NCBI RefSeq assembly: GCF_030462475.1
Contig: NZ_JASMRZ010000049.1
Span: 1 to 32,000 of the forward strand
Reading direction: 5' to 3'
Origin: Variovorax sp. CAN15
Lineage (GTDB): Bacteria; Pseudomonadota; Gammaproteobacteria; Burkholderiales; Burkholderiaceae_C
Length of the DNA stretch: 32,000 nt
In this document: positions 1-32,000 of the stretch, in pieces
Layout of the letters: each line of letters starts with the position of its first letter
Position numbering within the stretch: position 1 is the first letter of the stretch
The notes under the pieces: model-generated
Databases searched by the model: none
Told to the model about the DNA's origin: nothing
What the model saw: only the letters and a program-made list of their open reading frames with translations
Program-made: the position numbers and the translations under genes

Positions 1-3000
1 GCGGGTGCACGCGGGGCGGGTGCGCTTTCACCAGTACCTGCAGTGGGTGGCCGACCGGCAGTTCTCACGCGTCGCAGCACGCTGCCGCGCGCTCGGAATG
101 GGCGTGGGTCTCTACACGGACCTGGCCGTCTCGGTCGATCGAGCGGGCTCCGATGCCTGGTCTTTCCAGGAAGGCTTCGCCGAAAACGCCAGCATCGGTG
201 CGCCGCCGGACGAGTTCAACCCGGCCGGCCAGCGCTGGGGTCTGCCGCCGTTGCGGCCAGCCAGCCTGCGCGCCGACGGCTATCGTTTCTTCATCGAGAC
301 GCTGCGCGCCAGCATGCGCGGCGCGGGCGCCCTGCGCATCGACCACGCGATGGGACTGATGCGGCTGTTCTGGATTCCGCCGGGGTGCGGCGCGGGAGAG
401 GGCGCCTACGTCTACTACCCTCTGGATGAAATGCTCGCCATCGTCGCCATCGAAAGCCACCGGCAGCGCTGCATGGTGGTTGGCGAGGATCTCGGCACGG
501 TCGAGGACGCGGTGCGCAACGGCCTCTCGCGGGCCGACGTGCTCTCGTACCGGCTTCTCTACTTCGAGCAGCGGCACGGCGGCGGCTTCAAGGCGCCCGC
601 CGAGTACCCGCCGGCGGCGCTGGTCGCGATCAGTACGCACGATCTGGCCACCTTCGCGGGCTGGTGGACGGCCGCCGATCTGCGCGAGCGGCTGGCGCTG
701 GGCCTGTTCCCCGATCCAGCGGTCTTCGACAGGCAACTGGCGGACCGCGTGCGCGAGCGCGTCGAGTTGATGCACTCGATGCAGCAGGAAGGCCTGCTGT
801 CGCGCGAGGAGATGGCGGAGGCGGCCGGTCTCGCGGCACCTTCGGAACGGGTGGTGGAGGCGGCGCATGCCTTCCTGGCCAGCACGCCGTCGGCGCTGAT
901 GATGGTGCAACTGGAGGACGTGGCCGGCACCATCGAGCAGGCCAATATGCCGGGCACGGTCGACGAGCATCCCAACTGGCGCCGCAAGCTGGCGCAGCCT
1001 GTCGCGGCGCTGGTGCAGGGCGATCGCATGCACGGGCTGGCCCGGTTGCTGCGCGAAGCGCGGCCGCGGCAGGTGCAAGGCGAAACGCCCGCCGGCCTGC
1101 AGGCGCGCATTCCACGCGCCACCTACAGGCTGCAGTTCCACAAGGACTTCGGCTTCGACGACGCGATCCGCGTGCTGCCGTACCTCGCGAAGCTGGGCGT
1201 GAGCCATGTCTACTGCTCGCCGATACAGCGTGCCCGCCCGGGCAGCATGCACGGCTACGACGTGGTCGCGCATACGGAGATCAACCCCGAGCTGGGCGGC
1301 GTGGAAGGCTTCGCGCGCTTCGTCGATGCGCTCAAGGCCAACGGCCTCGGCCAGTTGCTGGACATGGTGCCCAACCACATGGGAGTGTTCGGCGCCGACA
1401 ACGCATGGTGGATGGACGTGCTGGAAAACGGCCCTGCCTCGCTCTTCGCGCAGCACTTCGACATCGACTGGCAGCCGCTGAACCCCGAGCTGGCCGGCAA
1501 GGTGCTGCTGCCGGTGCTGGGTGGGCACTACGGCGAGACGCTGGATGGCGGAGAGCTGGTTCTGTGCTTCGAGGCAGCGGCCGGCAGCTTCGCCATTCGC
1601 TACTTCGAGCATCGTTTTCCGCTGGCGCCCGAGACTTATCCGGTGGTGCTGGAGCGGGCGCTCGAGCGGCTCGGCGATGCCGATGCGTCGCATCGGCTTG
1701 CGAGCCTGTCTACAGCCTTCGGACGCCTTCCTGGGCGTGACCTGGCATCGCCGCATGAGCAGGCCGAGCGAGTTCGCGACAAGGAACTGTGCAAGGCGCG
1801 CCTCGCGGATCTGGTGCAGAGCCAACCGTCGGTGGCCCATGCGCTTGCGGCCGCGACGGCGGAGTTCAACCTGGCCTCGGCGGAAGCTCGCGACGCGCTG
1901 CATCGGCTGATCGAGGCACAGGCCTACAGGCTCGCGCACTGGCGGGTGGCGGCCGACGAGATCAACTACCGGCGCTTCTTCGACATCAACGATCTGGCGG
2001 GCGTGCGCATGGAGCGCGGCGAGGTGTTCGAGGCGACTCAGTCGTTCGCTCTCGACCTGGCGGCTTCGGGCGTGGTGGACGGACTGCGGATCGATCATCC
2101 GGACGGGCTCTACGACCCGGCGGGCTATTTCCGCAAGCTCCAGGAAGGCTATGCGCGCCGCGCCGGACTGGTGCTGCCGACGCACGACGCCCAAGGCCGG
2201 CCCGCGCGGCCGCTCTACGTGGTGGCCGAGAAGATCGCGGCGGCGCACGAGGACGTGCCCGACAGCTGGCATGTGCACGGCACCACCGGCTACCGGTTCG
2301 CGAACGTGGCCAACGGCGTGCTGGTCGACACCGCCGGCAGGGATCGCGTGCTGCATGCCTGGCAGCGCTTCACCGGCGTGGTGGAAGACTTCGCCTCGAT
2401 CTGCCGCGACGGGCGGCGGGAGGTGATGCGCAATGCGCTGTCGTCGGAGCTCAACGTGCTGTCCGGCGTGCTGCTGCGGATCGCCCGGGCCGACCGGGGC
2501 ACGCGCGACTACACGCTCAACGCGCTTCGCCGCGCGCTGACGGGTGTATGCGCCTGCATGACCGTCTACCGCACGTACATCGTCGACGAGCCGTCCGCCC
2601 AGGACGGTCGCTTCATCGACGAGGCAGTGGCCGAAGCCGCGCGGCGCAGTGGGGATGCCGACCTGTCGGTGTTCGGCTTTCTGCGCGGCGCACTGCGCGG
2701 CGAGGCGTCCGCCGGAGCATCCCCCGCGCTGGCTGAACGGGTGCGCCGCTTCGCGATGCGCTTCCAGCAGTTCAGCGCGCCGGTGGCGGCCAAGGGTGTG
2801 GAAGACACGGCGTTCTACCGCTACTTTCCGCTGAGCTCGCTCAATGAGGTAGGCGGAGAGCCGGATCTCTTCGGCATCGAGATCGGGCAGTTCCACGCGC
2901 TTTCCGCCGACCGCGCGCTGCGCTGGCCGCACACCATGCTGGCGACATCGACACACGACAACAAGCGCTCGGAGGACGTGCGCAACCGGATCGACGTGCT

Positions 3001-3991
3001 CTCGGAAATTCCCGACGACTGGATGCGTGCGCTGGCGCGCTGGCACGGCAAGTGCCGCGGCACGCGCGCGAATCTGCCGGGCGGCGAGGCCCCGTCGCGC
3101 GCCGACGAATACCTGTTTTACCAGACGCTGCTGGGCACCTTGCCGCCGGGCGGGCTCGATGCGGATGCGCTGCCGGAGTACACGCAGCGCATCTGCCAGT
3201 ACATGCGCAAGGCCGCGCGCGAAGCCAAGCTGCGCACACGCTGGACCCAGCCGGACGAAGACTACGAAGCCGCGCTGGAGCACTTCGTGCAGGAAATCCT
3301 GGCTCCGGCTGAAAACGGGGAGGAGGGCGAGTGCCTGCGCGACATCCGGCTGCTGTCGGACCGGCTCGCGACGATCGGTGCATGGAACAGCCTCACGTTG
3401 ACGTTGCTGAAGTACGCCTCGCCGGGCGTGCCGGATCTCTACCAAGGCAGCGAACTGATCGCGCTGAGCCTCGTGGATCCGGACAACCGGCGGCCGGTGG
3501 ACTATGCGCTGCGCCAGCGGCTGCTCGAGGAACTGGACGGGATGGCCGGCGAGGATGGGCTCGCCCGGCGGGTTTGCGCGATGGCCGAGTCTCCGCACGA
3601 TGGACGGGCGAAGCTCTGGTTCATCTGGCGCCTGCTGTCCTTGCGCCGGGTACAGCCGCTGCTGTTTGACGAAGGCAGCTACGAGCCGCTGGAGGTCGAG
3701 GGCCCGCTGGCGGGGCACGTGGTCGCGTTCGCCCGGCGGCATGCCGACCAAACGGTGCTGGTTCTGGCGGCCCGCCTGTTCGCGTCCTTTTCCGGCGATG
3801 CTGCAACGCCGATGCTGCCGGAGCCGACGAAATGGAACGGCACGACGATCCGCCTGCCGGAAGGACTCGGTGGACGCTCGTTCCGCAACCTGCTGACCGG
3901 GGAGGTCGTTTCCCTCAAAGAACGGCTGGAGCTGACCGATGCATTCAACTCGATCCCATGGGCAGCATTGGCTCCTGACGCCACGCTCTGA
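1..3991 (+). CDS. Fused 4-alpha-glucanotransferase (MalQ-like, GH77; 5' end outside window) / maltooligosyl-trehalose synthase (TreY-like, GH13)
   Basis: One uninterrupted ORF, open at the window edge. The first ~355 aa carry amylomaltase-type motifs (RIDHAMGLMRLFWIP, VVGEDLGTV, ISTHDLATFAGWW, NMPGTVDEHPNWRRK). With no stop codon, a TreY-type domain then follows (ATYRLQFHKDFGFDD, LGVSHVYCSPI, MVPNHMG, GLRIDHPDGL, TSTHDNKRSEDVR). An in-frame GTG at 1073 lies near the junction, but no stop separates the two halves. Confidence 0.85.
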   Translation, partial: RVHAGRVRFHQYLQWVADRQFSRVAARCRALGMGVGLYTDLAVSVDRAGSDAWSFQEGFAENASIGAPPDEFNPAGQRWGLPPLRPASLRADGYRFFIETLRASMRGAGALRIDHAMGLMRLFWIPPGCGAGEGAYVYYPLDEMLAIVAIESHRQRCMVVGEDLGTVEDAVRNGLSRADVLSYRLLYFEQRHGGGFKAPAEYPPAALVAISTHDLATFAGWWTAADLRERLALGLFPDPAVFDRQLADRVRERVELMHSMQQEGLLSREEMAEAAGLAAPSERVVEAAHAFLASTPSALMMVQLEDVAGTIEQANMPGTVDEHPNWRRKLAQPVAALVQGDRMHGLARLLREARPRQVQGETPAGLQARIPRATYRLQFHKDFGFDDAIRVLPYLAKLGVSHVYCSPIQRARPGSMHGYDVVAHTEINPELGGVEGFARFVDALKANGLGQLLDMVPNHMGVFGADNAWWMDVLENGPASLFAQHFDIDWQPLNPELAGKVLLPVLGGHYGETLDGGELVLCFEAAAGSFAIRYFEHRFPLAPETYPVVLERALERLGDADASHRLASLSTAFGRLPGRDLASPHEQAERVRDKELCKARLADLVQSQPSVAHALAAATAEFNLASAEARDALHRLIEAQAYRLAHWRVAADEINYRRFFDINDLAGVRMERGEVFEATQSFALDLAASGVVDGLRIDHPDGLYDPAGYFRKLQEGYARRAGLVLPTHDAQGRPARPLYVVAEKIAAAHEDVPDSWHVHGTTGYRFANVANGVLVDTAGRDRVLHAWQRFTGVVEDFASICRDGRREVMRNALSSELNVLSGVLLRIARADRGTRDYTLNALRRALTGVCACMTVYRTYIVDEPSAQDGRFIDEAVAEAARRSGDADLSVFGFLRGALRGEASAGASPALAERVRRFAMRFQQFSAPVAAKGVEDTAFYRYFPLSSLNEVGGEPDLFGIEIGQFHALSADRALRWPHTMLATSTHDNKRSEDVRNRIDVLSEIPDDWMRALARWHGKCRGTRANLPGGEAPSRADEYLFYQTLLGTLPPGGLDADALPEYTQRICQYMRKAAREAKLRTRWTQPDEDYEAALEHFVQEILAPAENGEEGECLRDIRLLSDRLATIGAWNSLTLTLLKYASPGVPDLYQGSELIALSLVDPDNRRPVDYALRQRLLEELDGMAGEDGLARRVCAMAESPHDGRAKLWFIWRLLSLRRVQPLLFDEGSYEPLEVEGPLAGHVVAFARRHADQTVLVLAARLFASFSGDAATPMLPEPTKWNGTTIRLPEGLGGRSFRNLLTGEVVSLKERLELTDAFNSIPWAALAPDATL

Positions 3992-4017
3992 TCAAGAGCA
4001 AATCATCTGTTATCAAT

Positions 4018-4045
4018 ATTTAACATAATGCACATTGTGTCCAAT
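4018..4045. repeat. dif-like 28-bp XerC/XerD-type site (attL): ATTTAACATAA-TGCACA-TTGTGTCCAAT
   Basis: 4018-4028 is the exact reverse complement of the conserved XerD arm of E. coli dif (TTATGTTAAAT). A 6-bp spacer and an 11-bp second arm follow, and that arm matches the E. coli XerC arm at 6/11 positions. The spacer plus second arm recur at 13133-13149 with one mismatch. Confidence 0.6.
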
Positions 4046-4412
4046 GCGCCAGCATTCCGACCAGGTCAGTAGCTCCCGGGACCATCGAAAAAATCTGGTG
4101 TGCCGCTGCTCCAGCGGAACCGATAGCCGCGCCAGTCACTAGCAAAGCTTTTCCCAGCGCTTTCATGAGCGCGTCCCCCTTGGGCTTTCCCTCGTAAGCC
4201 TCGACTGTCGCGCGTGCCAGCACTTGCACCGGGTCGAGTCCGGCTATGTGGGCCATCAGTGCTTGGTCTGCCGGCGTGCATGCCTGGTGAGCGTGCCGCC
4301 AGTTGCTGATGCGTTGGCGGGTTACTCCCAGCGCGATCGCCAGTTTGTTGTCGCTGCCCGCTGCCTTTGCTGCCTTGTCGATTAGCAGGTTTAGTTCTTC
4401 GAGATGTTGCAT
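4020..4412 (-). CDS. Phage repressor-like HTH DNA-binding protein (Cro/CI / YdaS-like), with a hydrophobic C-terminal segment
   Basis: The ATG at 4412 gives MQHLEELNLLIDKAAKAAGSDNKLAIALGVTRQRISNWRH, a helix-turn-helix pattern. The gene is divergent from the phage forward operon. The track start at 4460 is a TTG and looks less likely. The last codons overlap the dif-like site. Confidence 0.7.
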   Translation of the reverse strand: MQHLEELNLLIDKAAKAAGSDNKLAIALGVTRQRISNWRHAHQACTPADQALMAHIAGLDPVQVLARATVEAYEGKPKGDALMKALGKALLVTGAAIGSAGAAAHQIFSMVPGATDLVGMLAHWTQCALC

Positions 4413-4492
4413 GTCTTTACTCACGTACAAGAATTGATGTACATTCCCGGCACGTATCAATATCTGTGAACGTACACGGACTGAGGGACATT
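4413..4492. promoter_or_regulatory. Divergent promoter/operator region of the prophage with repeated ACGTACA-type motifs
   Basis: AT-rich 80-bp gap between the repressor start (4412) and the first forward ORF (4493). It contains ACGTACA at 4423-4429 and 4470-4476, ACGTATCA at 4452-4459, and the palindrome TGTACA at 4438-4443. Confidence 0.45.
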
Positions 4493-4636
4493 ATGGCTCG
4501 GAGGGAACAGCTGTTACCAGCACGGCGACAACAGTCGCTTCCGGCGCGCGCGCGTGCCGGCCAATCCGGTGTCGGCATGGTCGCCATGTTCCTCGGCCGT
4601 CGCCCTCCAGCTCAGCAGCCGGTCAAGCAGCAATGA
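4493..4636 (+). CDS. Small basic hypothetical protein (47 aa), possible first gene of the phage forward operon
   Basis: ATG preceded by GAGGGA at appropriate spacing. The stop overlaps the next ATG (ATGA at 4633-4636). The composition is Arg/Gln-rich, so coding status is uncertain. Confidence 0.3.
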   Translation: MARREQLLPARRQQSLPARARAGQSGVGMVAMFLGRRPPAQQPVKQQ

Positions 4637-4947
4637 GTAAGCAAGCCCAGTACTTCCTGCGCATGTGGTACGGCGTCTTGGCGCGTCTGGAGCACCCCCG
4701 CCACAGTGCTCAATTCGACCGTGAGCTTTTCGAGGATGAGCATCGAGTGCGCATCCTGGCCGCCGACTTGATCGGATGGGGCGTCAGCCGGCCGGACGAG
4801 CCGGCCGCGCGGAGCGGAGCGACTCGCGAGCCGGCGCTGTCGGCCGTGAACCCGCTCCCGAATTTTTGTCAGGCGGGCGTGGTAGCACCGCCTGACAGTC
4901 TCATGCACGAGAAAAGCGCCGTTATCGGGCGCGGGGTGCAGGCATGA
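4633..4947 (+). CDS. Hypothetical phage protein (104 aa)
   Basis: ORF in the forward phage operon, coupled by ATGA overlaps to both neighbours. Its composition is less biased than that of the antisense ORF 4612-4908. No family recognised. Confidence 0.5.
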   Translation: MSKQAQYFLRMWYGVLARLEHPRHSAQFDRELFEDEHRVRILAADLIGWGVSRPDEPAARSGATREPALSAVNPLPNFCQAGVVAPPDSLMHEKSAVIGRGVQA

Positions 4948-5174
4948 CGAACGGTGTCCTGCCTTTTTTCCTCTATACGGGTTCGGGCGCGTCGACTTGC
5001 TACGTTATTTCATGGACCGGCCGTCGCATCGATGGCGACGATGTCGAGCCGCAGGTGTATCGCGTTGTGTGTCATGGCGTGAAAGCTGCCCGTGCTGCGC
5101 AGGATGGGCTTCGCGCTCGTGGGTTCACCGTCACGTGCGAACAGGTGGCGTTCTATCGGGTTGGTGGCGACTGA
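4944..5174 (+). CDS. Hypothetical phage protein (76 aa)
   Basis: Coupled ORF. Its start overlaps the previous stop, and its stop TGA overlaps the ATG of the replication gene (TGATG at 5172-5176). No family recognised. Confidence 0.5.
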   Translation: MTNGVLPFFLYTGSGASTCYVISWTGRRIDGDDVEPQVYRVVCHGVKAARAAQDGLRARGFTVTCEQVAFYRVGGD

Positions 5175-6358
5175 TGGCCTACGACACCATCAAGCTCCGC
5201 TCCCCGTTCATGGACCTGTCCGTCATGCGCCGGATCGAGCAGCAATGCATCCTGCGTTCGGGCATGCATCTCGGTACTGGCGAGATCCTGTACGAACTGC
5301 ACGCCGGCGAGCTGCTCGGGAGCTGGGATGCCCGCATCGGGATCAAGCCGATGCATGAGGAGCACGTGGCTGACAAGAACGGCCGCGTTCGGCTGCAGCC
5401 CTGCGAGCCTTACTTGCTTATCGAGGCCAGCGTGCACAAGGTGCTGCTTGGTCACAACGTCTATGGCGGGCCGACCAACTTCCTGGAGGCCGCGCGCTAT
5501 CTGGTCGCGCTCATCGAGAAGCTGCTGGACACGGATTTGCCAGCTGCAGACAACTGGACGGTGCACCGCGTTGACGTGGCGAACGTCTTCGTGCTCTCCC
5601 CTGCCGGCATCAAACAGTTTTTCGATTCGATGCAGCTCATGAGCTTTCCGCGCCGTGGTGCGAAGGCGATGAAGTGCGCGATGAGCATTTACTTCCCGGG
5701 CAAGACCACGACCGTGAAGTTCTATCACAAGGGCTCCGAGTTCAAGGTGCACGACTACGCCAGGCTGCGCCGCTTTTTCCGCACCCTCTTCGATCACTTG
5801 CACGGCACCGACGAGAAGAACCCCGAGCGCGTCGAACGCAAGCTGCGCGCTCTTCAACGTCTCGCTGATCGACGCCTGCGCGTCGAGGTCGAGATCCACT
5901 CCGACAAATTGCAGTACGACTTCGGACGGAACCCCACCGCCGCCGAGATCGGGGATGAGTACCTGCAGCGCATTCACGACAGCGAAATCGAACGAATCCT
6001 TCGCGAAGGAAAACAAGGCATGGACACCGTACGCACCGAAGAGGCCGTGTGGCAGCGCCTCCAGTCTCGCTACCCGCAAAAGCTCGCCCACGTGCTGCAT
6101 GCCTTCTGGCAAACGATGGCCACGCGCGGCGACGACAAGGCGAAGGAGCGTTACACGAAGCCGACCTTCTACCGCAATCGCAAGCTGCTCGAAGAGGTTG
6201 GCGTGAGCTGGCGCGGCAGCGACATCGTCCTGGTGGCGAACGATTCCTTAATCCATGACTTCACGCCCATGAGGGGCGACAGGCGGTTCTGCAATCAACC
6301 GGCTCGGAACCGCCCCGAGTACCACGTCAGCCGGGATTTGATGCGCCTCGCGGCGTAG
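5174..6358 (+). CDS. Rolling-circle replication initiator, filamentous-phage gene II-like (Phage_CRI / Rep_trans type)
   Basis: The ATG at 5174 gives MAYDTIKLRSPFMD..., about 394 aa. It sits first in the replication module, directly upstream of a ~100-aa candidate ssDNA-binding gene. The WTVHRVDVANVF segment resembles the conserved RxDxA motif of this Rep family. The track start at 4997 overlaps the upstream ORF and is rejected. Confidence 0.65.
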   Translation: MAYDTIKLRSPFMDLSVMRRIEQQCILRSGMHLGTGEILYELHAGELLGSWDARIGIKPMHEEHVADKNGRVRLQPCEPYLLIEASVHKVLLGHNVYGGPTNFLEAARYLVALIEKLLDTDLPAADNWTVHRVDVANVFVLSPAGIKQFFDSMQLMSFPRRGAKAMKCAMSIYFPGKTTTVKFYHKGSEFKVHDYARLRRFFRTLFDHLHGTDEKNPERVERKLRALQRLADRRLRVEVEIHSDKLQYDFGRNPTAAEIGDEYLQRIHDSEIERILREGKQGMDTVRTEEAVWQRLQSRYPQKLAHVLHAFWQTMATRGDDKAKERYTKPTFYRNRKLLEEVGVSWRGSDIVLVANDSLIHDFTPMRGDRRFCNQPARNRPEYHVSRDLMRLAA

Positions 6359-6370
6359 GAGTGAAAGCAC

Positions 6371-6694
6371 ATGAACGCAGTTGTTCAACCCGCCGGCATG
6401 CAATTTTCGCGTGCGAAACCGATGGAGGTCCTGGTCAAGGGCCGTATCGATGCTCGTCGTCGTCACGATGGCACGCACTACACGCGTGTGCTCACGCCGG
6501 CGCCGGATGCGTATAGCCGTCCGCAGGTGGTTGAGATCCGCAGTAAGCAGTCCCTCGGCGCGACGGGTGACGAAATCGAGAAGCTGTGCAAGCTCGGCGG
6601 CTATACGCGCAAGGCCTTCCGTACGACCGACAAGGAAACCGGTGAAACCACGATGGTGACGCCGGTGGATCTGACGCTCGACGAGATCGAGTGA
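6371..6694 (+). CDS. Candidate ssDNA-binding protein (gene V equivalent), 107 aa
   Basis: The size and its position immediately after the Rep gene match the inovirus g5p slot. No motif recognised with certainty. Confidence 0.45.
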   Translation: MNAVVQPAGMQFSRAKPMEVLVKGRIDARRRHDGTHYTRVLTPAPDAYSRPQVVEIRSKQSLGATGDEIEKLCKLGGYTRKAFRTTDKETGETTMVTPVDLTLDEIE

Positions 6695-6867
6695 TGCCCT
6701 CCCCCGCCGCCGCCCTCGCCTTCGCCGTCGCTGGCTTCTTGCTGGCGATGGTTGTTGTCGGGCTCATCTGGGTCGACGGCGAACGCGCTGCCAAGCGTGA
6801 TCGCATTGAGCGCGTGCGCCGTCGCGATCACTCGAAGGTGCCTTCAATCCACTCGGCTTCTCGCTGA
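6694..6867 (+). CDS. Small single-pass membrane protein (57 aa), not in the supplied ORF track
   Basis: Hand translation gives MPSPAAALAFAVAGFLLAMVVVGLIWVDGERAAKRDRIERVRRRDHSKVPSIHSASR. The ATG overlaps the previous stop (TGATG at 6692-6696). It has an N-terminal TM helix and a basic tail. Confidence 0.5.
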   Translation: MPSPAAALAFAVAGFLLAMVVVGLIWVDGERAAKRDRIERVRRRDHSKVPSIHSASR

Positions 6868-6880
6868 TCCGAGGAAAACC

Positions 6881-7174
6881 ATGGCTGCAATTGATGTGTC
6901 TGCTCTCGGTACTGCCTTGCTTGAGAACGCGCAGGCCGTGTCTCTCGTCGGCGTCGCTTGCCTCGGCATTTGGGGTGCGATCAGCGCATTCCGAGTGCTT
7001 CGAGAGCTGCTTGAAATCGGTTCGTCGGCGTCGTCTGGCAGGGGTGGCGGCGGTGGCGGGTCGTCTTCGTTGGATCGGCTTGCTGAGGCTCGTGCGCACG
7101 CGCAGCAGATGCAGTTGACTGGCGAGGGGCAGTCCGCTGCGTATGCAGAGCATGAGGCGCGAGGCGGCAAGTGA
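6881..7174 (+). CDS. Leaderless coat-protein paralogue with Gly/Ser-rich and charged C-terminal extension (97 aa)
   Basis: The ATG at 6881 follows GAGGAAAACC. Residues 2-44 (AAIDVSALGTALLENAQAVSLVGVACLGIWGAISAFRVLRELL) align without gaps to the predicted mature major coat (AAIDVAAVVTDIGAQAAPIGLIGVAVLLIYGAVKAFKWVRAAL), with about half the positions identical. Confidence 0.6.
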   Translation: MAAIDVSALGTALLENAQAVSLVGVACLGIWGAISAFRVLRELLEIGSSASSGRGGGGGGSSSLDRLAEARAHAQQMQLTGEGQSAAYAEHEARGGK

Positions 7175-7272
7175 TCCGCTGGCTTGTCCGCACGTTCGGC
7201 CGTAGTTTTGTCTGGAAGCTCGGCGCGCTCGCTGCCGTCGCGGCGGTGGCTTTCGTCAAGGCGTACTTCTGA
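7171..7272 (+). CDS. Micro-ORF, 33-aa membrane peptide (g7p/g9p-like slot), not in the supplied ORF track
   Basis: The GTG at 7171 overlaps the upstream stop (GTGA). Translation gives MIRWLVRTFGRSFVWKLGALAAVAAVAFVKAYF. Its stop overlaps the next ATG (TGATG at 7270-7274). Confidence 0.45.
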   Translation: MIRWLVRTFGRSFVWKLGALAAVAAVAFVKAYF

Positions 7273-7472
7273 TGGCTGATCCCACTGTCATCGAATGCGC
7301 ATCCGCGTGCACCGTCACCGTGGTGCACGAACTCTCTCTTCCTCCGCTTCAGCTCAGCACTGAAGAGGGGGCACAAATCGCGCTCGCCATCAGCGCGGTC
7401 TGGGTCGTTGGCTGGGCCATCCGCATGGTCCTGAAGACGCTCAGTACTTCCGATGGAAACCAACCTGAGTAA
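7272..7472 (+). CDS. Small membrane protein (66 aa), minor virion/assembly protein slot
   Basis: Coupled ORF with a hydrophobic helix (GAQIALAISAVWVVGWAIRMVL), located just upstream of the major coat gene. Confidence 0.55.
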   Translation: MADPTVIECASACTVTVVHELSLPPLQLSTEEGAQIALAISAVWVVGWAIRMVLKTLSTSDGNQPE

Positions 7473-7485
7473 AGGAAATTTCGAC

Positions 7486-7689
7486 ATGAACGCAAACATC
7501 GTTCGCGGCCTCGTTGCCGCTGGTGCTCTGACCCTCGTGGGCGGTGCGAATGCCGCCGCCATCGACGTGGCGGCTGTGGTCACCGACATCGGCGCACAGG
7601 CCGCTCCGATCGGTCTGATCGGCGTGGCCGTGCTGCTGATCTACGGCGCGGTGAAGGCCTTCAAGTGGGTGCGCGCAGCTCTGAGCTGA
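7486..7689 (+). CDS. Major coat protein (g8p-like) with cleavable leader
   Basis: The ATG at 7486 follows AAAGGAAA. The leader is MNANIVRGLVAAGALTLVGGANA with an A-x-A cleavage motif. The ~44-aa mature peptide has an acidic N-terminus (AAIDVAAVVTD), a hydrophobic core and a basic C-terminus (KAFKWVRAALS). That pattern is the inovirus coat signature. Confidence 0.8.
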   Translation: MNANIVRGLVAAGALTLVGGANAAAIDVAAVVTDIGAQAAPIGLIGVAVLLIYGAVKAFKWVRAALS

Positions 7690-7811
7690 TCCCCCGCTGA
7701 GCGCACCTGGTGGACGCGCCAGGTGCCTTGTTCAAAGCGGTCGCGTTGACTGCTTCGCACAGGGCAACGACACATGGGCCTCTTCGTCATCATCGCAATC
7801 CTGGGGGCCTT

Positions 7812-9284
7812 GTGGCTCATCTTCTCCGCCTGATCCTGGCCGCCGTGCTGGCGGTTTTCTCGGTGTCGGTGCATGCGCTGATTCCGGTATCGGACTCCTG
7901 GTCTTTCAACGCCGCGCAGTACGGTGATTCCGGCAAGCAAGGGTCTGGCTTCGCGTCTGCGCAAGCTGCTTGCGATGCGTACGTCAACGCGCAAAAGGCT
8001 TCCATACCGTCGTGGACCTTTGGTTCTGGTGCTGTCGGTGCGGCCGCATCGCCCGCGAGTATTTGGGGTGACTTCAAGTGCACCGTCTATGCCAATAACG
8101 GGTCTATCGGTCCGATGCAGGCTGGTCTTTACAAGAGTGCTGGTGGTAGCTGTCCCGCTAACAGCACGCTTGTTTCTTCGTTGAATCAGTGCTCATGCAA
8201 CGCGAACTATGAAGAGGATTCGACGCACACGAGTTGCGTGCCCTCTAAGTCGCGGTGGGAGAAGGCGTGTGAGGGCAACATTGGCAAGCGCTACAACTTT
8301 CAGTCCGCTGGTAAGAACCAGGCTGGCGGCTGCCAGACCGAAATTAACAACGTCAATTCGCCCATCGAGGGCGATACGGGTGGCTTGCCCGATTCGTTCG
8401 GTTGCCAGGTGCGTTTCGTTGATGACGGCAGTAAGACGTCGGCGCTTGATCCAGACACCAAGGAGTGGGTCACGAAGGGCCTCGGCCGTGTTACCGGCGA
8501 GACCTGTGTTGGTACTGGCGTGCCAGTGCCTAGCGACGCTCCCGAGGGCACCACGCAGGAATCCGAGGGCAAGAACGATCAGTGCCCCTATGGGCTGGTG
8601 AAGGGTGTCAACGGGCAGATCGTGTGCGCGTACAGCGATCCCAATGGCACCATCGAAGGCACGGAGACCAGCACCGTCAAGAACCCCGACGGCACGTCGA
8701 CTGACACCAAGAAAGAGATCAAGTGCGATGGTGGTGTGTGCACGACGACGACAACAACGACGACACGCGATAGCGCGGGCACCATCGTCGGCACGAAGAT
8801 CGATGAGAAGAAAGAGTCCATCGGGGAGACGTGCAACAAGGACCCGGGCAATAAGGTGTGTGCCACCACGGGCGGTGGAGGTTCTGATGGTGGTGCTGGG
8901 TTCAGTGGTACGTGCGAGGCTGGCTTTCAGGCCAAGGGTGAGGATCCTGTGTTGAACGCGATGGCGCTTGAACAGTACAAGCGCAATTGCGAGACCTTCC
9001 GTACCGACATGGAGCCGTCGACGTGGGTTGTTGCCGAAGGCCAGAAGACCGGCAACGCCATGGAGGGCAATCCCAACAATGGGTCCGTAAGTGTCGGCCC
9101 CGGCAACTTCGACCAGTCCGATGCACTCGGCGGTGGCGGTTGCAATCTCAACAAGACGGTCGTGGTGCGCGGCTACAGCGTCGCCCTGCCCTTCAACGTC
9201 CTGTGTGACCCGCTCGCTGTGTTGGGTCAGATCCTGGTGGCCGTCTCGCTCCTGTTGGCGGCTCGTATCGTCACAAGGGGGTAA
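7812..9284 (+). CDS. Adsorption / minor coat protein (g3p-like), secreted, Cys-rich, C-terminally anchored
   Basis: The in-frame GTG at 7812 gives a signal peptide (AHLLRLILAAVLAVFSVSVHA). The track start at 7710 is an alternative. The protein has many Cys residues, a poly-Thr tract (CTTTTTTTRD), Gly-rich linkers (TTGGGGSDGGAGFSG, GGGG) and a terminal TM anchor (LGQILVAVSLLLAARIVTRG). It sits between the coat gene and the g6p-like gene. Confidence 0.65.
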   Translation: MAHLLRLILAAVLAVFSVSVHALIPVSDSWSFNAAQYGDSGKQGSGFASAQAACDAYVNAQKASIPSWTFGSGAVGAAASPASIWGDFKCTVYANNGSIGPMQAGLYKSAGGSCPANSTLVSSLNQCSCNANYEEDSTHTSCVPSKSRWEKACEGNIGKRYNFQSAGKNQAGGCQTEINNVNSPIEGDTGGLPDSFGCQVRFVDDGSKTSALDPDTKEWVTKGLGRVTGETCVGTGVPVPSDAPEGTTQESEGKNDQCPYGLVKGVNGQIVCAYSDPNGTIEGTETSTVKNPDGTSTDTKKEIKCDGGVCTTTTTTTTRDSAGTIVGTKIDEKKESIGETCNKDPGNKVCATTGGGGSDGGAGFSGTCEAGFQAKGEDPVLNAMALEQYKRNCETFRTDMEPSTWVVAEGQKTGNAMEGNPNNGSVSVGPGNFDQSDALGGGGCNLNKTVVVRGYSVALPFNVLCDPLAVLGQILVAVSLLLAARIVTRG

Positions 9285-9286
9285 CC

Positions 9287-9586
9287 ATGCCACTCATCCT
9301 CGCGCTGTTGTTGCGCGGTCTTCTCTGGGTCTCCGGCAGTGTCGCCGGCCAGGTGCTGCTGCGACTCGGCATCGGTGTCGTCACGTACACCGGCACCAAT
9401 GCCAGTCTCGCCTGGTTGAAGTCGCAGGCCGTCTCTGCGCTTCAGGGCATGGGCGGTGATTACATCGCCCTCCTCTCCTACATGAAGGTCGGTGTCTGCA
9501 TCAGCATCATCACCAGCGCCATCGTGGCGCGTGCTGTCGTCACGGGCATTACCAGTGACAGCGTCAAGCGCTGGGTGTTGAAGTGA
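9287..9586 (+). CDS. Minor coat protein g6p-like (DUF2523-type)
   Basis: 99-aa multi-hydrophobic-segment protein (GQVLLRLGIGVVTYTGTNASLAWLKSQ...). This is the pattern and position of DUF2523 proteins that precede Zot in Pf/Xanthomonas-type inoviruses. Confidence 0.65.
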   Translation: MPLILALLLRGLLWVSGSVAGQVLLRLGIGVVTYTGTNASLAWLKSQAVSALQGMGGDYIALLSYMKVGVCISIITSAIVARAVVTGITSDSVKRWVLK

Positions 9587-9750
9587 CTGATCTCGCTTTG
9601 TCGTTGGTGTGTTTGGCGCTGGCGTTCGTCAGTTGGGCTGGTGCGAATCGTGCGATCGATGCTGATGACGACAGTACGGTCATTCGATATCTGGTTGTTA
9701 TGGCTGGCCTTGGCGGTATCGGGTTGGCCAACACTGTTGGGCGGTTCTGA
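9583..9750 (+). CDS. Small membrane protein (55 aa), not in the supplied ORF track
   Basis: The GTG at 9583 overlaps the g6p-like stop (GTGA). Translation gives MTDLALSLVCLALAFVSWAGANRAIDADDDSTVIRYLVVMAGLGGIGLANTVGRF. Its stop overlaps the Zot ATG (TGATG at 9748-9752). Confidence 0.4.
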   Translation: MTDLALSLVCLALAFVSWAGANRAIDADDDSTVIRYLVVMAGLGGIGLANTVGRF

Positions 9751-10958
9751 TGCTGTATCTCCGCACTGGGGCCAATGGCTCCTGCAAGTCCCTCTTCACG
9801 CTCAAGGATGTGCGCGAGAAGCAGCTCGCCGAGCTGCGGCCGGTCTGCGTCATCGTCGGTGACGATACCGATCCGACCAGGCAGTACGTGAAGATCAAGC
9901 CAGCGATCATGGAGGAGTTCGGCTGGAAGACCTGCCAGTTCAAGGACTGGTGGGCGCAGGCCGATGGCACGATCTTCCTGGCCGATGAATGCCATAACTA
10001 CCTGCCCAAGCGTCCGAATGGATCTGCAGTTCCGCAGTACGTCAGCCGCCTGGCCGAGCATCGAGCTCGTGGCATGGACTTCTTCCTGCTTACCCAGCAT
10101 CCGAGCAACATCGACAGCTTCGTGACGAAGCTGGTCGGGTCGCCTGGCTGGCACCAGCATCTCAAGCGGGCGTTCGGTGCGTCCAACGTGACCAGCGTGA
10201 TCCAGTGGTCGGCGGTCAACAACCAGTGCGAGAAAGATGGCTCGGGCAAGTCTGGCCAGGTCGACATGCGCAGTCAGCCGAAGGATGTGTTCGTCTGGTA
10301 CGACAGCGCCGAGCTGCACACCGGTAAGCGCAAGATCCCGCGCCAGTTCTGGATGGTCGCCGTCGGTGTGCCGCTGGCGCTCGGCATGTTCTTCATGGCC
10401 GCGAAGCTGCTCTGGGATCGCACCCACAAGTCCACCGTGGTGCAGGCTGGCCAGCCTGGCCAGGCCGGACCTGGAGCGCCTGGTGCGGCAGCTGCTGCAC
10501 GCGATCACGTGATGACGCCAACCGAGTACATCGCCAGCTACAAGCCACGTGTGCCTGGCTTGATGCATTCGGCGCCGGCGTACGACAAGCTGACGGAGCC
10601 GAAGCGTGTGCCGGTGCCGGCCGCGTGTGTCTCGATGCCGTCGAAGGGTTGCAAGTGCTACACGCAAGATGCGACGCCCTATCCGGTCGACCAGGCCATG
10701 TGCGATGGCCTGGTCAAGCATGGCGCGTTCTACGCTTTTGCGGCTGAAGGTGAGCGCAAGGCCTACGATCAGCCGCGTATCGCCCGCCAAGGCCCGGAAA
10801 CGGCCCTTCCTGGGGCTGTCGCTCCGATCCTGATCGACGGGGGCCCTAAGTCGCCCGGTGCCGCTACGACGGTCGCAACCGCGGTGCCGCCAGATCTGGG
10901 CAGTCAGCCGCGTGTCCGGCCTGGCTCGCCATGGTCGTTCGAGCTCCCTGCACGTTGA
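9750..10958 (+). CDS. Zonula occludens toxin-like assembly ATPase (g1p / Zot family)
   Basis: N-terminal P-loop (LRTGANGSCKS) and a Walker-B-like IFLADECH. It also has the EHRARGMDFFLLTQHPSNID block typical of Zot/g1p. A central TM segment (FWMVAVGVPLALGMFFMAAKLLW) is followed by a periplasmic tail. Confidence 0.8.
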   Translation: MLYLRTGANGSCKSLFTLKDVREKQLAELRPVCVIVGDDTDPTRQYVKIKPAIMEEFGWKTCQFKDWWAQADGTIFLADECHNYLPKRPNGSAVPQYVSRLAEHRARGMDFFLLTQHPSNIDSFVTKLVGSPGWHQHLKRAFGASNVTSVIQWSAVNNQCEKDGSGKSGQVDMRSQPKDVFVWYDSAELHTGKRKIPRQFWMVAVGVPLALGMFFMAAKLLWDRTHKSTVVQAGQPGQAGPGAPGAAAAARDHVMTPTEYIASYKPRVPGLMHSAPAYDKLTEPKRVPVPAACVSMPSKGCKCYTQDATPYPVDQAMCDGLVKHGAFYAFAAEGERKAYDQPRIARQGPETALPGAVAPILIDGGPKSPGAATTVATAVPPDLGSQPRVRPGSPWSFELPAR

Positions 10959-10964
10959 AGTGAA

Positions 10965-11010
10965 AAAGCCGCCCTCGGGCGGCTCCGCCCTCGGGCGGCT
11001 TCGTTTTTTC
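10965..11010. terminator. Tandem GC hairpins with flanking A/T runs, acting as a bidirectional intrinsic terminator between Zot (+) and the ParB-like gene (-)
   Basis: The sequence is AAAAAGCCGCCCTCGGGCGGCTCCGCCCTCGGGCGGCTTCGTTTTTT. It contains two copies of a CCGCCC-TCG-GGCGG stem-loop, with an A-run upstream and a T-run downstream. Confidence 0.7.
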
Positions 11011-11021
11011 GCACGCGAAAC

Positions 11022-12080
11022 TCACACTATGGTCGCGCGGATCTCGATGGCGAGATCTCGGAGCGTCAGGTCGATGTTGTTGGCACCGAGGATGTAGGCG
11101 GCGGTGTCTTCGGTGCTCGGGTAGTTGTCTATCCATCGCGCGATTCGGCGCATGGCGTCGAGCTTAGTTGCCGTCACGAGCTGGTGGCCTGACTGCCATG
11201 CCTCTACTACGTATTCGCACATGACCTGTTGTTGTTCAGCGGTCAGCTTTCCGATGACTGCGTCGAGATCGACGTTCTCGCTGGGCTTGAGTTCGTCGAT
11301 CAGATCGTCAAAGCCATGACTTGCCGTCCAGCTCGGTGTCTTTTGCTCTGTGACTGGTGCGTTCTTGGCTTTCGCTTTCTTTTTCGCGGAGGCCTTTTTC
11401 TCGGCTGCGATCTTCTCCTTGATTTCGGCCAGTAGCGCGCGTGCTTCCGTGCGGCCGGCCTTGCCGGTTTCGATGGCGTCGAGCAGCTGCTGTTGCGGTC
11501 TGCCCCACGCGAGCGTTTCGATCTGCGAGATCGTTAGCACCAGGTCGAGGTCTTCCGTCTTGCCGCTGTCCAGCAGCATGCGCGCGCGCCAGCTCAGCTT
11601 CGTGGCCGCTGCTAGGTGCTTCGACACCCATGGCAGCGATTTGCCCGTCAGCGCCGCGATGGGTTTCAGCGCCTGGTGCTTGTCGTAGAGCTTCTTTACG
11701 TTGGCCGCGAGATCCTGCACGCTCAGGTCTTCGCGCTGGATGTTTTCCACGAGCTGCATTTCGGCCGCCTTGGCCGCGTCGATCTCGCCGATGAGGGCGG
11801 GCACGGCGGTAAGGCCTGCCAGGTGTGCTGCGCGTACGCGTCGCTCGCCGGCGATGATGATGAAGCTGCCCATCTTGTCCGGATCTGGGCGCAACAGGAC
11901 GGGCTGCATCATGCCCTGCTGCTTCATGCTCTCGGCCAGCTCCTGCAGCGTTGCTTCGTCGAAGAACGTGCGGACCTGGTCCTCCGCGCGGATGTTCTCG
12001 AGCGAGATGAATTGCAGCGCAGGCGCTGCCGGTGTGGTGGTCGCCGGTGTTGCCGGCGTCTTGCGGGTCTTCGTGGCCAT
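11022..12080 (-). CDS. ParB/Spo0J-like N-terminal domain protein (352 aa) with a Lys-rich linker and an unassigned C-terminal domain
   Basis: ParB-box motifs QPVLLRPDPDKMGSFIIIAGERRVRAAHLAGLTAVPALI. A KKASAKKKAKAK linker follows. The ~130-aa C-terminal region was not recognised. Confidence 0.75.
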   Translation of the reverse strand: MATKTRKTPATPATTTPAAPALQFISLENIRAEDQVRTFFDEATLQELAESMKQQGMMQPVLLRPDPDKMGSFIIIAGERRVRAAHLAGLTAVPALIGEIDAAKAAEMQLVENIQREDLSVQDLAANVKKLYDKHQALKPIAALTGKSLPWVSKHLAAATKLSWRARMLLDSGKTEDLDLVLTISQIETLAWGRPQQQLLDAIETGKAGRTEARALLAEIKEKIAAEKKASAKKKAKAKNAPVTEQKTPSWTASHGFDDLIDELKPSENVDLDAVIGKLTAEQQQVMCEYVVEAWQSGHQLVTATKLDAMRRIARWIDNYPSTEDTAAYILGANNIDLTLRDLAIEIRATIV

Positions 12081-12083
12081 GGC

Positions 12084-12386
12084 TCAGTACTCCTGGCGGA
12101 AGGTGAAGCCGTCGGCCAGGATCGACTTGTCGTAGGATTTCCACGCGATGTGAGAGCCGCGCGGCAGGTTGTCTGGTGCGTCGAGGTTTCCTGCCATCTG
12201 CCAATCCATGAAGAAGTCGCCCGTAACGTCGCCTGCGCATTCATGAGCGTATGGATGGCGGCATGGTGTGAATGCGCCTCCGAAGGTCGGTGGCGTCACC
12301 AGCTCGAGCTGGGCCTGGCTGGGGGTGGTCGCCGGCGCGAGTTGCGCTGCGGCGAAGGATGCGAACGAGATCTGAGTAGCGGACAT
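12084..12386 (-). CDS. Hypothetical protein (100 aa), first gene of the reverse-strand ParB-like operon
   Basis: The ATG at 12386 is preceded by AGGAG (CAGGAGTCCACATG on the minus strand). It ends 3 nt before the ParB-like ATG, and the ParB-like SD (AGGAG) lies within its last codons. No family recognised. Confidence 0.55.
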   Translation of the reverse strand: MSATQISFASFAAAQLAPATTPSQAQLELVTPPTFGGAFTPCRHPYAHECAGDVTGDFFMDWQMAGNLDAPDNLPRGSHIAWKSYDKSILADGFTFRQEY

Positions 12387-12444
12387 GTGGACTCCTGGAA
12401 GTTGGGCTGTTGAAGGGAATACCTTCAGCAGTCGCTTCCTCGCT

Positions 12445-12463
12445 CCCCTCGCAGGGCGAGGGG
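12445..12463. other. Short perfect hairpin CCCCTCGC-AGG-GCGAGGGG
   Basis: 8-bp stem with a 3-nt loop in the phage non-coding region. The same CCCCTCGC arm recurs at the apex of the large hairpin at 12494-12604. Confidence 0.5.
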
Positions 12464-12493
12464 CGGGGGGGAGTGGGTTGCTCGTGCAACAAG

Positions 12494-12604
12494 AAAAATC
12501 CGGCCAGTGCCGGAATCCCGCATAAAAAACACCCCCGTTGCGCCCCTCGCAAAAGCGTGGGGTCAACGGGGGTGTTTGCGGGATTCCAAGCTGGTCGGAT
12601 TTTT
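12494..12604. other. ~111-nt imperfect hairpin in the main phage intergenic region (candidate packaging signal and/or origin structure)
   Basis: Three paired blocks: 12494-12507 with 12591-12604 (one G-T pair), 12512-12522 with 12577-12587, and 12528-12540 with 12564-12576. An apical extension CCCCTCGC-AAAA-GCGTGGGG has one mismatch. In total ~45 bp are paired, with small bulges. Confidence 0.6.
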
Positions 12605-12756
12605 CAGTGGGTAGCTATCGCCAAAAGCACCAGGCGTGACATAGCGCAGCGGGAAGGTAGCGAAGCGGACGGCTGGCGCGACTGGTGACTTGGCGATGCG
12701 GCCTCGAGGTCACGCAGCTGGTGCACACAGATCCGCCGCGGGGCGGCGCCCTCCCC

Positions 12757-13017
12757 TCAATCTGCCCGCATGTCGGGAGTTGAGATCGTCAGCTTGAGGC
12801 CGTCTCGCAGCTCCGGCGTATTCCTGGTCGAGCGCATTTCTCTGTTCGCGTCCATGAAGCCATCGCGCACAGCTATACGAATGACCCAGTAGAGAAGCCA
12901 CAGTGTGATTGCTGTCGAGATCGCTCCAATGATGAAGAGCACGACGAGCTCCTGTCCTGCCTGGTGCTGTGCCTGGCGCACCATCTGGTCAAGGTGTCTT
13001 TGTAGTTGTGGGTCCAT
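12757..13017 (-). CDS. Small membrane protein (86 aa), hypothetical
   Basis: Unbiased composition with one clear TM helix (LVVLFIIGAISTAITLWLLYWVI). It lies inside the predicted prophage, next to attR. No family recognised. Confidence 0.45.
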   Translation of the reverse strand: MDPQLQRHLDQMVRQAQHQAGQELVVLFIIGAISTAITLWLLYWVIRIAVRDGFMDANREMRSTRNTPELRDGLKLTISTPDMRAD

Positions 13018-13018
13018 G

Positions 13019-13048
13019 AAAAAGGCCTCCGATCGGAGGCCGTATTTT
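13019..13048. terminator. Hairpin GGCCTCC-GATC-GGAGGCC flanked by an A-run and a T-run (bidirectional terminator-like)
   Basis: 7-bp GC stem at 13024-13041, with AAAAA at 13019-13023 and TATTTT at 13044-13048. On the minus strand the stem contains the GGAGG that would serve as the SD for ORF 12757-13017. Confidence 0.5.
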
Positions 13049-13121
13049 GCTGGTAGTCTTAACGAGATTTACATTTTTTCAAGCGAATTTCGCTTGACAT
13101 AAGCCCGATTGTGTTCTGCTA

Positions 13122-13149
13122 AATCGAGCTTTTGCACATTGTATCCAAT
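13122..13149. repeat. Second dif-like copy (attR): AATCGAGCTTT-TGCACA-TTGTATCCAAT
   Basis: The spacer and right arm match the 4029-4045 copy except for one G/A difference. The left arm does not resemble a XerD arm (4/11 to ATTTAACATAA). This is what a phage-derived half-site would look like. Confidence 0.55.
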
Positions 13150-13197
13150 GCCACACCAGTTCGGACGACGCTCAAACCTTCTGAGCCTAGACGAAGC

Positions 13198-13878
13198 TCA
13201 CCACTTGCCGTCCTTGGGAACAGCCTTGACCGCGCTGGCCTTTGCATTCGCTGCCGCGGCGATCATCGAGGCGGCTTCCGAGCGGTTCGCCTTGTTGGCG
13301 AAGTCGACGGCGGTCATGCCCAGCTGGTTCTTCATGGTCGTGTCGGCGCCCTCTTCCAGCAGCAGCTTCACGGCGTCGTTGGAGCCGTACATGGCGGCCA
13401 TCATCAACGGCGTGGTGCCGTTGGGCGATTGCGCATCGATGAAGGCGAAGTTCTCGAGCAGCGTCTTCATGATCGCGATCTGGCCGCTGGTGGCTGCGTA
13501 GTGCAGCGGCGTCCAGCCGGTCTTGTTGACGGCTGCGTCGCGCTTGAGAAGCTGGGCGACGATGTCCTGCTGACCCTTGATCGCGGCCAGCATCAGCGGG
13601 GTTTCGTCCTTGGGACTGGCGATGTCCACATCGGTCTGCGGCGCCTCGATCAGCACCTTGATGACTTTCGGCGATGGCTCGCGCAGCGCGATCAGCAGGC
13701 CCGTCTGGCCGTGTTCGTCGCGGGTGTTGGGGTCGAACCCGCGCTGGATCAGGTTGCTGACGCCGCTGGCGTTGTCGCCGCGAACGGCACGGAAGAAGTC
13801 TTCGAATGAGCCGGCGTGCGCTGCAAAAGATGCAGCAATGACAATGAGATAAATCGATTTCTTGAAGTAGTTTTTCAT
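13198..13878 (-). CDS. Secreted ankyrin-repeat protein
   Basis: Signal peptide MKNYFKKSIYLIVIAASFAAHA. Several ANK repeats follow (TPLMLAAIKGQQDIVAQLL, GWTPLHYAATSGQIAIMKTLL, GTTPLMMAAMYGSNDAVKLLLEEGAD). Confidence 0.85.
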   Translation of the reverse strand: MKNYFKKSIYLIVIAASFAAHAGSFEDFFRAVRGDNASGVSNLIQRGFDPNTRDEHGQTGLLIALREPSPKVIKVLIEAPQTDVDIASPKDETPLMLAAIKGQQDIVAQLLKRDAAVNKTGWTPLHYAATSGQIAIMKTLLENFAFIDAQSPNGTTPLMMAAMYGSNDAVKLLLEEGADTTMKNQLGMTAVDFANKANRSEAASMIAAAANAKASAVKAVPKDGKW

Positions 13879-14681
13879 GATTTGACTTCCCTGAACAATG
13901 CTTCGAAATTGTCGCTCGTGGCCTTGGCGACGGCCTCTACGGGCATCTGCCTGAGCTCCGCGATCTGCTGCGCCACGTAGGGCACGTAAGACGGGTTGTT
14001 GGTCTTGCCGCGGTACGGCACCGGCGCGAGATACGGGCTGTCGGTTTCGATCAGCATCCGGTCCAGCGGCACGAAGGCGGCCACGTCGCGCAGGTCCTGC
14101 GCCTTCTTGAAGGTCAGGATGCCGGAGAACGAGATGTAGAAACCGAGGTCGAGCGCGGCGCGGGCCACCTCGGCGGTCTCGGTGAAGCAGTGGAACACGC
14201 CGCCGGCCGCGCCAGGCGAGGCATCCTCGCCCTCTTCCTTCAGGATCGCCAGCGTGTCCGCCGAAGCCTCGCGGGTGTGGATGATCAGCGGCTTGCGGGT
14301 CTGCCGGGCGGCTCGGATGTGCACGCGGAAGCGGTCACGCTGCCACTCCATGTCGGAGATGCTGCGGCCGCCCTTGCGCTCTTCCATCTGGTAGTAGTCG
14401 AGGCCGGTTTCGCCGATGGCCACCACACGCGGCCTCTGAGAAAGGCGCACCAGGTCGTCGACCGAAGGCTCGGCGATGTCCTCGTTGTCGGGGTGCACGC
14501 CCACGCTCGCCCAGAAGTTGTCGTAGCTGGCGGCAAGGGCCTGCACTTCGTCGAATTCCTCGAGCTTGGTGCAGATGCAGAGTGCCCGGTCGACCTGAGC
14601 CGCGGCCATGGCGGCGCGGATCTGCGGCATCTGGCCCGCGAATTCGGGAAACGTGAGGTGGCAGTGGGAGTCTGTGAACAT
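13875..14681 (-). CDS. TatD-family metal-dependent hydrolase (YcfH-like)
   Basis: The ATG at 14681 gives MFTDSHCHLTF, the HxH metal motif. Other motifs are AIGETGLDYY, PLIIHTREA, GVFHCF and ETDSPYLAP. Its stop overlaps the ankyrin gene start. Confidence 0.9.
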   Translation of the reverse strand: MFTDSHCHLTFPEFAGQMPQIRAAMAAAQVDRALCICTKLEEFDEVQALAASYDNFWASVGVHPDNEDIAEPSVDDLVRLSQRPRVVAIGETGLDYYQMEERKGGRSISDMEWQRDRFRVHIRAARQTRKPLIIHTREASADTLAILKEEGEDASPGAAGGVFHCFTETAEVARAALDLGFYISFSGILTFKKAQDLRDVAAFVPLDRMLIETDSPYLAPVPYRGKTNNPSYVPYVAQQIAELRQMPVEAVAKATSDNFEALFREVKS

Positions 14682-14778
14682 CGGAAATGATGGAGTGCGC
14701 GGCGCATGCCCTTCTGGGGCCTCCATGGGAGGTTGCGCCGTCGACCGAGTTCCGCGTCACGAGGACGGGGCGGAAAAC

Positions 14779-15165
14779 TCAGATGGTTTGCGTGGGGCGG
14801 TCGGAGGCCATCGAGCCGCCGAGCGCCGCTTCGATGCGCGCCTTCAGCTGGCGCGACTTCTCGTCGGAAGGAAAACGGATGCCCACGCCCGGAGCCCGGT
14901 TGCCGGCGGCGCGCGGCGGCGTGATCCAGGCGACCTTGCCGGCCACGGGGTAGCGCTGCGGATCTTCCGGTAGCGTCAGCAGCACGTAGACGTCGTCGCC
15001 CAGGCGGTATTCGCGCGTGGTCGGGATGAAGATGCCGCCCTCCGCGAACAGCGGGATGTAGGCCGCGTACAGCGCGCCCTTTTCCTTGATGGCGAGCTGG
15101 ATGACGCTCGGCCGGGCGGGTGCGGAAGATGCTGCGGGCGCAGCGGATGCGGCAGGTTGGTTCAT
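14779..15165 (-). CDS. pilZ: PilZ-domain protein (type IV pilus assembly PilZ type)
   Basis: 128 aa with LYAAYIPLFAEGGIFIPT...LGDDVYVLLTLPED...GKVAWITP...GVGIRF. The conserved holB-pilZ-tatD context supports the call. Confidence 0.8.
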   Translation of the reverse strand: MNQPAASAAPAASSAPARPSVIQLAIKEKGALYAAYIPLFAEGGIFIPTTREYRLGDDVYVLLTLPEDPQRYPVAGKVAWITPPRAAGNRAPGVGIRFPSDEKSRQLKARIEAALGGSMASDRPTQTI

Positions 15166-16178
15166 GGTCGGCGACGAGCGGCAGAGTTTAGGGTGGTTCG
15201 CGCTTCGCTCACAAGCGCTTCTAGCATGAGGCCCGCGTTGAACGGGTGCTCCGCGGTTCTCGCGGCGCTGGCAAGCGACTTCGACCAGCGCGCGAGCGCC
15301 AGCCGCGGCGGCGCCGCCGGCAGGTCGGCGGCGTCGAAGAAACGGGGCGTCGCGCCGTTGCCGACGGCCATCAGGTCATGGCAGAGCTTCTGCAGAGCGC
15401 CGACGGCCTGTGCAGGCGCGTGATCGGCCAGAGCGCCGACGTCGCCACGCGCCATGGCCTTGGGCAGCAGCGCCCAGGCCTTGGGCGACTGCCCTGCCCG
15501 CGCGAGCCGCAGTGCATCGCTGGGCCGGCCGCCGGCAGCGCGCAGCAAGGCGGCCGCGTCGGCCGCCGGCACGTCCAGCGCGACCAGCCAGGCTTGCGCC
15601 TCGGCGGTTTCGGGCCAGGGCAGCGTGAAACCGAGGCAGCGGCTGCGAATGGTCGGCAGCAGCTGCCAGGCGGCTTCGGTCGCGAGCACGAAACGCACGT
15701 CACCGACAGGCTCTTCGAGCGTTTTCAGCAGCGCATTGGCGGTGATAGTGTTCATGCGCTCCGCCGGATACACCAGCACCACCTTGCCACGTCCACGCGC
15801 GCTGGTGCGCTGGGCAAAGCCGACCGCGTCGCGCATCGCCTCGACGCGGATCTCGCGGCTGGGCTTGCGCTTCTTGTCGTCGATGTCCGCTTGCGCCTTT
15901 TCGTCGAGCGGCCAGCCGAGCTCCTGCATCGCCACCTCGGGCATCAGCACGCAGAGGTCGGCATGCGTGCGCACCTCGATGGCGTGGCAGCTCGGGCAAT
16001 TGCCGCAGGCGGTGCCCTCCTCCGTCGGCTGCTCGCACAGCCAGGCGGAAGCCAGGGCCAGCGCCAGTTCGTACTGGCCGATGCCGGACGGGCCTTGCAG
16101 CAGCCAGGCGTGGCCGCGCTGGCGCAGCAGCTCGGTCAGCGGCCGGCGCAGCCAGGGAGACAGTGCCTCGGCGCTCAT
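15162..16178 (-). CDS. holB: DNA polymerase III subunit delta prime
   Basis: 338 aa with HAWLLQGPSGIGQ (degenerate P-loop), a CGNCPSCH zinc module, KVVLVYPAERMN and the TIRSRC sensor motif. It overlaps the tmk stop (ATGA). Confidence 0.9.
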   Translation of the reverse strand: MSAEALSPWLRRPLTELLRQRGHAWLLQGPSGIGQYELALALASAWLCEQPTEEGTACGNCPSCHAIEVRTHADLCVLMPEVAMQELGWPLDEKAQADIDDKKRKPSREIRVEAMRDAVGFAQRTSARGRGKVVLVYPAERMNTITANALLKTLEEPVGDVRFVLATEAAWQLLPTIRSRCLGFTLPWPETAEAQAWLVALDVPAADAAALLRAAGGRPSDALRLARAGQSPKAWALLPKAMARGDVGALADHAPAQAVGALQKLCHDLMAVGNGATPRFFDAADLPAAPPRLALARWSKSLASAARTAEHPFNAGLMLEALVSEARTTLNSAARRRP

Positions 16179-16831
16179 CAGGCTCGACCTCCGGCCAGCA
16201 CGCCGCGCGCGGTCAGTTCGGACTCGATCTGCTGCCAGACCTGCTCGCGCGTCTGGCTGGCGTCGATGCGCACGAAGCGCGGCGCATCGGCGCTAGCGCG
16301 GTCCGCATAGCCCTGCGCCACGCGACGGAAGAACTCGACCGGCTGGGCCTCGAACTTGTCGGGCACGCGGGCGCCGGCCAGCCGCTGCGCGGCGATCTCG
16401 GGTGCCAGGTCAAACCACAGCGTGATTTGCGGCTGCAGCAGCTTTGGGCTGCCGGCCTGCGCCTGAACCCACTGCTCCAGGGTCGACAGCACGGCGGCGT
16501 CGAAACCGCGCCCCGCGCCCTGGTAGGCGAAGGTGGCGTCGGTGAAACGGTCGCACAGCACCACGTCGCCGCGTGCCAGTGCGGGCTCGACGACCTGCGC
16601 GATGTGATCGCGCCGCGCTGCGAACACCAGCAGCGATTCGGTCAGCGGGTCCATCGGCTTTTCGAGGATCAGCCCCCGCAGCGTTTCAGCCAACGGCGTG
16701 CCGCCGGGTTCGCGGGTGCGGACGACCGTGCGGCCCTGCGCCTTGAACAGCGCCTCCAGCGCATCGAGATGACTCGACTTTCCCGCGCCGTCGATGCCTT
16801 CCAGCGTCAGAAACAAGCCTTGGTCACTCAT
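16178..16831 (-). CDS. tmk: Thymidylate kinase
   Basis: The ATG at 16831 gives [20 protein letters not shown] (P-loop). Other motifs are [21 protein letters not shown] and [15 protein letters not shown]. The start overlaps the mltG stop. Confidence 0.92.
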
Positions 16832-17853
16832 TGGGTCGTCGCCTTCGGTCTGGAATCGCCGCCGCCGCGCTGGTAGCGGTTGACCGCACGGTTGTGGTCG
16901 TTGAGCGAGCTGCTGAACTGGCTGGTGCCGTCGCCGCGCGACACGAAATACAGCGATTTGCTTTGCGCCGGCTGCACCGCAGCCAGCAGCGCCGCCTTGC
17001 CCGGCATGGAAATCGGCGTGGGCGGCAGGCCGCCGCGCGTGTAGGTGTTCCACGGCGTGTCGGTCTGCAGGTCTTTCTTGCGCAGGTTGCCGTCGAAGGC
17101 GGTGCCCATGCCGTAGATGACGGTCGGGTCGGTCTGCAGCGGCATGCCGATGCGCAGGCGGTTGGCGAACACTGCTGCGATTTCCGCCCGGTCGTTGGCC
17201 TTTCCTGTCTCCTTTTCGACAATACTGGCCAGAACAAGCGCCTCATCGGCCGATTTCAGCGGCAAGTCGGAGGCGCGGGCGGCCCAGGCGGCTTCGAGCT
17301 TCTTGTCCATGGCGCGCATCGCGCGCTGCAGCAGGGCGATGTCGGTCGAGCCCTTCGAATAGGTATAGGTGTCCGGGAAGAATCGGCCTTCAGGATGCAC
17401 GCCCGGCCTTCCCAGCTTGGCCATCAGCGCCTCGTCGGTGATGCCCACGCTCTCCGGCTTGAGCTGGTCGGCCTTGGCGAGCGCAGCGCGCACCTGGCGG
17501 AAGTTCCAGCCTTCCACCAATACAAGGCTTCGCGTGGCCTCCTCGCCGCGCACCAGGATGCTGAGCAGAAGCTTGGGCGTGACGCCGCGTTCCAGCTCGT
17601 AGCTGCCGGCGCGCATCTGGCGGTCTTGCCCGGAAATGCGGAACCACAGGTAGAGGAGTTGAGGCTGGACGTCGACGCCGGTATCGGCCACCGCCTGGGC
17701 AATGCCGCGCGGCGTGGTGCCGGGTTCGACCGACAGGTCGACGCTGGGCGCGGGCAGCTTGAGCGGCTGGTGCACCCACCAGAGGCCGGCGCCGCCGAGC
17801 GCGAGCGCGACCAGGGCGGCGAGCAGGAAAAGCGTGAGGAAGAAGCTGCGCAC
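16828..17853 (-). CDS. mltG: Endolytic murein transglycosylase MltG (YceG family)
   Basis: GTG start, an N-terminal TM segment, then YceG motifs ([61 protein letters not shown]). Confidence 0.9.
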
Positions 17854-17978
17854 GGATGCGATGTGAGGATGACGGAGGAAAACAGGAGGCTGTTAACGAA
17901 AAATCGGTGCCCTTGCGAACCGCAGGGCTGGAGGCCCTGCCGCCCCGAAGGAACAGGCCCGGCCATGATAATTCAGCG

Positions 17979-18905
17979 ATGACCACTGTCGTTCTCAATG
18001 GGGTGACCGCCCTCTCCCATCTCGGCGTGATCCGCGCCGAAGGTCCGGACGCCGCGAGTTTCCTTCACGGCCAGCTCACACAGGACTTCTCCCTCCTCGG
18101 CGCCTCCGACGCCCGCCTTGCCGCCCTTTGCACCGCGAAGGGCCGTGTGATCGCGAGTTTCCTCGGCATCAAGCCGCAACCTGAGCTGATCCTGCTGGTG
18201 TGCAGCCGCGACATCCTCGCCGCCACGCTCAAGCGGCTGTCCATGTACGTACTGCGCGCCAAGGTCAAGCTGACTGATGCGACCGAGCAGGTCGCCCTCT
18301 ACGGCCTGGCCGGCACCGCGCTCACCGCCAACGGGCTCGATGCGGCTGCCCAGCCCGGCAAGCGCACGGCCGTCGGCGATGAAGTCAGCGCCGTATCGCT
18401 CTACCCCGCCGACGGCGTTCCGCGCGCGCTGTGGATCGCCCCGGCCGGCCACGCGGCGCCCGCGGGCCCGGCCCTGGACGACAACCTCTGGCAGTGGAGC
18501 GAGGTTCGCAGCGGCATCGTGACCCTGACCACGCCGATCATCGACGCCTTCGTGCCGCAGATGATCAACTACGAATCCGTGGGAGGGGTGAATTTCAAGA
18601 AGGGCTGCTATCCCGGCCAGGAAGTGGTCGCGCGAAGCCAGTTCCGCGGCACGCTGAAGCGGCGCACCTATCTCGTCCAGGCCGATGCGCCGGTGTCCGT
18701 GGGGCAGGAAGTGTTCGCTGCCGGCGACGCCGAACAGCCTGTCGGCACCGTGGCGCAGGCCGCGCCGGCCCCCGATGGCGGCTGGTCCGCGCTGATCTCC
18801 ATGCAGATCGCCGCGCTGGAGGCTGGTGGCCTGCGCGCGGGTGCGGCCGACGGCCCGGTGCTCACGGTCGAGCCACTGCCCTATCCGCTGCTCGAAGACA
18901 TCTGA
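17979..18905 (+). CDS. ygfZ: Folate-binding Fe-S cluster repair/tRNA-modification protein YgfZ
   Basis: The ATG at 17979 gives MTTVVLNGVTALSHLGVIRAEGPDAASFLHGQLTQD. The signature KGCYPGQE motif is present. Confidence 0.85.
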   Translation: MTTVVLNGVTALSHLGVIRAEGPDAASFLHGQLTQDFSLLGASDARLAALCTAKGRVIASFLGIKPQPELILLVCSRDILAATLKRLSMYVLRAKVKLTDATEQVALYGLAGTALTANGLDAAAQPGKRTAVGDEVSAVSLYPADGVPRALWIAPAGHAAPAGPALDDNLWQWSEVRSGIVTLTTPIIDAFVPQMINYESVGGVNFKKGCYPGQEVVARSQFRGTLKRRTYLVQADAPVSVGQEVFAAGDAEQPVGTVAQAAPAPDGGWSALISMQIAALEAGGLRAGAADGPVLTVEPLPYPLLEDI

Positions 18906-18947
18906 GCCTGCGCTCCCCTTACCCCCAACGCCCCTGAAAGCGGCGTT

Positions 18948-18979
18948 TGGCGCTATCGAACAGATGGCGCCATTTTTTT
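18948..18979 (+). terminator. Intrinsic terminator-like hairpin after ygfZ
   Basis: TGGCGC (18948-18953) pairs with GCGCCA (18967-18972), followed by TTTTTTT (18973-18979). The loop is long (13 nt). Confidence 0.45.
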
Positions 18980-19055
18980 GCGCGTCTTTTAACCCCGTTG
19001 TCGCTGCTGGCCCGTGCAGGCCTTCACCGATCAACTCCGGCAAGGAAGACACATC

Positions 19056-19994
19056 ATGAAGCGCAGACTTTTTTCCACCGTCCTGGCCGTGACCGCCATG
19101 ACTGCCGTGGCCTCGCTCCCGGTCCGCGCGCAGACCTCGGAACGACCCTATGTTCCGTCCACCCCTTCCAGCCGCATCGGTTCGCTGATGCAGGTCAGCG
19201 TGGTCGACCGCGGCACCGGCGCGGAGCTGCCTATCTACCGCCATCGCGGCGAATACTGGGTGGCCGGCCGTCCTGGCGCGCGCTATGCCATCCGGGCGCG
19301 CAACGCGATGGGCGAGCGCATCATGGCCGTGATGTCCGTGGACGGCGTCAACGTGGTCACGGGCGAAACCGCTGGCGTCGGGCAGAACGGCTACGTCTTC
19401 AGCGCCCGCGAGCGCAGCGACATCACCGGCTGGCGCAAGAGCGATTCGCAGATCGCCGCCTTCGAGTTCGCCGCGGCCGGAAATTCCTATGCAAGCCGCA
19501 CCGGCCGGCCCGACGATGTGGGTGTGATCGGCGTCGCGATGTTCCGCGAGCGCATGCCCGAGCCGCCGCCTCCGCCGGTCACGCCGTTCCCGCGCCGCGA
19601 CGACCATGGTGGATACGGCCCCGAACGCGAGCGCCGCAGCGAATCGTCGTCGTACCAGGGCGACGCGCGGGCCAAGGCAGGCGCAGCCGACAACGCCGCT
19701 CCCGCTGCGGCCGCCGAATCTTCCGGCAGCCTGGCACGCCAATCCGCGCCCAGCCCAAGCCTGGGCACCGCTCACGGCCGCCGCGAAACCTCGTACGTTG
19801 GCAAGACGACTTTCGAGCGCGCCCAGCCGTCGCCGGACGAGGTGGTCCGCATCCGCTACGACAGCCGCGAGAACCTCGTGGCTGCAGGCGTGATCCCGGT
19901 GCCGCCCCCGCCGCGTTGGCCGCGTCCCGCGGGTCCGTCGCCGTTCCCCGGCTCGGACCCGGGCTACGTGCCCGATCCTCCGAGCCGCTACTGA
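19056..19994 (+). CDS. Secreted hypothetical protein with a Pro-rich, low-complexity C-terminal half
   Basis: The ATG at 19056 follows AAGGAAG. The signal peptide is MKRRLFSTVLAVTAMTAVASLPVRA. A globular N-terminal region is followed by PEPPPPPV and PVPPPPRWPRP tracts. No family recognised. Confidence 0.6.
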   Translation: MKRRLFSTVLAVTAMTAVASLPVRAQTSERPYVPSTPSSRIGSLMQVSVVDRGTGAELPIYRHRGEYWVAGRPGARYAIRARNAMGERIMAVMSVDGVNVVTGETAGVGQNGYVFSARERSDITGWRKSDSQIAAFEFAAAGNSYASRTGRPDDVGVIGVAMFRERMPEPPPPPVTPFPRRDDHGGYGPERERRSESSSYQGDARAKAGAADNAAPAAAAESSGSLARQSAPSPSLGTAHGRRETSYVGKTTFERAQPSPDEVVRIRYDSRENLVAAGVIPVPPPPRWPRPAGPSPFPGSDPGYVPDPPSRY

Positions 19995-20887
19995 GAGGAA
20001 GAAGAGGACCGAAGCGGCCGGCGCATCTCGATATGCGGAATGCCGGCCTCCTCGAAGCCGTCCCCGTGCGGCACATAGCCCAGCCGCGCATAGAAGCGCT
20101 CCGCACTGCGCTGCGCATTCAGCGCGACCACGCTGGCGCCGCGCTCCCTGGCGACGTCTTCCAGCGCCTGCATCACCGCCGCGCCATGGCCGCCGCTGCG
20201 CAGGTTGCGGTGCACCGCAACGCGGCCGATGTGCGAGATGCCGTTCTCTGCCGGCAGCAGCCGGGCCGTGGCGATGACCTGCCCCAGCCGGTTGCGCGCC
20301 ACCGCATGCAGCACCACCGCGTCCTGCTCGTCCCATTCCAGCGCCTCGGGAATGTTCTGCTCCTCGATGAACACCGCGCGCCGCAATGCGCCGGCGCCTT
20401 CGCCCAGCGTGGCCCAGTCGCCCGTCTCGATGGTGCGCATGGCCTCGCCGGCTTCATAGCCCAGCAGCACCTCGCGCAGCGCCGGCGGCACCGGCTTCGA
20501 GGTCTGCGTCGCCGGATCGGCGAACACATAGACCAGTTCGCAGCCGACCAGGAACTGGTCCTGCCGGAACAGCCCGCCTTCGAACACGATCGACGAGTTG
20601 CCGATGCGCACGCAGCGCATGCCCACGTCGAGCACGTCGTCGATGCGCGCCGAAGCCCGGAAATCGACAGTCGCCTTGCGCACGTACAGGTCGCCGCCCA
20701 TCGCGTGCATCGACTCCTCGTACGGCAGCGCCAGCGCGCGCCAGTAGTCGGCGATGGCGGTGTCGAAGTACATCAGGTAGTGGGCGTTGAAGACGATCTT
20801 CTGCATGTCGACTTCGGCCCAGCGCACGCGCAGGCGGTGGAAGAAACGGAAGTCCTTGCGTTCGGTAGCTGTTGTCGTGTTGCTCAT
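19988..20887 (-). CDS. Fusion of 4HBT/YbgC-type acyl-CoA thioesterase and GNAT N-acetyltransferase
   Basis: The ATG at 20887 starts the ORF. The N-terminal half is hotdog-fold thioesterase-like (FFHRLRVRWAEVDMQKIVFNAHYLMYFD). The C-terminal half is GNAT-like (IGRVAVHRNLRSGGHGAAVMQALE...RFYARLGY). The track start at 21073 runs into the upstream gene. Confidence 0.8.
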   Translation of the reverse strand: MSNTTTATERKDFRFFHRLRVRWAEVDMQKIVFNAHYLMYFDTAIADYWRALALPYEESMHAMGGDLYVRKATVDFRASARIDDVLDVGMRCVRIGNSSIVFEGGLFRQDQFLVGCELVYVFADPATQTSKPVPPALREVLLGYEAGEAMRTIETGDWATLGEGAGALRRAVFIEEQNIPEALEWDEQDAVVLHAVARNRLGQVIATARLLPAENGISHIGRVAVHRNLRSGGHGAAVMQALEDVARERGASVVALNAQRSAERFYARLGYVPHGDGFEEAGIPHIEMRRPLRSSSSSQ

Positions 20888-21870
20888 GGTGTCAGCAGTG
20901 CCTCCTTGACTGCCCGGGCCGCGTCGTCCTGCGCCTGCAGCGCCTCCGGAATCGCCCGGCCCATCTTGATGAATTCGTGGATCACGCCCCGGTAGATCTC
21001 CAGGTCGACCGGCACGCCCGCCGCGCGCAGCTTGTCGGCGTAGGCGATGCCTTCGTCGACCACCGGGTCGCACTCGGCCAAACCGATCCAGGCCGGCGCC
21101 ACGCCGTCGACGTCATCGGCCAGCAGCGGCGCGAAGCGCCAGTCGTCACGGTCGGCCGGGGTGTTCACGTACTGTGCGAAGAAGAAATCGATCATCGCCT
21201 TGGTCAGCAGCGGTCCGTCGACGTGGCGCAGGTGCGAGGCCGTGTCCTGGTGCGCGGTGGTGCCGGGGTAGATCAGCATCTGCAGCGAGAGCGGCAGGCC
21301 CGCGTCGCGCGCGAGGATGGCACAGACGGCCGCGAGCGTGCCGCCCGCGCTGTCGCCGCCCACCGCCAGCCTCGAGGGGTCGAGGCCCAGGCTTGCGCCC
21401 CCCTTCGAGATGAACTGGAAGGCGTCCCACGCATCGTTCGATGCGGTCGGAAACTTGTGCGCGGGGGCCAGCCGGTAGTCCACGGAGATCACCGCGCAGC
21501 CGCTCTTCGTGCTCAGCACGCGGCACAGCGTGTCGTGCGTGCGGATGTTGCCGACGGTGAAGCCGCCCCCGTGGAAATAGATCAGCACCGGCAGCACCTC
21601 CGATGAAGGTGCGTAGAGGCGTGCGGGAAGCGCATGGCCATCACGGGCAGCGATGCTGAAGTCTTCGATGCGCGCCAGTTCGGGCTTCGGCACTTCGAGC
21701 ACGCCGGCGCCCTTTTCGTAGGAGGCCTTGGCTTCTTCGGGCGTCTGCCTGTCGAGCGGCGGGTGACCCGCGCGGGCCATGCGTTCGACGACGCTGGCCA
21801 TCTTCGGCGTGAGCCGGGTGCCGCTCAGTGTTCCGGGCGCGACAGCGGCAAGGGTTTCTTTCGTGTGCAA
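20884..21870 (-). CDS. Alpha/beta hydrolase, hormone-sensitive-lipase-type esterase
   Basis: HGGGF oxyanion motif (IYFHGGGFTVGN) and GDSAGG nucleophile elbow. Its stop overlaps the start of the next gene. Confidence 0.85.
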   Translation of the reverse strand: MHTKETLAAVAPGTLSGTRLTPKMASVVERMARAGHPPLDRQTPEEAKASYEKGAGVLEVPKPELARIEDFSIAARDGHALPARLYAPSSEVLPVLIYFHGGGFTVGNIRTHDTLCRVLSTKSGCAVISVDYRLAPAHKFPTASNDAWDAFQFISKGGASLGLDPSRLAVGGDSAGGTLAAVCAILARDAGLPLSLQMLIYPGTTAHQDTASHLRHVDGPLLTKAMIDFFFAQYVNTPADRDDWRFAPLLADDVDGVAPAWIGLAECDPVVDEGIAYADKLRAAGVPVDLEIYRGVIHEFIKMGRAIPEALQAQDDAARAVKEALLTP

Positions 21871-21944
21871 GACGGTTCGCTCTTGTTAGATTTGGCTGGT
21901 CGGCAATCGTACTGCCCCGTGCCTACCGGGACATCCCCACATCC

Positions 21945-23081
21945 ATGGCCCTCATCCAATACCTCACCCAGATCCAGTTCGAATTCGGCGCGATCAAGCT
22001 GTTGTCCAGCGAATGCGCGCGCATCGGCATCAACCGTCCGCTGATCGTGACCGATGCCGGCGTGCGCGCGGCAGGCGTGCTGCAGAAGGCGCTCGACGCC
22101 ATCGCCGACCTCGAAGTCACGGTCTTCGACCAGACGCCCTCCAACCCCACCGAAGCCGCGGTGCGCGCGGCAGTGGAGCTCTATCGCAGCGGCCGCTGCG
22201 ATGGCCTGATCGCCGTGGGCGGCGGCTCCGCCATCGACTGCGCCAAGGGCGTCGCCATCGCGGCCACGCACGAGGGGCCGCTCAAGACCTACGCCACCAT
22301 CGAAGGCGGCTCGCCGCGCATCACCGAGCGCGTTGTGCCGCTGATCGCGGTGCCCACCACCAGCGGCACGGGCAGCGAAGTGGCGCGCGGCGCGATCGTC
22401 ATCGTCGACGACCACCGCAAGCTTGGCTTCCACAGCTGGTTCCTGATGCCCAAGGCCGCGATCTGCGACCCCGAGCTCACGCTGGGCCTGCCGCCGAGGC
22501 TCACGGCCGCCACCGGCATGGACGCGATCGCGCACTGCATGGAAACCTTCATGTCGGCCGCGTTCAATCCGCCGGCCGACGGCATCGGCCTCGATGGGTT
22601 AGAGCGCGCGTGGGGCCACATCGAACGCGCGACGAAGGACGGCAGCGACCGCGAGGCGCGCCTGAACCTCATGAGCGCGTCGATGCAGGGTGCCATGGCC
22701 TTCCAGAAGGGCCTGGGCTGCGTGCATTCGCTGAGCCACAGCCTGGGCGGCGTCGATCCGCGACTGCATCACGGCACGCTCAACGCCCTCTTCCTGCCGG
22801 CGGTGATCCACTTCAATGCAGGCGCCGAGTCGGTGCAGAAGGAGCAGCGCCTGCAGCGCATGGCGCAGGCCATGCACCTTGATTCGGCCGGCGATCTCGG
22901 CGATGCGATCCGCGACATGAACGCGCGCCTGGGCCTGCCCAAGGGCCTGGCCGAAGTGGGCGTGACGTCCGCGATGTTCGAGCAGATCATCGACGGCGCC
23001 ATGGCCGACCATTGCCACAAGACCAACCCGCGCCTGGCCACTAGAGACGACTACAAGACGATGCTCGAAGCCTCGATGTAA
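21945..23081 (+). CDS. Iron-containing (group III) alcohol dehydrogenase, 4-hydroxybutyrate dehydrogenase (Gbd)-like
   Basis: The ATG at 21945 starts the ORF. Motifs are GGGSAIDCAKG, VPTTSGTGSEV, GMDAIAHCMET and HSLSHSLGG. Overall it resembles Gbd-type enzymes of Burkholderiales, judged from memory rather than by search. Confidence 0.85.
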   Translation: MALIQYLTQIQFEFGAIKLLSSECARIGINRPLIVTDAGVRAAGVLQKALDAIADLEVTVFDQTPSNPTEAAVRAAVELYRSGRCDGLIAVGGGSAIDCAKGVAIAATHEGPLKTYATIEGGSPRITERVVPLIAVPTTSGTGSEVARGAIVIVDDHRKLGFHSWFLMPKAAICDPELTLGLPPRLTAATGMDAIAHCMETFMSAAFNPPADGIGLDGLERAWGHIERATKDGSDREARLNLMSASMQGAMAFQKGLGCVHSLSHSLGGVDPRLHHGTLNALFLPAVIHFNAGAESVQKEQRLQRMAQAMHLDSAGDLGDAIRDMNARLGLPKGLAEVGVTSAMFEQIIDGAMADHCHKTNPRLATRDDYKTMLEASM

Positions 23082-23265
23082 GGCTCGCGCAAGAAGCCTG
23101 TAAGGGCTTCTTCTACACATTGTTTTCGTGAGCTTTCCGAGGAGTGCTTCAGAGGGGAAAACGGCCCTCTCGCACCCCTCGCGTCATTTATGTGACATAA
23201 GGGATTTCTAGACTGTCACCGAAGGTTTCCCAGCCGCGGAAACCCAAGGGTCAGGGAAGTTCCGA

Positions 23266-25602
23266 ATGCAGCGCACAGTCCAAGTCCACACCGTCCTGAG
23301 CTCGGAGCAGCTCAAGTTCCGCTCGATGCGGGGACGGGAGGGACTCAGCGAGCTCTTCGAGTTCGAGGTGGACATGGTCAGCAGCAGCTTCAGCCTCGAT
23401 CTGAAGCAATTGCTCGGCACTTCGCTCACGCTGGAGCTGGCCGACGAAGGCGCACCGCGCTTCCTCAACGGCACCGTGGTGCGCTTCGAGCTCGTGGGCC
23501 GCGCCAACGAGACCGGCCGCCACTACATCTACCGCGCGCTGGTGCAGCCGTGGCTCTGGTACCTCACGCGCACCACCGACTGCCGCATCTTCCAGAACAA
23601 GAGCGTGCCCGAGGTGCTCGACGAAGTGCTGGGCAAGTACGGCTTCCAGTTCGAGAAACGCCTCACGGGCAGCTACCCCACCTGGGAATACTGCGTGCAG
23701 TACCAGGAAAGCGACTTCGCCTTCGTGAGCCGCCTCATGGAGCACGAAGGCATCGCCTACCACTTCGAGCACAGCAACGGCTCGCACCTGCTGGTGCTGG
23801 CCGACGACTCGGGCAGCTACCAGCCGCTGCCGGGCCACGCCAGCATCACCTACCGCCCGCGCGACCGCGTCGTCAACGCGCTGGAGCCCTGCATCGACCA
23901 GTGGCGCGTGGCCGAGCAGATCACATCCGGCCGCGTGATGCTCGACGACTTCGACTTCAGGAAGTCGCGCGCCTCGCTGCAAAGCGTGCAGCAAGACCCC
24001 AAACCTCACGAGCACTCGACCTACGAGGTCTACGAATGGCTCGGCGGCTACACCGAGCACCAGCAGGGCGATGCCTACGCCAGGATCCGCCTGCAGGAGC
24101 TTCAGTGCGCGCACGAACTGGCCTCGGGCCACACCAACGTGGTGGGCATGGCGCCGGGCTACCTGTTCCAGATGACGCACTGCCCGCGCGAGTCGGACAA
24201 CCGCGAGTACCTCGTCACCGAAACCCGCTACGACCTGCGCGAGCCCGAGTACTCCTCGGGCGGCAACAGCGAATCGGTGTGCGAGTTCGACTTCACCGTG
24301 CTGCCTTCCTCCGTGCCCTACCGCCCCGCGCGCAAGACGCCGCGCCCGCGCACCAACGGCCCGCAGACCGCCACCGTGGTCGGCCCCGAGGAAATCTGGA
24401 CCGACCGCTTCGGCCGCGTGAAGCTGCAGTTCCGCTGGGACCGCTACGGCCAGTCGAACGAGAACAGCTCCTGCTGGGTGCGCGTGTCCAGCAGTTGGGC
24501 CGGCGCCAACTACGGCACCATGCACATGCCGCGCGTGGGCCAGGAAGTGATCGTCGATTTCATCGGCGGCGAGCCCGACCGCCCCATCGTCACCGGCCGC
24601 GTCTACAACAGCGACCAGATGCCGCCGTGGGAGCTGCCCGCCAATGCCACGGCCAGCGGCATCCTCACGCGCTCCAGCACCGGCGGCGCGGCCAACCAGG
24701 CCAACATGCTGCGCTTCGAGGACCGCACGGGCGCCGAGCAGATCCTGCTGCATGCCGAGCGCAACCTCGACGTCGAAGTGGAAGCCGACGAGACTCGCGA
24801 CGTGGGCGGCAACCGCACCACCGTCATCCACGCCAACGAAAAGCTCGACGTGCTGGGCACCCGCACCACGACCATCACCGACAAGGAAACCGCCACCTAC
24901 AACGGCGGCGAAGAACGACTCGTGAACAGCGGCGGCGTCGAGACCATCAACGGCGGCCAGACCCGCACGGTGAACGGTGGCGAGACCGAGACCATCCACG
25001 GCGGCGAAACGCGCACGGTGACGGGCGGGCAGACCGAGACCATCTCCGGCGGCGAGACCCGCAGCATCACCGGCGGCGAGAGCGAAACCATCGCGGGAGG
25101 CGAAACACGCACCATCACCGGCGGCGCGACGTGGACCATCACCGGAGGTCTCACGGCCACGGTGGACGGCTCCGAGATTCTCACCACCAAAGGACCGCGC
25201 ACCGAGAACATCACCGCGGGCGAGACCCGCAACATCACCGGCACCGTCACCGAGAACGTCAGCGTCGAGATCATCGTGAACGCGCCGAAGGTGACCTACA
25301 ACGTGCCGCAGCACACCATCAGTTCCTCCCAGGAGAACAACTGGCGGATCGCGCGCGCCAGCGGCTGCGTCTTCCGCTTCGGCGCGGTGGCGACCTCGTT
25401 CGACGTCTGGGGCGCCAGAGCGCAGATCTATGCGGCCCTCAACCTCCAGCTGGCCACGGTGAAGATCGACATCTCGGCCTTCAAGAACAAGAACAACGGG
25501 CTCGCCCTCGAAACCTCGGGCGCCAACGTGAAGGCCGCGGGCGCCAAGATCCGCAGCGGCGGTCTGGCGATCCAGGCCAAGGTCATGAGCATCTTCAGCT
25601 GA
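23266..25602 (+). CDS. vgrG: Type VI secretion spike protein VgrG
   Basis: 778 aa. The gp27-like N-terminus has LSELFEFEVDMVS, YRALVQPWLWYLTRTTDCRIFQNKSVPEVL, ESDFAFVSRLMEHEGIAYHFEH and GRVKLQFRWDR. A gp5 OB-fold (MPRVGQEVIVDFIGGEPDRPIVTGRVYN) and a beta-helix of octapeptide repeats follow. Confidence 0.95.
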   Translation: MQRTVQVHTVLSSEQLKFRSMRGREGLSELFEFEVDMVSSSFSLDLKQLLGTSLTLELADEGAPRFLNGTVVRFELVGRANETGRHYIYRALVQPWLWYLTRTTDCRIFQNKSVPEVLDEVLGKYGFQFEKRLTGSYPTWEYCVQYQESDFAFVSRLMEHEGIAYHFEHSNGSHLLVLADDSGSYQPLPGHASITYRPRDRVVNALEPCIDQWRVAEQITSGRVMLDDFDFRKSRASLQSVQQDPKPHEHSTYEVYEWLGGYTEHQQGDAYARIRLQELQCAHELASGHTNVVGMAPGYLFQMTHCPRESDNREYLVTETRYDLREPEYSSGGNSESVCEFDFTVLPSSVPYRPARKTPRPRTNGPQTATVVGPEEIWTDRFGRVKLQFRWDRYGQSNENSSCWVRVSSSWAGANYGTMHMPRVGQEVIVDFIGGEPDRPIVTGRVYNSDQMPPWELPANATASGILTRSSTGGAANQANMLRFEDRTGAEQILLHAERNLDVEVEADETRDVGGNRTTVIHANEKLDVLGTRTTTITDKETATYNGGEERLVNSGGVETINGGQTRTVNGGETETIHGGETRTVTGGQTETISGGETRSITGGESETIAGGETRTITGGATWTITGGLTATVDGSEILTTKGPRTENITAGETRNITGTVTENVSVEIIVNAPKVTYNVPQHTISSSQENNWRIARASGCVFRFGAVATSFDVWGARAQIYAALNLQLATVKIDISAFKNKNNGLALETSGANVKAAGAKIRSGGLAIQAKVMSIFS
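24901..25260 (+). repeat. 15 consecutive 24-bp (octapeptide) repeats encoding the VgrG beta-helix
   Basis: The units are NGGEERLV NSGGVETI NGGQTRTV NGGETETI HGGETRTV TGGQTETI SGGETRSI TGGESETI AGGETRTI TGGATWTI TGGLTATV DGSEILTT KGPRTENI TAGETRNI TGTVTENV. The period is exactly 24 nt and all units are in frame. Confidence 0.9.
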
Positions 25603-25622
25603 GCACCACGACGACATCGCCC

Positions 25623-26012
25623 ATGCAGTTCTGGTTGCCAGTGATTTCCGGTGTGCTGATCGTCCTCTTCCTGGCGTTGGTGATAGTGCACACCGTGCGC
25701 AGCAACAGGCCCTACCGCGAGGAAGAGCAGCGCTACGAGCGGCTCGCGGTCAAAGGCCAGCCCGCCAGCGCCGAGGTGCTGGCCCTGCGCGAACTGGCGC
25801 AGGGCACCTACGACAACGACGTCGAACTGAGGCTGCGCACCGTCGCCCTGGCCGGTCGGCCGCCCCTGGAACAGACGCTCAAGACCCGCATAGCGCGTGA
25901 ACTCGTGGTCAATTTCATGCCGGGCCAGACCATCCATGTGCTGGTCGACCCGGCCGACACCACGGCCGTGGCCATCGACCGCCGCCGGTCGACCACGACC
26001 ATTTCCCGCTGA
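25623..26012 (+). CDS. Small single-pass membrane protein (129 aa), VgrG-linked, unknown function
   Basis: The ATG at 25623 lies 21 nt after the vgrG stop. The protein has an N-terminal TM helix (FWLPVISGVLIVLFLALVIVHTV) and a soluble ~100-aa domain. It is the C-terminal part of shadow ORF 23550-26012. Confidence 0.55.
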   Translation: MQFWLPVISGVLIVLFLALVIVHTVRSNRPYREEEQRYERLAVKGQPASAEVLALRELAQGTYDNDVELRLRTVALAGRPPLEQTLKTRIARELVVNFMPGQTIHVLVDPADTTAVAIDRRRSTTTISR

Positions 26013-26034
26013 TCGCGCGCATCTCTCCGTTTCC

Positions 26035-28698
26035 ATGAAAGTCATCAAGCCGCTCCGGCTCAGCGTACTGAGTCGCCCCTTTCCATGGCAGCGCCGCCAG
26101 CGGCTTGGCCTTACCGTGATCGCAATGACGGGCACGGATGCCGTGCCGGTGCTCTATCCCGACGCCGAACTCTGGCCCCTGGTGGCAGAGGAGATCGGCG
26201 AGCAAGGCGTGCTCGACCTGGGCATGCCCAAGCGCAGTGCGGAATTTCTCGCCACCGGCCACGCCTACACCGCACACCAGCAGACGCGCAACCAGTGCAT
26301 GGTGAAGATGCGCGTCGGCACGATCGAGAAGAGTCTGCGCGTGTCGGGCGACCGCTATTGGCTCGACAGGCGCGCCACGCCGCCTCGAGACTTCGAGAGC
26401 ATGCCGCTCGACTGGCAGCGCGCCTATGGCGGCGCCTCGTTCGCGGACAACCCGCTGGGCATCGGTGCCGACGAAGAGACCATCAACGGCGTGCGCACGC
26501 GCCGGCTTCCGAACATCGAGGCGCCCGACGCGCTCATCCAGCGCCACGACCAGCAGCTCACACCTGCCGGCTTCGGCGCCATCGACGTGATGTGGCCCCG
26601 GCGCTTCGCCCGCGTCGGCAAGGACTACGGCGAGCGCTGGGCGAGAGAAGACTTTCCGGCCTTCTCCGGCGACATGGACTGGCACCTCTTCAACGCGGCG
26701 CCCGAAGACCAGTGGTGGCGCGACACCGACAGCATTCCCGGCGGGGCCTCCTACGAAATCTGGAACATGCATCCAGGCAAGCCCTGCCAGGAAGGCCGTC
26801 TGCCCGACTGGCGCGCGCGATGCTTCCTCACCCTGGCGGGCGAAGCCGGAGAGACCACCTTCACCGATGTCCCCATGCGGATGACCACCGCCTGGTTCTT
26901 TCCGCACCGTGAACGCATCGTGCTCATCTATCACGGCGTGGCGGACATCCGGGAAGACGATGCCGCCGACGTCCTCCACCTGATGCCCGCGCTCGAGGAA
27001 TCGGCTGCCGAGCCGCTGCCGGCCAGCCACTACCGGTCGGTCATGCAGCAGCGGCTCGATACGGAAAGCGGCGCGCTCTACAGCTTTCGTGATCGCGATC
27101 TGCTTCCCGCTGCGGCAATCGCTCCCTGGCTCGACACCATCTCGCTGAAAGACCGTCCGCTCGGCCCGCTGGCGAGCAATGCGCAGCGGCACGGAGAGTG
27201 GATGCGCGAGCAGATGCGCCAGAAGATGATCGGCGACGGGCAGGACCCGGATCGCTACTTTCCGCCGCCGGACCCGGCCGACGAACTGCCCACGCTGGAT
27301 GCGCTGCCCGAATTCGTCGCACGCAGCAAGCGCCTCCAGGAAGAAGCCAGGCAGAAACTGCAGGCACAGCGGCAGGAGCTGTCCGAGACGCTTCGCGCGG
27401 GCGCGGCCGAAGCCGGTCCCGTGGGGCCGGACATGGCCCCCCTGCTCGCGCTGGCCGAGGGCCGCGAGCCTCCTGCGCTCAAGGGCCCTCCTTCCGCGGC
27501 AATGGCACCGCACATCCAGAGCATGGCTGCATCCATCTCGGAAGTGCCGGGAACGCTCGCCGCCGGCATGGGCCCGGTGACCGAACTCCTGGGCCGCGGG
27601 GAGTTCATCACCGCGGCGCAGCGCAAGATGTACCTCCACAGTGCCCACCATCAGGATGCGGCCGACCCGATGACGCCGCAGCGGGCCGCCGAGGCACGCC
27701 AGCAGGCAACGCAGATCCTCGCGGGCAGCCGGGACTTTTCGGACATGGACCTGACCGGTGCCGACCTGTCGGGCATGGACCTCAGTGGAGCGTGCTTTCG
27801 CGGCGCCCTGCTGGAGAGCGCCAACCTGCGCGGCGCGCGGCTCGACAACGCCGATTTCTCCCGCGCAGTGCTCGTGCGTGCGTGCCTCGACGGCACCTCG
27901 CTGCGCGAGACGCTGCTCGAAGGGGCCAACCTCGGTTTCGCCCAATGCAGGCAGACCGTGTTCGCCGCCGCGAATCTGCGCCACGCCATGCTCGAGAACA
28001 TCCTGTGCGAGGACTGCGACTTCAGCGCTTCCCTGTGGGAAGACAACACAGTGGTCGAGGCATCGTTTGCGCGCTGCAGCTTTCGCCGCGCGAGCCTCAA
28101 GGTGGTCATGTTCCTTGAGAAGGTGCACCTGGATCAGCTCGACTTCGAGGAGGCGACGCTCTTCAAGCTGCACTTCGTGCGCTGCAAGCCCGGCGCGATC
28201 GGTTTTGCCGGCGCAAGGCTCGAAAGCTGCGTGTTCGTGGACGTGCAGGCCGACGGATGCGTGGATTTCACGCGTGCCAAGCTGCGCACCACCTGCGTGG
28301 TGGGCACCAGCAGCTTCAGACAGGCGAAGTTCGCTGCTGCCCATCTGCGCGAATGCAGCCTGCGCGCGGTGGCGCTTTCCGGTGCCTGCCTGGCCGATGC
28401 CCGACTGGACAACAGCGATTTCTCCGGATGCGATCTCACGCGGGCCGATTTCTCGCGCAGCAACGCGCGCGACTCGCGCTTCGTGCGAGCCAATCTCCAG
28501 CACGCCAGCCTGAGGGACGCCGACCTGATCGACGCGAGCTTCCAGAAAGCCGATCTGCGCCTCGCAGACCTGCGCGGCGCCAACCTTTTCCGCGCCGACG
28601 TCTCCCAGAGCCTCATGGACGGCTCCACGCTGCTCGACGGCGCCTACACGCACCTGGCCAAGGTCTATCCGGTGCGCCAGGACGCTGCGGCCGCATGA
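26035..28698 (+). CDS. DUF2169-domain protein fused to a C-terminal pentapeptide-repeat domain (887 aa)
   Basis: The ATG at 26035 gives MKVIKPLRLSVLSRPFPWQ..., a typical DUF2169 N-terminus. From ~nt 27730 to the end the sequence is continuous A(D/N)LxX-type pentapeptide repeats (DLTGADLSGMDLSGACFRGALLESANLRGARLDNADFSRA ... ADLRLADLRGANLFRADVS). Confidence 0.8.
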   Translation: MKVIKPLRLSVLSRPFPWQRRQRLGLTVIAMTGTDAVPVLYPDAELWPLVAEEIGEQGVLDLGMPKRSAEFLATGHAYTAHQQTRNQCMVKMRVGTIEKSLRVSGDRYWLDRRATPPRDFESMPLDWQRAYGGASFADNPLGIGADEETINGVRTRRLPNIEAPDALIQRHDQQLTPAGFGAIDVMWPRRFARVGKDYGERWAREDFPAFSGDMDWHLFNAAPEDQWWRDTDSIPGGASYEIWNMHPGKPCQEGRLPDWRARCFLTLAGEAGETTFTDVPMRMTTAWFFPHRERIVLIYHGVADIREDDAADVLHLMPALEESAAEPLPASHYRSVMQQRLDTESGALYSFRDRDLLPAAAIAPWLDTISLKDRPLGPLASNAQRHGEWMREQMRQKMIGDGQDPDRYFPPPDPADELPTLDALPEFVARSKRLQEEARQKLQAQRQELSETLRAGAAEAGPVGPDMAPLLALAEGREPPALKGPPSAAMAPHIQSMAASISEVPGTLAAGMGPVTELLGRGEFITAAQRKMYLHSAHHQDAADPMTPQRAAEARQQATQILAGSRDFSDMDLTGADLSGMDLSGACFRGALLESANLRGARLDNADFSRAVLVRACLDGTSLRETLLEGANLGFAQCRQTVFAAANLRHAMLENILCEDCDFSASLWEDNTVVEASFARCSFRRASLKVVMFLEKVHLDQLDFEEATLFKLHFVRCKPGAIGFAGARLESCVFVDVQADGCVDFTRAKLRTTCVVGTSSFRQAKFAAAHLRECSLRAVALSGACLADARLDNSDFSGCDLTRADFSRSNARDSRFVRANLQHASLRDADLIDASFQKADLRLADLRGANLFRADVSQSLMDGSTLLDGAYTHLAKVYPVRQDAAAA

Positions 28699-29780
28699 CG
28701 CCGCACCGACTGCAGGCCATGGTGCAGCGCGGCGAGCCGATCCGGGAAAGAAGCTGCAGGGGCTGGCGCCTCGACGGATTGGATCTGTCCGGCGGAGTGT
28801 TCATCGACGTCGACTTCGACGGTGTGAGCTGCATCGGCACGCGTTTCGAGGAAAGCCAGTTCGAAAGCTGCACCTTCGCAGGTGTGCGGCTCAACGACGC
28901 GCAGTTGAAGAAGGCGGCCTTCGCGCAATGCGAACTCCCGTCGGCAGACCTGAAGGCCGCTGTCCTGGACGACGCCGTATTCCATCGCTGCAAGCTGCCG
29001 GACAGCGATTTCTCCCAGGCCAGCGTTGTCGATACCAAGTTCATGGAGAGCACCCTTTCGCGCAGCCGCTTCGCTGCCGGGATGCTCGAGCGGACGCTGT
29101 TCTTCCAGTCGCCGCTGGACGGCGCCGACCTCTCGGGCGCCCGTCTGGACAAGGTCGTGTTCTACCAGGTCGACCTGCGTGAAACCGCGCTCGCCGGCGC
29201 GCGCTTCGAGCGGGTCGTCTTCGTCGAATCCCGCCTTGGCGGCCATGATTTCTCCAGGCATCACTTTGCGCTGTGCCAGTTCACGGACGCTGACCTCGAG
29301 GGCTGCAACTTCGAGGGCGCGCACATGGCCCGGTGCAACTTCAAGGGTGCCAGGCTGCGCGGCGCGATTCTGCGCGGCGTCCAGGCGCCGCAGGCGCTCT
29401 TTCCCGAGGCCGACCTGAGCAGGGCTGATGCGCGGGGCGCGCATTTCGACCAGAGTCTCTGGATCGATGCCGTGCTCGCAGCCACCGATTTCGGCGGCTC
29501 CAGCATGCAGCAGTGCATCTTCCACCGCGCCGATTGCACCGGCGCCAGCTTTGGCGGTGCAGACCTCACCTACGCCGACTTTTCCGGCGCCGTGCTCGCG
29601 GGCTCGAACCTCGATGCCCGTCTCTTTCGCACCCAGCTGCACGGGGCACGGGACGTTCCCGACGCCCTGCGCGGCAATGCCGGCGTGCTGCCGAACGATC
29701 CGGACCTGTTCGAGGCGCAGCGCTGGTCCGAGCGCCGCAGGCCACATTCCATTCCATCCACGAAAGGCGAAATCCCATGA
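28695..29780 (+). CDS. Pentapeptide-repeat protein (361 aa)
   Basis: The ATG overlaps the upstream stop (ATGA at 28695-28698). Almost the whole length is pentapeptide repeats (LDLSGGVFIDVDFDGVSCIGTRFEESQFESCTFAGVRLNDAQL ... GADLTYADFSGAVLAGSNLDARLF). Confidence 0.85.
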   Translation: MTPHRLQAMVQRGEPIRERSCRGWRLDGLDLSGGVFIDVDFDGVSCIGTRFEESQFESCTFAGVRLNDAQLKKAAFAQCELPSADLKAAVLDDAVFHRCKLPDSDFSQASVVDTKFMESTLSRSRFAAGMLERTLFFQSPLDGADLSGARLDKVVFYQVDLRETALAGARFERVVFVESRLGGHDFSRHHFALCQFTDADLEGCNFEGAHMARCNFKGARLRGAILRGVQAPQALFPEADLSRADARGAHFDQSLWIDAVLAATDFGGSSMQQCIFHRADCTGASFGGADLTYADFSGAVLAGSNLDARLFRTQLHGARDVPDALRGNAGVLPNDPDLFEAQRWSERRRPHSIPSTKGEIP

Positions 29781-30448
29781 AGAACATCGCAGCATTGCGC
29801 AGCCCGCAGGCAGGCACCGCCGACGCCCCTGTGCAGCGCCTCGGCAAGGTGGTCGAGTTCCTGAGCGAAGGATCGCTGTACCGGGTGGAATGCGAGGACG
29901 GCGCCTGGCAATGCCGCCGCGCCGCCAGCTGCCTGCTGCGGCCCGAGCCGGGCGACACGGTGCTGATCTCCGGTCCCGATCGCTACCACGTCTACCTGAT
30001 CGCGGTGATTGATCAGGCAGACGCCAGCGCGGCGCGCATCGAGACCACCGGCCGCCTCGTGCTGGCCGCGCCCATGGGCGGCGTGCAGATCGAAAGCCGC
30101 GAGGCCATCCGGCTGCAATCCGCCAAGGCCGTGGAAGTCAACAGCGCGCGCTTCGCACTCAATGCGAGCGAGGCCGATTGCAAGGTGGACCGCCTCGACT
30201 ACGTCGGAAACGCGGTCCGGGCCATGACGGCGAGCATCCATGTCGTCGGGCGCCTGTGCGAGACCGTCACGGACCGGCTGGTGCACATCAGCCGCACGGC
30301 TTTCCGCATGACCGAGCAAACCGAGCAGTTGCGCTGCGGCCAGCTCGACTACGAAGCGACCGACCTTGCCCGCATCCATGCGTCGCAGACGGTGGTCACG
30401 GCGCAGGCGGTCGTGAAAGTCGACGCCAAGCAGATCCACATGGGCTGA
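29777..30448 (+). CDS. DUF3540-like protein (223 aa)
   Basis: The ATG overlaps the upstream stop (ATGA at 29777-29780). The call rests on position (after the pentapeptide proteins, before the DUF4150 gene) and general sequence character. The family is assigned from memory of this conserved arrangement. Confidence 0.55.
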   Translation: MKNIAALRSPQAGTADAPVQRLGKVVEFLSEGSLYRVECEDGAWQCRRAASCLLRPEPGDTVLISGPDRYHVYLIAVIDQADASAARIETTGRLVLAAPMGGVQIESREAIRLQSAKAVEVNSARFALNASEADCKVDRLDYVGNAVRAMTASIHVVGRLCETVTDRLVHISRTAFRMTEQTEQLRCGQLDYEATDLARIHASQTVVTAQAVVKVDAKQIHMG

Positions 30449-30477
30449 CCGCCTTCCAACAAGGAGGAGCCGACACC

Positions 30478-30864
30478 ATGTTCGCCAACTGCCAGATGAT
30501 GGGAATGGACCTGGCCTTTCCCGACGTGTGCAAGACACCGCCGGCCATTCCGATCCCCTACCCGAACTTCGCGCTCGGCCCGACCGCGATACCCAATGCG
30601 TGGAACATCCTCTTCATGTTCGCGCCGGCACACAACCTCGCGACCGTCACGCCGCTGACCAATGGCGACAACCCGGGCGTCACGCTGGGCGTGATCTCTC
30701 CTTCGGTGATGGGCCCTTCGCGCCACATCACCGGGTCGTTCACCGTGCTCCTGAAGGGCAGCCCTGCCACGCGCATGACCAGCCTTTCCGTACAGAACCG
30801 AAGCAACGCGCTGGGCATGCGCATTGTGCCCAGCCAATTCAAGGTGTTGATGCTCGCGCCTTGA
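30478..30864 (+). CDS. PAAR-like DUF4150 protein, short form with no C-terminal toxin domain (128 aa)
   Basis: Strong SD (AAGGAGGA) upstream. The protein starts MFANCQMMGMDLAFPDVCKTPPAIPIPYPNFA, the characteristic DUF4150 opening (PDVCKTP...P.PYPN). It ends after the core domain. Confidence 0.8.
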   Translation: MFANCQMMGMDLAFPDVCKTPPAIPIPYPNFALGPTAIPNAWNILFMFAPAHNLATVTPLTNGDNPGVTLGVISPSVMGPSRHITGSFTVLLKGSPATRMTSLSVQNRSNALGMRIVPSQFKVLMLAP

Positions 30865-30981
30865 ACCGAGGCGCCGGCCGGACGCGATCTCTCGATCAGG
30901 GAGCCGCGATGCGCTTCCACGCGCTCGGCGCCTGATTCTCCAGGGTATCGATCTGGATTTCACAAACCCACCGCTGCCGCT

Positions 30982-31962
30982 TTACTCTGCTTTCACGCCC
31001 GCGGTGCGGATCACCTTTCCCCATTTCGCCGTTTCGGAGGTAATGAACGCATCGAATTCCTCCGGCGTGCTGCCCGCCGCAATGGTGCCCATCGCATCCA
31101 GCTTGGCGCGCGTGTCGTCGCTCCTGATGATGCGCGCCACCTCTTCCGACATGCGCTTGACGATGTCGCGCGGCGTGCCCGCCGGCGCCAGCATGCCGGC
31201 CCAGGTGCTGCCGGTGAAGCCCGCGAAACCCTGCTCGATGAAGGTCGGCACATCGGGCGCCGCCGCCAGTCGCTTGTCGCCCGCCACGCCGATCAGCCGA
31301 ACCTTGCCGGCCTTGGCCTGGTTGATGAGGCCCGTCGGCGCATCGAAGAAAAGCTGGATCTGCCCGCCCATCAGGTCCGTCAGCGCAGGCACCGCTCCGC
31401 GGTACGGGATGTGGATCATGTAGGTCTGCGTCAGCGACTTCCACAGCTCGGTGGTCAGGTGCGCGGCCGAGCCGTTGCCCGAGGAGCCGAAGCTCACCTT
31501 GGCCGGATTGGCGCGCGCATAGTCGATGAGCTCGCGCGCCGTCTTGAAAGGCGCATCGACGTTCACGGCCGCCAGCAGCGGCGACACGCCCATCAGCGAA
31601 ACGCCCGTCAGGTCCTTGCGCGGGTCATAGGGCAGCTTGGGGTACAGCGTGGTGTTCGCCGCATAGGCTGCGATGACAACGCCGAAAGTCGTGCCGTCCG
31701 GCGCCGCCTTGGCGATCGCATCGACGCCGATCAGGCTGTTCGCACCCGGCTTGTTGTCGACCAGCACAGGCTGTCCCAGCTTCGTCTGCAGCCCGACCTG
31801 CACCAGCCGCGCCATCTGGTCGGTGAAGCCGCCGGGCGTGTACGGCACGATCACGCGGATCGGCTTGGTGGACCATGCGGTCTGCGCGAACGACGGCAAG
31901 GGGAGGCTTGCGGCGGCGGTGGCGAGCGTGAAGCGGCGGCGGGACAGCGTGGCTTGGGACAT
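30982..31962 (-). CDS. Bug-family (TctC-like) tripartite tricarboxylate transporter substrate-binding protein
   Basis: Tat-like signal (SRRRFTLATAAASLPLPSFAQ). Motifs are KPIRVIVPYTPGGFTDQMARL, VDNKPGANSLIG, GSSGNGSAAHL and PYRGAVPALTDLMGGQIQ. Confidence 0.9.
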   Translation of the reverse strand: MSQATLSRRRFTLATAAASLPLPSFAQTAWSTKPIRVIVPYTPGGFTDQMARLVQVGLQTKLGQPVLVDNKPGANSLIGVDAIAKAAPDGTTFGVVIAAYAANTTLYPKLPYDPRKDLTGVSLMGVSPLLAAVNVDAPFKTARELIDYARANPAKVSFGSSGNGSAAHLTTELWKSLTQTYMIHIPYRGAVPALTDLMGGQIQLFFDAPTGLINQAKAGKVRLIGVAGDKRLAAAPDVPTFIEQGFAGFTGSTWAGMLAPAGTPRDIVKRMSEEVARIIRSDDTRAKLDAMGTIAAGSTPEEFDAFITSETAKWGKVIRTAGVKAE

Positions 31963-32000
31963 GGCGGCGAAGGCTCTTTCGTTGCGTCGTTTCGGGAATG

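Follow-up and report, generated by a model that had tools for sequence, protein, structure and literature searches.

A complete-looking filamentous prophage sited in the dif of Variovorax

Gene content and organization of the prophage

We confirmed that a 9,104-bp region of the Variovorax sp. CAN15 genome is a complete-looking filamentous (inovirus) prophage sited in the host dif (Table 1). Within the window, that is, the whole 32,000-nucleotide stretch analyzed, the prophage spans positions 4018–13149, and both of its ends are the outer edges of dif-like sites. A first-pass annotation, made from the letters alone, had placed an inovirus between treY and an ankyrin gene; the place of insertion was right, and the left neighbor is a MalQ–TreY fusion rather than treY alone. 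The gene set comprises Rep (Phage_CRI), an ssDNA-binding protein, two Coat_B proteins, a g3p-like protein, g6p (DUF2523) and Zot. The core genes lie in the canonical inovirus order with strong HMM support, and all phage ORFs are intact. The Pfam and PHROGs matches for Zot, Rep and coat bear out the gene content proposed earlier, as does the phrog_8473 match of the gene assigned to the SSB slot; the earlier gene list was sound as described and had omitted three minus-strand genes, encoding ParB and proteins of 100 and 86 amino acids. Profile searches against Pfam, PHROGs and a further profile set yielded no match to integrase, transposase or secretin families in any ORF, in line with the predicted absence of an integrase, a transposase and the pIV secretin. 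The tight packing and AT-richness noted at first reading are likewise present: start and stop codons overlap by 1–4 nt at 4944/4947, 5172–5176, 6691/6694, 7171/7174, 7270–7274, 9583/9586 and 9748–9752, and GC content is 0.55–0.65 over 4000–13500 versus 0.67–0.72 in the flanks.

Table 1 Features of the prophage and its junctions, in window coordinates
Feature	Position	Strand	Sequence or evidence
attL, regenerated full dif	4018..4045	+	ATTTAACATAA (XerD arm) - TGCACA - TTGTGTCCAAT (XerC arm)
Repressor-like HTH gene	4020..4460	-	Pfam YdaS_toxin/HTH 3.7e-7; phrog_638 transcriptional regulator 4e-13
Divergent intergenic region	4461..4632	.	between the divergent repressor gene and replication operon
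ORF104, conserved, function unassigned	4633..4947	+	upstream of rep; 36-44% identical full-length in 8 Rep-related IMG/VR loci
Candidate plus-strand origin hairpin	4863..4903	+	GTCAGGCGG-(11-nt loop)-CCGCCTGAC; T-rich leader
ORF76	4944..5174	+	overlaps start/stop of neighbors; gene call on source contig; no family match
Rep, rolling-circle replication initiator (gpII-like)	5174..6358	+	Phage_CRI 1.8e-14; phrog_702 4e-45 full-length; TIGR01629
ssDNA-binding protein (gpV-like)	6371..6694	+	phrog_8473 1.8e-38
ORF58, small hydrophobic protein	6691..6867	+	GTGA overlap in ORF layout; no family match
Coat_B-like paralogue without leader peptide	6881..7174	+	Phage_Coat_B 1.3e-6; 83% identical in L009
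ORF33, micro-ORF in gpVII/IX-type slot	7171..7272	+	ORF layout; homologous 32-aa genes in L124-L131
ORF66, small minor-coat-type protein	7272..7472	+	phrog_4644 2.3e-7; 52-95% identical in many related loci
Major coat protein with signal peptide (..GGANA/AAIDV..)	7453..7689	+	Phage_Coat_B 4.8e-15, whole model
g3p-like adsorption protein	7710..9284	+	phrog_4352 1.3e-22; placed before g6p
g6p-like minor coat protein	9287..9586	+	DUF2523 1.1e-17; phrog_1242 3.9e-20
ORF55, small hydrophobic protein	9583..9750	+	ORF layout, overlapped at each end
Zot/gpI assembly ATPase	9750..10958	+	Zot 3.6e-13; phrog_197 7.8e-51
Terminator-like bidirectional hairpin	10966..11001	.	between convergent zot and parB
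Orphan ParB/Spo0J-family protein, without ParA	11022..12080	-	GERRxR motif; ParB_N 3.9e-23; TIGR00180 2.6e-33; PDB ParB/Noc/KorB matches
ORF100	12084..12386	-	upstream of parB, same orientation; gene call on source contig
Non-coding segment	12415..12702	.	88% identical to ParB-less L009, where it lies directly 3' of zot
ORF86, small membrane protein, 86 aa	12757..13017	-	last gene, adjoins attP; hydrophobic helix in sequence
Perfect palindrome (I5)	13078..13098	.	TCAAGCGAA-T-TTCGCTTGA
Site A, second full-length dif-like site	13092..13119	+	GCTTGACATAA-GCCCGA-TTGTGTTCTGC
attR	13122..13149	+	AATCGAGCTTT-TGCACA-TTGTATCCAAT; XerD arm matches 4/11 only
Short non-host flank	13150..13184	.	35 nt, right of attR

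At the left end, the repressor gene likely starts at the ATG at 4412, and its final codons and stop lie inside the att site; circularization would be expected to alter the repressor C-terminus. The adjoining intergenic region holds one promoter-like match (minus strand, 4517–4490) and is presumably regulatory. ORF104 has no family match except a C-terminal PHROG one. The hairpin upstream of rep shows 100% identity across 10 loci at which Rep identity is just 58–86%, carries a compensatory G:C to C:G exchange in L022–L024, and has an ssDNA fold z-score of −3.8; we infer that it acts as the plus-strand origin. Among the structural genes, the ORF of the Coat_B paralogue opens at 6752 with a likely start at MAAIDVS, and the g3p-like protein, which weakly matches the TspB C-terminal domain, has an uncertain start (490 aa in the source annotation).

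Beyond zot, ParB, ORF100 and ORF86 are accessory cargo genes. The ParB gene is missing from L009 and L014/L015, and homologues convergent to Zot occur in other inovirus contigs and recur in the clade; its most likely role is to maintain or silence the episomal form. ORF100 had no family match in profile searches including PHROGs, and L112 carries a 101-aa gene in its position. The non-coding segment that follows contains a strong hairpin (I14, 12527–12577). Homologues of ORF86, 30–62% identical, lie at the right end of L012, L013, L021, L083, L074 and L098.

Junctions and the host dif site

Direct repeats, each made up of the central region and XerC arm, flank the element at a spacing of 9,104 bp (19-mer chance expectation 0.00), and the ends proposed by the first-pass annotation, 4018 and 13149, are the exact outer edges of these dif-like repeats. 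The XerD arm of attL, identical at 11/11 positions, is the sole exact XerD-arm match in the window, and the flank on the treY side is identical, up to the crossover, to the empty sites in L032 and L034. The phage-side half of attR is identical in L014/L015 and L033.

An empty site was sought in relatives, as suggested at first reading, and was found: L032 and L034, metagenomic contigs from near-identical hosts (ankyrin 98–99% and treY 91–94% identical), lack the phage and carry the allele treY–dif–255 bp–ankyrin. In relatives, no cellular homologues of the 9 kb were present here. Of 80 related metagenomic loci, about 45 have the 23-nt dif core, ATTTAACATAA-TGCACA-TTGTGT, downstream of the ankyrin gene and in an orientation that never varies, and the same site is occupied by at least four other, different inoviruses (L033, L039, L083 and L014/L015). 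Flanking host genes converge on dif from the treY and ankyrin sides, and GC skew changes sign near it in the window and, weakly, in 11–12 of 16 related loci. Two observations count against the dif reading: the GC-skew maximum lies at ~18 kb in the window, away from dif, and in two distant Burkholderiales MAGs dif adjoins an ankyrin homologue in reversed orientation.

To the right of attR, the 35-nt flank was found in no other locus among the related loci compared. On the minus strand, this flank and attR together translate to ..ELVWHWIQCA, probably the fossil 3′ end of an earlier repressor gene; host homology picks up again ~13 nt ahead of the ankyrin stop codon. Because this flank mismatches the empty-site alleles, the precise allele that preceded integration was not recovered, and one or more earlier events have to be invoked.

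The right end also carries site A, in which the arms are conserved and the spacer is unlike that of dif. Its layout recurs 29–30 nt before the crossover core in seven distinct right ends, among them that of L123, whose Zot is only 28% identical. The palindrome reads TCAACCGAA..TTCGGTTGA in L014/L015, a symmetric compensatory change.

A model for integration and the phage life cycle

Given the observed gene content, junction sequences, empty site, conservation of the site across relatives and mosaic ancestry, we consider it highly probable that the element is an IMEX integrated at dif by host XerC/XerD; the dif-like junctions support the dependence on host recombinases proposed earlier. The attP of the double-stranded replicative form would read AATCGAGCTTT-TGCACA-TTGTGTCCAAT, combining a good XerC arm with the same spacer as host dif and no XerD arm, and would sit over the 3′ end of the repressor gene, which runs in reverse. 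Host XerC/XerD, the putative catalysts, would recombine it with chromosomal dif, at the meeting point of the convergent treY-side and ankyrin-side genes, by strand exchanges whose order is likewise conjectural, leaving a full dif at the treY side (attL) and an XerD-arm-less site at the ankyrin side (attR). With a full dif kept at attL and no XerD arm at attR, the host would retain chromosome-dimer resolution and FtsK-driven excision would be disfavored. No XafT-like factor was detected among the phage ORFs (DUF3653/XafT, Pfam E ≤ 0.1), and activation of the XerD-arm-less site is thus not explained; arm-only 17-bp attP sites are known in Vibrio IMEXs (PMC12715192).

The circular junction of the excised phage is predicted to be CTAAATCGAGCTTT-TGCACA-TTGTGTCCAATGCGCC. 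Rolling-circle replication, from either the integrated or the replicative form, would begin with a nick by Rep at the conserved hairpin that precedes rep; the ssDNA would then be coated by the gpV-like protein, and virion assembly would fall to Zot, the coat proteins, g3p and g6p. The absence of a pIV gene is what suggests extrusion via a host secretin. The prophage may still be active, although no circular or junction-spanning contig of the phage was found in IMG/VR.

That same lack of an episomal contig is what a cryptic, immobilized prophage would predict, one that Xer once inserted at dif and that has since lost excision, replication and virion production. The exact arrangement is known from a single contig, attR has no XerD arm and no activation factor was recognized, and the fossil flank points to prophage decay at the locus. 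However, all core genes are uninterrupted and of normal length, both att sites and the origin hairpin are intact, and the tight start/stop overlaps are kept, and we regard such a loss of function as unlikely, if worth bearing in mind. The two dif-like sites at the right end recall instead the well-documented CTX-type mechanism (PMC4246890), in which two such sites in the ssDNA plus strand form a forked hairpin, the substrate for irreversible XerC recombination with dif. Here, site A and the crossover site cannot pair because they are direct, not inverted, repeats; the element has no inverted copy of the core, and the MFE fold of the reconstructed junction ssDNA leaves the crossover core out of a duplex att site, making this route very improbable. 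Equally hard to credit is recombination outside Xer, by an unrecognized phage recombinase (e.g., ORF104 or ORF76) or by homology with a resident related prophage: ORF104, ORF76, ORF100 and ORF86 have no assignable function and the repressor-like flank suggests that a resident relative once provided homology, but the crossover falls exactly at the central region and XerC arm of a genus-conserved site with a perfect XerD arm, recombinase-encoding (Resolvase) relatives integrate elsewhere, and the small ORFs are too short and lack recombinase motifs.

Relation to described and uncultivated inoviruses

The likeness to CTX and Xanthomonas phages drawn by the first-pass annotation holds for an element integrated at dif by host XerC/XerD; that to Pf does not, as Pf-type phages normally use their own integrase. 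The apt comparison is with CTX/VGJ/TLC, with Xanthomonas Cf/XacF1 and above all with Ralstonia phiRSS0, which uses host XerC/D and carries its attP within the 3′ end of a repressor gene that runs in reverse (PMC4471427). The Ralstonia solanacearum phiRSS0/phiRSS1 group, with PE226 and R. pickettii p12J, is the closest described parallel: betaproteobacterial inoviruses without integrase or secretin, with a dif-type attP within the reverse-oriented repressor gene in phiRSS0, the same gene order in p12J, and Zot 36% and g6p 30% identical in p12J/PE226. Unlike these phages, with which it shares no DNA similarity, the Variovorax phage carries ParB, ORF100 and ORF86, a crossover site without an XerD arm and a second dif-like site before it. 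Its Rep and SSB belong to another lineage, each 60% identical to phage WC36-1, with no Ralstonia phage match.

TLCphi of Vibrio cholerae likewise has a double-stranded attP with a degenerate XerD arm and a dif-compatible spacer, and its prophage lies between a dif and an attP-like site (PMC4246890, PMC9226527). In contrast to the complete Variovorax phage, which has no XafT match, TLCphi is a satellite that lacks morphogenesis genes and encodes XafT; the Variovorax attP looks TLC-like by sequence, and XerD-first catalysis would be conjectural for it. The VGJ-type IMEXs (VGJphi and Xanthomonas Cf1c and XacF1) are, similarly, complete inoviruses of ~7–9 kb that integrate as dsDNA at dif via host XerCD and regenerate dif at one junction. 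Their attP, however, is a single full-length two-arm site with a spacer mismatch on the XerD side (PMC4246890), whereas the Variovorax crossover site shows 6/6 spacer identity and no XerD arm.

The phage is undescribed in the searchable literature, as suspected at first reading, although NCBI already has annotations of its proteins under Variovorax sp. CAN2819/CAN15 and uncultivated IMG/VR inoviruses (e.g., UViG_3300025258_000012, UViG_3300012857_000010 and UViG_3300005511_000731) reach 86–89% protein identity per module. The integrase-less, dif-integrated lifestyle, itself already known, is thereby placed in a genus without described phages of this kind. Among the IMG/VR relatives, L009 is closest in Zot (89%), g6p (91%) and coat (94%) and L018 in Rep (86%), while the L014/L015 phage shares the att site and the adjoining ankyrin gene. 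All modules occur together in no single UViG, and the genome is a mosaic; its morphogenesis module has its nearest match in phages that encode a different Rep family and a serine recombinase and are integrated at another locus.

An inovirus prophage without a recombinase of its own

The element at 4018-13149 is a complete-looking inovirus prophage at the putative chromosomal dif of a Variovorax, and both the observation and the interpretation made in the first-pass annotation stand. GC content falls to 0.55-0.65 over 9-10 kb (~4000 to 13500), against 0.67-0.72 in the rest of the window, and packed plus-strand ORFs between 4633 and 10958 join through start/stop overlaps of 1-4 nt, as had been noted from the sequence. 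Three inovirus hallmarks are present, namely a Phage_CRI-family Rep, a Zot ATPase, and a leader-bearing coat protein together with g6p- and g3p-type proteins; the unit length of 9,104 bp lies within the normal inovirus range. The HMM searches that the annotation had proposed for Zot, Rep and coat gave strong matches, and Pfam, PHROGs and TIGR01629 bore out its core gene list, which had omitted three genes lying on the minus strand from zot to the right end. Its statement that integrase, transposase and pIV secretin are missing agrees with our searches, in which no prophage ORF matched an integrase, transposase or secretin family (Pfam, PHROGs, NCBIfam); tRNA and Rfam scans found no tRNA or Rfam family within or near the prophage. 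In Variovorax sp. CAN2819/CAN15, the NCBI annotation includes identical PilZ, HolB, Zot, Rep and ParB proteins.

Attachment sites, origin-like hairpin and genes of the prophage, in window coordinates
Feature	Position	Strand	Sequence or family match	Remark
attL	4018-4045		ATTTAACATAA-TGCACA-TTGTGTCCAAT	full dif-like site
Repressor-like HTH gene	4020-4460	-		
Ori-like hairpin, 41 nt	4863-4903		TTTTTGTCAGGCGG-GCGTGGTAGCA-CCGCCTGACAGTCTCA	within ORF104 3' end
Rep, gpII/Phage_CRI family	5174-6358	+	PF05144 1.8e-14, phrog_702 4e-45, TIGR01629	
ssDNA-binding protein	6371-6694	+	phrog_8473 1.8e-38	
Coat_B paralogue	~6881-7174	+		without leader
Small minor-coat family protein	7272-7472	+		
Major coat protein	7453-7689	+	Coat_B 4.8e-15	small, helical, with leader
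g3p-like protein	7710-9284	+	phrog_4352 1.3e-22	
g6p/DUF2523	9287-9586	+	1.1e-17	
Zot/gpI morphogenesis ATPase	9750-10958	+	PF05707 3.6e-13, phrog_197 7.8e-51	
Orphan ParB	11022-12080	-	ParB_N 3.9e-23, TIGR00180 2.6e-33	
ORF100		-		100 aa, upstream of parB
ORF86	12757-13017	-		86-aa membrane protein; terminal gene adjoining attP
Site A	13092-13119		GCTTGACATAA-GCCCGA-TTGTGTTCTGC	full-length dif-like; 30 nt inside attR
attR	13122-13149		AATCGAGCTTT-TGCACA-TTGTATCCAAT	central region and XerC arm only

Dif-like junctions and empty sites

The limits proposed in the first-pass annotation, 4018 and 13149, turned out to be the outer edges of two dif-like sites, attL and attR, which bound the element. 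Both have the central region and the XerC-side arm, whereas the XerD arm is present in attL only; they lie 9,104 bp apart (chance expectation of the 19-mer core, 0.00), with a full dif regenerated at one junction, attL. The first arm of attL is the exact reverse complement of the E. coli XerD arm, TTATGTTAAAT, and this match is unique in the window. A predicted attP, AATCGAGCTTT-TGCACA-TTGTGTCCAAT, was built from the phage-side halves of the two sites; it agrees with the empty-site dif at 6/6 spacer positions and the inner seven positions of the XerC arm, but at only 4/11 positions of the XerD-side arm. The last codons and stop codon of the repressor gene lie within attL, and attP overlaps the 3' end of that gene; the protein ends in ..HWTQCALC* when integrated, whereas the circular form is predicted to end in ..HWTQCAKARFSRTQSGLCQAKFA*, 15 residues longer. 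Excision would yield a circular junction ...CTAAATCGAGCTTT-TGCACA-TTGTGTCCAATGCGCC... and a chromosome reading treY-ATTTAACATAATGCACATTGTATCCAAT-ankyrin. Scans of IMG/VR for the predicted circular junction matched nothing, or just the previously known genome pair L014/L015.

Scanning metagenomes with the adjacent ankyrin protein recovered 80 loci of close relatives (61-99% identity). About 45 of these have one conserved dif-like site each, with the 23-nt core ATTTAACATAA-TGCACA-TTGTGT, lying 32 bp to 9.5 kb downstream of ankyrin and always oriented as in the window. Comparison of the treY-ankyrin interval among relatives, suggested in the first-pass annotation as a search for an empty site, revealed two such alleles, L032 and L034, whose ankyrin and treY genes are 98-99% and 91-94% identical to those of the window. 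Both read treY stop, the same 26-nt spacer, ATTTAACATAA-TGCACA-TTGTGTCAATT, 255 bp and ankyrin stop; the treY-side flank of the window is identical to theirs as far as the crossover and diverges beyond it. Genes also converge on the site, with treY on the plus strand facing ankyrin, tatD, pilZ, holB, tmk and mltG on the minus strand. GC skew changes sign in the window, but its maximum lies at ~18 kb, and in 11-12 of 16 related loci the skew is weakly of the expected sign. Because the core is conserved in about 45 loci, empty alleles exist, genes converge and GC skew agrees weakly, there is good sequence-level evidence, short of functional proof, that the attL site is the chromosomal dif and the target of integration. 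Counts of the KOPS-like motif GGGNAGGG were too low to inform, and an exact look-up of the ankyrin protein matched the source contig alone, giving no strain comparison.

Between attR and the final 13 nt of the ankyrin gene lie 35 nt that have no counterpart in any other locus, so the exact pre-integration allele was not recovered. Read on the minus strand, these 35 nt plus attR encode ..ELVWHWIQCA, resembling the prophage repressor C-terminus ..DLVGMLAHWTQCA; most simply, this flank would be the fossil of an earlier, related integrative mobile element exploiting host XerC/XerD (IMEX).

Scanning the genome collection with the predicted dif returned three distant Burkholderiales MAGs (L002-L004) and one chance match in Kangiella. 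In the three MAGs, dif arms ATTTAACATAA-N6-TTGTGTCCAAT adjoin a holB-ankyrin cluster, and L003 has a 145-aa minus-strand ORF after the dif-like site, at the position corresponding to the window prophage repressor. We rejected all three as empty sites, their dif being inverted relative to the ankyrin homologue when compared with Variovorax.

Different inoviruses at the same dif

The same dif is occupied by different inoviruses in close relatives: L033 (6.1 kb; Zot 26%, repressor 70% identical), L083 (Zot 57%), L039, where the phage is inserted beyond three host genes, and the IMG/VR pair L014/L015 (Zot 51%, g3p 76%), of which L014 continues into an ankyrin gene 98% identical to that of the window. 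Several unrelated inoviruses thus compete for one dif. We also considered whether every long ankyrin-dif interval is an IMEX array; this reading was dropped because the intervals in L036, L038 and L039 (GC 0.66-0.67) hold two intact agmatine deiminase genes and a LysR regulator gene, kept downstream of ankyrin. In the empty sites (L032:708-1028, L034:5028-5348), dif and ankyrin are separated by 255 bp, a pseudogene remnant of agmatine deiminase (..GGGIHCTTQQQPR*), and the dif-proximal region is, as judged from these loci, prone to deletion. In L033 (16747-16764) and L015 (23-45), the crossover core of the window phage, GCACATTGTGTCCAATGC, is internal to the repressor 3' end, and the actual junction is a second copy of TGCACATTGTGT, 22 nt from GCACATTGTGTCCAATGC. 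Within this lineage, the attP core seems to have shifted or to have been duplicated.

Comparison with known IMEX designs

With no recombinase of its own, dif-like bounds and a dif target, the element is best described as an IMEX, predicted to use host XerC/XerD. TLC-type elements have a dsDNA attP with a degenerate XerD arm, and their prophages are flanked by dif and an attP-like site (PMC4246890, PMC9226527). The window phage resembles them in its degenerate XerD arm (4/11) and dif-identical spacer (6/6); unlike them, it has no match to the TLC Xer activation factor XafT (DUF3653) among its ORFs at Pfam E<=0.1. Arm-only attP sites of 17 bp have been catalogued in Vibrio IMEXs (PMC12715192). 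VGJ-type elements differ in that their one attP is full-length, has both arms and shows a spacer mismatch beside the XerD arm; the present phage is not of this type because its crossover site lacks both the XerD arm and the mismatch, and its full-length site A is not the crossover. CTX-type elements, in turn, have a pair of inverted dif-like sites, which form a forked hairpin when the plus-strand ssDNA folds. Here, the right-end dif-like sites are direct repeats with no inverted partner, and folding the reconstructed junction as ssDNA gave no forked hairpin, which excludes the CTX type. The closest described system is phiRSS0, whose reverse-oriented repressor gene ORF13 contains attP (PMC4471427), much as the window phage has its dif-type attP within the 3' end of a repressor gene in reverse orientation. 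Lacking both a XerD arm in its attP and a recognisable XafT, the phage provides a clean natural example outside Vibrio, and therefore a useful test case for Xer activation by mobile elements.

A second dif-like site at the right end

Site A overlaps a perfect palindrome (13078-13098), in which L014/L015 show a symmetric compensatory change. Its arms, and its distance of 29-30 nt from the crossover core, are kept in seven distinct right ends, including that of L123, a phage whose Zot is 28% identical to that of the window phage. This composite arrangement is shared by no fewer than six distinct inoviruses, whose Zot identities are only 26-57%, and the site A spacer is phage-specific, different in each. 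L022, a relative, has one full-length dif-like attP at the equivalent place.

Our preferred guess is that site A is a Xer site acting solely between identical copies, in replicative-form multimer resolution or tandem-array excision. It may instead be a relic. It may also be a promoter element, with TTGACA as the -35 box of an outward promoter, but neither promoter matches nor inspection found an acceptable -10 box at 16-18 nt. We think it unlikely, though worth stating, that the composite right end represents a fourth IMEX design, in which site A would be cer-like (multimer resolution or excision) or a XerD loader in cis and, with the orphan ParB, would serve plasmid-like maintenance of the episome. 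If site A does load XerD in cis, XafT would not be needed. Of all features, only the recurrent ParB and this composite right-end attachment region might go beyond the known IMEX and inovirus pattern.

An orphan ParB and a conserved origin-like hairpin

The ParB has an N-terminal CTPase fold, a GERRVR motif and an HTH region, and its closest structures are chromosomal ParB/Spo0J, Noc and KorB. The ParABS system is incomplete: ParB_N and TIGR00180 matched, but no ParA gene lies within the element, and inspection of prophage repeats and palindromes identified no parS. Relative to the IMG/VR genome L009, parB and ORF100 form an insertion (10960-12414), with the zot terminator on one side and a non-coding block common to both genomes on the other. 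ParB homologues (46-90% identity) that face zot in convergent orientation recur on many contigs of inovirus size and in a 5.5-Mb genome. PADLOC assigned neither ParB nor the small ORFs to a defence system, and the literature searched held no discussion of ParB in inoviruses. The protein may plausibly help to maintain or silence the episomal form. Two tandem, apparently identical inovirus copies with ParB and a resolvase occupy 141-16450 of one 17-kb contig, L114 (Ga0247823_10001981), as either a tandem prophage or an assembled concatemer.

The ori-like hairpin lies ~270 nt upstream of rep, and its ssDNA fold has z = -3.8. Ten loci carry it with 100% identity despite Rep identities of only 58-86%, and L022-L024 show a compensatory G:C to C:G change. 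It is probably the plus-strand origin and would contain the Rep nick site. Together with the recurrent parB, this conserved hairpin offers a practical marker for detecting the phage clade.

Mosaic relatives and genomic setting

At the DNA level, megablast against GenBank phages found no match beyond one 50-nt stretch. Protein identities are spread over different phages: Rep and SSB are 59-60% identical to those of 'phage WC36-1', Zot and g6p 36% and 30% to those of Ralstonia p12J/PE226, Zot, g6p and coat 89%, 91% and 94% to those of L009, and Rep 86% to that of L018, another IMG/VR genome. Phages whose Zot is at least 90% identical have a Rep of another family, PF23343, encode a serine recombinase and are located between recN/NAD kinase and hrcA; one phage whose Rep is at least 90% identical has genes for ParB and a resolvase. 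The prophage genome is, on these comparisons, mosaic at the protein level, and since phages with closely related Zot or Rep carry recombinase genes, the lysogeny module is exchangeable. The phiRSS (Xer) and phiRSM (serine recombinase) lines of Ralstonia offer a parallel (PMC4471427).

Measured against classified phages, the prophage would represent a species not yet described and probably also a new genus. Its dif-integrating lifestyle is already well known in Vibrio, Xanthomonas, Yersinia and Ralstonia, relatives are present in IMG/VR, and the findings leave current concepts unchanged. They do document, by empty site and exact junctions, that Variovorax, a rhizosphere genus of ecological importance, carries intact dif-integrating filamentous phages. 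The sole Variovorax prophage survey in the literature searched covers tailed phages only and notes that, in V. boronicumulans J1, a tailed prophage has genes for Zot, minor coat and attachment 'interrupting' it (PMC9658991); these genes are probably an unrecognised inovirus of the same kind.

Two relatives deserve comment. The 'phage WC36-1' records (PP701473.1, OL791267.1) are UNVERIFIED and attributed to a deep-sea Lentisphaerae strain; their GC content is 62-65%, and their 41-nt ori hairpin is identical to that of the window phage. As the replicon looks betaproteobacterial, this host attribution is worth checking. The second, IMGVR_UViG_3300003773_000021 (g3p 63%, Zot 49% identical), has the repeat CCGGTTCCGCCAA at both ends, and because one copy lies in a tRNA-like 3' end, it represents a third integration strategy within the clade.

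The left neighbour (5-3991), annotated at first pass as treY, does contain an alpha-amylase-family trehalose synthase domain, but is actually a fusion of this domain to a MalQ-like GH77 4-alpha-glucanotransferase (1,578 aa on the source contig). Farther right, a type VI secretion auxiliary cluster (23266-30864) encodes VgrG (Phage_GPD/Gp5), DUF3540, a PAAR-like toxin-domain protein, a DUF2169 protein fused to pentapeptide repeats and a second pentapeptide-repeat protein.

Follow-up and report, generated by a model that had tools for sequence, protein, structure and literature searches.

The window (the whole 32,000-nucleotide stretch of Variovorax DNA that was analysed) contains a 9,104-bp inovirus prophage (4029–13132, + strand), which was delimited from Pfam and PHROG matches, gene calls and alignment to an empty site, corresponds to one attP-equivalent unit and has a G+C content of about 0.61. 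The left chromosomal flank is the 3′ part of a MalQ/TreY-type glucanotransferase-amylase gene (5–3991, + strand; Pfam Glyco_hydro_77 and Alpha-amylase) that converges on a 28-bp dif-like site at 4018–4045. The right chromosomal flank consists of ank, tatD, pilZ, holB, tmk and yceG (13198–17853, − strand), which are transcribed towards dif; the PilZ, Tmk and TatD proteins are identical to those of Variovorax sp. CAN2819/CAN15. The ank-to-yceG block adjoins dif in all Variovorax genomes examined, and the MalQ/TreY-type gene does so in the strain with the empty site too. The G+C content is 0.58–0.64 to the right of the 28-bp site versus 0.67–0.70 in the flanks, and the site forms the left edge of the low-G+C region. 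A reading of the window made from its letters alone (the sequence-only reading) had placed the site at the left boundary of a prophage, and the low-G+C region that starts there is indeed an inovirus prophage.

The left end of the prophage is occupied by a gene for a Cf1cp8-like HTH regulator (4020–4412, − strand; phrog_638, E=3e-13; YdaS-type HTH). It is followed on the + strand by two small ORFs, orf104 (4633–4947) and orf76 (4944–5174), and by genes for a pII-type Rep (5174–6358; Phage_CRI, 1.8e-14), an ssDNA-binding protein (6371–6694; phrog_8473, 1.8e-38), two coat-B-like proteins (6881–7174 and 7453–7689; Phage_Coat_B, 4.8e-15), a pIII-like protein (7812–9284), a pVI-like DUF2523 protein (9287–9586) and Zot/pI (9750–10958; Zot, 3.6e-13; phrog_197, 7.8e-51), the last sharing 33–37% identity with the Zot proteins of two Ralstonia inoviruses, PE226 and p12J. 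A ParB-N protein (11022–12080) and two more small ORFs, orf100 (12084–12386) and orf86 (12757–13017), are encoded on the − strand. The four small ORFs, of 76–104 aa, have no assigned function. All of the features by which Inoviridae are recognised (a pII Rep, an ssDNA-binding protein, coat B, pI/Zot and a genome of 5–10 kb) were found. A search of all plausible ORFs of the prophage against Pfam and PHROG found no recombinase with a tyrosine, serine or DDE domain.

A 113-nt near-perfect hairpin is located in the phage intergenic region (12493–12605, + strand; DNA fold −52.9 kcal/mol, z = −11) and is probably a packaging signal or minus-strand origin. Comparison of Rep-related inoviruses defined a conserved element at 4863–4919 (+ strand) with a hairpin at 4867–4897. 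It is 93–100% identical over 38–57 nt in most of these phages (the match in L011 begins further upstream, at 85%) and is kept where the adjacent Rep gene is only 64–77% identical at the DNA level; this element is probably the Rep nick site or the plus-strand origin. When the prophage was compared with GenBank phages by megablast, one 50-nt element and nothing else was matched, and an Rfam scan of the window found nothing. Repeats of the att type were not found in the closest Rep relatives (L011–L014), whose records are apparently without the junctions.

The 28-bp site and the dif of Variovorax

The site reads ATTTAACATAA at 4018–4028, TGCACA at 4029–4034 and TTGTGTCCAAT at 4035–4045. On the − strand these correspond to an XerC arm ATTGGACACAA, a central region TGTGCA and an XerD arm TTATGTTAAAT, and the site serves as both dif and prophage attL. 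The left arm is the exact reverse complement (11/11) of the XerD arm of E. coli dif, GGTGCGCATAATGTATATTATGTTAAAT (Kono et al. 2011, Table S1). The 11-6-11 geometry with a conserved XerD arm is thus present at 4018–4045, and the perfect XerD arm, 6-bp spacer and second 11-bp arm are exactly as the sequence-only reading had described them. The window holds a single exact copy of the XerD-arm 11-mer; allowing up to two mismatches raises the number of matches to four, versus 0.25 expected, and four were reached in 0/100 shuffles. In a search of the window, the complete 28-mer is single-copy even with three mismatches permitted.

The second arm had been called divergent. Its reverse complement does match the E. 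coli arm GGTGCGCATAA at only 6/11 positions, but it is a Comamonadaceae-type arm rather than a degenerate copy. The dif predicted for chromosome I of V. paradoxus S110, AAGGAACACAA TGTGCA TTATGTTAAAT (Kono et al. 2011, BMC Genomics 12:19, Table S1), is identical to the window 28-mer at 25/28 positions. This site of the same genus shares the XerD arm, the identical spacer TGTGCA and the inner XerC half ACACAA with the window site, and differs from it at three outer XerC-arm positions (ATTGG vs AAGGA) and in that the window site is occupied by a prophage. XerC arms in Acidovorax, Delftia, Rhodoferax, Polaromonas and Verminephrobacter end in A[C/T]AC[G/A]A (Kono et al. 2011), and the window arm, with its inner half A[C/T]AC[G/A]A, fits the Comamonadaceae pattern nnnnnA[C/T]AC[G/A]A. 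Because of the S110 match, the common spacer and this arm pattern, the apparent divergence is the norm for the family. Spotting an XerD arm by eye can therefore find dif correctly even with an odd-looking XerC arm. S110 has two chromosomes, each with its own dif, and its chromosome I dif and the GC-skew shift point are 0.35% apart (Kono et al. 2011, Table S1 for the latter); the site at this locus is the same as, or very like, the published dif of chromosome I and not that of chromosome II.

In other Variovorax, many of which are phage-free at this position, an equivalent site comes after the genes yceG-tmk-holB-pilZ-tatD-ank. Three V. paradoxus-group chromosomes (L050, L051 and L053) carry the exact S110 sequence at the orthologous ank-proximal locus, three other records (L046, L048 and L049) carry variant sites there, and the V. 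boronicumulans-group loci (L039–L043) read ATTT[T/A]ACATAA TGCACA TTGTGTT[G/T]ATT. The orthologous locus is found on chromosomes of 5.4–7.3 Mb, and in five of the seven chromosome-scale Variovorax records it is located at 51.6%, 49.2%, 51.3%, 50.3% and 52.2% of the record, with the record start assumed to be oriC; the two outliers have it at 74% and 27%.

Checking the polarity of KOPS motifs had been proposed from the sequence, and motifs matching GGGNAGGG, which is the E. coli motif and may not be that of Variovorax, do converge on the locus in relatives of the window. In L040, five motifs on the + strand and none on the − strand are found on the ank side, and none on the + strand and four on the − strand beyond the site. 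The loci L039, L041 and L043 repeat this pattern with one exception each, and two + strand motifs are followed by two − strand motifs across the site in the sister strain L026. The window itself has two chromosomal motifs rightward of the site, each on the − strand. The site also lies between convergent genes, with those on either side directed towards it. The lineage match (25/28), the orthologous loci, their mid-record position, the switch in KOPS polarity and the convergent genes therefore identify the site as the chromosomal dif, in keeping with the earlier suggestion of a chromosome dimer-resolution site at the terminus. By orthology, the site is placed in the replication terminus region, and it would fix the position of the terminus and of dimer resolution in this Variovorax genome.

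Local GC skew was dropped as evidence for or against dif. In the window and in L026 the sign of the skew switches not at the site but about 4 kb rightward of it, and at the orthologous loci it tracks gene strand rather than replichore. Local skew is uninformative because Variovorax genomes as a whole are only very weakly skewed (GCSI 0.028; Kono et al. 2011).

The empty site, the junctions and attP

The sister strain L026, represented by an 86-kb ENA contig, has the same PilZ, and its ank gene is followed directly by a treY-like gene with no phage between them. The intergenic region, in the order treY-ATTTAACATAATGCACATTGTGTCCAAT-ank, reads ...tcaat ATTTAACATAA TGCACA TTGTGTCCAAT gccacacc..., which is the identical 28-mer with the same flanking genes, and the flanks of L026 and the window are 98.2–98.6% identical. 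Since the 28-mer is found in phage-free L026, it is chromosomal and predates the phage, which inserted within it. Window positions 1–4047 and 13133–25174 both align to L026 with a 19-bp overlap, giving an insertion of 9,104 bp, and the 19-bp bounding repeat consists of the spacer, the XerC arm and the two bases GC. The element thus shows both an insertion in dif with dif-derived flanking repeats and a precise empty site in a relative, which are the marks of an IMEX. The sequence-only reading had also proposed that the phage hijacked dif, and this is borne out by the precise insertion, relative to the empty site, of an integrase-less inovirus between repeats of spacer and XerC arm.

At the left junction, the XerD arm (4018–4028) is chromosomal, and the XerC-arm copy at 4035–4045 came in with the phage attP and matches the arm of the empty site exactly. 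The right junction is a hybrid attR (13122–13149, − strand) made of a phage-derived pseudo-XerD arm AATCGAGCTTT (13122–13132), the spacer TGCACA (13133–13138) and the chromosomal XerC arm TTGTATCCAAT (13139–13149), and the flanking sequence from 13150 onwards directly adjoins dif in L026. The pseudo-XerD arm matches the XerD arm at 4/11 positions. The spacer is the same as in attL, and the XerC arm differs by one base, an A where L026 has G (TTGTGTCCAAT). The same A is present in L027, a strain with 99.3% identity to the window. The difference would be explained by polymorphism between strains or by a mutation that arose later, once the site was no longer under selection. The sequence-only reading had recorded neither this partner site nor a dif-like site at 13092–13119 beside it (see below).

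As the XerD arm at 4018–4028 has kept the treY flank and the XerC arm at 13139–13149 the ank flank, attP is reconstructed as AATCGAGCTTT-TGCACA-TTGTGTCCAAT, in which the XerC arm is present, the central region matches that of dif and the XerD position has only 4/11 matches. The predicted junction in the circular phage is ...AATCGAGCTTT TGCACA TTGTGTCCAAT GCGCCAGC.... The 3′ end of the HTH gene crosses the attachment site, such that its translation terminates in ...TQCALC in the prophage and in ...TQCAKARFSRTQSGLCQAKFA in the replicative form. HTH homologues occupy the same position in two further Variovorax inoviruses, L056 and L058, which have a Rep of a different family (Rep_trans) and the same att cassette.

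The exchange of arms is also visible in an independent pair of loci. Empty V. paradoxus loci (L055) read ATTTAACATAA TGCACA TTGTGTTCCTT. In the L056 lysogen, which carries a 6.2-kb inovirus, the far junction reads ATTTAACATAA TGCACA TTGTGTAATTT and the junction on the ank side reads ATTCGGCGATA TGCACA TTGTGTTCCTT. The arms are thus swapped about the spacer, which is what an XerCD crossover predicts.

The second dif-like site, site A (13092–13119, − strand), lies 2 bp to the left of the attP core and in the same orientation. Its sequence is GCTTGACATAA-GCCCGA-TTGTGTTCTGC, or GCAGAACACAA TCGGGC TTATGTCAAGC on the − strand, with 15/22 arm matches versus 0.09 such sites expected per window. The equivalent sequences are GCTTGACATAA GCCGTA TTGTGTCTCGC in L056 and GCTTGACATAA CCGTTT TTGTATCTGCG in L058. 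Across the three Variovorax inoviruses, conservation covers the left arm and the inner part of the right arm; the spacer varies freely, which argues that site A is bound and not recombined. Site A may be an accessory XerCD-binding site that recruits XerCD beside a core without an XerD arm. Its left arm could also be kept through overlap with the palindrome TCAAGC-N7-GCTTGA, a possible repressor operator. A promoter was considered as well and rejected, since the conserved TTGACA could serve as a −35 box but no convincing −10 box was seen by eye.

Known Xer-using elements and the route of integration

In its anatomy, as read from sequence, the element is a TLC/Cf1c-type IMEX without one defining feature, DUF3653/XafT. 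It resembles TLCφ of Vibrio cholerae in that attP has a good XerC arm, a dif-matching central region and no bona fide XerD arm (PMC6744903, PMC4246890), the arrangement by which a TLCφ-type attP is recognised, and in that one functional dif and one crippled site flank the element after integration. The two differ in that TLCφ is a satellite encoding XafT (an HTH plus DUF3653), whereas the Variovorax element is a complete inovirus with no detectable DUF3653, and in the extra dif-like site beside the core, which TLCφ does not have.

The dif-integrating inoviruses Cf1c, Xf109, φLf and XacF1 of Xanthomonas likewise have an attP of XerC arm and spacer only. The attP of Xf109 is ACTTCGCATAA TGTATA followed by unrelated sequence, so that the XerD arm is absent as in the Variovorax phage. 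In the Xanthomonas phages attP also lies inside a Cf1cp8-like HTH gene, and the HTH protein of the window is 40% identical to ORF10 of Xf109. These phages differ from the Variovorax element in having a DUF3653 gene directly downstream and next to attP, in the opposite orientation of attP relative to the HTH gene and in a host dif with a canonical XerC arm.

No XafT/DUF3653 was detected in the prophage by Pfam at E values up to 10. A custom DUF3653 HMM, built from seven Xanthomonadales phage proteins and giving 1e-34 to 1e-42 for held-out true members, found nothing better than E = 0.4 among 178 six-frame ORFs, and L056 and L058 gave the same outcome; a very remote homologue is possible. A weak BLAST alignment to XafT/DUF3653 falls in the intergenic hairpin region and was discarded.

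CTXφ and VGJφ are also integrase-less inoviruses that use XerCD at dif. CTXφ recombines as a folded single-stranded hairpin formed from two inverted sites, whereas the sites of the Variovorax phage are direct repeats. No inverted partner site of the CTXφ type was found, site A (13092–13119) and the core being direct repeats 30 bp apart, and the CTX type of IMEX is excluded on this ground. VGJφ has both arms and a spacer that is mismatched on the XerD side, whereas the Variovorax attP lacks the XerD arm and its spacer is the same at both junctions and in the empty site. The VGJ type of IMEX is excluded because the XerD arm is absent and the spacer matches fully. The gonococcal genetic island (GGI), with its flanking sites difA and difB, is kept at dif by a degenerate XerD arm at one flank (PMC6744903), a likeness to the Variovorax element, but it is a 57-kb secretion-system island and not a phage.

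We consider it very probable that the 28-mer is the Variovorax chromosomal dif and that it was invaded by a 9.1-kb integrase-less filamentous phage via host XerC/XerD. We infer both Xer dependence and the order of strand exchange from the anatomy of the sites. The double-stranded replicative form of the 9.1-kb phage would insert at dif, with host XerC/XerD recombining dif with an attP core that has the same central region and XerC arm and an unrecognisable XerD position. A crossover in or beside the central region would produce two sites. On the treY side, the chromosomal XerD arm would be joined through the spacer to the XerC arm brought by the phage, giving a complete dif that should still resolve dimers; the ank side would receive a crippled hybrid of pseudo-XerD arm, spacer and chromosomal XerC arm. 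FtsK-activated XerD would hardly be able to use this hybrid, and the prophage would thus not be excised at each division. The attR hybrid, judged by its sequence, is probably unusable for FtsK-driven recombination, and by analogy with TLCφ and with the GGI, where a degenerate XerD arm in one flanking site blocks FtsK-driven excision (PMC6744903), the lack of an XerD arm in the right site should shield the prophage.

Other readings of the site itself fare poorly. It is scarcely credible that the 28-mer is the attL end of the phage, a dif mimic and not the host's own dif: the XerC-arm copy at 4035–4045 is topologically phage-derived and the phage HTH gene crosses the site, but the complete 28-mer stands among the same chromosomal genes in the prophage-free sister strain, an empty site that refutes this reading, and many phage-free Variovorax genomes have orthologous sites. 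We regard as very improbable that the site is of the Xer type but a secondary-replicon dif or a decoy, with the main-chromosome dif elsewhere. The orthologous locus lies on 5.4–7.3-Mb chromosomes, at 49–52% of the record in 5/7, KOPS polarity flips at the site and the match is to the chromosome I dif and not the chromosome II dif, although some Variovorax (S110) do have two chromosomes with a dif each, this genome is represented by a single contig (38 kb) and the switch in local GC skew is offset from the site. Integration by a phage function, with dif merely a preferred target, could involve pII (the HUH Rep), the nuclease-like ParB-N protein or a recombinase that escaped recognition, and might be suggested by the four small ORFs without an assigned role (orf104, orf76, orf100 and orf86) and by the ParB-N protein, which is unusual for an inovirus. 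We think this highly unlikely, given that no tyrosine or serine recombinase or DDE domain was found and the ORFs without an assigned function encode only 76–104 aa, that the repeat is exactly the spacer and XerC arm, that the arms of the L055/L056 pair are swapped about the spacer as a Xer crossover predicts, and that two Variovorax inoviruses with the other Rep family (Rep_trans) use the same att cassette.

How Xer recombination would proceed is a matter of more balanced evidence. Under a TLCφ/Cf1c-like route, an attP without an XerD arm would need help in engaging or activating XerD; we incline to this route, with confidence a little short of even. As no XafT/DUF3653 was found, it would be a TLC-like route without the known activator, in which the helper for XerD would be the adjacent conserved site A or a conserved small phage protein and not DUF3653. 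Alternatively, exchange could begin with XerC at the border of XerC arm and spacer, and the Holliday junction could be resolved by replication as in VGJφ and CTXφ, with no activator needed. By default, XerCD acts on dif through such XerC-first exchange (PMC6744903), which would agree with the lack of detectable DUF3653/XafT in any of the three Variovorax inoviruses. In V. cholerae, however, an attP with a matching spacer and no recognisable XerD arm is associated with integration that starts with XerD and depends on XafT, in the absence of XafT plasmids whose XerD arms are degenerate integrate poorly (PMC9226527), and the conserved extra dif-like site by the core suggests that a helper recruiting XerD is needed; we view XerC-first exchange as possible but on the doubtful side.

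Extending the TLCφ/Cf1c-like route, we tentatively propose, as a rather unlikely but specific model, that Variovorax inoviruses share a portable cassette, consisting of the HTH gene, an attP core without an XerD arm and site A 1–2 bp away, which would give TLC-like dif integration without XafT. Site A, which has a good XerD arm and a freely varying spacer, would recruit XerD in cis, or an unrecognised small phage protein would activate XerD, and each integration would swap the outer half of the host XerC arm. If this is true, replacement of the outer XerC half could drive the unusual XerC-arm diversity of dif sites in Variovorax and other Comamonadaceae. An attP cassette with the neighbouring site A and with neither an XerD arm nor XafT would also be a tractable system for Xer activation without FtsK or XafT, a question that the GGI poses as well.

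Occurrence beyond the window

Three different filamentous phages are found at the same dif site across Variovorax strains, and the Variovorax dif appears to be a recurrent landing pad for integrase-less phages. No earlier description of Variovorax filamentous prophages at dif was found in the literature searched. The element is an IMEX in a lineage-typical dif; the phenomenon is already known and this instance is new, extending it to Comamonadaceae of soil and rhizosphere.

Genome and metagenome contigs were also scanned with the exact pattern ATTTAACATAA-N6-TTGTRTCCAAT. The true Variovorax orthologues escaped these scans, since the outer bases of the XerC arm vary from species to species. A viral-contig scan for TGCACATTGTRTCCAAT gave five matches, on contigs of 32–47% G+C, which were treated as chance. 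Four matches to the exact pattern were obtained among genome contigs, one of them in low-GC sequence of Kangiella, judged to be chance, and the other three in Burkholderiales MAGs. The single match among metagenome contigs is a close relative of L002.

Remodelling of the attachment site

The attachment site is read through by the gene of a phage HTH regulator (window 4020-4412, minus strand), which was missed by the gene caller of the source assembly. Integration alters the C-terminus of this regulator: the replicative form encodes …TQCAKARFSRTQSGLCQAKFA, the prophage …TQCALC. The prophage-form tail is identical in the HTH regulator of L056, a lysogen locus of another Variovorax. Two further inoviruses of ~6.2-6.7 kb with a Rep_trans-type Rep (L044/L058, CP138496.1; L052/L056, CAXUQQ020000001.1) are integrated at this dif in different Variovorax strains. 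Both encode a homologous regulator of the HTH type, and attP is located at the 3' end of its gene.

The XerC arm shows a single G/A difference between window position 13143, on the one hand, and the prophage-free sister strain L026 and window position 4039, on the other. The arm at attR is TTGTATCCAAT, whereas attL and the empty site carry TTGTGTCCAAT. A 2.3-kb contig from another sample (L027), 99.3% identical to the window, terminates exactly in the A version. In L056, the XerC arm of the host had its outer half exchanged on integration (TTCCT to AATTT, in the strand orientation of the window). Therefore, traffic of integrative mobile elements exploiting Xer (IMEX) could drive the divergence of the XerC arm between strains.

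The attachment logic is reversed, compared to the window prophage, in three IMG/VR relatives identified by their Rep (L015, L023 and L024, 59–65% identity). In L015 and L024, a XerD arm and the same spacer are found at both junctions, and it is the XerC arm on the phage side that is degenerate (in L024, ATTTAACATAA TGCAAA GTGTTAGGGGC and …TTACACGCGTT); the XerD arms of the two junctions are identical in L024 and one base apart in L015. A single junction of the XerD-arm type is visible in L023. Thus, different att modules have been combined with related Rep modules.

Additional dif-like sites

A second dif-like site lies 1–2 bp from the attP core in three Variovorax inoviruses (window 13092-13119; L056 12660-12687; lysogen locus L058 12040-12067). 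Its arms are kept and its spacer varies across the three phages, whose replication modules differ, and it is overlapped by a conserved palindrome, TCAAGC-N7-GCTTGA. This site could serve either for accessory Xer binding or as the operator of a repressor.

Both dif arms of the window also occur, with different spacers (TACACA, TCTACA), in four Burkholderiales MAGs that are distant from it (L002, L003, L004 and L025; Tmk 46% and Ank 34% identical). The dif-like site follows tmk-holB-ank in L003; only the adjacent end of an ank-like gene and a DUF1178-like gene were observed in the other three. The site is reversed relative to ank in all four MAGs, facing the DUF1178 or DUF1178-like gene.

Sequence elements, cargo and flanking genes

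A conserved element at window 4863-4919, with a hairpin at 4867-4897, is contained in the annotated orf104. It is 93–100% identical over 38–57 nt in most of the Rep-related inoviruses, and 94% identical over 50 nt to the GenBank 'WC36-1' phage records; the match in L011, one of the closest Rep relatives, begins further upstream (85%). The adjoining Rep gene shares just 64–77% DNA identity among these relatives. The element probably acts as the nick site of Rep or as the plus-strand origin. A near-perfect hairpin of 113 nt (window 12493-12605; -52.9 kcal/mol, z = -11) in a phage intergenic region is probably a packaging signal or minus-strand origin. This hairpin accounts for the 5' part of a long TTG-start ORF (12084-12566), which is not real.

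All three GGGNAGGG motifs (KOPS) of the prophage are on the minus strand (window 6697, 9184 and 12749). In this orientation they would steer FtsK towards the left junction, where dif is intact; as n = 3, the pattern may be due to chance.

The prophage also encodes a 352-residue ParB-N domain protein (window 11022-12080, minus strand; PF02195, 3.9e-23), an unusual cargo for an inovirus, which could help to partition the replicative form or have nuclease activity. Outside the prophage, a gene for VgrG, the type VI secretion spike (window 23266-25602, plus strand), is located ~10 kb from dif, with synteny across Variovorax. Between ank and dif of OZ344941.1, a gene has been inserted (L043 11666-13081) that encodes a 471-residue protein with HTH-domain matches only, possibly a transposase.

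Follow-up and report, generated by a model that had tools for sequence, protein, structure and literature searches.

How did a 28-nt site at positions 13122-13149 come to lie between an ankyrin-repeat gene and an inovirus in this window (the whole stretch of Variovorax DNA analysed here, 32,000 nt long), and to share 17 nt, save one base, with a second site at the far end of that inovirus? Integration of filamentous phages at dif through the host XerCD proteins is well established, and the site is very probably the ankyrin-side junction of a 9.1-kb inovirus prophage that was integrated at dif by means of host XerC and XerD, the kind of element known as an IMEX. Established Xer biology (PMC4246890, PMC6744903, PMC9226527) leads us to infer that the reaction depends on host XerC and XerD, whose genes (xerC and xerD) lie outside the window; which strands are exchanged first is likewise inferred. 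The two junctions, the body of the prophage, and the host genes on either side of it are as follows.

4018 to 4045, minus strand: left junction, on the TreY side, a regenerated complete dif, ATTGGACACAA-TGTGCA-TTATGTTAAAT, the same sequence as the dif of the prophage-free contig L160 (see below)
13122 to 13149, minus strand: right hybrid junction, on the ankyrin side, with XerC arm ATTGGATACAA (13149-13139), centre TGTGCA (13138-13133), and degenerate XerD arm AAAGCTCGATT (13132-13122)
4046 to 13121, plus strand: inovirus prophage body, 9104 nt from att to att, with a GC content of 0.55-0.66 against 0.66-0.72 in the flanks
5 to 3991, plus strand: host MalQ/TreY fusion gene, cut off at the start of the window; 26 nt separate its stop codon from the XerD arm
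13198 to 13878, minus strand: host ankyrin-repeat gene, a conserved neighbour of dif on its XerC-arm side in Variovorax and other Comamonadaceae

The sequence TGCACATTGTRTCCAAT occurs at two places only in the window, 4029-4045 and 13133-13149. The right copy (TGCACATTGTATCCAAT) and the left copy (TGCACATTGTGTCCAAT) are separated by a spacing of 9104 nt, differ by a single G/A mismatch, and have no further near-copy in the window. The chance expectation for such a 17-mer match was 0 in 100 dinucleotide-preserving shuffles, which confirms the original prediction that spacer and right arm duplicate the left-end sequence save for one G/A difference. Directly before the left copy lies ATTTAACATAA (4018-4028), which when reverse-complemented is exactly the canonical XerD arm TTATGTTAAAT, an arm that the window contains in exact form nowhere else; directly before the right copy lies AATCGAGCTTT (13122-13132), which agrees with the XerD arm at 4 of 11 positions (7 mismatches). 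Compared as a whole, attP and dif are thus identical at 17/17 or 16/17 positions over XerC arm and centre, and at 4/11 over the XerD arm. The right-hand arm had been described as unrelated to a XerD arm; the match is indeed poor, and the description is slightly too strong, since the corresponding arms of sister phages keep A or T at certain positions (A at position 3 is retained throughout, and positions 9 and 11 are mostly A and T).

The right junction lies 48 nt from the ankyrin stop codon, at the same spot as dif in empty sites. TatD-based retrieval places the host in Variovorax. Among the Variovorax loci gathered in this way, a dif of the form nnnnnAYACAA-TGTRYA-TTATGTTAAAT is found in many species 30-48 nt past the ankyrin stop, oriented with its XerC arm toward the ankyrin gene, and none of 80 TatD neighbourhoods contained phage genes. 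The treY/ankyrin junction was considered as a genus-wide landmark and rejected, because treY adjoins dif in close relatives only. Almost every Variovorax species differs in the five outermost bases of the XerC arm. Translation of the flank upstream of dif in V. paradoxus NBRC 15149 (L007, ~12130-12200) gives a tail that resembles a repressor, LDLDRSTLVRITQCALC, and may have been left behind by an IMEX, since lost, that replaced the XerC side of dif. Wide differences exist within the genus in the XerC-side half of dif, and this locus hints that phage-derived sequence may explain some of that variety.

The surroundings of the site have some features of a replication terminus. Cumulative GC skew peaks at ~17.5-18 kb, with a sign change ~4.5 kb past the ankyrin-side junction, and looks terminus-like; two KOPS-like motifs lie to the right of the site, both pointing toward it. 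With so few motifs and a window of 32 kb, GC skew and KOPS polarity give a weak fit to a terminus region. A type VI secretion VgrG gene (23251-25617) lies ~10 kb from dif.

A search for exact matches to the PilZ protein encoded nearby led to a prophage-free version of the locus from the same species, an 86-kb metagenome contig (L160) with the same gene order. Its junction holds one intact dif and reads, in order, ankyrin stop, 48 nt, ATTGGACACAA-TGTGCA-TTATGTTAAAT, 26 nt, treY stop. The flanks of L160 match the outer flanks of the window without a mismatch across 132 nt toward the ankyrin gene and 467 nt toward treY, and the two sequences agree at 98.2-98.6% over 16 kb. In BLAST comparisons, L160 aligns to window positions 1-4047 and 13133-25174, with a 19-nt overlap between the alignments that takes in the 17-nt repeat; the window is therefore this chromosome with a 9104-bp insertion bounded by the repeat. 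An insertion of this form is what recombination of dif with an attP that has the same XerC arm and centre leaves behind. The two ends had been read from the outset as asymmetric hybrids of dif and a degenerate attP, and the L160 empty site, together with the lack of an integrase and a second pair of empty and occupied loci (both described below), upholds that reading.

We also considered whether a fossil repressor 3' end lies behind the outer ATTGG and the ankyrin flank, and rejected this candidate. The peptide tail showed no excess over other host flanks, and the DNA similarity was marginal, with an equal or higher score in 42 of 1000 shuffles and in 1 of 20 controls. The idea is unnecessary, because L160 shows ATTGG to be this host species' own arm.

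The one variable base bears on the reconstruction of attB and attP. It is C in the L160 empty site (G in window orientation) and T at the ankyrin-side junction (A), so that one additional substitution or a strain polymorphism is required. The attB of the original prediction agrees with the L160 dif, at the ankyrin/MalQ-TreY junction, at 27 of 28 positions, and departs from it at this base, where L160 carries the G found in the window's left site. The predicted attP stands, because ATTGGACACAA (TTGTGTCCAAT in window orientation), the arm that it assigns to the phage, recurs as the phage-side arm of a related prophage (L101) in a host with another arm, AATGCACACAA. Exact searches returned no match to the predicted attP 28-mer among viral contigs (IMG/VR) and none to the predicted attB 28-mer among metagenome contigs (JGI).

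We lean slightly toward an attB with A in the window strain (ATTTAACATAA-TGCACA-TTGTATCCAAT) and a phage with G, in which case the G of L160 would be an ordinary strain polymorphism. L160 and the window differ at ~1.5% of sites, which gives a chance of ~15% for a SNP somewhere in an 11-nt arm, and both Y variants are present among the dif sites of other Variovorax species. The A variant is also found beside the ankyrin flank (2247-2305) of L161, a slightly different strain with a TatD identical to that of the window; this contig, however, ends inside the arm and so may itself come from a lysogen. Further points against an attB with A are that the sole empty site observed has G and that an empty site with A is absent from the metagenome contigs scanned. 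Only a little short of even is the chance that attB and attP both had G (C) and that the right junction, being functionless, mutated from G to A after integration. The empty site of the window lineage would accordingly be predicted to run from the ankyrin flank through ATTGGATACAA or ATTGGACACAA to TGTGCATTATGTTAAAT.

The genes and other features between the two junctions are these.

4020 to 4412, minus strand: Cro/CI-type HTH repressor, 130 aa as called (PF15943, phrog_638)
5174 to 6358, plus strand: rolling-circle replication initiator pII (Phage_CRI, phrog_702)
6371 to 6694, plus strand: ssDNA-binding protein (phrog_8473)
6752 to 7174: second coat-B-like ORF
7453 to 7689, plus strand: major coat protein (Phage_Coat_B)
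7812 to 9284, plus strand: pIII-like adsorption protein (phrog_4352)
9287 to 9586, plus strand: pVI-like DUF2523 protein
9750 to 10958, plus strand: Zot/pI assembly ATPase
11022 to 12080, minus strand: ParB_N-domain accessory protein
12084 to 12386: 100-aa ORF without assigned function, upstream of the ParB_N gene
12757 to 13017, minus strand: 86-aa single-pass membrane protein, the first gene past attP, with homologues at the same position in sister phages
13024 to 13041, no strand assigned: GC-rich terminator-like hairpin between attP and the 86-aa ORF, 5/7 of its pairs covarying in relatives

By Pfam and PHROG assignments the inovirus module is complete and lies on one strand (pII, ssDNA-binding protein, coat B, pIII, pVI, and Zot/pI). 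A megablast search of the prophage against GenBank phages returned nothing beyond one 50-nt match. Upstream of gene II, at 4867-4897, a hairpin with a perfect 10-bp stem, TGTCAGGCGG-(11 nt)-CCGCCTGACA, is probably the replication origin or a packaging signal; the 40 nt around it (4863-4903) reach 95-100% identity between phages that elsewhere agree at only ~65%. The ParB_N-domain gene and its 100-aa partner (11022-12386, minus strand) had no counterpart called in the sister prophages examined. The small membrane protein carries the motif ...LY..I+.A[VI]RDG... and is always first after attP, in the window (12757-13017, minus strand) as in L103 (3197-3442), L106 (3114-3329), and L107 (3944-4180); in the IMEXs of Xanthomonas and Vibrio this place belongs to the gene for the Xer activation factor.

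Some inoviruses use integrases or transposases of their own (PMC4471427, PMC7549136), and several phage ORFs here lack an assigned function. The 17-nt repeats might then be a target-site duplication, or the att of a phage-encoded integrase, serine recombinase, or transposase, with their likeness to dif a coincidence. We consider this highly improbable: the target is a canonical dif at a conserved chromosomal position, and Pfam and PHROG searches of the prophage ORFs of at least 60 aa, sense and antisense, found no tyrosine or serine recombinase domain and no transposase domain. The genes flanking the repeats likewise encode no integrase. The original prediction had named an integrase encoded just outside the repeats as a finding that would count against it, and none is there: the flanking genes are ankyrin, TatD, PilZ, HolB, and Tmk on the ankyrin side and MalQ/TreY on the other.

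The left junction is embedded in the repressor gene, whose 3' end spans the XerC arm and centre and whose TAA stop codon (4020-4022) is supplied by the host XerD arm. Repressor C-termini therewith encode the junction: they read ...TQCALC or ...IQCILC, each followed by the stop, or ...HNVHYVK. In the free phage the repressor would, by its reading frame, gain 17 aa, reading through a second dif-like site that adjoins attP (see below). Short and read-through forms are both present as proteins in public databases, one of them (P0061) being a read-through, attP-form repressor that ends in ...TQCAKARFSQTQSGLCQPNFG. In one structure-level search, the att-adjacent HTH protein modelled as a generic Cro/CI repressor.

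Repressor homologues gave access to related prophages, in which the same logic is seen. The dif of Variovorax sp. tm (L002) is empty and reads ATCGCACACAA-TGTGCA-TTATGTTAAAT. The occupied loci L097 to L100 are of the same species as L002, with flanks identical at 391/400 and 394/400 positions, and in them an inovirus lies between the sites ATCGCACACAA-TGTGCA-TTACGAATTAA and GAATCACACAA-TGTGCA-TTATGTTAAAT. In Variovorax sp. V118 (AP028663; L096, 3797-17280) two different inoviruses lie in tandem at dif with three sites, and each internal site consists of the XerC arm of one phage and the degenerate arm of the next, which by its sequence appears to be a classic IMEX array built by re-use of the regenerated dif. 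The related prophage L101 has the phage-side arm ATTGGACACAA noted above, and contig L159 carries an attP-type junction with the same degenerate arm. Phage and host have the centre TGTGCA in common; the common centre is TGTATA in L102 (Paracidovorax) and TGAGTG in L107, and because these also agree, the phage centre matches whichever centre flanks it. Sister phages insert in the same way yet have different replication proteins, a further argument against a recombinase of the phage's own. Relatives found in IMG/VR with pII (L082-L095) were mostly trimmed prophages without informative att sites. One of them, L095 (IMG/VR 2648501573), has repeats at 3-19 and 9195-9211 that consist of XerD arm and centre (ATTTAACATAA-TGCAAA) with differing XerC-side arms, and some relatives may, to judge from this sequence, mimic the XerD half of dif instead.

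In the integration that we propose, the circular phage would carry the attP ATTGGACACAA-TGTGCA-AAAGCTCGATT, in which XerC arm and 6-bp centre are (nearly) identical to host dif and the XerD arm is degenerate. A crossover inside the 17-bp identity with dif (ATTGGAYACAA-TGTGCA-TTATGTTAAAT) would yield two products. The product beside treY would be a complete dif (4018-4045), presumably still able to resolve chromosome dimers, that donates the repressor its stop codon; the product beside the ankyrin gene would be a crippled hybrid (13122-13149), whose poor XerD arm should shield the prophage from FtsK-driven excision, by analogy with TLCφ and the gonococcal genetic island. The dif/difGGI arrangement of the latter is thought to block such excision (PMC6744903); the gonococcal island is 57 kb long and without phage genes, whereas the window element is an inovirus.

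The attP of TLCφ of Vibrio cholerae also has XerC arm and centre like those of dif and a degenerate XerD arm, dif is regenerated on one side, and the phage has no integrase (PMC4246890, PMC6744903, PMC9226527). The window element resembles it in all these respects: matching XerC arm and centre, degenerate XerD arm, regenerated dif, and no integrase. TLCφ is a satellite, whereas the window element is a full inovirus. TLCφ in Vibrio needs a XafT-type factor to use its degenerate XerD arm. XafT (HTH plus DUF3653), in contrast, was not detected in the window phage: Pfam searches for DUF3653, run at E values up to 10 on the repressor and small ORFs and up to 0.01 on the larger ORFs, found none. A T at position 1 and a G at position 5 of the degenerate arm are reported to be important for XafT-driven recombination (PMC9226527); the window arm has neither, and most sister arms have one. 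A second dif-like site adjoins the degenerate arm in the window phage, which is another difference from TLCφ.

The Xanthomonas phages Cf1c, XacF1, and φLf are similar in that attP lies within the 3' end of an HTH repressor gene, in a high-GC proteobacterial host, and in that XerC arm and centre are common with dif while the XerD arm is degenerate. The product of XacF1 ORF12, which also contains the XacF1 attP, shows weak homology to the window repressor (32% over 85 aa). In these phages a DUF3653 gene adjoins the repressor (XacF1 ORF11; PMC6744903), whereas the window phage has the 86-aa membrane protein there; XacF1 ORF11 itself matches DUF3653 by Pfam, and tblastn of ORF11 against the window gave noise only. 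XacF1, unlike the window phage, is without a second dif-like site.

VGJφ offers a further comparison. As in the window phage, its attP is double-stranded and has a single crossover site in the 3' end of a repressor-like gene (ORF154), reversible in principle. In VGJφ, attP has a genuine XerD arm, and homology in its 7-bp centre is confined to the XerC side (PMC4246890), whereas the window attP combines a degenerate XerD arm with a centre identical at 6/6 positions. VGJφ encodes XafV (ORF136) beside attP (bioRxiv 10.64898/2026.06.12.731946), and the window phage has no homologue of it: tblastn with ORF136 gave no credible match in the window or in six sister prophages, the weak matches falling in stop-interrupted frames or lacking protein-like sequence. 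By position, and weakly by sequence, the att-adjacent HTH protein is a homologue of XacF1 ORF12 and VGJφ ORF154, which are not activators. CTXφ resembles the window phage in having two dif-like sites close together in the attP region and in forming tandem arrays at dif. The CTXφ sites are inverted, and a forked hairpin of ssDNA is the substrate, whereas the window sites are direct repeats 30 bp apart and, in a predicted ssDNA fold, do not pair with each other.

The element thus lies at the chromosomal dif, is bounded by hybrid sites of which one is a complete dif, and has no integrase of its own. It belongs to a known kind, the IMEXs, yet each of the three classes described for these covers it in part only.

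Because phage and host centres are identical, the junction sequences are compatible with either order of strand exchange. The TLC-like architecture of attP, together with a centre that matches at 6/6 positions across three host centres, leads us to prefer a complete exchange of both strands, as in TLCφ. In a pathway using XerC alone, as in VGJφ and CTXφ, one strand pair would be exchanged at the boundary of XerC arm and centre, and replication or repair would resolve the pseudo-Holliday junction, so that neither XerD catalysis nor an activator would be needed. XerC-first integration requires no FtsK-like activation (PMC4246890; bioRxiv 10.64898/2026.06.12.731946), and because no XafT- or XafV-like gene was found, this pathway for the same IMEX stays a serious alternative, to which we give rather less than an even chance. 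Against it, a degenerate attP XerD arm with a fully homologous centre is the signature of TLCφ, not of VGJφ (PMC4246890), and the centre tracks that of the host at 6/6 positions in three host types, which exchange by XerC alone does not require.

Next to the degenerate XerD arm the window phage carries the following features.

13092 to 13119, minus strand: second dif-like site, GCAGAACACAA-TCGGGC-TTATGTCAAGC, in direct orientation with the hybrid site and 2 nt from the degenerate arm
13080 to 13096, no strand assigned: hairpin or palindrome CAAGCGAATTTCGCTTG, overlapping the outer part of the XerD-like arm of the second site

The motif AYRCAA-N6-TTATGT occurs twice in the window, in the true dif and in the second site, with 0 occurrences expected by chance. 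Two sites again lie in tandem in the sister prophages of L096 (in each of its two phages), L097, and L101, as they do, judged by eye, in L107; no other case appeared among ~100 loci compared, and L102 is without a second site. We then scanned IMG/VR and JGI metagenomes with the pattern ACAATGTGCA-N29-30-TTATGTMAA, in which the second XerC-like arm is left unspecified. This returned 40 distinct sequences, 19 of them with A[ACT][AG]CAA exactly 6 nt before TTATGT (per-site chance ~0.0015); the other 21 are mostly AT-rich and look like chance matches, and include one near-miss (L146, GCACAA). In an alignment of 17 distinct sequences the arms of the second site are (near-)invariant, and the 6-nt centre is variable and unrelated to that of dif. 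The consensus nnnnnAYRCAA-N6-TTATGTCAAsC holds in at least 17 distinct relatives (L096, L097, L101, L107, and L112-L159, with the window). The spacer between degenerate arm and second site is 1 or 2 nt long, and the conservation is therefore not explicable by a fixed reading frame. The XerD-like arm overlaps the covarying hairpin, in which one pair covaries (GC in 10 sequences, CG in 6); part of the conservation may therefore serve structure. No description of a direct second site beside attP was found in the literature searched.

These observations suggest, tentatively and as a proposal more apt to fail than to hold, that the attP of this group of Comamonadaceae inoviruses has two parts, a TLC-like crossover site and an adjacent, direct, putative binding site for XerC and XerD. 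The second site would load both proteins beside the crippled arm, where the loaded site could stabilise the synapse, activate XerD, or control excision, replacing the absent XafT or XafV.

Several unrelated inoviruses, and tandem arrays of them, occupy the dif locus of Variovorax. The main addition made here is a clean case from this genus (Comamonadaceae), verified against an empty site. Its mechanistic interest lies in a TLC-type attP that has no detectable Xer activation factor and has a conserved second dif-like site beside the crossover. If the second site binds Xer, it would be a new answer to the problem of recombining a poor XerD arm without FtsK; and if the two-part attP is real, it would constitute a DNA-encoded rather than a protein-encoded route by which an IMEX hijacks Xer.

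Follow-up and report, generated by a model that had tools for sequence, protein, structure and literature searches.

The window analysed here, a 32,000-nucleotide stretch of a Variovorax sp. CAN15 contig (NZ_JASMRZ010000049.1, positions 1 to 32,000), contains six tightly packed genes at positions 23266–30864, all in the same orientation, followed by a convergent gene:

23266–25602, + strand: vgrG, 778 aa, gp27/gp5 spike with an extended C-terminal β-prism
25623–26012, + strand: 129 aa, gene for a small inner-membrane protein with a single TM helix, located where Serratia has vai1
26035–28698, + strand: tvpAB/tagAB homologue, 887 aa, DUF2169, helical linker and pentapeptide-repeat domain
28695–29780, + strand: tvpB/tagB homologue, 361 aa, stand-alone pentapeptide-repeat protein
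29777–30448, + strand: tvpC/tagC homologue, 223 aa, DUF3540, VgrG surrogate lacking the gp27 domain
30478–30864, + strand: paar1/tagD homologue, 128 aa, DUF4150 'PAAR-like/PIPY' tip protein
30982–31962, convergent: TctC/Bug gene, beyond paar1

The same six products are obtained from independent gene calls (contig of the same genome, locus L082), and these calls, together with the Pfam domains, bear out the gene content and coordinates of an earlier note on this DNA. The ATGA start/stop overlaps that it described are present at both 28695 (tvpAB/tvpB) and 29777 (tvpB/tvpC). Five genes follow vgrG, however, rather than the six it counted, and pentapeptide repeats, which it placed at more than half of the coding capacity, account for ~605 of 2,506 encoded residues (~24%, computed from domain extents). 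Its description of an orphan vgrG island is supported: no T6SS core genes are found in the window or in the 10 kb past its end, nor over the ~33 kb made up of the 23 kb upstream and 10 kb downstream of the island. The core machine would be encoded elsewhere in the genome.

VgrG, the Tvp proteins and their distribution

VgrG matches the NCBIfam TssI/VgrG model (E 7e-189) and comprises the Pfam domains Phage_GPD (residues 24–325, E 5e-101), Phage_base_V (379–447) and Gp5_trimer_C (464–574). Residues ~560–677 resemble the T4 gp5 β-helix, and no domain rises above threshold in the last 120 aa. Compared with VgrG from the class III cassette of Enterobacter pIMI-6, the protein shows 42% identity over 612 aa. 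No recognisable toxin domain is found in VgrG, whose tail is not notably amphipathic, and none of the island products shows a classical toxin domain, as the earlier note had also concluded.

The TvpAB homologue carries DUF2169 at residues 39–300 (E 7e-75) and pentapeptide families at ~561–870, while TvpB matches Pentapeptide in eight stretches (E 1.5e-45). TvpC matches DUF3540 (E 2.4e-56) and shares 36% identity (E 2e-46) and the C-terminal tip KVDxxQIHMG with the DUF3540 protein of Enterobacter pIMI-6. The AF2 model of TvpC (pLDDT 71.9) has the R2 pyocin spike 4s37 as its best match (E 6e-5) and also matches the PVC spike, P2 gpV and VgrG1 4mtk; the predicted fold is thus spike-like, of the phage/pyocin membrane-piercing type. 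The PAAR-like protein, whose gene has an AGGAGG ribosome-binding site 9 nt upstream of the start codon, matches Tox-PAAR-like over residues 9–112 of 128 (E 1.5e-36), confirming that it is a bare DUF4150 core without an effector extension. No other part of the cassette is as well conserved: identity across the Variovorax orphan cassettes is 80–99%.

The cassette recurs in Burkholderiales, as the earlier note had stated, and a census of the species-representative genomes of the genome collection gave 250 DUF3540 relatives. Sister Variovorax genomes carry one cassette within a full T6SS cluster and one or two orphan cassettes of the present kind. Paralogous cassettes are just 36–54% identical in every Tvp part, a range that leaves out two pentapeptide-domain values resting on a truncated tvpAB (locus L016), and their Tvp proteins therefore appear to be private helpers for each spike.

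The small membrane protein between vgrG and tvpAB

The partly new point of this analysis is the small membrane protein that accompanies the kit in the Burkholderiales. Its AF2 model (pLDDT 88.9) shows an N-terminal TM helix (residues 4–44) followed by a small five-strand β-barrel, and Foldseek returns weak OB-fold matches only. There is no Pfam match at E<=0.01, the score against DUF3592 being 15 bits, below the cut-off of 25.3; an identical protein in Variovorax sp. CAN2819 is named 'DUF3592 domain-containing' by NCBI. DUF3192, the Pfam family of Vai1, is not hit by any of the 52 family members in the alignment, among them the window copy, and an hhalign comparison with the Enterobacter protein in the same slot finds no relation. 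By these sequence comparisons, the protein is divergent and DUF3592-like, and lies outside DUF3192.

A homologue fills the vgrG–tvpAB slot in 52 of the 54 related cassettes that have vgrG upstream of tvpAB, and a family profile retrieves exactly one copy per cassette, all belonging to one homologous family. It is kept even in cassettes whose PAAR bears a nuclease toxin; at L066, the one locus of this kind that was checked, the PAAR-toxin gene is followed by a separate immunity-like ORF. The VgrG tail and the membrane protein diverge fastest within the cassette, with mean identities of 26% and 32%, respectively; the VgrG N-terminus keeps 62% and PAAR 72%. Within the subset of near-identical VgrG N-termini, the divergence of the membrane protein tracks that of the VgrG tail best (Spearman 0.72), whereas across all loci its co-variation is unspecific (Mantel r 0.29–0.51 with every cassette part). 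The protein may be a dedicated partner that co-diverges with the variable VgrG C-terminus. In 70 single-TM members, K/R counts rise from 0.46 on the N-terminal side of the TM helix to 3.1 on its C-terminal side, and 12 two-helix variants agree (82 family members in all); by the positive-inside rule, this charge distribution suggests an N-out/C-in topology with a cytoplasmic β-domain. The earlier note had seen no immunity gene at this locus. The convergent TctC/Bug gene that it placed downstream is indeed there, but 'none' is doubtful, as a conserved TM protein occupies the vai1 position.

A probable orphan Class III Tvp cassette

The Class III Tvp system (TvpAB, TvpB, TvpC and Paar1) has been dissected in Serratia marcescens (Monlezun, Earl & Coulthurst, EMBO J 2026, PMC13373197), the gene order in strain Db10 being vgrG1-vai1-SMDB11_2246-tvpAB-tvpB-tvpC-paar1. 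There, tvpAB, tvpB, tvpC and paar1 are each needed for VgrG1-dependent killing and Hcp secretion; a TvpC pre-complex forms, in which VgrG1 then replaces TvpC; TvpB is the 'seat belt' of the cap; the PAAR-like protein is a bare core; and the membrane-depolarising activity of the spike is attributed to VgrG1 itself as a putative effector (PMC13373197). The Serratia and Variovorax cassettes share the order and domain architecture of VgrG, TvpAB, TvpB, TvpC and the small DUF4150 PAAR, the 887-aa protein of the window having the architecture of Serratia TvpAB. Both encode a small N-terminal-TM β-rich protein right after vgrG, and their VgrGs are of similar length (786 aa in Serratia, 778 aa here), neither with a classical toxin domain. 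However, the Serratia cassette opens the main T6SS cluster at its 5′ end whereas that of Variovorax is orphan, SMDB11_2246 has no equivalent in the window cassette, and Vai1 is a DUF3192 protein predicted to be periplasmic, in contrast to the DUF3592-like protein of the window with its probably cytoplasmic β-domain. The enterobacterial counterparts are only ~36–42% identical to the window proteins.

Every sequence-testable defining feature of Class III is present in the island, which very probably serves a Variovorax T6SS as an orphan (auxiliary) cassette for spike assembly of the Class III Tvp type, as judged from domains, models and analogy. By the same analogy, the pentapeptide and DUF3540 genes encode helper proteins and not a payload. 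The earlier view that the function of these components was not established, and the novelty attached to it, give way to the genetic and biochemical characterisation of the exact module in Serratia (PMC13373197). The following steps, shown in Serratia, are transferred to Variovorax by homology. The hydrophobic DUF4150 PAAR-like protein would be captured by the DUF2169 domain of TvpAB and seated on the tip of a TvpC trimer, a short spike mimic without gp27, where the pentapeptide-repeat β-helices of TvpAB and TvpB would strap it in. This pre-complex would be passed to the long-prism VgrG, which would displace TvpC. The Tvp proteins would stay unsecreted as chaperones of the tip, probably filling the baseplate cavity otherwise taken by an effector domain, and the 'payload' would therefore be the VgrG-PAAR spike itself with any Hcp-borne cargo of that firing.

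Another answer to the payload question raised in the earlier note, that the pentapeptide-repeat proteins themselves ride on the spike as secreted effectors which mimic DNA or act on the host, in the manner of Qnr/MfpA or the T3SS effectors PipB/PipB2, is highly improbable. TvpAB and TvpB do match the Qnr, MfpA, PipB2 and HetL pentapeptide families, and the island offers no other candidate effector, but these matches fall far below the family cut-offs and stem from nothing more than the repeat they have in common. Serratia secretomes never contained TvpAB or TvpB, and according to modelling and interface mutants the pentapeptide domains surround the tip of TvpC/VgrG-PAAR (PMC13373197); both proteins are needed there for firing itself (Hcp secretion) and are therefore assembly factors. 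In B. glumae, DUF2169 and the pentapeptide domain are both needed (PMC8747328). Equally hard to credit, and if anything more so, is the idea that the island is left over from a T6SS cluster in decay and no longer functions. The ~33 kb devoid of core genes would fit such a remnant, as would the failure to find a σ70-like promoter for the island, which is uninformative at 67% GC. Yet all six ORFs are intact and translationally coupled with high GC3 (0.78–0.93), several assemblies keep the same orphan island at the same chromosomal site, ~20 further orphan loci retain all cassette parts, and PAAR and the VgrG N-terminus are 99% and 96% identical, respectively, to those of Variovorax sp. 679 (L001).

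Within the Class III reading, the membrane protein may be an immunity factor or a docking factor, given its DUF3592-like rather than DUF3192 character and its predicted cytoplasmic β-domain; most likely it would be a self-protection (immunity) factor analogous to Vai1. A structural spike without toxicity of its own, served by an assembly or docking factor that is anchored in the inner membrane and faces the cytoplasm, where it might for instance take up the long VgrG-PAAR tip at the membrane complex or free it of the Tvp cap, is possible but rather unlikely. It would accord with the topology predicted from 82 family members, with a VgrG lacking a toxin domain, with a divergence that correlates with TvpAB, TvpB and PAAR as well, and with the strict one-per-cassette linkage, no orphan copies or arrays being found by family profile, which is atypical for immunity genes. 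Cassettes with a far longer VgrG (982–995 aa), which do without the membrane protein, also favour it. Against docking stands the very fast divergence implied by 32% mean identity, if the partner were conserved machinery, and no such gene is annotated in the Pantoea piersonii and Burkholderia TagAB-5 cassettes. Immunity to T6SS toxins that attack membranes is typically conferred by small proteins of the inner membrane. The Serratia gene in the same position, vai1, is a proven immunity gene against the VgrG1-dependent depolarising activity (PMC13373197).

Beyond Serratia, the module corresponds to 'synteny type C', ~37% of DUF2169 genes (Sachar et al., JBC 2025, PMC11883445), in which the gene for a multidomain DUF2169-PRP protein is followed by genes for a pentapeptide and a DUF3540 protein, by vgrG and by DUF4150 as a gene of its own. 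That paper left unsettled what the pentapeptide domain and DUF3540 do, and its passages covered here mention no conserved membrane-protein gene in the slot. Four homologous accessory genes in unchanged order, tagAB/tagB/tagC/tagD, occur in Burkholderia T6SS-3, -4 and -5, where Hcp secretion, assembly of the sheath and virulence all depend on them (review, J Bacteriol 2026, PMC13584744; B. glumae, PMC8747328). Unlike the orphan Variovorax cassette, they sit inside core clusters. [quoted passage not shown] Class I and II Tvp systems differ further: their toxin is fused to the PAAR-like domain, whereas the PAAR-like protein of the window has none, they lack the pentapeptide domain and TvpB, and Class I has no TvpC while Class II has a short DUF6484 TvpC and TvpD. 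Nevertheless, in Agrobacterium Tap2(DUF2169)-Tde2 and in Pseudomonas/Vibrio (Class I and II Tvp), DUF2169 chaperones a DUF4150 PAAR-like domain onto its cognate VgrG, as proposed here; this is the analogy drawn in the earlier note, whose link between DUF2169 and DUF4150 loading is supported.

Gene content and setting of the island

The island at 23266–30864 comprises six genes in one orientation, with short or negative spacers between them.

Genes of the island (positions in the window)
23266–25602, +, vgrG, 778 aa
25623–26012, +, gene of a membrane protein, 129 aa; start codon 21 nt past the vgrG stop
26035–28698, +, tvpAB, 887 aa; DUF2169 at residues 39–300 (Pfam, E-value 7e-75) and pentapeptide families at about residues 561–870 (Pfam)
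28695–29780, +, tvpB, 361 aa; Pentapeptide (Pfam, E-value 1.5e-45); start overlaps the tvpAB stop
29777–30448, +, tvpC, 223 aa; DUF3540 as sole domain (Pfam, E-value 2.4e-56)
30478–30864, +, paar, 128 aa; DUF4150/Tox-PAAR-like, no effector domain

The gene content that the earlier note gave for an orphan vgrG island is confirmed by gene calls, by Pfam and by the independent calls of others on the same contig, which yield six identical products. Both ATGA overlaps it reported, at 28695 and 29777, are real, and the DUF4150 protein is indeed the bare 128-aa core described, its domain filling residues 9–112. Two of its counts need amending: five genes rather than six follow vgrG, and pentapeptide repeats account for about 24% of the encoded residues instead of more than half of the coding capacity. 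The nearest species-representative locus, from Variovorax sp. 679 (L001), encodes six products 84–99% identical to those of the window, and an identical membrane protein, termed here the slot protein, is recorded from Variovorax sp. CAN2819. Neither the slot protein nor TvpC nor the PAAR-like protein has a dedicated model in NCBIfam.

The island is a true orphan: T6SS core genes, already reported missing from the window, are found neither in the 23 kb upstream nor in the 10 kb downstream. A ribosome-binding site, AGGAGG, precedes the start codon of the PAAR-like gene by 9 nt, and this gene is followed, with no ORF found in between, by the expected convergent TctC/Bug receptor gene. Domain searches and ORF calls reveal no toxin domain or extra ORF within 23266–30864, and a promoter and terminator scan shows nothing exceeding chance. 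The remaining genes of the window are unrelated to T6SS and include housekeeping malQ-like, tatD, holB, tmk and mltG genes, an esterase gene and an Fe-alcohol dehydrogenase gene.

A separate feature of the window is a low-GC stretch at 4000–13000 (0.58–0.63 versus 0.67–0.70 elsewhere), located between the malQ-like gene and tatD, which carries hallmark genes of filamentous phages (for example 4997–6358, +; 9750–10958, +; 11022–12080, −). It encodes a Phage_CRI/G2P replication initiator (E-value 2.5e-14), a Zot-like assembly ATPase (E-value 3.6e-13) and a ParB_N protein, and is probably an integrated inovirus-type prophage. At the edge of this putative prophage, adjoining tatD, lies a gene (13198–13878, −) for a 225-aa ankyrin-repeat protein (Ank_2, E-value 3.6e-39); to our knowledge, such proteins are unusual among free-living Betaproteobacteria.

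The earlier note regarded the function of the pentapeptide and DUF3540 components, and the payload, as open. This view is superseded, the exact gene set having been characterised in Serratia marcescens Db10 as vgrG1-vai1-2246-tvpAB-tvpB-tvpC-paar1 (Monlezun, Earl & Coulthurst, EMBO J 2026, PMC13373197). Three Tvp classes are defined there, of which the Serratia arrangement is ‘Class III’. VgrG1-dependent killing needs each of TvpAB, TvpB, TvpC and Paar1, as does Hcp secretion when VgrG2 is absent. TvpC, the DUF3540 protein, consists of an OB-fold and a short β-prism and mimics VgrG without its gp27 domain. In the pre-complex, modelled and validated by interface mutants, Paar1 sits on the TvpC tip, wrapped by TvpAB and fastened by TvpB, and TvpC is then swapped for VgrG1. 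The same paper reports that TvpAB and TvpB were never detected as secreted, and proposes that they fill the baseplate cavity where the PAAR lacks an effector domain. In Sachar et al. (JBC 2025, PMC11883445) this arrangement is listed under the name ‘synteny type C’, accounting for about 37% of all DUF2169 genes; in Burkholderia the accessory genes are called tagAB/tagB/tagC/tagD (PMC13584744), and virulence of B. glumae needs both the DUF2169 and the pentapeptide parts (PMC8747328). Judged by their homologues, the DUF3540 protein and the pentapeptide proteins of the window would be non-secreted assembly factors and the delivered object a VgrG–PAAR spike. On the pentapeptide/DUF3540 ‘spike decoration’ the locus adds little, its function being published and the locus one of hundreds of homologous cassettes.

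Distribution and diversification of related cassettes

A DUF3540 alignment used against a genome collection with one genome per species returned 250 relatives, the best 79 of which were analysed as loci (designated by L numbers). Among these 79, most Variovorax loci have the gene order of the window, while Alcaligenaceae and one Pseudomonas MAG show the order TvpC-VgrG-TM-TvpAB-TvpB-PAAR, where TM is the membrane protein. In about 25 further loci of the 79, from Bordetella, Achromobacter and Advenella, the DUF3540 gene lacks all of its partners in the surrounding 10 kb, and in most of these loci it is part of a core T6SS cluster. Core T6SS genes occur within 10 kb in 59 of the 79 loci, and about 20 are orphan like the window.

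In 11 loci from Bordetella, Achromobacter and Schauerella (L014, L019, L020, L024, L043, L049, L059, L062, L065, L067 and L068), the DUF3540 gene, at about 10001–10650 in each, is flanked by tssC-side genes and by tssG within a core T6SS cluster. The ±10 kb around it contain no detectable gene for VgrG, DUF2169, pentapeptide or DUF4150 proteins, so that the VgrG mimic is not always found beside its published partners.

One in-cluster cassette is accompanied by one or two orphans in several genomes, for example those of sp. 679 (L012 and L001) and UC74_104 (L016, L064 and L077), and up to three divergent cassettes are present per Variovorax genome. Paralogues of the same genome share merely 36–54% identity in TvpAB, TvpB and TvpC (the pentapeptide domain gives lower values in two cases, 3% and 23%, which stem from a truncated tvpAB in L016), and each spike therefore appears, from these comparisons, to own private helpers. 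The locus shows that Class III Tvp cassettes are in circulation as orphan islands complete in themselves, and several orthogonal copies per genome are possible. Two complete Class III cassettes stand in tandem in Variovorax boronicumulans DS4417 (L028, about 3054–8400 and 8815–16416), each with its own slot-protein gene. A Class III cassette is also carried, together with a full T6SS, by the conjugative IncFII plasmid pIMI-6 of Enterobacter cloacae (L080, 5129–12966).

Comparison of the window vgrG with those of L071, L076, L077, L078 and L079 reveals a mosaic. VgrG is 87–97% identical over its first 380 residues in orphan Variovorax cassettes, as against often merely 25–55% for the prism, the tail, the slot protein and the Tvp proteins. 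L071/L076/L079 and L077/L078 share 76–86% in the prism and 23–25% in the last 60 residues. Conservation of the N terminus next to divergence of these downstream parts suggests recombination junctions inside vgrG, with a break placed around residue 580 and a downstream module that would diverge as one unit.

In the Alcaligenaceae/Pseudomonas-MAG version of the cassette, the DUF4150 protein is 289–310 aa long, with a C-terminal domain attached through a Gly-rich linker (L037, L039, L045, L053, L054, L058, L066, L073 and L074). That of the Orrella locus L066 (17336–18268, +) ends in a GH-E HNH nuclease toxin domain (E-value 2.9e-25), and a 203-aa immunity-like ORF overlaps and follows its gene (one such locus checked); the other loci share one unassigned C-terminal domain, the conserved motifs of which resemble HNH on visual inspection. 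These PAAR–toxin fusions contradict the generalisation that Class III goes with small effector-less PAARs, and thereby qualify that of the 2026 paper (PMC13373197).

The membrane protein encoded between vgrG and tvpAB

Of the 54 loci in which a vgrG precedes tvpAB, 52 contain, in the gap of 389–1135 bp between these genes, a + strand ORF of about 125–188 aa with an N-terminal hydrophobic helix. The 52 ORFs fall into a single BLAST cluster together with the window protein. Each cassette has exactly one match to the family profile, and the loci have no match outside the cassettes; a copy is found even in the two exceptions, L018 and L035, for which a negative gap was computed. The window protein matches Pfam DUF3592 (PF12158) at 15 bits (E-value 0.041), below the gathering threshold of 25.3 bits, and 12 of the 52 members likewise match below threshold at E ≤ 0.1 (best E-value 1.2e-4). 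Searched against 1.84 billion representatives, the family profile retrieves 126 relatives. Ten of these were checked, and five score above the DUF3592 threshold, at 27.9–53.7 bits. Taken together, the sub-threshold matches and these relatives point to a divergent DUF3592 branch, related at the superfamily level only. A DUF3592-like slot protein is undescribed in the available parts of the Tvp, DUF2169 and T6SS-accessory papers.

An AF2 model calculated from a 31-sequence alignment (pLDDT 88.9) shows a long helix spanning residues 4–44 and, after it, a small barrel of five strands; the hydrophobic membrane segment corresponds to the first part of the helix (about residues 4–24). The Foldseek comparison proposed in the earlier note leads to membrane-piercing spikes for TvpC, and for the slot protein to generic OB-fold neighbours only.

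The slot protein resembles Vai1, the product of the gene right after vgrG1 in Serratia, in position and gross architecture; homology is not implied. Vai1 is an experimentally proven immunity protein against VgrG1-dependent depolarising activity, and it binds VgrG (PMC13373197). Like it, the slot protein is encoded immediately 3′ of a Class III vgrG, the same slot being filled in 52 related cassettes, and is predicted to combine an N-terminal transmembrane helix with a mainly β-stranded body. Unlike Vai1, it does not belong to DUF3192, which is matched neither by the window protein (E ≤ 10) nor by the 52 aligned members (E ≤ 0.1). Across 70 single-TM members, Lys and Arg residues average 0.46 before the helix versus 3.1 after it, and two-helix variants are consistent with this; by the positive-inside rule, such a distribution suggests a probably cytoplasmic barrel, unlike the periplasmic topology predicted for Vai1.

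As a proxy for Vai1, the slot protein of Enterobacter pIMI-6 was compared with the family and showed no relation (hhalign E-value 0.36). This 129-aa protein, which has an N-terminal TM helix and belongs to a narrow, unassigned family, is encoded directly after vgrG; it has no Pfam match and three relatives only. The unannotated 71-aa ORF that follows (7956–8171) looks like a truncated second TM/β protein and gives a weak hint of similarity to the slot family (E-value 0.0013, probability 19%).

The slot protein and the VgrG tail are the fastest-evolving parts of the cassette. Over all loci, Mantel comparisons show that the slot protein co-varies with the tail no more strongly than with other parts (r 0.29–0.51), whereas in the subset sharing the VgrG N terminus its divergence tracks the tail modestly best (0.72 versus 0.62 for DUF2169). 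Being unspecific over all loci and modestly best in a subset, this co-variation does not decide for a toxin–immunity pair, and a membrane-anchored assembly factor is a live rival. The slot protein is kept in cassettes whose PAAR carries a nuclease, and this persistence, together with its divergence, its tracking of the tail and its Vai1-like position, makes an immunity-like partner of the VgrG C terminus the likeliest role, by analogy. Where VgrG is much longer, the slot protein is absent. In the orphan Class III cassette of Variovorax paradoxus VAI-C (L087, 2155–9913 on a 2.48-Mb replicon), which encodes a 982-aa VgrG, vgrG and the DUF2169 gene have no slot gene between them; there, and in the TagAB-5 locus of Burkholderia savannae (L086), a longer VgrG goes along with the lack of the membrane protein.

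We tentatively extend the immunity-like reading to a broader proposal, which we hold to be somewhat more doubtful than probable: the DUF3592-like protein may be a seventh component, obligatory and so far undescribed, of the Class III Tvp cassettes of Burkholderiales, and may constitute a new family of immunity proteins fitted to the prism and tail that form the hypervariable C-terminal part of VgrG. If true, it would lend independent, cross-order support to the still-unproven idea of ‘toxin-less’ long-prism VgrGs as polymorphic membrane toxins, and would supply a tractable set of natural VgrG-tail/immunity pairs. A conserved, fast-diverging membrane protein tied to a variable VgrG C terminus bears on what the effector of such spikes is.

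In Serratia, VgrG1 itself is suspected to be the toxic principle, and a cryptic C-terminal peptide has been proposed (PMC13373197). For the window VgrG tail, an amphipathic helix of this kind finds no support, its hydrophobic moment (0.26) not exceeding the internal control mean (0.28). The ending ‘GG plus 12–13 hydrophobic residues’, common to many VgrG tails, looks structural and is perhaps a PAAR platform.

Comparison with the Class III Tvp system

The island is a new orphan member of the known Class III Tvp kind. Pfam identifies all four accessory architectures in the defining Class III order. As in Class III TvpAB, one window protein joins an N-terminal DUF2169 to a C-terminal pentapeptide-repeat domain; a separate pentapeptide-repeat protein corresponding to TvpB is encoded directly 3′ of it, and the DUF4150 protein is, like Paar1, small and devoid of an effector domain. 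The DUF3540 protein is, like TvpC, predicted to be spike-like in fold and to lack the gp27 domain. The best Foldseek matches of its AF2 model (pLDDT 71.9; C-terminal 40 residues poorly modelled as a monomer) are the R2 pyocin spike (E-value 6e-5), the PVC central spike and P2 gpV, all with low TM-scores, with P. aeruginosa VgrG1 lower in the list. A sequence profile gives no significant match between TvpC and the window VgrG, their relation being seen by fold comparison only.

Class III cognate VgrGs have 700–800 aa and a β-prism of unusual length, and they lack a separate toxin domain, according to the Serratia paper (PMC13373197). The window VgrG has 778 aa, and its gp5-type β-helix repeats extend to about residue 677; its last 100 residues match no known domain. 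In length and domain content it fits this type, and it may have such a prism.

Homology to the enterobacterial type was judged against pIMI-6 rather than the Serratia Db10 sequences. The VgrG proteins of the window and pIMI-6 share 42% identity across 612 residues, beyond which no similarity is left, and their DUF3540 proteins are 36% identical (E-value 2e-46), sharing a C-terminal KVDxxQIHMG tip that is the most conserved stretch of the family. DUF3540 genes are found by tblastn in plasmid records of Enterobacter, Raoultella, E. albertii and Pantoea, among those examined or listed, and the gene order of the window is the same as in the Class III cassettes of Enterobacter pIMI-6 and Pantoea piersonii (two annotated loci inspected).
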